A stretch of DNA of 55,185 nucleotides. It comes from Catajapyx aquilonaris (Eukaryota). The notes beneath the pieces were generated by a model. That model had not been told where the DNA came from. It saw only the letters and a program-made list of their open reading frames with translations, and ran no database searches. Made by a program: the position numbers and the translations under genes. Below, in pieces: positions 1 to 55,185 of the stretch. The stretch spans positions 62,001 to 117,185 of the forward strand of contig KZ538142.1 of NCBI GenBank assembly GCA_000934665.2. The letters are read 5' to 3'. Positions within the stretch are counted from its first letter, which is position 1, and every line of letters begins with the position of its first letter.

Positions 1-459
1 AATAGCGTTGAAGAGTTGAGACTTTTTGATGTGGAAGAAGAGAAGAAGAAGGAAGAAAAAAAAGGAAAGGGGGAAGGGTAGGGGAGTGGAGGGAGGGAAA
101 TAGCCCCCGCCTGGCTGCATTGGCTTCTTGGCTCGATCCGCAGCTGTCAGGAAGCGAAGTTGGGGCCAACTGACAGACGAAAAGGATGTGCCCTCCTGCA
201 TTTTTCGGACGCTTGTCTGCACCCAACTTGGGCCCTTCTGGAAGGCCATGGCGCCACCCCACCCCCCACCCACAACTTGGAAACATATCCAGGGAGAATC
301 CCCATCACCACGAGTGTAATCTGCAATGTGCACCAAGCTTATACTTGGTGCAGTTGAAGCACCTCTCACTTGAAAGTCAATTGGCATCACTGCCACTCAC
401 GCGAATCATATCAGCCGATCGTGATTGATGGTGTGACAAATCCGCGTAAGTCATCGAAA

Positions 460-760
460 AACTTACTTAATTGACGCACTTGACGTAATCGGCATAATTA
501 TTGTAGTAGGCATACCGGTAATTGAAGTACTTGACGTACAGGTAATTGGCATAATTGACAAACTGGACATTGCAGACAAAGGCTACAATAGATGTACTTG
601 ACGTATTTTTCGTACTCGAGTTATTTGGAGTAATCAACGCATTTGATACATTAGGCGTAGTTTACGTAGTTAACTTAACCGACGTGGTTTGCGTACTTCG
701 CGAAATCAATGTACTCGACATGTTTAACGTAATTGGCATACTTAACGCACGGTAATTTTT
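460..760. repeat. Degenerate ~9-bp-period tandem array (GTAMTTGAC-like)
   Basis: Recurring gtacttgac/gtaattggc/gtactcgac/gtagtttac units. The 555-755 ORF shows the resulting 3-residue periodicity (DVL/DVF/GVI). Confidence 0.6.
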
Positions 761-1896
761 ATAGCTAAAGTAATTTTCAACATTTTTTGCTGAAACGATC
801 GACAGACAGTTGCAGATATTACGTGAAATTACGTAATGGAAGACATTTTACGAAGTTATTTTGGCTTTAAAAATGTTACCGCCTTAAAACAATGATTTCA
901 AACAATTACAGAGACATGAAAGTACGCCCCAGTAATTAACAGGTATTTACGCTATCCCCTTTCCCTTTGACAAAAAATGTGTGCAATGTTTACTTGGCCG
1001 CAATTAAATTTTTAGAACCCAAATTAAATGCAACACCTCTCCTCACACAACTGGGCAATGAATAAATCTGTGACCGTGGTTTTGGTAAGCGACGCACACC
1101 GGCTCTTTTTTCTCTCTCCAACCATTCTATAGCCACTTTCTATTTTTTAAGACTCTGTAACTACAGGGTTCGAATCCCTCCTCCCTCCATTTTCAACCCT
1201 GCTAAATAATTCATGTGCTAAGCTGGTAGGAGGCCAACAAAGCCCCCCCTTTTCCTCCCTTCCACCGACCGACCGACCGACCGACATCCAAAGTCCTCTC
1301 GAGTGTGTTTCGCAACGATTAAATTTAATTCTGTTTGCACTGTGGCGCACACACATATGGCGAATTGACGTGCGGGATGTTACGGCCTGTGAATGGACCT
1401 CCTCTTGCATTCAGACCATGGAATATAACCGTTTTCCATCCTGTTGACCTCATCCACCCCTCCCCTCACAAATAATAATCGTTTCCCGCCTGTTTTCATG
1501 CCCTCTGAACGACAACTACTGACAAGGCTTCCCAAATGGCAAAAACTATTGTTGTACGCATGTCACTTGAGAAGTCGTTAGTGCTGCGTGAACTGACGTG
1601 TCCATTTTAATTAGTAATAATTGTTGTGCACCGATGTAAGCAGTTACATTTTGAACAGATATCGAAATGTGTTGTCCCAAAAACAAAGTTATAATAAACA
1701 ACAATAAATAGGTATACTAGAAAACCCTCTCTTCGCTCGCATTTTTCTAGGCCTGCGGCCTGCGGTGGTCGAGTACATATTGTTAATCGCTTTGGTTTTC
1801 GTAGATCCTGTATATCTCCCCCCCCCCCATCTCTCTCATCCTCTCTGGAAGCCCAGATTAACTTGTCATTATACAGCCAAACTAAAGAGATGGAGA

Positions 1897-2050
1897 AACA
1901 AATGTTATCCTGACCGTTCAACGCAACCCCTTCGACTCTCTTGAACAACTGGTTGCCTCACTGCCAGGATGTTTTGGCACAGATCCGTAACCTAAGAGTG
2001 TTCACACGACATCGACATTGTTGCAAATCAGTGAGTGAGCGAAGGAATTG
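1897..2050 (+). repeat. Dispersed repeat fragment, unclassified (second copy at 23483-23608)
   Basis: aatgttatcctgaccgttcaacgcaaccccttcgactctcttgaacaactggttgcctcact aligns closely with aatgttatcctgactgttcaatgcaacccattcgactgtcttgaacaacgggttgcttcact near 23488. Confidence 0.8.
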
Positions 2051-2080
2051 CTTGGTGCAATAATTACTCAAATCGAAGTA

Positions 2081-2478
2081 CAGTCGAACCCCGATTATCC
2101 GTCACCAACGGGACTCGAGCATCGTCGGATAACTGAAAAGGCCGGAAAATCCGAGGAGTAAAAAAACCCTTTAATAAAACACAACAAGAAACATATAGAA
2201 ACATGAAATAACGTATATAAGGTGAAGTGGGGGAAGTGCACACCCGGGGTAAGTGCACATATTGTGCACTTACCCCGGGTGTGCACTTCCCCCACTTCAC
2301 CACTAATGGTTTTCTAAGAAAGAGTGAAGTATTTATCTTTTACACGCAAATCTACTGAACTTGATTCACCATTTAACTACGGCAGAACAAACAAATGCGT
2401 AGAACATTACAGTATTTCATTGAAAAAATCCCAGATTTAATCCTGGAGCGGGATGGTCGGATAATCGGGGTTCTACTG
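2081..2478 (+). mobile_element. pogo/Tigger-like MITE (Tc1-mariner superfamily), copy 1
   Basis: TIRs CAGTCGAACCCCGATTATCCG / CGGATAATCGGGGTTCTACTG (20/21 match); TA on the left, TG on the right; interior homologous to 29439-29718. Confidence 0.85.
2221..2301. mobile_element. Perfect hairpin mini-element nested in the Tigger-like MITE
   Basis: Perfect 39-bp arms (2221-2259 / 2263-2301) with a TAT loop; same GGTGAAGTGGGG..AAGTGCA terminus as the element ending at 27110; absent from the sister MITE. Confidence 0.85.
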
Positions 2479-3139
2479 TGCTGAGATCAGTAAGTTATAT
2501 CGATATAGTGGCATGCTGCTATGAATATGGATTATCTCCTGATTGGCGTGGGAACATGTTTGAAGATGTCTCTTTTCCTATCCGTTCTCTGGCTGTCCCC
2601 TCTGTGGCCTTAGCTGCCTGTGCTCCTTCCCTCACCCCCCGATAAGCGAGCCTATTCCGGAGCACTTCAGTGCAGCCGTCTGGTGGGGCCTGCGAAACTG
2701 GCTGTTTCCCACCGGCTCATCCCTTTTGTCATGACTTCACAGGTTTTGCAAAGTGGGTCTCCCAGCATCCCTGGGGCCATAAGGAGAGGAAGAGAGAGAG
2801 AGAGAGACAGAAAAAGAAGGGGGGGGGGAAGAGGAGGATTTCACTCCGAGTGGACACGTCGGATCGAATCCGGGGGACTGACTCTTGCGCTGCAAAAGCT
2901 CTCTTGTTGCTAATTAGACAGCCCTATTTGCATAATGGCGAGGCAAGCGGGATGATCTTTCCGGCCTAGACTCCCCCACCTCCACCCTCCTCGAAAAAAA
3001 ACCCTTCCAATGCATGCAGTACCACCCGAAATTTTCACACCAATCCTTCAGTTGCCAAGTGCATTTCTGCTAATCTTTCTCTTTTTTCGCACTATTTTGG
3101 CGTCAGGCTCCAAGGGAAGAAAGGGAAGTGAAAAACAAT

Positions 3140-3580
3140 AGTTACACAGTTTGCACATATATGATAGCAGTTATTTTGGAAGTATTTTTGTGGCTATAAT
3201 CGCCGTTAATGTGTAAATATGCTATTTCTTTTATAAGTAGCAGTGATTTGTAAAATAGATGTTAACATGCTCATGTAATATCGGTTATCTTCGAGGTAGC
3301 AGTTACTTTGTGAATATAATCACTGCTATTCAGCAATACCGTATCAGTTATTTTTGGAAGCAGCCGTTACTTGTGAATAATACAGCTATTAATGTGCTAA
3401 TATCATAGCAACTGGTTACTGTGGAAGTAGCAGTTACTTTGTAAATATCGCAGTTATTTTGACTTTATTAGCAAGTATGTTGCATTTGTTTTAGCGCATA
3501 TCATTAAAATAACGCGTAAGTCCAAATCTGAGATGAAGAATGTGTTACAACTAGCAGTTATTAATAGCGGTTATATCTAC
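3140..3580. repeat. Degenerate AT-rich tandem array (TAGCAGTTA(C/T)TT-like motif)
   Basis: Repeated agcagttatt/agcagttact/gcagttatt/cagttattt variants at irregular short spacing. Confidence 0.5.
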
Positions 3581-4149
3581 GGGAAAGCGCCTGCGCAAGA
3601 TTTTTGCATTGGTGCAACGTTTATTCCGTGCAGATTCAAAACGAGTATGTCCTTTCCATTGCAGTTCGGTATTTGAATAACATATCTTGTTGCTAGGGGC
3701 GGTTGCCAGGGCGCGTTCCACTTGTAGCGTCCAATTTTTGAGAGCATTTCCACCGATGCTTCAGTTTCCAAGTGCACTTTTGCTAATCTTGTTTTTGCGA
3801 AGCGGAGTAACAACAGCTACATGATGGGAGGGGGTACTGCCGGAAACATATAATCGCGGTTATATCTAGGGCTAGAATTACAAACAGTTGGAGATGCTCG
3901 AGGCCACGCAGCGCAGTTTTGATTCCATGATAAATTTGCCAGCCAATAGATGAAAAGTGGGCGGGAAAGGCAAGAGAGGAAGCTGTGTTTCGATACCTTT
4001 GTTTCTGTCATGTACAATAAGATGCATATCGCTCAAAATCGTGGAAATGCGACTAATGAAGTTTGCACACTGCGACGTCGACGGAAATGGAACTGGCAAC
4101 GCTGTGCAGGGGGCGGAGCCTCTTATGTGACGTAAGAGACGTGTCACAA

Positions 4150-4457
4150 TGATGTCATCACCACCTTTTGATGACGTAACTTGCTGACAAAGGTGCCAGA
4201 TGAAGCATATTGCAGATGTCATTTCCACTTCACCTGGTACCCCCGTCCTGACAACATCATCAAAGAATGACGTCACCACCACCTTTTGATGACGTAAATA
4301 TTGATAGGTCCCGCCATATTTGATGACGTAAGAGGACAGGGGTACCAGGTGAAGCAGAAACGACTAGCTGAAATGTGCCAGATGAAGCATATTGCAAGAA
4401 TGTCATTTCTTCTTCACCTGGTACCCTCGTCCTCTCTAGTATGTCATCAAACATGGC
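4150..4457. mobile_element. Hairpin MITE (4313-4457) preceded by a partial tandem copy
   Basis: gccatatttgatgacgtaagaggacaggggtaccaggtgaag ... cttcacctggtaccctcgtcctct..atgtcatcaaacatggc form inverted arms; gtgccagatgaagcatattgca occurs at ~4193 and ~4375; relative at 51158. Confidence 0.65.
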
Positions 4458-4843
4458 CTTTTAATGAGCTCCGATGGATGAAGGCGTCCCATGCTGGGTC
4501 GAATTAGGAACCGCGGTCCTTCAATCAGTGGCGACGCTGGTTAGGTAGAGCAGGTTTCTAACTAACTAGGCTTCTAAAACCCTAAAGAGTGAGGCCTGGA
4601 AAGTCCGGCCGCCAGCCTCCCGCGTCTGTTTGCGAGTTTGTCTAAATCTCGGTGGCGGTTGACGGCCATTGGCGGCAGGCCCTTCCTTATTGGCTGCTGT
4701 CCGGCCTCATTATCAAATTGGATTTCACGTGCGCGGAGCTCGGATCATAACAAGGTCAAAAGCAGTTAATTCCCCTCTTCTTAACAGGATTGGCGCTTTC
4801 AGGGGGGAGGCTGGTGACGGTAATTTCCTGGATGCAGCACAGT

Positions 4844-4868
4844 CTGACTGACTGACTGACTGACTGAC
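4844..4868. repeat. (CTGA)n microsatellite
   Basis: About 6 direct copies. Confidence 0.9.
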
Positions 4869-6155
4869 CAAGGGTCGGTGGGCATTCCTGATGACCTGGA
4901 GGTCGAGAGGTGGCAGTCACGTCGACTGTTGCTGACACTGGCTGTCCCAGATTAAATAGGGGCAGGTCATGAAGGAAATTGAAGCTATGTAACTGACTGG
5001 ACAGCTGTTTAGTAGTGTGAGGACCACCAAAGCCTCGAGTTTAGCATATTATCGTGAAAAAATAATGACAGTAATACAAAATAATATATTTACAGAGATG
5101 TAATTAATTAATTTATGTATATTTGATTATTTTCGTCTGCATAATTACGATATATTAAAACATATTAATACTATCATTGCTAGTAATTAAATATCATTAT
5201 TTCATATAATTTAAATATATTAATGTATTATTTTAACACTAGTTATTATTTAATATTGTAGTAGTGTACATGGTTTTTTATTCTAATATTTTCATGTATG
5301 ATGGATTTATCGTATTTATTTATTTTTATATTATTTATTCATTCATTCAATGTGTTAAATTTATTTGTTCTTTTGCAATTTTTTATTTGATTTTATATTT
5401 GTTTTATATTAGTTTCCCCATAGTATGGCAGGGCCCTTTTATGGGAACACAGACTCCAGACACACGTAATTAATTATAATGATTTAATTAATATAGGTAT
5501 ATATTTTAGCCACGTGACATGAACTAACAATAAATACATTTTAACTATTTGATATACGTATATTCACATGTATTTTTACTAATGTAAGTGTATACAGTTA
5601 ACGGTTATAACGGTAATGCTATTCTGAATGACTCTCTAGCAATTTCGCACTTTAGTTAGCTCGCAAATTAAATTGGGTGTTAATACACTCAAAATAGGAT
5701 GCGAAAAAAATTAGCAAAGGATTGACACAAAGGGAGCGAGGTAATTAGCATTATTGCACGGGGGTGTTGGCAAGCACTCGAGTTTCAAAAAGCTCAAAGT
5801 CTTGATGGAATATTTGAGCACAGGTTATGGAGCGTCCACTTGATCCGGAGGATGGATAATGATGATGCACATAAAAAAACACCCTCGGCGCGACTAATGA
5901 ATCTATGTAGTCGAAAAAGTAAACATTTATAGCAATTACTGCGAAAGAGACTCAACAATATTGATGCACAACTCAACTGACAGAAAACATAGAAATGTTG
6001 TGATACACCAGCAGCTATTTTCCACATAATTCGCACACTCTACCTGCAATGTTTCGGCACAACAGATTAACCCATTTATGCCTAGCGTATAGCGTTGTTA
6101 TATTTTTAGTCATTATGTTAGTTCATAATTTTCTCAGTATTTCAAAATTTAATAT

Positions 6156-6620
6156 AAAAAAAACTTGAAAATCACGCGAGCGTGATTCGAGTACGTTAGG
6201 CCTTTTCTCAGTGGGAAGTGAAAATGGAGGCCCAAGTAACCGGTGACCTTCGACAGGGTCTTCCCTCCCCTCGGTCCATTAAACTGACAACTTTGTTGAT
6301 TACGATACGATACTATGCGATTCTAACGTGGACAATAATGACAGAGAATGTTGTCAGTCTCCATTCCGGTTTCCAAGAAATACATCAAAATCGATTCACA
6401 CGGTGTACACTCGACCAACTCGACCTTGGTGGATAGAGTGAACCCGGAAAGCAGGAAGTGGACGGTCACCGGAAGTAGGCCATGAAACCTATTTTGGTCA
6501 CTCTGAATCCGAATACGAAAACAGCTTGTCGCTATCTCCTGCGGTATAGGTCCTGATACCTGTCCACAGACGGACGGACATACATATAACCGTTCTATAA
6601 TACTTTTTATGAGAAAAATT
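6156..6620 (-). mobile_element. Helentron-associated non-autonomous element (HINE / DINE-1-like), copy 1
   Basis: On the minus strand: 5' TTTTTCTCA subterminal repeat, (GTCY)-type microsatellite, 3' TGAGAAAA partner, hairpin AATCACGC-NN-GCGTGATT (6170-6187), T-rich tail; collinear with 33943-34320. Confidence 0.75.
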
Positions 6621-8246
6621 ATTAAATGTAACCAAGAATAACTCAGTCATATTTGAGTTAAAATGAAAAAAAAATCGTCCTGCTTGCGCAACATTATATA
6701 GAGACGACATTATTTCAAACGATTTCTGAATACTTCACCTTCCTTTCACCTAACCGGCTTGGCGCATTAATAGAAGTGACGCAGCGTGAGTCATTAGGGT
6801 TTTTCCCCTCGCTCCGTCTAATCCAGTTCGACAATCAGACAATTTGAAACCGATTGCTACACCGAAGGGGGGTCCAGCCACCGCCGTCAATATTCCCTCG
6901 GAGCTGTAAACCACCCGAAAGGAAAAGGAAATTCCCTGCACCGCCACAGATTGGCAAAAAAAGAGAGAGAAAAAGAGTCAAGCTCAGCAATGTGTGTCGC
7001 AGGTTGTGTGAGCTGATAAGGTACAGGGTGTCACAGAGGAGGCGTGGCAGTGAGACTGGTGCCAAGTTGAGAGACGTCGCCTTCCCAATCAGTGTTTGAC
7101 CCCCTCTGGCTTTGAAGGAGTCTGCTGCTTGGTGGAGAACCTTTCTTTTTAGCCCGGCCTGACAGCGGCCCACTGGATACGACAGATTCTCTCAAATCTA
7201 TTCCAACCGTTTCCAAGTTGGAGCCAGAAGTGGGCGGGATTCAAGAGAAGAGGGGGCTCCCCTCAGAACAGACTAACGATCTTGATTAATTCTGCTGACG
7301 CTGGGGTTTTCCTTGCTATCTGGGTCAGCTGTTTTTGCCTCCATTGCAAGCCTAACCACATACACACGCACCATCATAGAATGGATAGTTTCGAGCTAAC
7401 TATTCTGCCACCAAAAGGCTCGTTGTGTTACAAAGACAACTTCCGGCCTTTGAACGCCGGATACGAGGATTGAATCTGAAATTTTGGAGAGTGAACAGCG
7501 ATCAAAAGGCAATATATCTTAAGAAGAGGATGTGACATATTATTTTGGTAAATTTTGTTTTAAATTATTAGTTATAGATTTCATTAGTGTTTATAATATT
7601 ATTTAAACCCCCATGAATCCGACCGAGAGGTTTGTATCATTTTTAAACCAATATTTAATTCATATTATATTTATATGACACGATAATGAGGATTGCTCGA
7701 GACGTATTTCAACCCGACCATTTCTTCTATCACCATCTTGATCGTGGCCTAGCATATGTCACTACTTATTGAAGCTTTATCTGCAGTCATGATATAGCCC
7801 TTCACTTTTCCTTCAAGCCTGTCATTCCTTGCTCGAAATTATCAAGGGTAAGGAAGTAGACGGAAAAAAGGAGATGGGGATGAACGAAAGGCATACACAC
7901 ACAAAAAAAGAAGAAGAAGAAGAAAATCATCTCTTCTATTTTTATCTCGGGCTTCCAGTTCGAGCCATGTATAGGTTTCCGCTCATCTCGTCCATAAAAA
8001 GTAGACGAAAGAAGATGAGAGAGGGAGGGAAAAATATATATGGTGGAAGGAGAAGCTTCTGCCCGGACTTCTCCGGAAGTCTGGAGAACTGGGGGAGGGA
8101 GTGGTGTAATTATCCAGTAATCCATTATATTTCCGGATAATCGTTTCCAATCATCTCCAAGGCAAATTACACTTGAAAAGCCCTGTCGTCTGCTCCAACG
8201 TCTTCCGATTCACCTCCACTCAACCTACCTTCATCGAATATAGGTA

Positions 8247-8596
8247 CAGCTGCACACAAAAAGTTCCGGAAAAAAATTGTACGATATTAATTTTTAATAT
8301 AAGCTTAGGGGCTCTTTAGAGGGCACTGAACCCGTCGCAAAGCAGTTTTGCAAGACAAATTACAATTCACTATTCGTATCCTTATGCTTATGCTTGTGAG
8401 ATGGTTCAACAAAAATAATATCCTAGCAGGAACTCTATATTATGAGGACCGACAACATGCCAGGTCTTTATTAGAAAATTCAAATTTAATGCTGTTAAAT
8501 TGAGCTGATATATTGAATCCCCCAAAAGTTTAAAGAGCATGCTTCAGATTGACTAATTGCGGTTCATTGTCCCTCCGAACTTTTTGTCCCGGAGAA
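8247..8596. mobile_element. Degraded Tc1/mariner-like MITE
   Basis: TA-CAG..ACAAAAAGTTCCGG on the left and CCGAACTTTTTGT...-TA on the right; the outermost bases have diverged. Confidence 0.4.
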
Positions 8597-11099
8597 TACA
8601 CCGCAGAACTTTGGTCTACTTTTTTTTTGGGGGGGGGGGGGGNGGGGGGGGGAGGACTGAACAAGGGCAAAACAAACGTTATTATTATTCTTCTGCGGTC
8701 GGCCCACCCAGTTTTTTTTATATTCTTTCCTCTCTAGCCTTCTCCCTTGGCCTGGAACTTTTTAGGTAAAAGAAGCTTTTTGGCCCATTGTCAAGAGGGG
8801 GGACCGGGGATGAAGGCGAGGAAGAAAATTGCCTACTCAACCGAGTCGCACGGTAGGCTTCCCTGGCTGCCATACAGAGAGACGAACCCCAGCCAGAGAG
8901 AGAAGGTCTGGCGCTGCTATACACTCATTTCCCTGGGTAACATTAATGCCGCCTAATCATCGCGGTTAATGATTTTATTCATGGGCGGACAGGAGAGAGA
9001 GGCTCCGGCAATTTGATGAAGCATGGGATGGACCCCTGGCATGCTTCGAGGGACGTGCAAATGTGTTGCATACTCTTCCAAGCATAGCCAGGAAGTAAGC
9101 CTGGACGAATTTTCATAATTAAACAAAAAAATACGTGTCCCAGCTTGACCCAATTGATCGAAATTTCAGTCAAAAATGTGTTTATTTTTCAATTTTCGTC
9201 TATATACGGATTTTTGGATCTAAATTGAAAAAAATGGCCTATATCCAGAAGGTCCCTTGAGGGGATAACAAAAATCAGCAGCTTGCATGAATGATTGGCT
9301 CCGGTTGTGCTGCCAAAGGCGCCGGGACGCCCGCCCCTTCGCCAAACACTTGCACTCTTCACTTACCATTCAACCTAAGGAAAATGAATTCCTTCCCCCC
9401 CAGGCTTTTTCCAACACCTTCCACGTATAGCAAAAAATATATTCCCTTCAGGAAGAGGCGGAGGGAGGCGAAAATTGACAAAGCGTCAGGTCCAAAGGCT
9501 TCTTAATAATTTAAGATCCGCTCATTCCTTTGCACTCGGCGTGGCAGCGTGTGATACCCAGATATGATCTCAAACGCATTCGTCACTGTTGTACCGACCA
9601 AAAAGTGACGACGTGACGGTCTATGTGCGATATAAATGAGGAGTCCGGGTCGATGACATCACCCTACAGTTTTTTTTATATCCTAGGGTTGTGTTACTAT
9701 TTAATGCAAGTCACTACTTGGCGTGTCGGGCAGGCGAGAAGCAATGTGCGCATTCATGGACACGAATTATGTCATAAGTCAGCTTCCCATTAATCACTTT
9801 CCACACTATACTTGTGGACTGTGCGACAACGAGCAAGCATTTTCAACCGTCGCGTCGTGTAACAAAGTAACACAACAAAATTGAAGGCAATGGAAGGGCG
9901 AAATCTAAGCGCATTTTTTGGACTCTCTTTTTCTTGGCCCAAAATGCAGCCAAAATATTTTGCATGTCACATTCCCTCCACTTTCCTCTTCAGACCTAAG
10001 CCGGATTTGTGACAGGGAGCACTGGCGCGCGACATTTTGTCGATCCGATGCGATTTGCCAAAGGCCTCTTCCTCAAGAGGTATATACACACACACCCAAA
10101 AAAAAAAGTTCGCAAAGAAGATGCAGGTTTTCTATCAGCATATTCGAGCTAGCATGTGCAGAGTAATCCTCCACAGAAAATTTACTCTTCTTGCTCTTCC
10201 AACAGGCTTCGTTTATCATCCTCGGCCATCTCCAGCCCCGGCAAAAAGCTTTAGCCGCGCTGCCCCGATTCCATGCCAGATAAAATCCGCGTCTCCTGAC
10301 CCCAAGCACCTCACAAAAATGGCCTGCTATGTACTGAGAGACGGAAAAAAGTGCGTGCCCCACAGTGATTATGTGGAAGCTATCAAACTGCGTAGCTTGC
10401 GTGCAACTCAAGCCCGTCACGCATCACCACTTGACTCGTATCTTGTGAGCCACAAGCTTCAGGAGGGAATGGAAAGGAGGGAAAAACACACCGCCAATTG
10501 AGAAAGCAGCAAAGCCACAATAACGTTCGTTGCCTGCAGCGCCACAAGACTGACAGTAAATGTTGCGGGTACTTTACCTTCGACTGGCCGTGGGAGTTAC
10601 GTATATTACTTCCCGGTTATCTGATTCCCAGTGGCGTAATGAGCCAACGTCGCATGACGTCAATCCCCCAACGTGCATATAGAGAAGTCTGCAAAGGATT
10701 AATAATTGATTCCCCCTCCCTATCTCTTTAGGTCTTGGTGTCTGGAAAAGGCCAGAGAGCCCGACCTTGGCCCGAAGGTTTTTGGCATGCAGAAATTCAC
10801 GTCATGCGTCTCATCTCATGCATTTTCATCCTCCGCCATCCCAACCCCCAGATTGGGGCAAAAGCAAAATCCCTGATAATCCTTGGGGTGGCCAGCATCG
10901 CCAGCAGGACATGAAATTCCACTTTGTTCAAAAGAGACGCTTTTTTTATAGAAAAAAGCCATGGTGGGTTTACTGAAGGGAGGACACAAAGGCTTCTTCC
11001 GGGCTGCCGATTTTTATATCCAACTTTACATTCGCCCTGCAAGAGTCTCACTTATAATATCTACAACTATCATTTTATTGGTTCCCAAAAACGGACGAA

Positions 11100-11241
11100 A
11101 CTGTCCATGTAGTACAATATCACTCACATATAGAGGCATGGTCGTGCGTACTGGTGGCGCCACCAGCCGGTGGTGGCCAAAGAGCGAATTGAAATTTCAG
11201 GCGGCATCTAGCTCACTCTGGACAAACAGAGGCACAGACTC
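11100..11241 (-). mobile_element. Modular short repeat family X (ends GAGTCTGTGCCTCTGTTTGTCC ... GGTACTACRTGGACAGT)
   Basis: Contains exact ggacaaacagaggcacagactc (also at 22832 and 33540) and the actgtccatgtagtac end. Confidence 0.75.
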
Positions 11242-11658
11242 TGATTGATTTCACAATTGGGTAGCTTTCCTTATTTTTTTTTATTTTTCGCCCTCCCTTA
11301 CACTACCCCCCCCCCCCCCAACTCCTTCCGCGCTTTGTGCAGAAAAGCTTAGCCGGAGATATACCCCCAGCTCGATGTGACATTTCCAAATGGAAAGTTT
11401 GGCGTTTTTCCCATTTTTTGCAGGGAAGGAAAGGGGGAGGGGGAGAGGGGACGGAGGAAAAGTTTCGACGTGGCAGACCGTGATATTCGCCGCACCAAGA
11501 ATAACCTCGTTTCGTGTTCCTTTTGTGCCTGGAGACTCGAGCAAACAACACTTGTGTATCCAGATTACTGCATGGAACTATACATTTCCCCTCCATCCAA
11601 TTCTTTTCCACGTCTTAGAAAGCGATTGTGGCAAAATGTTCCGGACACGATCAAGTTT

Positions 11659-11726
11659 GTCTGTACATTTGTTTGTCCATGTAGGATGCACCATCTATGT
11701 GAGAGATATGGTACTACATGAACAGT
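11659..11726 (+). mobile_element. Family X, short copy
   Basis: gtctgtacatttgtttgtcc...ccatctatgtgagagatatggtactacatgaacagt. Confidence 0.7.
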
Positions 11727-14717
11727 CCCAGGCAGGATTTGGCAAGTAATATCAGAGCAGCCTAGCTCTTCTCAGAAAGCACATCAATGAACACAAATAT
11801 TATCTTTATCGGAGGCTGGTATCAACACTCCCTCTCTGTTTCTGGTTGTGCCCTGAAGCACTTGCTTTTTGCTTGTTGTTGCGATTTCGCTCGGGAAAAG
11901 CAGAGCGGAGGACTCGTCCTTTTGCTTAACGAGGCGGCCTTCTTTTTTTAAAATCTTTTTTTTTAAAGTCTAGTTTCGCGTCATGAATATGCCTCGAAGG
12001 GGAGGAAGAAGGGAGGTTTTGCTTCTACCATCCAAAACAGCAGGCTGTCTTGGCTCTAGTCGTAAATAAATTATCAGCTCTTACCATTTCCTGTGCTCAA
12101 AAAGAGGATGAGTGACAGAGCACTCTTGGAAAACGATGCCCCTGTTTCTTACACCAAGGGCTCCAGCAAACTGCCAGCGGGATTGGGAGAAAACCAGAGA
12201 TTAATCGTGGCCTGGGGAGGGAAGGGAGGACAAAATGAAATATTCAAGGGAGGGAGGGGGGGGGGGGTAGTCGGAATAAGCAAGCGACGCCAGCAATTGT
12301 CATGCCCCGGTGATTAATACATTCATTGCTTGTTATCAGAGCGGCCCGGGCGCTAATCGTAATCAAGTGAGCATTGAATTCTGCTCCAGGTGGACCCCCC
12401 GCTTCCATGATTGGATTCGCAAAAATTACTTTTGGCAGAAACTGCACGGTGAAAACCTGCCTGAAATGGCTCGCGGATTCGAAGTATATAGGAATTTTAT
12501 AAAGTCTAGTTCGAATTTTTTTCAATTAATATTTGTCACGTACAACGTACAGTGCGAAATATTTTCCGCAGCTGAGACAGCCATCAATTAGCGCTTCATT
12601 AAAATTTTAAAATTGCGATCCAAACTATTCAACTTCAATTTCCGACAGGAATTCATGCATTGTACATTCGAGATGAAAATTTTTATTTCGTTTATTTTAT
12701 TATCGCTCATTTTATTAACCAATTAGTTATATTATTTCATTTCTTTCCATTACCTTACATTTTGTTGTTATAGTCTATTATTTTATTACTTTCTTATTAA
12801 TGGATCTATTGATTAAAATCGAAAATCAGAGCAATATGTTCCATTTTTTTATGGTATATTCCTTTCAGTGCCAATTAATTCAACCAGCTAGTTATGGTAG
12901 TGTGTCTTTACATAAAACTAACACTGCCAAATCCGGATTTTCACAACTCAATCAACATTACATCCAAATTTTTCTCTCGAACTCTAAGTCAATAAATCAG
13001 CAAAACTCAAATATCTGTCTCATATTGAAACCGAATATTTTGTGGAATCAACCCCCCCCCCTCCCCAACGTGACTCAAAATTCAAACAATGTATCCAGCA
13101 GCACCAACAGAACACCATGCTTGTTCCTCCCTATATATAAATTTTCATTTTGAGGAGAGAGAGAGAGAGAGGCCCAAGCAGAGAACCTCAGAGTAGTCGA
13201 ATTTACGGACTCCTGCCAACTACACTGAGCTCTATTGTGCGAAGGCGTTCCAACTTCCACTTCATGTTTATGTTTCAACTTGAAGGCTTACGTTAATTTT
13301 GCGCATGTTGAAATTCATTATGAAGGGAGGATTTTCTGGCCGCCTTCCCCTTGAAATCATAACTCTGTTGGGGAGGTTTTCCTCTGCTGGTGGTCTGCTC
13401 AGAATGATATGGAGGAATAACCTACAGGGGGGGTACGTCTGATGGACAAACGAGCTGGAAAGAACAATCCGAAAGGATTAAGCCTTTTTTTCCCCAGTGC
13501 GTTTCAAGCATTGTGATCACAAACCGCATTGGCGAAACGCACGGTTTTGCAAAGGAGCGTAATATTTTAACGCGACCGATTGTTTCGGGTTGCCAGCAAG
13601 TTTCTCCACTTGTTAGTTTCACCTAACTGAGAAGGGGGGGAGAAACTCGACGATCCAAATTATCCTCTCGGTGCTGACAAAACAAAAGCGCGTTTCCGTC
13701 TCTGTAAATTTGGTTACAAGTTCTTGTCACACGCGACGCGCAAGTGAAACCAGACTGACACGTTTTAGAGCCGGGAATAAACTGAAGAGAGGATTTAAAA
13801 CAATGTATAGGCGATGATTAATTAATTGTGTCGTTTCCTTAGAGTTAGGATTCGACAAAAGAATTTTTCAAGTAAAGGAGCGGTGCCTTTTTCTTTCAAG
13901 ACTCTCCAAAAAGACCTTTGATGATATAATGGGGGGAAAGGAAAAAGCAAGTGCACCATACCGTACTCGACAGGTTCTCAGGATGCTTGTTAACAGGTAA
14001 AGATTTTTTTTCAAGAACTCATTGAACTAGCTGGATCCTATCGGCGGAAATAATTGAAGCCTGCTTATTTGCAGCTCTTGACCATTTAAGTTGATGAGTT
14101 CCAAATATAGGTCAGTTGCTGGGAGTGCGAATTATTTTGTAAACAAAATGATGACATTAAAATAATTTCTCTGCATATTGCAATTACGAGGCCACCACTT
14201 AACTAATTATCGCGCATGCAATTTTACTAACATGCTGTGACGCATTGCACTCCATTATTACGGGTAATTTTTGTAAGACAATGAGTCATTGGTTTAATCA
14301 CTCGCGTAATCAGGCGTACCTTGTGTATGTCAAACAATTACGCGTAATAAAAATTGCAATTAATTTGCAATCTACGTGAGAGTGAAAATTTCACCCTGGA
14401 ACATAGGACTTTGTTCTGCAGCAAGGCTTTAGGTGAAAAACCCAGCAATGAGAGACACAGCTTCCAAGTTGTGACCGCGGTAGTGCCGGATCGAAGTGCT
14501 TTCCTTTCCTCTCCTGGCCACTACTCACCCGCAACTCCCAAGCCTTTGGTGTTGGGCTCCTAACATTAGGACCCCCCTCGTTACTCTCACCGAGGATTAG
14601 TGGAGAGAGTTGGGAGGACCGCCGATCATTTTGCAAGCACAAGACAAAACTTATGCTCCGGACCACAGTTGTTAAAAATTTACGTCCATCCGGTGGGATG
14701 AAGAGATGTTGGTATAG

Positions 14718-14753
14718 ACTCACCTGCAAGGAAAGAAAAATTGCGATTAGTAC
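14718..14753 (-). promoter_or_regulatory. Candidate recursive splice site (ratchet point) RS-2; junction 14724|14723
   Basis: Minus strand reads gTACTAATcgcaatttttctttccttgCAG|GTGAGT: branch point (A at -24), polypyrimidine tract, acceptor directly abutting a consensus donor. Confidence 0.75.
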
Positions 14754-17700
14754 ATGACACAATCATACTCGGCATAATTTTTTAAAACTAGCGTAAACCC
14801 CCTTAGTCCGAGACTAGTGTAGACTATCCTTCTATTTAGGAATCACATTTATTTCCTGATATAAAAACACATAGTATCACTATCAACCCAAGAGGTTCGG
14901 ATTGTTCGTCCTATTTTTCTCCGATTATTATCAGGAGGCATGATTTTTTCGAGGAGGAATAACCGAGAGCGGGGAGGTTATCAACTTGCAAGTCATGGTG
15001 ATGTCTCAGAAAAGTCGCCTCCGTAACAAATCCTCCCTCGAGAAGAGAGCGGTTCTTATCATGAAAAAACACTATCACCAGAATCCCCTCCGCAAGTCAA
15101 AACGTATTTTTTTTTCGGAAAGCGACAGGACAGGGGGGGGGGGCTTTTACTTTGGCCTAAGTCTAATTTTCCAACCTTGTTTTTCTTTGTCCGGAAAGGT
15201 CGATTTATTCTAAACAACATTTTCCTGGCAGGAAGAGGAGGCGGCATGTAAGCCATTAATGCAGGTTTAATCAAATTAAATTTGAAGCCCTAATAAATTC
15301 CGAGGGACTCAGAACGTGGAGAGNGGGGGGGGTAGGCCCTGCCAGCAAAATTTTAAATGGTGATTACGTTTTCAGGATGGGAATGGCAAAACGATCCACC
15401 TGAAAAGCAAAGCAGGCCTCTGCAAATCGGATTACAACTATGGGGAGAGGCAGAGACGATGAGAAAAAGAAAGTTGAAACATGAACTACTAACAGCAGAG
15501 AAGAAAATGAATTTTTGTGAGTGTGTGGCATACCGCAATTTCATCAGTCGCAGATCACCGGTTGTTGCCTCTCCCATTTTCATTTCTAAGCCTCTCAAGT
15601 CAAACGAGTTTATTATTTAAAAGGTTCAGACTCAAAAGACACTAGGTTTCAGAACAATCCGGTAATGCCTGGTTGCAATGTCGCTCAAATCTAATCAAAA
15701 TTAATATAACAAAATATGACTGCAGGGAATCAATGCGAGGCGTGGTTGGCCACCTCAGATGAGGTAATGCAAAACTTGGTCTTATTGTTTTCAATTCACC
15801 GGCTGTGCCAAAATCGTGTCGAGACAACCCGCTGCTGTTATCATAAATGGACCCAGGGCTATCCAGCTTTAGTTAACCGACTGTCAATCCACTGATTGCT
15901 CCATCAATCATCGGAAGCTGGAAGGTGCGGTGTACGCCTCTGCGCCATGAAAGAAAGGAGGGTATAGGGTAGGGTTGGTGTGCGGGGGATGGGGGTACAA
16001 ACTAACCCCACTTCACCCCCTCCCAGAGTTTCCCCTCTCTAGAAAAAGAGAGCAGCGTAAATGGCCCCTTGCATGTTGATACTCCGTCGGCTTCCTGCTA
16101 ACGTTGACGAATTGGGAGGTGGGTTTGCAGAACGGCGCCAAGTCATGGGGGTTTCGCAGTATTTTTTTGCGACTACTTTTCCTGCTCCACGCTCCACGGT
16201 GCCTTGTTCTCCCACTCACCCACCCCCCAAAAAATCCAAAGCTCCAGGAGAAAATGGAGGCCAGAATTTTAGCTCTTCTCAAGATTTCCCACTTATTCCA
16301 AATACTTTTCGCAAAATTTAAAAAGCCCCAAAAATGGTTATTTCAGAGCACAGCAATTCTGCTGCGGGCTGAAGCAATGCATCACACACACTAAGCTTTT
16401 GCAAAAGATGAAGGCGGATGAAAGAAGAAGAAGAAGAAGAAGAAAAAAACGCGAACTGGATAATATCCGCGGCAATTGCCAATTTAGCGAGAGCTCCGTT
16501 GAAAGTGAGGAACGCGATTCCGGATTCCTGACGGATCCAATCTCTTCCCTCCCTCCCACCATCTATTGATAGGCTAATTTTCGCAAAAATCTTGCACACC
16601 AGAGTGTGAAATCGACATCGAATTCTGAGGGTGTTCTATGAGCCCCCTGCAGGCCCGCTCACACTCTTCAAAGTGGAAATAAGTGACTATCACGCAGCCT
16701 TTGATACGCAAAGTTCGCGTTGGACTGGGTTAATTATCGGTTAGCGCCTGCAGTGCGACACAGCCGATGTCGCCACACCATTGAATCCGAGGTTCCTCAT
16801 GTTCGGCATCCATAGAAAAGAAACGTTAAGCCCGTCTTTTTTGGTGGGCGTCTCCAGGCAGTGTAATCCACTCAGTCTGGAACAATCTTCCCATGGCGAC
16901 CGCAAGAAAGTTGACCAGATCACCTCCCATAATCCTCAGCGTCGTCCAACCCCACGACTCCTTCCATTTCCTCCACGTCTTTTCCGGATTACCAACACTT
17001 CACTTCGTCCCCACCCCCCTCTGGAACCATCCGGAAAAAAAAATAGGACTGATACATCACGCAGGCTTTGAAACATGAGGACAGCAGGCAGCACACGTAC
17101 GCCTCCTAACATGCGTGATGCACTCTGCTCGCCCATCCTAAATCATCCGGACAACACATTAGGAAATGGACCACGAACAGGTCCGGACACGGGCTCGGAG
17201 CAAAATGAAGAGTTGCAGTGACCGAGTAACTTGCGCGCACACACACACAAAAGCCTATGGAAACTTGATCGCACCAAAAATGGCAACTACCATATGATTT
17301 TGGATTCAAAATGGCGACGTTATCAGACTTGATATGGCGCCTGCCACGTGGTCGGATCCAAAATGGCGGCCACGTATTGAATTGACCCTAAGGACGCAAT
17401 TAACTCCAATTAATTAATATTCTGTCCTTATTATTCTCTATAGACCTTGCTATAGACTATAGAGGGATAAAGTAGTGATGTAAGTCACACACTCCTCACC
17501 CTCCACCTACCCATTAAAAATTATGATCGGATAATATTTCCGGGGAGGTAAGCTAGGCCCCTTCCCCTCCCTCCCCCTGCCTCCAAACCCGAATTTATCG
17601 AGCGCAGAAAAACATTCATTACCTAATGAGAAATGATTACCCAATGCCCGAGTATGACATCTCTCATCAATCACCAAAGTTTGCTCCACGTCGAAACCCG

Positions 17701-18289
17701 ACACTGTAGCAGTTTGCACATGTCAAACGGGGGAGGTCATAACAGACGGTCATAAACGTCGCACCGGTACTCAAACCACTGTTAGTTTTAACAAAAAAAC
17801 GATAATTCAGGGCGGGGGNGGGGGGGGGAATTATATGCATGTGCGCTTATTCAAACAAAAACATATTGGACACGTTTCCGTTATAGACAGGTTTGCAGAT
17901 TAGTTACTAACAGGGTTCAAATAATCACAAATCATTCACGGCTCCAATAATAAACATAACAGTACATTAATATTTTGCATATAAATATTATGAAATAAAT
18001 AAAACTAATTCAAATAAGTAAGATATAAGTTATTGTAATGAACATAAAATATGCAAGTACGTATAACAGAACGGAATATAATTAATATATAAAATATCAT
18101 TTCGTACAATGATTTAATAAATAACATACTATTAATACAGTAAATGAACCGATTTAATAAAATAATTTAATTTAGCGGAATAACAATTTAATAAAACAAA
18201 ATGTAGTTTAACATGTATAGATTTAATAATTACATATCATAAAACATATAACAAAATAAAATTTAGCCTGATACATTACAAAAGATAAG

Positions 18290-18321
18290 AAATAAATAAA
18301 TAAATAAATAAATAAATAAAT
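18290..18321. repeat. (TAAA)n microsatellite at the end of an AT-rich tract
   Basis: About 8 copies. Confidence 0.9.
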
Positions 18322-19659
18322 GGAACACCTCTGCTTTGGCGTAAGGTTATGCTGAGCATTTGCAAAAATTCCACTTTAGTGGCTACACAAAAATTCCGGT
18401 TGCGATATCAACGAACCCTGGCATTGTAAAGAGATCGGCCACCGAGTGGGCCGACCCCTTTCCTACCAAAATTTAATAAACCGTCTGGATCCCCCCCCCN
18501 CCCCGCCCCCTTCCTTCTAGGAAAAAAAAAGAAAAGAAAGAAAAGAGAAGGAAGCTCCTCCTAGGGGCTTTCATCTATGGTAAGATAGGTTTCCCTTCCA
18601 ATACCCAACAGCAATAGAATGATAAATCCGTTTGAAATATAGACGTGAGTCAATATTGCTTCAGCTCCATTGATCCAGCTGCTGGAGTCCCATTGCAACC
18701 TGTCCCTGAGGCTCATTCAATAGCACCAAGAGCGAAGAAAAGAAAATTGGTGGGAGGAGGTGGGTGGGGTGGGGAGGAAATAAAAAAAAGGGGGGGAGGA
18801 GGAGAAGAAAATGATTGCTGCTTCACAAAACCAAAAAACCAAGAAGAAGAAGAGGAAGAAGAAGAGGCTTTCACTCTTCGATTGTATACAGGGTGGTGCT
18901 ATGTCCAAAATCAGCCTAGCCAGCCCACAACCAGCCTCTCATTTGCCTCCCACACACAAGTGTTCCCACTTTCCCCGGTGACCACGGGCGGGAACCCAGA
19001 CCTGGGCGGGAACCGTAACGTCAACACAACACACGTTGCGCGTTACATAGAACAGTAGGCATGAGGTTCAGCGCTACTCTATCGTGACTTGCGGATTGTT
19101 GCGACCCACTCCGGACAACTCTGCCCAGATGACGACCTTGCCTTGAGTTGTGTAGATGAGAAGTGCAGCACCCTGTAACACCTTAGGTGGGTGGTCGCAG
19201 GGGTGGAAAGCGGTCAGAGCAAAAGTGGCAAGAAGTGAGGTGAAGTGGAAACATGGCCTGGAGTGACATTGATGGAGTGACCGGGAGTGGTGGGTGGGGA
19301 AGGAGGCCACCCAAACTTTTTTTTTTTACTTTCTCTCTCTCTCTCTTTCTTCTACTTTTTTTTTTTGCCAACCCTGTTCCTGACGGATAGCTTTGGCCAC
19401 CTTGTCCCGGCCTCGCTCCAGGGAAAGAATGCCTGCAGCCGGGGCTTCCAATCAATGGCGAGGAAGAGTCGGGCTTGTCACGTCTGACAGCCCATGATTT
19501 GACGCGTGTCTGAGGTGACAACCCGCAGGACCTCTTGCTGTCGAGTCACCCGCACACACCCGCGGGTTTTCCAAACACTGTCCGTTTCACTTGCCAATTA
19601 TTGCCACTAATCCCGTTACTAAGCAGTTATATCACGAGTAATTAGTTGGACAATGATAA

Positions 19660-20241
19660 GTGCCACTGCTATTTAAAGTATAGCAGCGACTTCTACAGGC
19701 GATAAACAGCAGCTCAGTTTAGAGCTGAATTTATTTCCAGAGATTAGTGAGGTTTGACTGCCATGGAATTCGGTCGCCATGGCAACCAAACCTGGGCAAA
19801 CAAGCGAACAAACAAACTTTGCATTTTATAATAATAGTTAATAATACACGTGGTCATTGCTACTGCTACATCGATTTTCACTGGTGATACATAGCTGCTA
19901 AGCTTAGAGCTGAATTTATTTTAGAGAGTAATGAGGTTCGGTTGCCATTGAATCTGGTCTCACAGACAGCCAAACCTGGACAAACAAACATACAGGCAAA
20001 AAACAAACAAACAAACCTTGTCTGATATAATAAATTAAAAGTTAATAATACATGGTCACTGCTACTGCTACAGCTATTTTCACTGCCAACTATAGCTGCA
20101 AAGCTTAGAGCTGAATTTATTTTTGAGCTTTTACATATTAATGTTAAAGAGGTTTGGTCGCCATGGAATCCGGTCACCATGACAACCAAGCCTGAACAAA
20201 TAAACAAACTGACAAACTTTGCATTTTATAATAAGAGGGGA
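19660..20241 (-). mobile_element. Three tandem ~185-200 bp units, each with a Helitron-like 5' end
   Basis: agagctgaatttattt recurs at 19721, 19906 and 20107. On the minus strand the array begins A|TCCCCTCTTATTATAAAATGCAAAGTTTG followed by (TTTG)-type repeats, resembling the 5' ends of non-autonomous arthropod Helitrons. No clear CTRR 3' end was found. Confidence 0.65.
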
Positions 20242-21302
20242 TTAATGAGAAACTTTGGGCACCCACTCCGGATAACTTGTGAGGGCGATAAGAAGCTCTG
20301 GGCGCCATGACAGTTTAGGAAAACGTTCTGTGAATTCGCGGCCTATTTTAATCGTTTCAAATGGAATCTATATACCAAACCCTGCATTAATGCGATCCAG
20401 ATCAAGATTTCCGCAGTGTGTTTAGACCCCTCTGCGCCTAGATGATATCGGGGCACACCCGAAACAGTATGTGTTTTTGCGGCAATCGATAGCTAGATGA
20501 GCAGCGAACAGCTTGCGCCCCACGACCGGTCAAGTCACATGCAACCCCGTTAACGCCAGGAATGATATTTACTACCGGACGTCCCCCCAAGACCAACCAG
20601 TGCAACTGCAGTGTTTATGTCATAAACGATAATTCCCCAAAGAGCAAACCCTGATTTTTTTGTACTTTTTTTTGGTACGCTTCAGGAGGGCGTAAATTCC
20701 GTGCTCGCACGCTTCAAATCGTGACCGGCATTTTGAAAATAACTCTCTCACTCCCTCCCTCCCCTCCCCACCCTCCTACGTTTGCCAAAATAAGGCAGCT
20801 ATATCTGGGCACCCACCGACAGCCCTACAAGTGCGGAAGAAAATATGCCAACTTCCGGTCCCCTTTAAATGTGCAACCATTAGCAATTCATCTGACCTAA
20901 TTTTAGAATAAGCACACATACATTCACATGCACCACACCCACACATGCACACCCTCCAAAAAAGCAGCTAGATTGTCACGACTATTTGTAAAGATCACTA
21001 TTTCTGATCCATACAAGCGGAAAATATTTGTCGGCTGGAAAAGTGGGAGAAAAATAGTGTGGTCAGTATAACCATTCATTTTTCCAATTCTGCTTTCACT
21101 TGTCCACAATAACACAATGGCAATAACAGCTAACAATAATAATAAACAAAATAAATGAACACAACAAAAGCGATCAACAATGATAAGTAATTGAACTATA
21201 ATGGTGGATATTGACAAAGAATGATTGATAAATACAAATATTGATAAGATTCAGTGCAGCAAATATTGGCAGAAATAATAGCGTATGTAGAATTGGCTAG
21301 GG

Positions 21303-21388
21303 TTCTGTATGTCCGCGGTGAGTCATCATTAGTGTGAAGATAGGGAGGATACGCCATATATGTGAGAAACATGCTGCTATGTCCACAA
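21303..21388 (+). mobile_element. Family X, diverged copy
   Basis: tgtccgcggtgagtcatca...cgccatatatgtgagaaacatg. Confidence 0.6.
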
Positions 21389-22535
21389 TCCGGGAGAAGG
21401 GCGATGTTGCCAAGTTTTGGCAAGATGTTCACGTTCGCACAACTAATGAGTAGTCTATATATAAATGGTAAAAAGGGAAATTAATTAACTAATTGAAAGA
21501 AAATATAACAATAAAATGACTTCAACGAGCTGTAGCAGTGATCACTCTTATGCGGAAATAGCCGTTTTGCTCAATGCCCGTTTGAACGCACACGCACACA
21601 CACATTGTGACAAAAGCAGTTTGGGATTACAGCGTCCCTTCCCTGGCCATAAAATGTAACAAAAATGAAACTAATGTGACTGAATTTGAGATCAGTGAGC
21701 CCAACTGATCGAGCATATTAACCGGGTCTGATTGGATGGGCAAACAGAGTTTTGGATGGCAATTTCCCGCGATGATTGGGGGGGGGGGGGGGGGGGCCCC
21801 CNNNNNNNNNNNNNNNGGGGGAGGCCTCCCACCCCCACCTCCACCCACCATACCAGCAACCAAAACCAGGCCTCAATGCCGATCGAGGTCTTTTGAAATC
21901 CGGTGAATCCGGCCGCAAACAAAAATATGAAGCGCAGATCAAAGGAGCCCAACAAGCAAGCCTTGTATACCGGAGCCCCGGATAAACCGGAGCGCTAAGT
22001 TCATCAGTGGGTGGTATGGGAGGGGTGGTGGTAGGGTAGGTCTATAACTTCGTGTTTTTTTTTCCCCCTTCCCCAACCAGGCCCCCCGTAAATGTGCTGC
22101 TGGCATGTCATTCGGAATAACCCGGACTGATTTAAATCCGGGGCAGCAGCAAGCACAGGGCGAACCGTAAAAAGCAGCACCTCGGCTCTTAACTAAGCGA
22201 TGTTGAAAAGTACCCAGTTGGTTCAATCCACCCTGTACTTATCCTGCTGTTGCCCGCTGCTTCGTTTAGTCCGGTAATTACTCCGGTAGCTCGGACAGGA
22301 AAAGGGGGCGGACTGGCCCCCGGATTTTTGCTCGTTTTCTAACTGAAGCAAACTTAATCACAGCCAGATGAGAAAAGTGTGTGCTCCGGAGTCAAATCAG
22401 CTTTTGCATGGGAAAAAGAACAGAAGGGGGGACAGCCAATGTAGGGCTTTCCTTCCGTGCAATTTGCCAAACTGGGAAGGAGCAAAATCACTCTTGAAAA
22501 TCCAGTCCACACCTTGAATATGATAGAACTAAGCC

Positions 22536-22853
22536 ACTGTCCACGTAGTACCATACCCCTCACACAGATGGCGCACACTTTTGCCACTCCCAGGGTCGTT
22601 CGAGGGGAAGTAGTACAGTTCTGGACATTAACAGTGTACTGGTGGCGCCATGATCCGATAGCGGCAAAAGAGCGAATCGAAATTTGCCTCCGGATGACCT
22701 CCACCTGATTTATGATCGAGCGAAGGTGGTCATTCGGAGGCAAATTTCGATTCGCTCTTTTGCTCATGGCGCCACCAGTACGACACCATTAATGTTCAGC
22801 ACTGTACTACATGCTGCACCTAGCTCAATCCGGACAAACAGAGGCACAGACTC
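22536..22853 (-). mobile_element. Family X copy carrying a nested MITE
   Basis: actgtccacgtagtaccatacccctcacacagatggcgc at the left end, ggacaaacagaggcacagactc at the right end. Confidence 0.8.
22616..22804. mobile_element. Tc1/mariner-type hairpin MITE with TA duplication
   Basis: TA-CAGTTCTGGACATTAA ... TTAATGTTCAGCACTG-TA; inner arms gtactggtggcgccatga / gcaaaagagcgaatcgaaatttgcctcc are inverted. Confidence 0.85.
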
Positions 22854-23482
22854 CAACAACAGCACTCACAGCAGGTCCAGAGACACAGAGTTTCTCTGAA
22901 GCCCTTCTGCAGTCCGGCCCTTGTCGCCCGCCACTGAAAAGCAACCCCCCCCNNNNNNNNNNNNCCACCACCACCACCATTCAAAAGGTCTCCCCACCTC
23001 CCCCCAAACCCTGAAAAGGTATGCAAATGTAGCAGCAGGTCAGTGTCCCTGGGAGCCTCCCCGGAAACTGAGCCGCCATTTATCAGTGGCACGCATCTTA
23101 TAAACGCATTATCCAGTGGTAACACCACCACACACAGGACCGGACGGTCAATGCCGAAGAAAAGAGGCTTTGTGATCTCCCATCCCACCCCCCACCTCAC
23201 CACCACCTACCTTCCAAGCCGAACCACTAAATAATTGGATTTACGGTCTTGGAAGGGTTAATAATAACCACAATGAGGCGCGTAATGAGCGTGCAGGTGG
23301 CGCCAGCGGAAGACAATGAGGCGTTTATACACACCATCAGTTAAATGCGCCTTGCTGTGCTGGGCGGGGTCCATTCGTTTTAATTAGGGGGATATTTTCG
23401 CCCACCACCTTCCAACCCTGTTTCTAAGCGAGCCTAAGATATTTTTTTTTGGTCTATCTATTATCTCATATAGATGCCCAGA

Positions 23483-23608
23483 CACGAATGTTATCCTGAC
23501 TGTTCAATGCAACCCATTCGACTGTCTTGAACAACGGGTTGCTTCACTCCCAGGATATTTTTAGTGTTCCCAGCACATTGTTGCACATCAATGTGAGCGA
23601 ATAAATTG
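23483..23608 (+). repeat. Dispersed repeat fragment, copy of 1897-2050
   Basis: Direct homology by eye over more than 100 bp; a 43-nt poly-A follows at 23660-23702. Confidence 0.8.
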
Positions 23609-23657
23609 ACCCGCGAGAGTCCAGGTGGGGGATACAAATCGAGGGGGTGTGGGTGTT

Positions 23658-23703
<46 letters not shown>

Positions 23704-25221
23704 GAAATTGAAAGAGAGAGTAACTCACATCAGGCGGTCCAATGGCGTCGGCCAGGTTCTGTGTAATGGAAATTCAGTGTTTACAGAGGCTCCAATTCAG
23801 GGCGTCACTTGGGGAGATATTTCCACAGGAAATGGCACGCATTTTTTTGTTTAGTTGGCCATGTTGCCACGGACGCCAATGGTCGACCGGCGTGTAAAAA
23901 TTGGCTAAAAACTGCAATCTCGACATGTTCTGATAAATTGCGGACATCTTTTTTTTTTGCGAAATTCCCTCGTCTTCTAACAGTGCACAAGGTCTGGCGG
24001 GTTTTCATTATGAAGGCGCATAATAAGTGAGTCCGGATCGTTATGCACACAAACTCCGGGTTTCTAGTGAAGAGAGGGGTAGGGCAGAGGGGCGATTATT
24101 ATGCGCCCTACAGCATACGTGCAAACAAGGCCCCGGAACAATAAGCGAAAAACAATTGTGCCGCTCCAGCCTTCACGGACTGCTGGGTTTTGGGCCACTG
24201 TTGCTGGAAAAGCTCTGGAGGGAAAAAGGTGTAAGAAAATGTTAAGAAACAATGAACTAACAATTAGCTGGTACGACTGGCCGTATATATAGTAATAAAA
24301 GTTGAACTGAATTTTTTGCTTTAAAGAAAGGTGATATTCTGGCTTTGACCAGTACAAAATTCTGACTTTGAAAGCTGTTACGCCAACCTTTTAAAATTTT
24401 TGTATCGACACCCCTGGCCCCCAAGGCGATTAAATATGTTTACAAAACCTGGTAAGCCCCCAGAGCGAGCAGGTCAGTTCGAGAGAGGCGGATAATACGA
24501 GCAATTTTTTATATTTAAAAAAGTTCAAAGAATCGCAAATATTGGTTTCCGCCCGCTTTTTTCCCCTATAGGAGAGATCCAACCTGTGGTCAGCTAGTTT
24601 GCTAACGTCCATTTTACTCTAGTTGCTTGGGATTTCCATCAGAAATTGCGGGGCCCATTACTGCTTCCAGCAAGCCTCTCCTTTCTCCAGCTGACATCAC
24701 GGCCTATCTGCAAGAACGGGTCAAAGGGAGCGGCAACATTAACGCCATTGTGACTTCGCCTCTAACGAAGTGGGGCTGTCTCAGGATTAAACACACTGCC
24801 CCCATCAAGCTAATGCCTCTCCCCCCCTCGTACTCTTATCAACAAGAAAACGCAGAATTTCTAGAGAACAGGCAGTCAGCTCTCCCATAATTACTCCTAT
24901 TTTGGGAACCCGCAAATTATTGAATAACTAGAGTACATCAGGTTTCGTGCACACTACTCCCACGCTTTTCACAGGTCAAATTCCGCCATATTTGCGATCT
25001 AGTTCTCGCGCAAGTGTTTTTATTTTTTGGTCTTCCTCCCAATTTTTTAAGGATGTGGTCCTGTCATGTGGTTGGTGACGAGATGGCCCGAGCAGCAGCC
25101 TCCGCATTGATCCTGGCAGCCTGCTCCAGCTGCCCAAACTCCAGCGTCTTAATCCCAGATATTATATGCCGCTGCAAAACTTGGCAATGTGTCCATGTTA
25201 CAACATCTATAACATGGAATT

Positions 25222-25325
25222 GAGTACGAGCCGCTGTTTGTCCGGGGTGAGTCATCATGAGGTGCATGTAGTACTCCTAACCCTGAGAGTGGCGGTAGTG
25301 TGCAGGGGCGCCATCTATGTTTGAG
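25222..25325 (+). mobile_element. Family X copy
   Basis: gagtacgagccgctgtttgtccggggtgagtcatca..aggtgcatgtagt...gcgccatctatgt. Confidence 0.7.
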
Positions 25326-26920
25326 TCAACCAATCATGAGTGTTGCTGCAGAGAGCCAATAAGCTCTTCTTCAGATGGTTCCAAATTCTGCACGGTATTT
25401 CTCGCAGAGCTCCACACCACCGCCCCTTTTGCCCGCGGCTGGGAGTCAAATGGGGTAATGAAAAATCAATACAAGTTGTACCGGAGCAGAGATGCAGGGA
25501 GGAGATGAGGGGGGGGGGGGACCTCTCTTCTCTTTAGCCTTCTCCTTTTCTTCTGCTTTTAGCTCCTTAGCAGTCGCCGCTCGAGCCCGCAACACTTGCA
25601 ACCCATTCCGGATGTCTCGATACGCCTTGTCCATAGCTAACTAGCAAAAGTCCACGATGTGTGCCAAACAACCTCACGTGCCACAAATTTTTTGTACTGA
25701 TATGACTCTTTGTAGACTTACAAGTTGGCAACCCGCAGCCTCTTCTCCGAGATGATCGAATAACACCGGAGAAAAATGAGGTGTCGCGTAACAGAGTTAG
25801 AGTTAACATAATAATATCCCCCCACAGTTTTCTGGAGGATGGAGGGGAAATAACGGGCCTGAAGCAATTGGCTTTGGAGAGACACCTGTAAATTAGGCGT
25901 TCAGGGAGATCAAGGGAGGGCTGCCGAACTTCCGGATATTACTGTGTTACTAGATAGTTAGATTACACGTTCAGAGCTGCAAACTATTGCAAAGTATGCG
26001 CGTCCTTCACGACACCGTAGCCTGGATGCCAATTTGCGCATATTTGCAAATTATTCACATGTGTGCAAAATGTGCGCAATTTTCTGCTGGATTTAGGCTT
26101 ATTGCGGGTGTACGAGACGAAATTGCTCTAGTTGATTTTGGCGATTTCAGCTTCATTTGGGAGATAACAGCTTGTAATGTCGGATGACCCACGATTATTC
26201 CTAAGGATTTGTGGCCTAACGTGCAGGATAATCCCTTTTCACCAGGCTACTAACAACCAATTATCTAAGTCCTGAAGCCAAAACAGACAAAACCAACTAG
26301 AACAATTTTGTCATAGAAATTCGCAACAAGCTCAGTGCGCCAGTGTGCATTAAAATCTCCCGACTTCATTTTCTTTTTCTCGTCTCCATTACCGTATCGT
26401 CATCTTAATTAGTTGACACAGCACGTTACATCTGCCCCCCTCCCCCTTCCTCCACCGACTATTCTTTTATTAGTTCTCATGCTGCGCACCATAAGCACTC
26501 AATGGAACCCAACCAACCGAAGAAAAGTTATTAGACCGCGGCTACGACCCCCTTCCGCATGATCCTTTCACGTGATTGGTTGAATCTCTAATACCTCCCC
26601 CCCCCCTACCCCACCCCCGCTCCCTTCAAAAAAAAAGAGGGGGGGGGGGGTAAAAATNCCCCCGCTCCCTTCAAAAAAAAGAGGGGGGGGGGGTAAAAAT
26701 TGGGGTGGATGGGAGCTAGAGGGAAGGGAGGGAGGTGGTGGGGGGAGAGAAGAAAAGTGATCGATCAGTTCCTGACATGAATCCCCATCAGCCTTAATCG
26801 CGAATCGGGTGTTTGGCTTCCTAACACATCTGCTGATGGTGGCTGCCTTTTGTCGTGACGCCTTTTCTTGGCTCACTTCAATATATTGCCAAGTTAACCG
26901 GGGTTTGGGGGGGGGGGGGN

Positions 26921-27110
26921 ACGGGGTAAGTGCATAAACTGGCCGCCATATTGGAATGAAAATGGCTGACATGCTCACCTCTTGTGGGGATGTGATGTGC
27001 AGCTACACAAAAGAGTGCCTGACGTGTTTTGGTGTCGTCAGCCATTTTCATTCCAATATGGCGGCCCCGTGTATGCACTTACCCCGTGTATGCACTTACC
27101 CCACTTCACC
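26921..27110. mobile_element. MITE of the GGTGAAGTGGGG-terminus family (left end lost at a poly-G/N join)
   Basis: cggggtaagtgcata on the left, two tandem tatgcacttacccc plus acttcacc on the right; perfect 30-bp inner inverted repeat 26941-26970 / 27037-27066. Confidence 0.8.
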
Positions 27111-28643
27111 TTAATAAAAGTAACTAATAAACAAAATATTTAAAAAAATGTCTAATGCACAATAAGCAAATATATAATATCAATAATAAAATATTTGATA
27201 CAAATGCTGTAACTAATACAGGAACCAAATAGCTGAAATATGGAGTAAGCTGAATTATATTGCAACAAAATTTACTAATCCAACTAAATATGTACTAAAC
27301 TCAGAAATAACTAACGCAAATAATAAAGGAACTAATGCGGATAACTATTGCCGATGCATGTAACTATTACAAATTTATAATGAATAACCAATGCGGACAA
27401 ATATTTTTAAACGAATATAAATGAATAGTAAATGAGATAATACTGTGGAAGTTATACACTATTATACAATGTACAGGCATCACGAGGCGCATGTTTCATT
27501 TCCTCGCATTTATTGAGGAAGCAGAGGCAACTAAGGCCATGATAGTGGCAGAAAATGGTATCTTACCCTGGAAGACCCACACTAGCTCGAAAAGAACTTC
27601 TCTGAACCCCGCCCACTTTCTCAACATCAGAAGTTGTTCCCTTATTAACTCTCAAACCGCTTATGATCCGGGGCTAGATGCGGAAACTCCTGGCCGTGAA
27701 GCAACATCATTGTTGCCACCTGCGCGCACATTAAATTTAAAAAGAAGAAGAAAAAAAAAAATCCGAGCCACAGAAAAAGAGAGTTGGGGGTTTTTTCCGG
27801 TCCGTTTTCTTCGCCAGCAAAAGGCCTTGGGGTGAGTACGAAGGAACGGTTAATCTAGTGGATGGCCCCCAGGAGGGCCGTCGTTTCCCTTATTAATTCA
27901 CAGCCAAGGTGGCGCTTTCAATCCCGGAAGATGAGAGCCAAGGTAGGGTTAAATAAATAATAAAAAAGGAGGAGGTTCAAAAATAAAATAAAATAAAATA
28001 ATAAAAAAGAAACCAGCTCACACGCAATTTCCGCAGGTAATAGAAACATCTCTGCTGGATAATAACGTGCGAAAATTTCGCGCCTGAATCATTTACAAGA
28101 TGGCGTCATTCGCAAAAAAAATTTGGCGCAGATTTAAACCTCCTCACTTTATTTGAACAGGAGCGACCCCATTGGCTGATACACGTGCGGCGGCGGTCAA
28201 TAAAGCACACAATCGACAAACGGAACTTTAAAAAAAAAAAGTGCAACTGGCACCATTCCCGCTTCTTTCTCGCAAAAAAAAGTGTGCAAAATTTTTTCCA
28301 GCGATCAACGCATAGATACGGGCTAAGCACCGTTCCATTACCCGACTTTTTTGTGCTGCAAATATTCCACACATTGGTTGCCGAGGATTTATGTCGTGGG
28401 AGATTTACACGTTGGACTAACCGCTGGGCCTCGCACCTTTCCCGGGACACTACTTTGGGGACAGGGGGGCGAAGGGGGGGGGGNGGGGGGTCATTTTATG
28501 GATTACCGTGGCCCCGGTATCTAACGCCAATTTTTTAGTCAGCAACGAACGATGAGAGACTAAAAGCGTGTCCGTTTTCATGCAAAATGTACACGGAAAG
28601 CACAGACCATTTGTCCCATTGGGCATTTGAAAATGCGATATTC

Positions 28644-28772
28644 GTCCTGGGTGAGTCATCAGCTAGGTGCATGTAGTTCTGCCACTACTTCTCCACGACT
28701 CTGAGTGACAGCAGTGTGTACGAAAGGGAGGACGCGCCATGTCTGTGAAGCGTATGGTACTACGTCGACAGT
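28644..28772 (+). mobile_element. Family X copy
   Basis: gtcctgggtgagtcatcagctaggtgcatgtagt...gcgccatgtctgtgaagcgtatggtactacgtcgacagt. Confidence 0.7.
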
Positions 28773-29438
28773 TGTGGACGCTGCATATGATTTTTTTTAA
28801 CGAACGTAACCGAGTGAGCACCACAGTTGGTGCATCCTTCACGGTTGGAATTATCAATGATATAGCTTGTATGCTCTGTATATCGGGTGTACTGCGCTGC
28901 ACTTATTTCCAAAGCTACGCTTGGCGGCTTCGGGGAAAACAAAATGGCCGACGTTTGCGACGTTGCAAAGGCTCTGGAACGAACCTAAGAGGCTGCGAGT
29001 GTGAATTATTTTTTAGCCCCTGGGGAGTAACTCTGCTGGCTACACTGTTGTCAGAACAAGGGAGCTGGGCGAGTATGGGTGCGCACTCGGCTGCGCTAGT
29101 AAAAATCAGCTGTAGCAGCTAAAATAGATTGTTATTATTCTCCTCTTCTTCCAAACGCAGCCACTCGATCATGTAGGCTACTGCGACCATCAAAGAACCG
29201 GTATTCCGTCATTTTTTGACGCCGTGATATCGGGAATTCCCCGTGAAAACAAATTACCCCTCCACAAGCAAATATTTAGCTTCATCAAACCCCCCTCAGA
29301 ATTGCAACACCCCATGTTTTTCCTTCGCAAAAAAATCGCCACCTCTTCACTCCCTTCCTGGTTGCAACATTATTTAAAAGCACGCACCGCAACTGCAATT
29401 CCCTATACTTACTCCTCTGAATACTTGCGATTCAAGTA

Positions 29439-29718
29439 GAGTAGACCCCGCTTATCCGGCTCCTCGGTTTATCCGGCAATAAATCTACGTTTTCTTGTGA
29501 AATATTGTAATGTTCTACGCATTTGTTTGTTTTGCCTTAGTTAAATTACTGTAAACACAGGGTGTGTGTAAGAGAAAAAAATACTTCACTATTTCTTGTA
29601 CGACCATAATTTCGTGTTTTTACGTTTTTTGTTGTGTTTTATTAAAGTCGTTTTACTCCTCGGGTTATCCGACGATGCCCTATAGTCCCGTGAGTGACGG
29701 ATAATCGGGGTTATACTG
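29439..29718 (-). mobile_element. pogo/Tigger-like MITE, copy 2
   Basis: TA-GAGTAGACCCCGCTTATCCG ... CGGATAATCGGGGTTATACTG-TA; interior is the reverse complement of 2081-2478 without the hairpin insert. Confidence 0.85.
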
Positions 29719-30397
29719 TATGTACATATGATAAAGCACCAACCCCTCTGACAACACCGTCCAATTGGAAAATTCAGGCTTGGAATTAGCGCACTGAGTG
29801 TGCTTCCGACCTAACAAACTAGAAAATTTCTAGAGCGTGACATCTTTAATTTTTGCCGCTGCAAGGTGGGGGGGTTGACAAAAACTCTCTTTTTTTGCGA
29901 AAGGGAGTGCGCACACACAATTTTGCAAAGTATGAAAATTATCCGCGTGAATATCCGCTGGGGGGAAAATTGAATAATCGAGAAGACGTGCAAGCCACTA
30001 AATGGTTTCGAGTGTTGCACCATGCAGAAGCGCCACCGCTTTTATACCAGCAATGGAAGGAGGAGGGAGGGAGGGGCAGGGAGGGGGAAGGGGGAAAATT
30101 ACCATCTCCGGGAAATTCGGGAAAATTTTCTAATCCCATCAGTATTCAACTAGCCCGTGCCGCAGGGATATCCAACTAGCAGATCGAGATTAAAAGTTGC
30201 TTCGGTGGGGCTTACACAGGACTAGTACGGGGACCAGGGCGGACTGACTGAATTTCCTACCCATGCATGTTGCCAATTGGGACGATGACCTTCTGTGCAG
30301 GTCAGGCCAACACAGAGAAGACGGGTCAACATTGCACAATTTAATATTAGCAGGCAAAAACTTGTAAATGTGGCCCATAGGACATATCTATTGGATT

Positions 30398-30512
30398 GGG
30401 TCTGCTGTGCTTGTTTGTCCGGGGTGAGTCATCAACTAAGATGTAGTGCCACTACCCCTTGCCAGACCATGATAGTGGCGCCATATATGTGAGGTGCACC
30501 ACATGGTACTAC
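30398..30512 (+). mobile_element. Family X copy
   Basis: tgtttgtccggggtgagtcatca...atgtagtgccactac...ggcgccatatatgtgagg...atggtactac. Confidence 0.7.
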
Positions 30513-31952
30513 TTTTCTCAACAGAAAGTCCTTCACGTTATATAGCCTCGATTCGGATCTAAACTGACATAGCAGCACACGTTTGAGTGGTCCTTTTGGC
30601 CTGACGGCCAGATGAAAAAAAACTTCGCATGTTAAATGTACACGCCTAATTTTGCGGAGTTCAAAATAGAGCTTGAAGCCCGACCTCTAATAACTTTCAT
30701 AACGATACCAATTCAATGATGATAAAACTAATTGCAAGAGCGGCCCATAATTAAGGCCTAAAATCTTGGGGATGTTACAGTAGGTAGGGTGGAAGGGTGG
30801 GTGGGGGCTAATCACGGGCCGGGGTTATTGGCTCTTCTAATATGACAGCGTTTCATAAACGACTGGCGAGCTCAAATTATGGATTGCAGTTGGGAAACTA
30901 CACCTGCTCATGTTAACTCGCACATTATAGCTGCGCATCCTCATTTGCCACGCTTGCCTGCCAAATTATTCATGCGCACAGCTCTCTGTTTATCCAAAGG
31001 AAACACAAATACATTATTGGACGTGTTGACGTATTCACTTCATATGCATGTGTCACCTAATCGATGCCGTTCCGAACCGACTGCTGCTGTTGGACCCCCC
31101 CACACGTCCTACGCTCGTTTCGTTCCATTTGTTGCCAAAATTTATTCCGCCATGTTGGGTCAGACACTGAAAAAAAATGTAGCACTGAACTAGTGCAATG
31201 TGCGATAAGATTCGGTCCAAGTTCCAGCTGAGCGAAATAATATTTCATAAAGTTGTTCCCAATAATTTTAGATTAAAAAGTGACTGCTAAGTTCCCCACG
31301 TACAAATGTGTCTGACAATGGACGCAATTTTGTTCACACTTCACAACTAGCGTTACAGATAATGTAAAACAGCAAAAGCAGTTAGTACTGCTAATGATAA
31401 ATGACGCTTATGACGAACGCTTAATTGGCCTGTTTTTAGAATCGCTTGAAAGTTGAACATTTTTCCAGGCAATATTTAAAACAGAAATTCTGGCAATATC
31501 AGACTGAAAAGCTGCATATTTGCGGTTTTAAAAACCCTGCAAGTGGCAAGCTAGCAGTACTCTTTATTATTTCGAAGACGACATATTCATAAAAATGAAA
31601 CAGCAAAAGTTGTTTAGTTAGGTGACAAATGGCTACACTCTCCCCCTTTTGTTCCAAGAGCTAGTGGTAACAACCCTACTTTTTATAGGTCTAGTTCCCT
31701 CTTCCCATTGCTTCTAATCTTCATTAATCCCGTCCCCCTCACCTCTTGTTCCATTTGCCACCAACGCCTTCCGACACTTTTCCTCAATCTTCTTTCTTCC
31801 CTTTTCTCCCCTCAATTTTCTTTAATCCTGTTTCCAAAAACTTAAAAGATTCCCAACCGCCTAAAACCCTATCAATTTTAACACTCTCGACAATTTATTC
31901 GCCTTTTAACTCACCAAACACCTGACGTATGCTACGAGACAGCAGGATGTGT

Positions 31953-31988
31953 ACTCACCTACAAAGAAGAAATAAATGTCATTAGTAC
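31953..31988 (-). promoter_or_regulatory. Candidate recursive splice site (ratchet point) RS-1; junction 31959|31958
   Basis: Minus strand reads gTACTAATgacatttatttcttctttgTAG|GTGAGT (branch A at -24); a second donor TG|GTGAGT follows 44 nt downstream (31914-31909). Confidence 0.75.
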
Positions 31989-33496
31989 AAGCATCATTAG
32001 AGTTTTCATTAGAGGTATATGAACACATACGTAGATGTGAATGGGTTTCAGTCAAAAAAAAAGTTTGGTCTCGAGGTCCCAAAAACTTGTTAAAGTTTCA
32101 AGGTCCTTGCATGGCTGCTTGGGACAGCCTGGTAGGTCAAAGAGGATTTTTTTTTAAATCCGTAAAATGAGGCTCGCCGTGTATGAACCTTCCCTCTTCC
32201 AAAAGGGGGAGAACTCTTTGAAGGCAAAACCAGAGCAGCCCCATTTAATTCTTACCTGGTAGGAAAGGCAGCCAAGCGCTCTCTAAACCCTCCTCAGACT
32301 GAGCTAACTGAAGAGTCTGCCAACACTCAAAGCGACTCATTCCACTCGATTGGACACAAGATGAGAAGATTTATTTTCCCGCCCTGCTGCCTTTCTTCCT
32401 TGCCTGTACTTTTAAAGACACGGGTACAGGCAAAGTAAGATATACAAAAAAGAAGAAGCCAAGGGGAAGAAGAAGCTGGCCCCCTTAATATAGAATGCAA
32501 TTTTAATCCATGGAGGCGGAAACAAGGCGGGGAATAGCACAGGCCTGTTACCTGTCGCGTGGTACATGAGAGAAAGTGTCAAAGTAGCCTGCCCCCGGCC
32601 TCGAGGGGAAATGCGAGGAAAGGTGCAAAGCTGACGCCGACGCCGGTTCTTGCCACCGACGCCGCCGACGTCCCCTCTCTACCCTCCCACTGCAACACTG
32701 CGGTTGCAAAAATTCCAACTTAGCAACAAGATAAAAACGCTCGTGCGCCGCAATATTATTTTGGTTGAAAACTATAGCAGCTATACCAGTTAAAAATAAC
32801 GCTTACTCGACCTGTGCTGGCCTCAGCTGTAATCTTAATAATTATGCACGTGTTGCAGCCCCTGGGTTCGCCCCTGGGCAATCAAGGGTAGGTTGTCCCA
32901 TGGGTTCATTATGGAGGGTCTCTAAGAGCGGATTAATGTAAGCTTAATTAGTGTCCAGCAGGAGAAATCAAGCAGCTTATAACTTGCATTATGTTAAACA
33001 GCAACGTGCATTGCCATTAGTTTACTTAATCACATCAAATTAGTGCCAGCCTCGTGTTTAATTTTCGGATAAAATATAATCATTCGGAACTTATTGTTGT
33101 TGTTTTTCGTCTCTTCCGCAAGCCCATTTTGTGGAGGAACCGTCTCCTATCGGCCCTGGAAGTCGTCTCACACCCATTGTTGGCTAACCGTCAAAAGCCG
33201 GGCCTCTCTCTCTCTCTCTCTCTCTCTTTGAGAAGAGGAAGGGGATCGGAGCAAAGTCCTGGGGAACGCGTTTTGCAAAAGCATGGCAACGCCGCCTGCT
33301 GGAGAGAGAAGCGCATCACCTCTGCTCTGTGAGGTTGGACGATCAATGGGGCCGGCCCGGGTCCACTGCGGCCTCCCCCAAAACTCTCTCATCTGGCAAG
33401 TGTAAGGTGCACTGCGGCTGCTGCACCGCCTCACCACCTCTCAGGGGAGGGTGGTTTCTTACTAACGAAACATCCGGTAGCGCCGCCTCAAAAACA

Positions 33497-33561
33497 ACAG
33501 TCCATGCAGTACCATATACCCTCGCATAGATGACGCATTGGACAAACAGAGGCACAGACTC
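33497..33561 (-). mobile_element. Family X, minimal 65-bp copy
   Basis: acagtccatgcagtaccatataccctcgcatagatgacgcattggacaaacagaggcacagactc. Confidence 0.75.
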
Positions 33562-33942
33562 GCTCCAAAATTCCATGGCTGGTGCAGTCCCAGCATCCTA
33601 CAGGACACAGCACAGATGCAGATGGGCACTGGACCACTATCGGACCAGCATCCGTCTCTGCGGCCGGAAATGGACCTGGGAGAAAGCGGATTTCCCCTCC
33701 TCCCCCCACCCCCAAAAAGAGAGGGAGGGAGGACCATCCCTTCTGGGGGCCCTCTCTCTCTCTATTCATTATGATAAATGAAGCGGAGTTTGTAGGCTGT
33801 GGCCGTTTTGTAGGGGTCAAGCTTCGACCTGGACCCCTCGTTTCCCTTCCAACCCTTTTGTCTAAATGCCACCACTTAACCGCATTGTTTTATGAAATGG
33901 GTATTAAACAGGTACAAAATATACAAACAAACCTTGTTAGAA

Positions 33943-34320
33943 TTTTCCTCATCGGCAAAAAAGAGTGTCTGTCTGTCTGTGGAGAGGCATCAGGGCCTAA
34001 ACCGCAAGATATAACGACAAAAAGTTTTCGGATTCGGATTCAGCGTGACCAAAATAGGTTTCATGGTCAACTTCCGGTGATCCACCCCTTCCGGTTTTCC
34101 GGGTTCACTCTATCCGCCATGGTTAATTTGCATGCAGATCACCTGTTAAATTGCGATCTTTGGCAACGGGAAATAAAACTGACAACAATCAATGCCGTTG
34201 TAGTCATATTATAATCGCATCGTGTCGTATCGTATAGGGTTTGTTAGCCTCATTTCCCACTGCCCAATGGGAAAAAGTCTACTCGAATCACGCTTGCGTC
34301 ATTTGCCAGTCTTGTCTTTT
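33943..34320 (+). mobile_element. HINE / DINE-1-like element, copy 2
   Basis: TTTTCCTCA 5' repeat, (GTCT)3, core shared with 6156-6620 (e.g. gtgaccaaaataggtttcatgg, ccgggttcactctatcc), TGGGAAAA, hairpin aatcacgcttgcgtcatt, T-rich end. Confidence 0.75.
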
Positions 34321-36739
34321 ATACTAACAGAGAAAAGACCTTATAAGATATGAGGTGCCTATTCTACTGCAGATATTATTTCAGCTATTTACAGTACATC
34401 GTGACTGTTGGTGTGCTCTTCGGCTGGTAGGGCCTGGAGGGAATTTGGGTTTAAGTTAGGTTTGTGGTTTAGCCTCATTAGAGCATGGTACATATTTACA
34501 ATTATAATTAATTCGGTCCCCCCTCCCCCATCCCTATCAATATGTATGGCACTGCAGGAGGGGTAATGCAATAGCCAAGTGCTGCACATACCTTTTGAAT
34601 GGCAATCAATCCGCCTCGTTTAAAACACTTTTTTTTATCAATACAACAATTTATTTTGTTCGACATAAAAATGGGGACCACGTGGTCTTTTCCATTCAAA
34701 AGAGTGCATGACCAAGAAAAAAAAAAACATGGCAAAAAAGTATTGAGCGAACATGCAGAAAGTGCTTCGCGTGTTTGGATTTTCTACTCGGGGGCCTTCC
34801 GCCTTGACTCTTTTTAGCAACACAAGTACCCACTTGGCAAAATACCATTTTAAAGGGAAAAGGGGAAAATTTTCTTTTTGACGTACGGGCCGGAAATGAG
34901 GCGAAATTGGTGCTGCCACAGTCTGGGGGGGATTTTCCACCCCTCGCGGAGTTTTCTCCTTACGAATTTTGTATAAGGACTGGACAATCGAACAAACATG
35001 GTTGTAAGGGGGGAAAAAATAGGTTCGTTAAGGCATCTTTTAAGGTGCGGTAAACAAGAGTTAATGCCATGGAAAGAGCCGCCCTTTTGACCTAAACGCA
35101 GGGTTACGGCCAAAATATTGAGTTGGAAATGAGAAGAAAAGGGAAAAGTTTTGGGGCAAATCGACAATACGACGCTGACTACTAAAAAGGGGTCTTTGCG
35201 CTAAGGAAGACTTAAATTAAACCAAATTAACAGTACTTACTACGGTATTTTTTATCCAATAAGAGTCAGGAACTGAGGCCCATAATGTAGCATAACCTAA
35301 CATTTCTTTATCAAAAGTGTGGCTTCTAATAAGAATACGTCTTGTAACTGTGCACTCAATTTAACAGGATTGTTAATCACATCCGCATCATTAAGATGCA
35401 ATGACCGACAATAAGGGAAAACGGAGTAACCCTATAAGTAATCACCCGGAAACAGGGCTCGAAATTATTAAAACCGAAAGAAATAAAAAATTTCAAGCTC
35501 TGATGGGGGGGGGGTCTTAATTGCTGGGGGGGGGGGGGGGCNGTAATTCATGAAGGAATTACACTTCCAAAACTCAACTGAAATTTATTCATTAAAGAGC
35601 TCTCTCTCGCTCTCTCCCCCCCCCTCTCTCTCGACACACCTCGACTGACTGCCCTTGGCCTCTCTCTCTCTCTTTCTCTCTCTCTCAAAACCCTCAACAA
35701 CATTTCCTCTCCCCTAAAAGTTATTAAGAACCCCAAAGACTTGTTTGAGTTGCTCATTACAGCTCAGTTGGCGCTAAATACCTGTAATTCACACTGGAAA
35801 ACCCGAAATGGCGGGAGGTCCTGCAAAATGAATTTAGCAGGCTGGAACCCAACTATTTGGAGAGGATTTTCGTGTCCCAGCAAATTTGAACAGAGCGAAA
35901 ACAACTGCATGCAAAAATAATTCCTAAGTAATTTATATAGTTGTTAATTCAAAATATTACATTTTCATACATTATAATATCGCATTTTATACACTATATT
36001 TAACTTGATATTTCATAATGTAACAGTGTGATGGCAACTCGCTGCTATTTTTAATCTTGCAATTATAACTGTTAGTTAAAAATAACTGCCGTTCTGTTGG
36101 CAGTGGATAGACAAATGCGGGCTTGTTCGGGGGTCTAAATGAGGCGAGAAGACTCCGGATTTAATGTTTATCCCCCCCTCCCCCTCTAACGTAACCCCGG
36201 GACTGGGGGACAAGTTTTCCGTTGGAAATGTTTTAACGATGACCTGAAAATGTAAATATTATACTTCCCCCCCTCCCCCACCTAACCCCCTTCCCGCACC
36301 CCAAGGCCCGTATTAAAATTCAACGCCTTATCTAATCGTTAATATTTGACTAATTCAACAGTCGTAACTTAAAGAAGTTCTCAATTTCATGTATATACGA
36401 TGCTTGCAGTCGTATCTCGTTTTCTCATTTACAATTTCATGAACCTTTCTCTCTCTCTCCTCTCTCCTCTCTTCTCTCTTTCTCTTCCTCCCACAGCGAC
36501 CTCGAGCTTCTCCGAGACGAGGCCCAGATGCTGCCAGACATTCCACCTACTCTTCTATATGTCACTTTTCCTAATTAAGCCTATCTCTGAGCGCGTTTCT
36601 AAACGCCACAGGAACCAGGACAGTTCCTTTTGCAATTTTATTTCTTGCTGTTCCTGTAGAATTTTAATGAATTGCAGCGGTGTATACTCGGCTGAGATTC
36701 GGGTTCTGTTGTGGGAGAAGTCAGGTCAATAGTGCAATT

Positions 36740-36900
36740 GATGTAATGGAAATCTCTTCTGGATCGCGTCGGTTTTCTCGGGATACTCCAGTTTCCTTCA
36801 GCAATCACAAACTATCAACAATGCAGCATAATATTGGATTCCCTTCTTTTTCAGTGCACATTAGACATTTTAACCTAATAATAAGTATCTTATTTTTTTA
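36740..36900 (+). mobile_element. Possible SINE remnant with a V/Meta-type conserved core
   Basis: ggttttctcgggatactccagtttcc (36771-36796) resembles, from memory, the GGTTTYCTCCGGGTRCTCCGGTTTCC core of V-SINE/MetaSINE families; no intact A/B boxes; boundaries approximate. Confidence 0.4.
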
Positions 36901-37637
36901 ATTCACCCCCGTAGTTACGACTATGCAGAACGTCTAATTAAATAGATGCAACACACCTTAGTGAGTGTGCACACTGATTTTCCCATGGCATATTCCCCTG
37001 ACTATTCCACCCCGAAATTCCTGTAATCCACCCCGGATTTTCCCTGCAATCCCCTCGGATTTCCCTGGATTTCTCCTCCAGTTCCTATCAAGTTCGAGCT
37101 CCGCTTGAACATCCCTGAATTTTCCAGTTTCAAAGTTCTTACGGCAGTACACTTGACTTTTTTTCGAAAAAATGTAAAAAAAACTCGAAAAACAAAAGGC
37201 AACTGTCTAACGACGACAGGTTAATTAGAACCTGATTGAAACATACCCACGGCTTGTATTCCTCCTTTTTCCAACCCCCAAGGGTATTTTTTTCTCTTCT
37301 TCTTCTTCTTCTTCGTCCCCCTCCTTCCCCCCCCCCTCCTCCTTCTCCCCGTCTCTCAATTCTCCGCAAGCAATATTAATCCATGAAAAGTTTTCCAATT
37401 TAATAGGCCGGGCTTCAAGCGAGATGTCATGAGCCTGCTTAATTAAAGCGCCTCACTTCTATAACCATGGCCTCCCCTCCCCCCCTCTTATGAATGGCTT
37501 CAGACGCGTTTCTGCTCTCTCCACGCCACTCATTTCTAGTCTTGGAGAGAGAAAAGCCAGCAAGGCTGGAGAAATAATATGGAAAATATAAGTCCTCGAC
37601 ATTTACTGTGGATAGATATCATATATAGAATTGGCTT

Positions 37638-37698
37638 CAGTCTGTGACTCTGTCCGGGGTGCGGTCATCTGTGTGAGGGACACTGTACTACGTGGTCA
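37638..37698 (+). mobile_element. Family X, short diverged copy
   Basis: agtctgtgactctgtccggggtgcggtcatctgtgtgagggacactgtactacgtgg. Confidence 0.6.
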
Positions 37699-38270
37699 AA
37701 TTTCCTGCCTCTTTGCCCTACCATCACAACCTTTCCCTCCTTCCATCCCCCCGCAAGGCAAACCTCAAGGAAAAGCCAGGGCTCGAGGCAGGAACCATGA
37801 AGACCTCCTGCTGGCGGTGTCTCCTTCCGGCATTTACACCTCGTTCGGGTGCCTGCTTAGAATCTTTTTCCTTCTCCTCCAAGCAAGCAGGAATCAATAC
37901 GGCGGCATGAATAGCCCAGTTTCTGATGCACTCACCCGTCTCATATTATTCCTCAAACGATGCTTGGAAGCCACTGCAAGGAGTATACACAAACTGTGTG
38001 TATCGGCTTCAAACAACTGAATCATACCAGGTCCATTTAATTTAAAATTGCGATTAAAATTTTAACATTCGTCCCGTGGCCCATTTGACTTCCCCCCCTC
38101 AACCAATAAGTCTACATCAGTGTGAATGACGTCTAGGTTCCTTCTCTCGTGTGCTATACCTTCTCTCCCCCCATTTCAATCCCCGCTGCTCATTGGATCA
38201 TTAAGATATTTCCGGCGGCAGTTGGAAGTAAGGTGGGTGGGTGGGTGGGTGGGCACAGTGAGAGAGAGAG

Positions 38271-38414
38271 NNNNNNNNNNNNNNNNNNNNNNNNNNNNNN
38301 NNNNNNNNNNNNNNNNNNNNNNNNNNNNNNNNNNNNNNNNNNNNNNNNNNNNNNNNNNNNNNNNNNNNNNNNNNNNNNNNNNNNNNNNNNNNNNNNNNNN
38401 NNNNNNNNNNNNNN
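38271..38414. other. Assembly gap flanked by (GA)n and poly-G
   Basis: Run of Ns. Confidence 1.
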
Positions 38415-41400
38415 GGGGGGGGGGACTGCCAGGAAAGGCTTGCACAGCACAGGTGATGCCTACAAATCAAACGTGATGTCACTGATGTTTACCAACCGGG
38501 CTTCCAAACCACACTCCTAATGGGATTACATCTCTTCCGCTCCCAAAGATTGCCACACAAAACCTACTACCCAGAGGGATGGTCTGATCAAGTTCATCCC
38601 ATCACGTTTCGTCATGAAGCACCCTGTACATCGAACACACACACAGAGAGAGACAAACCGGACCAGAGAGCGGGCCATATAATTCGGCCATCAATATGTG
38701 TGGGGAATGGGGGCGACAACACTGCCCAATTTTCGATCACGAGGCTTTAGTTTGTTACTAATCCAATGCTGGATGTGGGTTCCGCATAGTAAGGGGGTTG
38801 GGGGAACAATTCATGGAGTAATTGCTGCCATCGGCCGCGTTTTGTCCAGTGCTGATGATGGTCGCAAAGCGGACACGGAAATGCCACTGGTCTCTGGTCC
38901 AGATCTAATCCAGTGTGAAAGTACCTCAATACGAACAAAATACCCGAACCTATACATCCTAACCATATCCTAACCTAAAGTTTATCATTGAAAATAATGA
39001 CGATGCAAGGCGTCAACCTGCTTTTTTGACGAAAAAAAAGTGTATGATCTGCATACACTATGCAGAGTGTCGTTATTGAAAATGCGAGCCCGCTACATAA
39101 TGAATACGTGGACATAACGCAAGAGAATCGACCATATGAAAACTCATTTAAATCGCATTATTCACCGCATTATTACTTATTAGCCTCGAAAAGCGATAGG
39201 AAATCATGTGTGCATTAATCGATTAGGACCTGCAGAGGCGTGGCTCATAATTATTATAATCAGGTTTTCAATACCGTTCGAAAGAGAGTGCTCCAAACTC
39301 ATTCTGTGTAATTAGTGTATAACGCGTAGCAGTTTCGGGGGGGCCTGGTGCAGCACTGCATGTAGTATCTCAATTTCAAACCATAAACATTATTACTGGT
39401 ACCTAACATTGTTTCCCCCACAATTTCTGACAACGACTTTCGGCTGATCACAAGTCGATGGATTTTGCTTCCTGTGGTGTAAGATGATACCCAAACCTCT
39501 TGTTTTACTGCTGTACACGGGCAGAAAATGTTAATTGCGTAAAAAATGCAAATGAGGCGTAAACCATTTTGGCGTCGAATGTGTAATTACAGGCTGGAAG
39601 TATCGCAATATTCCGACAGTAATAAATCAATCGGTTCAATCTTTTTAGTGGAACTAAAAATATATTTACACGCTGATCGCAGTTGTAAAATTCCGCTTGC
39701 CGACAATATCATCGGGGGGTATACTCCCCCACACCAACCATCCNCCAACCATCCCTTCCCCCCCACTGCTTATTAGCCCTGGTCGATAGCACTTCCCAAT
39801 CACCCCATTTCGATAGGCTACACCCACTAATTCGTGGCTGTTAAAACATGTGCAAAACTCTTATTTCATGCAACATTCCGCAGGTTATTGCTCGCTTATC
39901 TATAAATCTGGACACCATTGCCGTTTGCTAGGCAAATGGTGGAAATTTGGCAACATCGCTTCTGCTCGCATTTGGCTAACACATTTTTGAGCAAATTTTT
40001 TATATTCCTGTGGCCCTTCAAAAAAACCGCTTTGGTCAAACAAATTTGCTCGGTAACACTCTAGCACTTATTTACCTAGTAGCACAACATGTAGCTGCTA
40101 TTTGCCTAGTCGCATTTTGAGTAGCAGTGATTTACTACAGCTTTAATTAGCTTAGTAGTTCCTTATAATAGAGCAGTAAGTAGCTCTATAAAGTACAGTT
40201 ATTAGTACAGTGAGCTAGAGCAGAGCTGTTATTTACTAATAATACTTCCGTACACTTTATTTTACGCGAAGGTTTTAATCCTAGCACAATAGGGACCTAT
40301 AAGTTAGGTTTCATCATGCCTTCAAATAATATTTCGTTACAGACGCACGCCACTCACTTGCAACGAAGTACTTGCCAACGTTCCGGTAGTTTTATGCCCT
40401 GTTTTTATTCCACTGCACTGCTGGTGAAGCCACCTAGAGTGATGCACATAGAAATGTGGTTGTGCTTGCTGGGGGGGATGGTTGGTGGGGGAGCTTTCAT
40501 TTTGTTGTTGTTGATCAGTGCATCCGGTCCAGAGAGGTTGCGGCCCGTGCTGCAACCGCACTCCTGATCAACAACCAACAACAAAGCCGCAATCTCCAAA
40601 TGCCAGGCATCGACAGCTGGACCATGCTCAACACGCTGCACATTACACAGCTGCTAATGTGTTATCGAAGCGAAACCTAACCTAACATATCCTAGCCCGA
40701 CCTAACTTCATTTTCTTCCAACATTAAGCCCACTCATTGATCGCAATTTCCATTTCAACTGGCTCTCATTACTCCAATTCGTCTCGTCTTCAGCCACATA
40801 AACTGGACATTGCTTTAATTTCTTTTTCTTCCCTCCTAACACCCCCCACCCTTCTGTAAGTGGACGTGCGAATCCCTGACGAAGCATGAATAAATCAGCA
40901 GTGCCTTCAGGTAGTGGCACTTTAATCCGTGCAACAGCGCTTAATAGTCGGCAAAGACAAACGGCGAGGAGAATGGGTGGCTTTGCAGCAACAACTGGAA
41001 ACGGAAGGTCTTCGTGACATTAAGTCGGACCGATGCAAAATCAATACAAATGACTCTCGTGCTGAGCTTGCCCCCACCCCCAACCTACCCTCCATCCACC
41101 CCCACCCCCTTTCAAAAAAAACAAACTCTAATCCTACCCCCCCTTGGAATCAATAGGAACCTGCCGTTCTTAATAAACTACAAAAAATTGGCGCTATTTC
41201 TCAATGCAGCATGTAAGGTGTCCTTCTCTGCTTCGTCGGCACAAGAGAAAAAAAAATCCCTTGCCTTTTGCCAAAAGTAAACTCACGTTTTCGGTCTTGT
41301 CTATTTTATAAAAAGACAGCTCAATAAGGAACAGTGGGACTTCGAACCCGTCCCAAAAGGAAAAATTTCTTTCGACAAGATTGCCGCGATATTTCTCTCT

Positions 41401-43691
41401 AGCTCTATCTTTCCTTGCCTATACTTTTTTTTGTGTTGTTCTCTCTGAGCGATGTAAACCATTCGGATTGCCTGAAAAATCCGGTTCTTTTTGTATCCGG
41501 CTGCATAATTTATTTTTGTGTTTCTTTTTCCACGGTCACCACTTTTGGATGCCGGTGTATATACCTGGAGGCACGCTATAAAATCAATTTCTATTGCTCC
41601 AGGTTTGTCGGGAAATGTCCTTGCCATTTGCGATTTTTTTTAAGCTCTCTATTCTCTTTTTTTTAGCTCTTCTTCGGCTTCTTCCCCATCTGTGTATTTG
41701 CTTTTCCTTTTTGGGCCCAATCCCCACATGAATGAAGCTTGAGGGGGGTTCAGCCTAGGATATTTTAGTCTCTCGCAGGACTATTTTCAGGCAAATGCCT
41801 CCAGGCAGCCTCCAAAATTGAGTACCTCCTTAGGCCAACAACAAGGTCAATTATGCATGGAGGCATATAGGTAACAAACTTGTATTGTTTATTTCCATTT
41901 CATTTATTTTCAAAAGCTTGTATGCATTTCTACGAGATATATTTATCGTTTGCTGTACTACAGATTGATCCTATTGGAGTGACTTATATTTTAATATCTT
42001 CCATAATCTCAGTCAATATTTTACTAGTTTGGTGTCGTATATTTTTGAACTGTAACATTTCATTATATTTTGTTTATTATTATTTTGCCTTGTATTTTGC
42101 GCTGTGTAACTCTTTACAGGTACCTTTTTATTTGATCACTTTAATATATAAAATATTTTAAGAGTTTATCATAATTCTTGTGCTTATTTATTATTATGAT
42201 TATTGTAATAATTCCTGACAATAATTCGTTTAATAATTTATTTTAATTCTTTCAATGGCTTATAAGAGTTTAGTTCAGTTTATTATAGGAAGAAGCCAAA
42301 GCAACTCTATATGGTATCTGGCTATAAGAAGATATGCAAAGGTGGGACAGATGGAGAGAGAAACAAAAATAGAAAAAAGAAGAGAGGAAATACTGGTATC
42401 TCTCTTAATACTTCATTTAATAATAATTTATAATAATTTGAAGGTTTTTGTTTTATCTTTATTAATACGTATATACTATAGGCCATCGCAGGTACATATT
42501 ATTTCTTTTCGGCAAGTTAAACATGCCTGACAAGAGAAAGCTGGGCCAGTGCTGCTGATGTGTAGCCACTGTAATTTTGCGAAACCTCACTGATGCATAT
42601 GTATGAAAGTGGTTTGCAGAAAAAATGTGTCTCGCCATGAAAACCTCCGTGCATTACCTTATTCTATCACCAAAGGTACAGTACACACTCGGTTGACCTC
42701 AGAGACAAACGGAGGATAACCTTTTCCCCCTCTAAATTGATTGACTTGGCAACAAAAAAAGGTCTGGCAGAGATTTGCATAAAATTGTAGCCTTTTTTGC
42801 ACCTTTTTTCGGAGGGGGAGGGTTGGACTGGCGAAATAAGCCCGCGGAGAAATGAAATCGCATGCTGGCAGTAAACCTCGCTAAAATTCCTGCTGCTGGA
42901 GGGTTGGGAGGAATTAAAATCAATCTAGTTCCAATGTAGTAGTAGTGTGTCCATTTCAGCAGGCGGCAGATAAAAGCACGCAATCAGCCAAGTTGGCAGA
43001 ATTGCAACCATAATTGCTCGCCTCAAGTACGCCAAGCATGTTCTCAAACCCCGTTAATCACGCAATTAGCAAAAGCACAAAAAAATGAGAGAGGGAGAGA
43101 GCACTGAGCAAAATCAATGGATGGGAAATATATAGTCATGAGCTCAATATATTATTGCATCCCATTCTCGCAGGTGATATTTGGCGAATTTCTTTGCAAA
43201 GTGTATATCCTACTGTATCACTGATAACATTTTAGCAAAATCATGCATAATGTCACAGCTGTTTAAATTCAACTGTGCACGGTGCTCATAAAAATTACGA
43301 CGCGTGTTTTGACCTTCATTGACAGACTGTATAATTAGCAATTTTCATACTAAACAATGGGGGTATTCCAAGAGGTTGTCTAATTATTAAACGTGCTGTT
43401 TAAAAGTCGTGTTACGTCATTTAAATTCGCATTTAATAGTCTGATTCACGTGCAGTGTTAAGCATTTCTCTTCTCTGAATTCCACGTTGTCGTTTTTTAA
43501 ACTTGCGAAATTCCAGTGCGAGATGTAATTGGCACTCTGTCGGATTACATCAAAATTCAATTTGTTATTATCAGTGCGGGTTTTGCGGGCAGAAGCCACA
43601 TTTAATCGCAAGGATTTACGCTGACCGGGATTTACTCTACATGGCACAAAACCTCGCTTTCCAAGCATGTGAAATGTTGGGGGCTCGTTCA

Positions 43692-44200
43692 CACAGCACG
43701 GAAAAACCGAACCGGTTCTGGAACCGGTCCGGTTTCATCAGTACCCTATCAAAATCGGGAAAGAAGTCGTGCCTAATCACCAACCGCGTCTCGACCGCGT
43801 CTAATCTAACCGCACCCAATGTATATATAAAGCATATCCAGTACACCACAAGATCGACCGCAATCCGGAAACATTCGAGACGGCCTTCCAACCGCAGTTC
43901 ACACTGTTTACCAAAGTTAGCAATAGTTTGGCATCAGTGACACGGGGTGCCAGCTGGCAGCGCTGCTATCGCCAGGTCGTCTCAAACGCGTCTAGTTGAA
44001 TGGAAAACGCGGTCAGGAGCGCGTCAAACTTAAACGCGTCTCGAATGTCCTCCTATATAGTGAATCTCACACTATTGTCCTCAGTCGCTTGTAAACGAGC
44101 AGCCTCTTGGCACTGATGCGTCTAGGTCGCGATTGCAACACGTCTCAGTCGCGTCTCGAACGCGTCCGAACCGCTTTCCGACCGCGTTTTTCTCACAGTG
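43692..44200. mobile_element. Possible non-autonomous CACTA/EnSpm-like element with many CGCGTC subrepeats
   Basis: Right end TTTTTCTCACAGTG, weaker left end CACAGCACGGAAAAA; roughly ten cgcgtc(t)/cgtctc motifs, mostly in one orientation. Confidence 0.4.
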
Positions 44201-44264
44201 GACACGTGCGCAATCGGACCGGGTTTTGATTGTGCTTATCGGTCGCATCTTCCCACAAAGTGTA

Positions 44265-44426
44265 CAGTGTTGGACATTAATCGAGGCATACTGCTGGCGA
44301 CATTTTCCGAAGCGGCAGAAGAAGGAATCCAAGATAAGGATACTGCAAGCCGGGCGAGCAAGATTCCTTCTTCTGCCGCTTCGGAAAATGTCGCTAGCAG
44401 TATGCCTCGATTAATGTTCAACACTG
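44265..44426. mobile_element. Young Tc1/mariner-type hairpin MITE with TA duplication
   Basis: 65-bp arms (44265-44329 / 44362-44426) matching 63/65; TA on both sides; terminus CAGTGTTGGACATTAA. Confidence 0.9.
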
Positions 44427-47400
44427 TACACGATTCGCTCTTTTTCAGTGTCAAATGCCAAAATCGACTTTCGCGCGCCTTGAAGCCCGCCACACTTTGG
44501 GCATATTTAGAATAGTTTCTGGCCCAATTAACAAGGGGGCCGACGTGCTAATAGCGCCTGCTGGATGGAGGTAGAAGGGAAGAGAGGTAGTCTGCAGGGA
44601 GAGAGAGAGAGAGAGAGACGGTTTGAACGTGGAACAAAGAGTTTAGGGCGTGTCAAAGTGGGACACTCAGAGTGTGCTCCGAAGCCGCCATCCAAGTCAT
44701 TCCCTTTTGTGCGGAAGAAGACGAGTGGTTTCGGCCGCTTTCTGAGCGAACAAGTGCAGTCGGCCCAGGCCCCTCTTTTGTTTCACTTCAAAGCCGAAAC
44801 AGCCCCGTACACACAAGGCCGGGGAGATAACATACTGTAAGGATCGATCCCCCCCCCCCCCACCTCCCAAAAAAAGGAAGGAAAGGAGAGGTCTCTCTCT
44901 TCTTCCCTTTTTCTCAGGGAATCCTCCTTCTCCTGACATCACTCTACATTTTTCACTGCCACGGCTGCTTCTTCCTCCGGCTCGAGCTCTCTTCTTCTCC
45001 AGGAGTGCAGACCACGACTCCAGAGCATCAATCAATATTAAGAGCCTGCTACTAGTGTAATTACAGACTTCAGATGGAGCAGTGGGTGGAATGAGGAAAG
45101 GTTTATATGGAAGACTATTAGCAAATCAATGGTTTCTGGTCCGGGGGTCAACAATCCGCAATTGCACATAATAGCACCTGGCACTTTTGGCCAAGGCTGT
45201 CTTCTTAATGTCTGCTAAAAAGCTGAGAGAAATTCAATTCGTCCGAAAACCGGATTTTACAGCTTTTTCGCGTGTCAGCTTGCAATAGACTACAGGTTGA
45301 GTCAAAAAGAAATGGAAAAGCTGGGAGCTGTGGGGTAGTAAAAGGGAGAGTAATTAAATCCAATTGCACGGCTGCCAGGATAGATCCAATCGCAGCTATT
45401 TCTCGCAAAAAAACGGTAGCTAATTTTTAGTTGAGTTTCTCAGGTGGGCCAACCGCCTTTTTTATTCCACGAAAATGAAAAGCCAGCACACAAAACAAGC
45501 CCACCAAAAAAAAACGATACTTTACAACCCACTACCCTTTGCCCCCTTAAAGAAAAAGAAGGTTGGCCTTCTTTCAATAGAGATTCGCACTTTGAAATTC
45601 AGCCCTATCTTGCAATCAAGATCCAAGGCTTCTCTCCTCTTGAAAGAACGCCTGAATGCCGTCCTCTTCATCCCCTTTTTCACGCCCATTAAGCCTACCA
45701 GATGCCGTGCCACTCCTTCTCCTCCTTTTCGATGCGCATTATTAAAGCTCCAGGCAATACGAAGAATTGATATTCGATTACTTTCCACTCAATAACTAAA
45801 GAATGGAAAGGGCAGGGCAAAAGGGAGAGAGAGAGAGACCAAAAGGAGAGAGAGAGAAGAGAGTGGAGGGGGAAAAAAAATGGAAACTTCATAGGCCCAA
45901 AGGGATAAGAACAGAATCTTTTGGGAGCCTCGGGACATTCCAAAGGAGAAGAAGGGGGGCGTCCACTACGACCATACGTCATTTCCGGGAACCCGCCTCC
46001 TTCCCCCTCCCATGATCCGCCAACAATGATCCTTCCCAGCAGCTGCCTTTCTGCACTCTTACAGCTTTTGCCAAGGGGGCCAACCTCCCTATTCCCTTGC
46101 CCCCCTTTTCTGTTTAATCAATGAGCCAAAAGGAAGCTCCAACACTCCCACATTTTTTTCTTCTTCTTTTCTTTTGCTGGCTGGAGCAAAAGAGAAAAGG
46201 TTGGGACACAATCCGCCATTTTTGAACGGCTTTTTTTTGTCTGTATTTTTCAGCTTCGGGCGATCGTTGAGGCGATTGTTGCGACATACACGCATTTAAT
46301 TTTTGGTGATGCAGCAAGCCCTTGGGCCGATTGTACAGTAGGCCTACCAACAAAAATTATATTGCGAAATTAAGAAGAAGAAGAAATCCCACTGCCGATG
46401 CCGTACACAATGTCCAATTATACAGCACACTGTGAGTATCACCAATTTTCCTTCATGTAAGTAGGCTTACACACGAAGGCAAAAATTCACTTAACAGCTG
46501 GAGCAGGAATAATATTGGTTACAATAATTCCAACATTTTGTTGCGCCAACAATAATTTTTCCTCCCTTCCAATACATGGGCCACGTAATGTTTTGTTACA
46601 AGGACTAAAAACACACCCGCATTGTTGTGGGAAGCCAACCTTTTTTTGTCGTTGTTGTCCAGCCCTTCAAATCATTGTGAGGCAAACAAAAGGGCCGTTT
46701 GTTTTCTAAAAGTTTGTACCTGCAGCGACACCGTGTCACACCGCATGTAACAGCTTAAATTACATGTGCCAATGGGCAAACACTCATTGTAAAGTGGGCA
46801 GTCACAACAATGTAAAATTCGTAACTGTTTGACTTCATTGTCAAAAAAATGTACGATGGAAAGGTCGTATGTTCTGATTACAGTAAATATTGATATTTTT
46901 ACGTTATAGTAATTGGGTGTATAGGCCTATACATTTGCGATTGCCTTTTTTGCCATATATTTCTTCGTGTGCATCACAAGCTCCAGGCATGTTCTCCTTA
47001 CTACACAGGTCACATAAAAAACGCAAGCAGACGCATGTGATCTATCAATCAAGATAAAAATCCGCCCTTTTTATGCGACCTGAAAGCGCTTTCTTTGAGG
47101 AGTCCTCCCTCTCCCCTCCTCCCCACTCCCCCTCCGTCAATATTTCCAGTCAATACTCTCGATCAATTTGCTCGGCATAAGCAGCAAAGGAAGTTGCCGC
47201 GTGGCCATAGAGTCACGCAAAAGGACACCACAATACTGGCCTACTGCACAGCAGTGAGCCGTGAGAAGTACAACGCGCAGCTATACCAACAATAGCGTCC
47301 ATAATGCTCGCAAAGTCATGCAGTGCGATGCACCGTGCCTGGCAGGGCCTGATGATGCACAGTACTGGTGCGGTCACTCCAGAGCAATACAAATGAGTGT

Positions 47401-49052
47401 GTCACAGCCAGTTGAAAGGAAAACTATTAGTACTGTGGAGGTGTGTAATCGGCGTTCTTTTTCAGCTTCTTCACCATTGGATGGGTGACCCCCGAGCAGA
47501 ACTACTAAGAAAGTTCGATCCGGACTCAAGAAGAAGGAAAAAAGAGAGGGTGGAATGAAGGAAAGTATTGGGCCGACTAAAAGTCCTAAGCCGCTTTGGG
47601 CTTGACTCTTTCGGAATTCCGGAGGAGCCGCCGACTTGGCCGTTAAGCTTTCCAATTAATGTCCCACCTGGAAGTGTGACTGCCGGGGCCAGAGTTCGGA
47701 CAGCACAGATGGGAATGAGACTATAATGCTACGACAGCTGGGGAAACCCGTTGGTTCAATTCCTCACCGCGACTTCATTCATTTCTTTCTTTTTTTGTTG
47801 CAAAAAAATAGGCAAGCCCGGATTTCACCTCTTGTTTGGCGCTAGTCCAACACTAGATGGATCCAGAAGCCAGCAACTGGCAGAGGAAAAAAAACCAGGT
47901 TTCGGCCAGTTCAAACTCTGAAAAAAATATATAAAATTTTTTAAGGATTCAAAAACTCGGCACAATAGAAGCAATTGTCAAGCGGACCAAGTTCGTTTCT
48001 TTATTTTTTTCTCTTCTCTGCAAGTCCTTGGGTGTTGGGAGGCTGTCTCCTCCCCGCCAATTCTCTCTCAATATAAGGATTCGCGCATTCTACTCGAGCG
48101 AAAATTGAAGCGGAAGAAATTCCCAAAAAGTTTTGGAAGCAGTCCATTCGTGCTTAGAACACCATGGGAAAATTATCATTCTCTGGCTCCCTACTCGGGG
48201 TTTTACGACGTTTTCAGGGTGCAGCCTTCCTCATGTACAGATGTGTATATGCAGGCTCTGAACTTGCAAAAAACAGTCCAAAATTCTCTGAAACCATTGT
48301 GGTTTAGAGCTCCATGTTAGAAACAGCTTAATTTCTTTGTTGGGCTTCCAGAAATTGCTTCACGTTTCGGAATCACCCTGTACTTGTGTCAGCCTCAAAC
48401 TACGGAGAAATCCGGGGAAGGGTTGGGTTGAGCTCCGGCATCCAGAAGTATGGGATATTGCTTTTGTGCAGACTTGGGGTGTTCCGATGGAGCGCTCAAT
48501 ACTTTTTCCTCCAGCCCCAAAAAGTTGTCATGTCGAACCAAGAAACTTCAAGGACAGAAAGTTTCGTATAAAAATGGTCATAATTACTACGTTTGGTATA
48601 TGCTAATTATGCGGTTCAAGTGGCCACCTATTTCTTTTTCTTCAGATTATACGAAAACTTTGTCACACTTCGAGGCGGGTTATCATCACAAATAAGCGAA
48701 ACTCCGCACGTTGCATTAAGTAATTCCCGTGGAAGTAACGCTGCTCAAATCCAGCGAGAGGCAACACCTGAGTGGTCCAGATTGTTAATGCCTTTGGAAA
48801 GTGACAGGAAGGCCTCCTCAGAGAGAGGGGGGGGGGGCATAGGAGAGGCTCATTCGCCCCTGGGCTAATTCCTATGGAAAGCAGGGAACGAGGTGCAAAC
48901 AAGTTTTCAGATCTCTGCAGCCTCTTCGATCCACATTGTCTGGATCCATCTCCCACTCTCGCAATTGAAACATGACACTCATGTTAATGAACACACGGGT
49001 TGGAAGCCTAGCTAGTTCCAATTTGATTTCAGCTGAATAACTCGCCCCAACC

Positions 49053-49055
<3 letters not shown>

Positions 49056-49112
<57 letters not shown>
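49056..49112. repeat. (CT)n microsatellite
   Basis: About 28 units. Confidence 0.95.
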
Positions 49113-49114
<2 letters not shown>

Positions 49115-49360
49115 CTTATACAACTCGTACTTTCGAGCTCTTTCTATATATACACCTGCTCCTGATCCTAATGAGTTTCGACCTGTGAAGAACCAGATTG
49201 TGGGAAGAAACTTTCGCTTTTCAAATCGAGCTCAATGCAGAAAACCATAACAGCACAATTTCGAACAGTTAAGTCCTCTCTCGGCACAGTGTGTGTGACT
49301 GAAAATTTCGTCAGTTCAACTCGTTACAGTATTAATTATGACATCCTGCTTAAAGACAAC

Positions 49361-49365
<5 letters not shown>

Positions 49366-49404
<39 letters not shown>
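49366..49404. repeat. (GA)n microsatellite
   Basis: About 19 units. Confidence 0.95.
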
Positions 49405-49406
<2 letters not shown>

Positions 49407-50614
49407 GTACAGTGCAAGGCATATTATATAGAGGCGCAAACTTTGTACTAAAGCTCGCACTCCAGTTGGCAAACAAAGGAAACTGCTCATGATGGTGTAC
49501 ACCTGTATACGTATGCGAGCCCTATGAATAAAGCAGGCAGAATTTGTTTCAAAGGAAGAGCCGCTTTTCATTGATATCCTTTCGTTGTTTCAAACAGTGT
49601 GTTCAATTACGCCGTACTCGTAAACCGATCTAATAATAATTTATGAAGTTTCAACACTCACCGATATTCGATTCATTTCATTAGACATGGCTTCGAACTG
49701 TAACGGTTCAATTATTTTGCACTTTTAACACCAGAAAGTGTGTCAGGTTGCAACCTTGAAAGTGAACCTGAAAAGTGAATTAAAATTAAGGCCCTTAAAG
49801 ATTTTAGTAAAAAAAATCCATACAAAAAGTGATAGTTTGACACGTGCTATTTCCAGGGCTAAAGATGTTAAAAAGTAATACTTATGATCAATTCCTCTCT
49901 GGCTCCCATAAATGTTTCCAAGGTCCAATTCCCAATTTATCCCCCCCACCTCCTCCCACAAACTCTCTCTCTCCCAACAGTTCCTATAAATCCAACAGTA
50001 ATGACTACGAGCCTCCTCCACCCCCTCCTAAAACCAACCTTTCTCCACTCCCCAGCCCTCTCCCCAGACTTCATTATTTCACCCGACTTGATTGGTTACT
50101 ACATGCAGCCGATACAGCTTATCAGTGTTGGTGCCGCCTCTATAAAGGCAGCCTCTAAAACCTCAACCAGAATTCCACCCACCACTCCCCCCTTGTATAA
50201 AATCCCCCGTCGTAAAATTTACTTGGTCTCAACCCTCCTTTTGATCGATGCCTTTTCCTCTCTCCCCTTTCCAACTTTTGTAACGATTGTTTGTGACATC
50301 TCATTGTGGAGATGAGCGAACCGAACTTGCAGAAACTTTTGTGTTCGAGCTGGAAAAAAATTTCGCTTCTATGTCAGGTACCGGTAAACTATGAGGAAAA
50401 TGTAAAATTTTGGCTATGCTTTCGTATCGGGAGACCTCCACTTTTACCTACTCTCCTAGGCGTGCACCATCTGCTGAAGGATCCGCGTTGATCCGTTGAA
50501 GGATAGGCATGTATCCGCCGGGAATGAAGGTTAGGTCATGTTGTAGGTTGGTGCAGCGTGCCCCTACCCCTGCCACATTCGGTCTCCCATTACGAAATTC
50601 ATTGCAAAATTCTA

Positions 50615-50639
50615 GCGCCATCTATGTGAGGGATATGGT
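50615..50639 (+). mobile_element. Family X core fragment
   Basis: gcgccatctatgtgagggatatggt. Confidence 0.55.
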
Positions 50640-51157
50640 GGGCAGTCAGTGAGCTGCTGTGTAAGGCAAGGTGCCAACACGAAGAGTCACAAAACAGTGA
50701 TAATTACGTGCCAAGTACAGTGTTGGAAGACGCAACAAAAAAAGGCGATTAAAAGTTGCGATTGTCAGAAAGGAACAATGGAAGGCAGCAGCATCAGGCG
50801 ATGCCCCTGACTCCCCTCTGTCTCTCTAACTCTACTCTGCAAGTATAGCCCCATGAGAAAAAGAGCACTGGGCAAGAGTAACGAGTGGGAACGAGTCGAT
50901 GAACGTGGGATGCTTTTAATAGGACCACATCAGGAAATCGGACAAAAACAGGGGGCCGAATTACGGCAGCCGGAGAAGCCCCACCCACCACCCTCCCTCC
51001 ACCCCTCCACCCACCTCTCTCTTTTTTCAATTACCAGTCAATTGTGCCGCAAATCCAAATTCCACCAAAGGGCTGGAAACAAGGAGGAAAAAGTTGCACG
51101 ATTCCGTCCCCCCCCCNCCCCCCCCCCCACCCCCCATAATTCGATTCAAAAACTGGC

Positions 51158-51234
51158 GCCATTTTGATGACGTAGGAGGTACCAGATGAAGCGAACACCA
51201 CAAGATCGGATCCGCTTCATCTGGTATGACGTCA
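51158..51234. mobile_element. Short hairpin element related to 4313-4457
   Basis: gccattttgatgacgtaggaggtaccagatgaagcg...cgcttcatctggta. Confidence 0.6.
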
Positions 51235-52709
51235 CTAGCCCCGATCTGTTCAAATTCTGAAGTTGGAATGTGTCCATTCCGTCTGTACTAAATGCAGTGA
51301 CTATCACTCTACTTTTGGGTCACCCAAGTGAATTAGACGCACACTCTCTCTCCTTGATTCCACAAACTCTCTCTTGCTTTCTTAGGCCCCCCCACTCCCA
51401 CCAACCTCTACCGCCCACCCCTTCGCTCCGCTTACTGACAAAACAAGGGCCGGCACTAATTTCCTCCAACCTGATTGCCTTTGCCGCAAAACCCTCTCTA
51501 GGAGAAGGAAAAGAGAACACCACATATATCCAGCTAAAAAAAAATTTAATCAGACCAACGGGGGGGACACTCCAGGGTGTATACAGTGGTGGTGCACTGT
51601 CCACTGGAGGGTTGGATGAAGAAGTTGTTTACCATAGCAACCAACCTAGCAAAACTCAGCCAGGGCGGACCTAAACCAATCCTAAAGAAATAGCTAATAT
51701 AACTGAGCTACAAATATAATAAGAGAAAATCTTGTAAGAAAAAATCATAAATAACATTGTTGATGTCACCTCTGAAGAAGAGGTTATTGAACCCAAGATG
51801 AGGGGAATGAACCCTTACAGCTCTGAACATGGCGGTCAGCAATGAACTGATAGGTACCATTTACAGCACCCTGGGTTGCCAAACACCATTGCATGTGCAG
51901 CAAGTAGAAGGAAGCAAATCAATAAGCAAATGACATTATGCAGATCCGATTCACCCAACCCCTACCCACCCTGATATATAATTTTTTTCCCCCCCATCCC
52001 CCTCGTTCCATCCGCCAATTCCATACCAAAAATCAACCATGATTCTTTTTTTCATAATTGCATCAACTTTGCACGGTCATAAGCGCAACGCATTTCCGCC
52101 AATACACGAGCCAATATTGTGGTGACGGGCATGGTAATTCCGGCTGCAAAATCGAAAAAGGAAAAAAAAAAATGTTTAAAATTTTTTGGGGGGAGCGGTG
52201 GAGTGGTGGTTCCAAACCGATTCCACATGAAGAGAGAGGGAGAGAGAGAGAGAAGGTGCCAGAGCCAGCCAGCAACTGGGATGCTGTGCCCCCGGGTACC
52301 ACCACATGCAGCAAAATAGCCGCGGAGCTACTGCTTGTACCTGTTATTATTAATGAGTACTTGCCCAACAGTTGGAACACGCCAAATGTCACAACCAAAC
52401 AGGCATAAATATGGCAGGCAGAGGGACTTATTCCCACCAAGTACACGCCCCACTGGAATATCGGCCGTGAAATTTTAAAACGCACGACGAAAACACTTCT
52501 GACTGTTTTAGCCCCAGTGGTTCAGTTTGATATAGAGCAGCCATGACCAACTAAACTCCAAAATTAAATACAATACAACAACATAGCATACAAACAAATA
52601 TATAATATCAAATTAATATAAAAATTATAAATATACCATAAGATATCAGATATATCATTAGCTATATAATTAATAAAGTAATTATAAATATTTTACTCGA
52701 GAAATATAT

Positions 52710-52830
52710 TACATAATAAATAATGAATATACTGCATAATAAATAATGAATATACTACATAATAAATAATGAATATACTACATAATAAATAATGAATACC
52801 TATACTACGTAATAAATAATATATACCGTA
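52710..52830. repeat. 23-bp AT-rich minisatellite (AATAAATAATGAATATACTACAT), about 5 copies
   Basis: Directly visible tandem units. Confidence 0.85.
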
Positions 52831-52926
52831 CATTACAATCATAATAAATAATAAAATATTTAAATGTGCATAATATGGCATGATAATAAAATATACCATA
52901 TACTATAATAATTTGAATAAAGTACA

Positions 52927-53177
52927 ACCATGGTGGCCGAGTTGGTACGTATATCGACTCGGCTTGCTGAGCGGAAGGTCTCGGGTTCGATCCCCACCCG
53001 GGAGTTCCCTTTCGCCTGCGTCAGGAGGGTCTCTGACCCGCGCCACGGAGGCGTCTGGCCGCGTCTGGCAACATAATTGTAACCTCCAGGGAGACTGCAC
53101 ATGACCCGGTTTGAGACATTGCACTANNNNNNNNNNNNNNNNNNNNNNNNNNNNNNNNNNNNNNNNNNNAAAAAAAA
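52927..53177 (+). mobile_element. tRNA-derived SINE
   Basis: Pol III A box TGGCCGAGTTGG (52934-52945), B box GGTTCGATCCC (52984-52994), GC-rich non-tRNA body, then an N gap (53127-53169) and an A run. Confidence 0.75.
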
Positions 53178-54672
53178 GCCCCCATAGCTACCCATGTCCT
53201 TTCGTTCCTGCACGGAGTTGAAGAAAATTACAAGGAAATTTGAAAATATGGTGGTGTTCCGTCCCCCTAAAAGAGCGCTGACCTCTCAATGGGGTAAATA
53301 AAAATATATAAAAATTAAATAGTATAAAATAATATTAAAAAGAGAGGAAAATTCTAAAATAACCTATATCCACATAAAAGCTACTATACGAGGGTGAAAT
53401 ATTTCTGTAACGGGGCAAATAGGACTTGACATCACTATAAACGGAACCACTATTTTAACTTATTAGTTTTAAACCTTCCCTATAAGTTAGGAGTTAGGCG
53501 AAGCCATTTTTGTATATTCGGATTTTTTTGTAGTTGATTGGATCATTTTTATAAAATTTATGCTACTATCACCAGAAATCAATTTTTTGTGTNCCCCAGT
53601 CACACATATAAAAACCTTGAGAGTGAGACGGCGACAGTTGAAACCTCGGCTTATCCTTCCCCAACTTTTGATGCCGTTTCCCACTTGGCCCACTGTCAGA
53701 AACTTTATGCCAGGTTTTTGAATATGGCTTGAAGTGTGGATATTAAAACGGCTCGCAGGTTGACGCTGTCTCTGTCAGTTCAAAGTCCTTCCCACACACA
53801 CACACACACATAATTATATACATACGAGGCTGGGGGCGGGATTCACCCAGATGCGAAGATTACCCTTCTCAGATTGACGTCCGAAACAACTCTGCGACGT
53901 CCGAGGTACTATATCTCGGCCGATAAGATCAGGACAATACACGTCGGAGTCTCTAATGGTTGTATCAATAGCTATAATAGTTATTCTGAGAAAAAACTTT
54001 AAGGCCTGAAATAACGCTTTTCCTCAACCTAATGTTAAAAGCTAATATTTTACATTCCCAATGGTTTGCTATTTCATGCTAAATTCTAACCTTTTCGTAA
54101 AGTGTTTTTGCGGCCAAGTCCAGCCTGCGAAAATGCTGAGTCCGCAACGCGATTAGGCAACCCCGCTTTTGCAACCCAACTTGACCATTGCATGCACGCA
54201 AGTTGGACCAAGCAAAGTCAAGTCCCACAAACGCAAAAATATTCGCGGAGACCTCTAATGCGGGAAGGGTCGCTTGACTCACACGTTTTAATCAAGGCCT
54301 AAACCGCGAATTAAACGCGGTTGCACCAACACAAAAATGTGAGAAAATCTCTTGATTATACGTAATCTTGAATTAGATCAGGTTGATTATCCTCGTTGCT
54401 ACCCGCAGGCGCCAATCGAGAACCTACCCGTATATTTTTTTTATCCGGTGAGCCAGAGGAGCCAAGGTGTTGACCCTCGAAAAGTATCAAGTGATATTAT
54501 CCGGTTCTGGCCGTCGATCGGATTCCCGGAGGCGACAGAAAAAACCGGGCTTAAATATTTCCACGCCTCTTTTTTCGCCTCTTTCACACCCTCGATAACG
54601 ACATAAGTCGACGTCCCACAAGCACTACACGGTGTTTCATAAGTCATGACAACAAGTACAATCGCGTAAATG

Positions 54673-55045
54673 AAGGTATAGCAGACCTCAAGATTATAAA
54701 CTAGCCTCCAAGAGAGGCATCTTAGTCGTGAAAAAGGAAAGATGCTAATTTCAGCTGAAATTAGCCTCTAGGAGAGGCCCTCAGTGGTATGACCGCATTC
54801 ACTTGCTTTATGTATGATCAAGTGAAGGTGGTCATACGGAGGACCACTCTTAGAGCCTAATTTCAGCTTTAGGTATATGCTACCTTATACTCCTTTCTGC
54901 GACTTTACATCTTGAAAAGGAGTAAGGTAGCAGACCTGAAGCTCAAATTAGCCTCCACAAGTCGTGATGAGGGAGGAACGCCTGTCTTGGAGGCTAATTT
55001 CAGCTTCAGGGCTGCTACCTTTTGGTGAAATGAGTAAGGTAGCAA
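54673..55045. repeat. Chain of alternately oriented copies of a ~35-bp MITE-like arm (AAGGTAGCAGACCTGAAGCTGAAATTAGCCTCCA)
   Basis: Forward arms at ~54673, ~54752 (partial), 54924 and ~55035 (partial); reverse arms at ~54744 (partial), ~54851-54886 and ~54988-55021. Confidence 0.7.
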
Positions 55046-55185
55046 ACCACATGATTTTAAGAAAGTGACAATGTGTGACCCCATGTCGCTTATGAATTTT
55101 TTCCATTTTTGTCTCCCAAGTCTTCGTCTCTCTTTTTTATCTGCCTTGTGTCTTAGATAGTGGGAGGTATATAGAAGGGAGGGGG

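Follow-up and report, generated by a model that had tools for sequence, protein, structure and literature searches.

The closest described counterparts of the sites reported here are the ratchet points of Drosophila, in which an acceptor and a donor are juxtaposed at AG/GT (the slash marks the splice junction), and which are known together with cryptic RS-exons from Ubx, kuz, luna and Bx (Duff et al., Joseph & Lai, Pai et al.). Fly recursive introns span 11-133 kb, and their recursive segments have a mean length of 17,953 nt and a median of 16,368 nt. A TT at -5/-6 is found at 196 of 197 fly ratchet points, compared with 43.76% of all fly introns, and the donor consensus is GTAAGT. Branch points of fly recursive lariats were mapped from -36 to -21 with a peak at -30, the RS-exons are roughly 50 nt long, and conservation is a hallmark of these points.

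Beyond Drosophila, an enrichment of RP-sites in large introns was reported for honey bee, flour beetle, mosquito and sea urchin (Shepard et al. 2009, PMC2773006). In that study, such motifs occurred at 0.5-2.2 per 100 kb of invertebrate large introns and at approximately 0.1 per 100 kb on control strands, and vertebrate large introns showed almost no sense-strand enrichment (ratios of 0.9-1.5). For the 230-kb intron of locust NPF1, an RS site was proposed together with a U2AF65 pull-down (PMC8892266). Vertebrate RS-exons were described by Sibley et al. 2015 and by Blazquez et al. 2018. An AG/GT used as an acceptor and then, or alternatively, as a donor is also found in the rat alpha-tropomyosin zero-length exon and in human dual-specificity sites; however, what is at issue there is alternative or NMD-linked use of exons over short distances and not the subdivision of tens of kilobases.

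In the present work, two such composite sites were located on the minus strand of the window, i.e. the whole 55,185-nt stretch of DNA that was analysed, and read off its sequence as follows.

Positions 31953 to 31988, minus strand: site 1 composite, GTACTAAT GACATTTATTTCTTCTTTGT AG/GTGAGT.
Positions 14718 to 14753, minus strand: site 2 composite, GTACTAAT CGCAATTTTTCTTTCCTTGC AG/GTGAGT.

At site 1, the branch box GTACTAAT (31988-31981, candidate branch A at 31982) is followed by a pyrimidine-rich tract (31980-31961) with TT at -5/-6, a TAG ending at 31959 and the donor GTGAGT (31958-31953). Site 2 repeats this order with the branch box GTACTAAT at 14753-14746 (candidate branch A at 14747), a pyrimidine-rich tract at 14745-14726, again with TT at -5/-6, a CAG ending at 14724 and GTGAGT at 14723-14718. 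Both share the branch-box motif TACTAAT, a candidate branch A at -24 (24 nt 5' of the first base after the AG, at 31958 and 14723), a pyrimidine-rich stretch of 20 bases that leads into YAG/GTGAGT, 14 pyrimidines in the 17 upstream positions, and the junction sequence TTGYAG/GT. Neither site contains another AG between branch box and acceptor AG. The Gs of the two AGs, 31959 and 14724, lie 17,235 nt apart. Coordinates, branch position, pyrimidine tract and YAG/GTGAGT had been given in a preceding sequence-only reading and were exact on re-reading, and its spacing of 17,235 bp was reproduced when recomputed.

With regards to flies, the two sites agree in the juxtaposed acceptor and donor at AG/GT, the prominent pyrimidine tract with TT at -5/-6, the position of the candidate branch A (here a motif) inside the mapped range, the non-coding surroundings and a segment length near both the fly mean and median. 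They differ in the donor, which is GTGAGT at both sites instead of GTAAGT and counts against a recursive reading, and in the identical branch box of 7-8 nt placed exactly at -24, in contrast to the fly peak at -30. Moreover, the fly points are backed by junction, lariat, sawtooth and conservation data, whereas sites 1 and 2 are sequence-level candidates. Weighing these features with those described below, we regard the two sites as recursive splice sites, or ratchet points, of a long intron in a minus-strand gene as the best reading, with a probability of roughly 0.55; the minus strand would then be transcribed, the sites would lie within an intron, and they would be used. The sequence-only reading had proposed recursive splicing in a giant intron, and all of the sequence-level features that could be checked are present, while the transcript, the single intron and its 55-kb extent are what we infer.

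The statistics of the motif bear on a simpler possibility, namely that the sites are coincidences or decayed relics that have no function today and lie in intergenic or untranscribed DNA. Counting both strands, the 55-kb window holds two YAGGTRAGT, namely those of sites 1 and 2; taken alone the motif is not over-represented, as shuffled sequences held 1.09 on average and at least two in 26 of 100 shuffles. Pyrimidine-rich tracts are likewise common, 4.2% of positions being preceded by 14 or more pyrimidines out of 17 (P = 0.042, empirical, from every one of the 110,230 positions of the actual sequence). Both facts would suit a chance origin. However, TACTAAY was found 8-35 nt upstream of YAGGTRAGT twice in the window and in none of the 100 shuffles, and its empirical probability at -45 to -13 is 0.0039 over the same 110,230 positions, which gives a joint empirical estimate of approximately 3e-8 for both features at both sites. 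The shared strand, the same branch spacing, the TT at -5/-6 and the strong donors downstream of both sites are further points against coincidence, which we consider distinctly unlikely. Among the 360 AG/GT of the window, site 2 ranked first and site 1 second by combined 3' and 5' splice-site score (21.2 and 20.0, against a mean of -2.1 and a standard deviation of 6.9), although these ranks are indicative only, since the weight matrices were entered by hand. The top three by this score all lie on the minus strand, and the full composite occurs twice on the minus strand and not at all on the plus strand in 55 kb, a tiny sample. The composite architecture of the two sites is non-random and strand-consistent.

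The resemblance of the two 36-mers, which have equal length and 28 of 36 bases in common, could also be explained if they derived from a dispersed repeat or from a mobile element carrying splice sites (introner-like). The identical bases are, however, those of the splice-consensus parts; in the central 20 nt, where both are T-rich, 12 of the 20 positions agree. Ungapped flank identity between the sites was at random level: over 100 nt it was 29% on the upstream and 32% on the downstream side, and over 300 nt the values were 29% and 26%. None of the 29 non-self BLASTN HSPs of the window against itself overlapped either site. A 28-base degenerate pattern that fits both sites had no match in metagenome contigs, which is weak evidence as the organism may be absent from that collection. 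With random flanks, no HSP over the sites and two composites in the window, the repeat origin was rejected as very improbable; the absence of flank homology and of a link to any repeat family had been correctly seen before.

Strong donors, which could define RS-exons, lie downstream of both sites; neither they nor the TT at -5/-6 had been mentioned in the sequence-only reading. The donors are listed here with their scores.

Positions 31909 to 31917, minus strand: donor-like TTG/GTGAGT, G of GT at 31914, +44 from the site 1 junction; score 8.7, 99.0th percentile among all GT.
Positions 31737 to 31745, minus strand: donor-like GAG/GTGAGG, G of GT at 31742, +216 from site 1; score 10.9, 99.95th percentile.
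Positions 14523 to 14531, minus strand: donor-like CGG/GTGAGT, G of GT at 14528, +195 from site 2; score 10.8, 99.91st percentile.
Positions 14585 to 14593, minus strand: weaker donor-like TCG/GTGAGA, +133 from site 2; score 7.4, 98th percentile.

The donor at +44 could form the 3' end of a cryptic RS-exon of 44 nt (31958-31915), in which one frame is open throughout; a donor of this strength within +25 to +80 has a P of approximately 0.03, and a weaker donor in this place resembles the fly arrangement. Alternatively, the donor at +216 could end the RS-exon (31958-31743), in which case all three frames contain stops. For site 2, the donor at +195 is the candidate end of a 195-nt RS-exon (14723-14529) with frame 0 open. 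Two of the five other strongest donors of the window sit 195 and 216 nt 3' of the sites (binomial P 1.7e-4, with thresholds set post hoc). The donors at +44, +195 and +216 fit the RS-exon model; unlike in flies, however, with their distance of approximately +50, site 2 lacks a good donor around +50, and the nearest ones at +133 and +195 count against a fly-type reading.

The same donors lend some weight to another explanation, in which the sites are acceptors of expressed exons of approximately 44-216 nt (alternative, poison or non-coding) that begin with GTGAGT, either annotated-type RS-exons as common in deuterostomes or plain cassette exons, and not silent ratchet points. The very strong donors at +195 and +216 would define exons of ordinary length, both multiples of three, frame 0 after site 2 is open for 110 codons, and in deuterostomes expressed RS-exons outnumber cryptic ones. 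Against this, stops occur in all three frames within 16 codons after site 1, and the 65-aa translation of 14723-14529 had no match at E up to 0.001 among 1.84 billion proteins and belonged to no Pfam family. The 123-aa stop-to-stop frame after site 2 is unremarkable, since the window holds 32 ORFs of at least 120 aa. For two independent exons each to begin with the complete donor hexamer GTGAGT would be a strange coincidence if no re-splicing took place, and with re-splicing this explanation becomes a variant of the main reading. We regard expressed exons as unlikely but worth keeping in mind, and for ordinary coding exons in particular the case appears weakened by the stops after site 1 and the lack of a homologue for the frame after site 2. 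In the whole window, none of the 260 stop-to-stop ORFs of at least 66 aa reached the Pfam cut-off, which includes the putative segment between the sites (14724-31958), and Rfam and tRNA searches of the window gave no match; these results are compatible with an intron. They are also consistent with the previous claim that the 55 kb hold no coding exon, with room left for short exons.

A third AG/GT close to site 1 allows a further view of the locus.

Positions 32250 to 32275, minus strand: third AG/GT composite, ...ggctgcctttcctaccag/GTAAGA, 297 nt upstream of site 1.

This junction (32256/32255) is third of the 360 by combined score and has a donor score of 11.0, but it lacks both the TT at -5/-6 and a CTRAY branch motif. 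A recursive site of lesser strength, or else the donor at the end of an upstream exon, may be present here. With the strong donor at 32255, different gene models are conceivable: an exon could end at this position, for instance, and site 1 could then be the acceptor of a short ordinary intron, which counts against the recursive reading. Similarly, the sites might chiefly serve unannotated exons, for instance of a lncRNA, either as donors or with dual specificity as donor in one isoform and acceptor in another, with no stepwise removal of a single intron. CAG/GTGAGT at 14723 is the best donor of the window (12.7), TAG/GTGAGT at 31958 scores 10.8, donors cluster around site 1 (32255, 31958, 31914 and 31742), and dual-specificity AG/GURAG sites have reportedly been described in human. 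However, an exon that ends in a branch box, a 20-nt pyrimidine tract and YAG is unexpected for a plain donor, and here it would have occurred twice; upstream of its junction, each site has a complete acceptor module. A donor or dual-specificity role is, in our judgement, improbable.

For the preferred recursive reading, the following segment and course of events can be proposed.

Positions 14724 to 31958, minus strand: putative recursive segment of 17,235 nt, from the donor at 31958 to the acceptor AG at 14725-14724.

The branch box TACTAAT and the pyrimidine tract, with its TT at -5/-6, would be recognised by U2 snRNP and U2AF. A short cryptic RS-exon would be defined with the help of the downstream donor, located at +44 or +216 in the case of site 1 and at +195 in that of site 2. 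An upstream exon, located either near 32.3 kb or outside the window, past its high-coordinate end, would be joined to 31958, and this ligation would rebuild a donor of the form exon/GTGAGT. The rebuilt donor would outcompete the downstream donor and be spliced to the AG at 14724, by which the 17,235-nt segment would be removed along with the cryptic exon, and the cycle would be repeated from 14723 toward the real downstream exon. The strength of a regenerated donor depends on the sequence of the upstream exon, and the downstream donors score 7.4-10.9. The strand composition of the window is ambiguous and is listed against recursive splicing: on the minus strand, T exceeds A by 3.1% and G exceeds C by 4.3%, both patchily (35 of 55 and 31 of 55 one-kb bins), whereas the coding strand of fly introns has T over A but C over G.

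Compared with the candidates from bee, beetle, mosquito, sea urchin and locust, the locus is similar in that motif and strand bias occur in a long non-coding invertebrate stretch, all of them without proof by junction reads. Set beside the control-strand and invertebrate values given above, the density of two composites per 55 kb on the minus strand (the proposed sense strand) and none antisense speaks for the recursive reading. PMC2773006 offers genome-wide statistics and PMC8892266 a single site, while here two individual sites with a full branch box are described, whose placement in an intron is presumptive. The layout also resembles vertebrate RS-exons: behind the RS site comes a stretch of exon size, closed by a competing donor, and after site 1 stops are found in every frame, as would be expected if inclusion were harmful. 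A difference is the window's CpG observed/expected ratio of 0.78, which is far above the mammalian level.

Altogether, sites 1 and 2 are a strong motif-level candidate of a known mechanism and not a new mechanism. The suggestion that they would extend recursive splicing to a poorly studied lineage was overstated, since RP-site enrichment in bee, beetle, mosquito and sea urchin was published in 2009 (PMC2773006) and a locust site has been proposed (PMC8892266). Nevertheless, recursive splicing has been proven experimentally almost only in Drosophila and a few vertebrates, and if used, the two sites would be well-defined test cases in another genome; from their intact branch box, acceptor, donor and downstream donors one can predict clearly what junction reads, lariats and minigene mutants should show. 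Gene annotation would benefit as well, since the sites would indicate on which strand a very long intron lies, and how far it reaches, in 55 kb that have no other features. That a non-dipteran, non-vertebrate source combines working fly-like ratchet points, with TT at -5/-6, a segment of approximately 17 kb and a cryptic RS-exon, with an invariant, near yeast-grade branch box at -24 is a tentative and somewhat doubtful proposition. If true, the fly-type silent ratchet design would be old and widespread in animals with long introns, and some lineages would reinforce their ratchet points with a hard-wired U2 binding site.

Two minus-strand composites, in which a branch box and a pyrimidine tract lead to an acceptor YAG joined directly to the donor GTGAGT, are with a probability of roughly 55% recursive splice sites (ratchet points) of a long minus-strand intron. 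Reading of the minus strand at both places and a script comparison reproduced them exactly as the sequence-only reading had described them.

Candidate recursive splice sites
Site 1: 31988-31953, minus strand; reads GTACTAAT, then GACATTTATTTCTTCTTTGT, then AG|GTGAGT
Site 2: 14753-14718, minus strand; reads GTACTAAT, then CGCAATTTTTCTTTCCTTGC, then AG|GTGAGT

The putative branch adenosines, 31982 for site 1 and 14747 for site 2, are each located at -24 from the first base past the AG, and the two junctions are separated by 17,235 nt. The two 36-mers have 28 bases in common, with identity in the branch box and in AG|GTGAGT, while the 20 nt between branch box and AG match at 12 positions and are T-rich at both sites. 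From the branch box to the acceptor, both sequences read free of AG. A feature absent from the sequence-only reading was TT at -5/-6 in both sites, which gives TTG(Y)AG|GT.

Taken singly, the motifs were not enriched, as YAGGTRAGT was seen twice at a shuffle mean of 1.09 (at least two in 26 of 100 shuffles) and TACTAAT nine times at 6.3 expected, and to this extent the sites might be a non-functional coincidence or relic, a reading that we consider quite improbable. What stands out is the association of the branch box with YAGGTRAGT, neither motif by itself. Over both strands (110 kb), YAGGTRAGT is confined to these two places, each with its own TACTAAT at one and the same distance, and the combination TACTAAY N(8-35) YAGGTRAGT was absent from all 100 shuffles. 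Background frequencies were counted in the real sequence itself, over all its 110,230 positions: 4.2% of these had 14 or more pyrimidines among the 17 bases upstream, and 0.39% had TACTAAY at -45 to -13; the joint chance of both features at both sites on these empirical frequencies was approximately 3e-8. A consensus filter on all 360 AG|GT (172 plus, 188 minus) left three survivors, all on the minus strand. The two sites also ranked first and second by combined acceptor-plus-donor score (21.2 and 20.0; mean -2.1, sd 6.9), which is a ranking aid only, because the metazoan weight matrices behind it are rounded.

The claim from the sequence that neither site is part of a repeat holds, since their ungapped flanks are only 26-32% identical and no overlap with them was seen in any of the window's 29 non-self BLASTN HSPs. 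A dispersed repeat or introner was rejected for the same lack of flank homology, and it is extremely improbable that the sites, despite their shared core, are repeat-borne copies. In a search for orthologues or paralogues, a 28-base degenerate pattern written to match either site found no stretch in metagenome contigs.

The window does hold microsatellites and short dispersed or foldback repeats. Two inverted dispersed repeat pairs have 74-79% identity and partners about 27 kb apart: 6301-6580 / 33966-34234 brackets both candidate sites, and 2079-2477 / 29440-29720 brackets site 2 only. Such pairing and looping was proposed for large introns by Shepard et al. 2009 (PMC2773006), and by analogy the inverted repeats could pair in a long transcript and loop out the region. 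Foldback, MITE-like self-complementary elements are found at 44260-44431, 2221-2301, 4313-4457, 22610-22810, 26921-27087 and 54753-54868, the best with 70-nt arms that are 97% complementary around a 32-nt spacer. Mutually complementary microsatellites, (TC)28 at 49056-49112 and (AG)22 at 49361-49404, lie 250 nt apart. Tandem arrays comprise three units of approximately 185-216 nt at 19684-20237 (61-83% identical; 72% over 352 nt by self-alignment) and an AT-rich repeat at 52703-52820 (23-nt unit, five copies, 91% matches).

Downstream of both sites, the same strand carries donor-like sequences to which the sequence-only reading had not drawn attention.

Downstream donor-like sequences (+N, nt past the junction)
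+44 of site 1, minus strand: TTG|GTGAGT, score 8.7, 99th percentile of all GT
+216 of site 1, minus strand: GAG|GTGAGG, score 10.9
+133 of site 2, minus strand: TCG|GTGAGA, score 7.4
+195 of site 2, minus strand: CGG|GTGAGT, score 10.8

With the sites excluded, only five donors in the window score at least 10.5, and the +195 and +216 donors are two of these (binomial P 1.7e-4, for a window and threshold picked after the fact). In flies, each ratchet point heads a cryptic RS-exon, the short stretch up to the next downstream donor, of approximately 50 nt; its own donor normally loses to the regenerated one, and its sequence shows little conservation and as a rule does not keep the frame, according to Joseph & Lai 2021. 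For RS-exons of vertebrates, the Georgomanolis et al. 2016 review and Blazquez et al. 2018 describe the same donor competition, the exon bringing in stop codons when it is included. If the sites are recursive, an upstream exon would first be joined to 31958, whereupon the rebuilt exon|GTGAGT donor would be spliced to the AG at 14724 with removal of 17,235 nt, and the cycle would be repeated from 14723. The downstream donors would supply the exon definition that the first step needs.

The same donors might instead terminate expressed, poison or non-coding exons starting with GTGAGT, which we regard as unlikely. Past the junction of site 1, all three frames are closed within 16 codons; at site 2, frame 0 remains open for 110 codons, and 32 frames of at least 120 aa arise by chance in the window. 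When the putative exon of 195 nt at site 2 was translated, the 65-aa product matched none of 1.84 billion representative proteins at an E cut-off of 0.001 and had no Pfam family. With frames closed at site 1 and neither homologue nor family at site 2, neither site is likely to begin a conserved coding exon, and this candidate was rejected.

A further composite, third among all AG|GT by the same combined score from rounded matrices, was found 297 nt upstream of site 1.

Third AG|GT composite
32250-32275, junction 32256/32255, minus strand: ...cctttcctaccag|GTAAGA, with pyrimidine tract and CAG

Its donor is strong (score 11.0), and it has neither TT at -5/-6 nor any CTRAY branch motif. An unannotated exon may end at this donor, or the composite may itself be a recursive site of lesser strength. 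That sites 1 and 2 serve other, unannotated transcripts as donors or with dual specificity is very doubtful; the third composite would permit a model of this kind, with site 1 as acceptor of a 297-nt intron.

In general character, the window resembles non-coding DNA of an animal. A Pfam search of 260 stop-to-stop ORFs of at least 66 aa (54 + 150 + 56) gave none above cut-off and three sub-threshold matches, all among the batch of 54, of which two were low-complexity. The third, in the plus-strand ORF 11381-11746, is to a C2H2 zinc finger (E 4.8e-4; 20.9 bits at a cut-off of 25.2); the motif is without its first cysteine pair, and the match is therefore probably a decayed relic. Rfam and tRNA searches of the window returned nothing, the longest ORFs resemble random frames, and the sole match between translated parts of the window coincides with a DNA repeat of 76% identity. 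The GC content is about 44%, with 225 Ns in 15 runs (mostly single Ns), and the CpG observed/expected ratio is 0.78 for the whole window; in mammals, this ratio is far lower. The N runs and the CpG ratio together suggest a draft assembly from an animal that is probably not a vertebrate. On the minus strand, G exceeds C by 4.3% and T exceeds A by 3.1%, patchily (35/55 and 31/55 one-kb bins). The coding strand of fly introns has T>A but C>G, and the skew is an ambiguous strand indicator because its direction is lineage-dependent. A search for RNA runs containing 22500-32499 listed none, which is neutral as to expression. The claim of a single intron over the whole 55 kb is weaker than that for the 14.7-32 kb segment.

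In the juxtaposed acceptor and donor, the pyrimidine tract with TT at -5/-6 and the position of the branch motif, the two sites match known recursive sites. The preprint of Duff et al. describes fly ratchet points as strongly conserved, with acceptor and donor juxtaposed around AG|GT, a conspicuous pyrimidine tract, most branch points between -36 and -21, and TT at -5/-6 in 196 of 197 cases vs 43.76% of all introns; the fly recursive introns span 11-133 kb, with segments of 17,953 nt on average (median 16,368 nt). The present sites differ in that the donor is GTGAGT and not GTAAGT, the branch box is identical in both sites and at exactly -24, and site 2 lies farther from its first good donor. 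Shepard et al. 2009 (PMC2773006) give the consensus (Y)nNCAG|GTAAGT, with motif densities in large introns, per 100 kb, of 2.2 in fly, 1.0 in mosquito, 0.81 in beetle, 0.54 in sea urchin and 0.48 in bee, and 0-0.12 on the complementary strand. For the locust, a 2022 paper (PMC8892266) predicts a recursive site in the 230-kb NPF1 intron, supported by U2AF65 pull-down. Outside Diptera and vertebrates, the literature consulted here offers motif-level or indirect evidence, and no junction-read proof was found in it. If real, the two sites in C. aquilonaris would be a further case of a well-known mechanism, and they constitute a clean candidate with sharp predictions.
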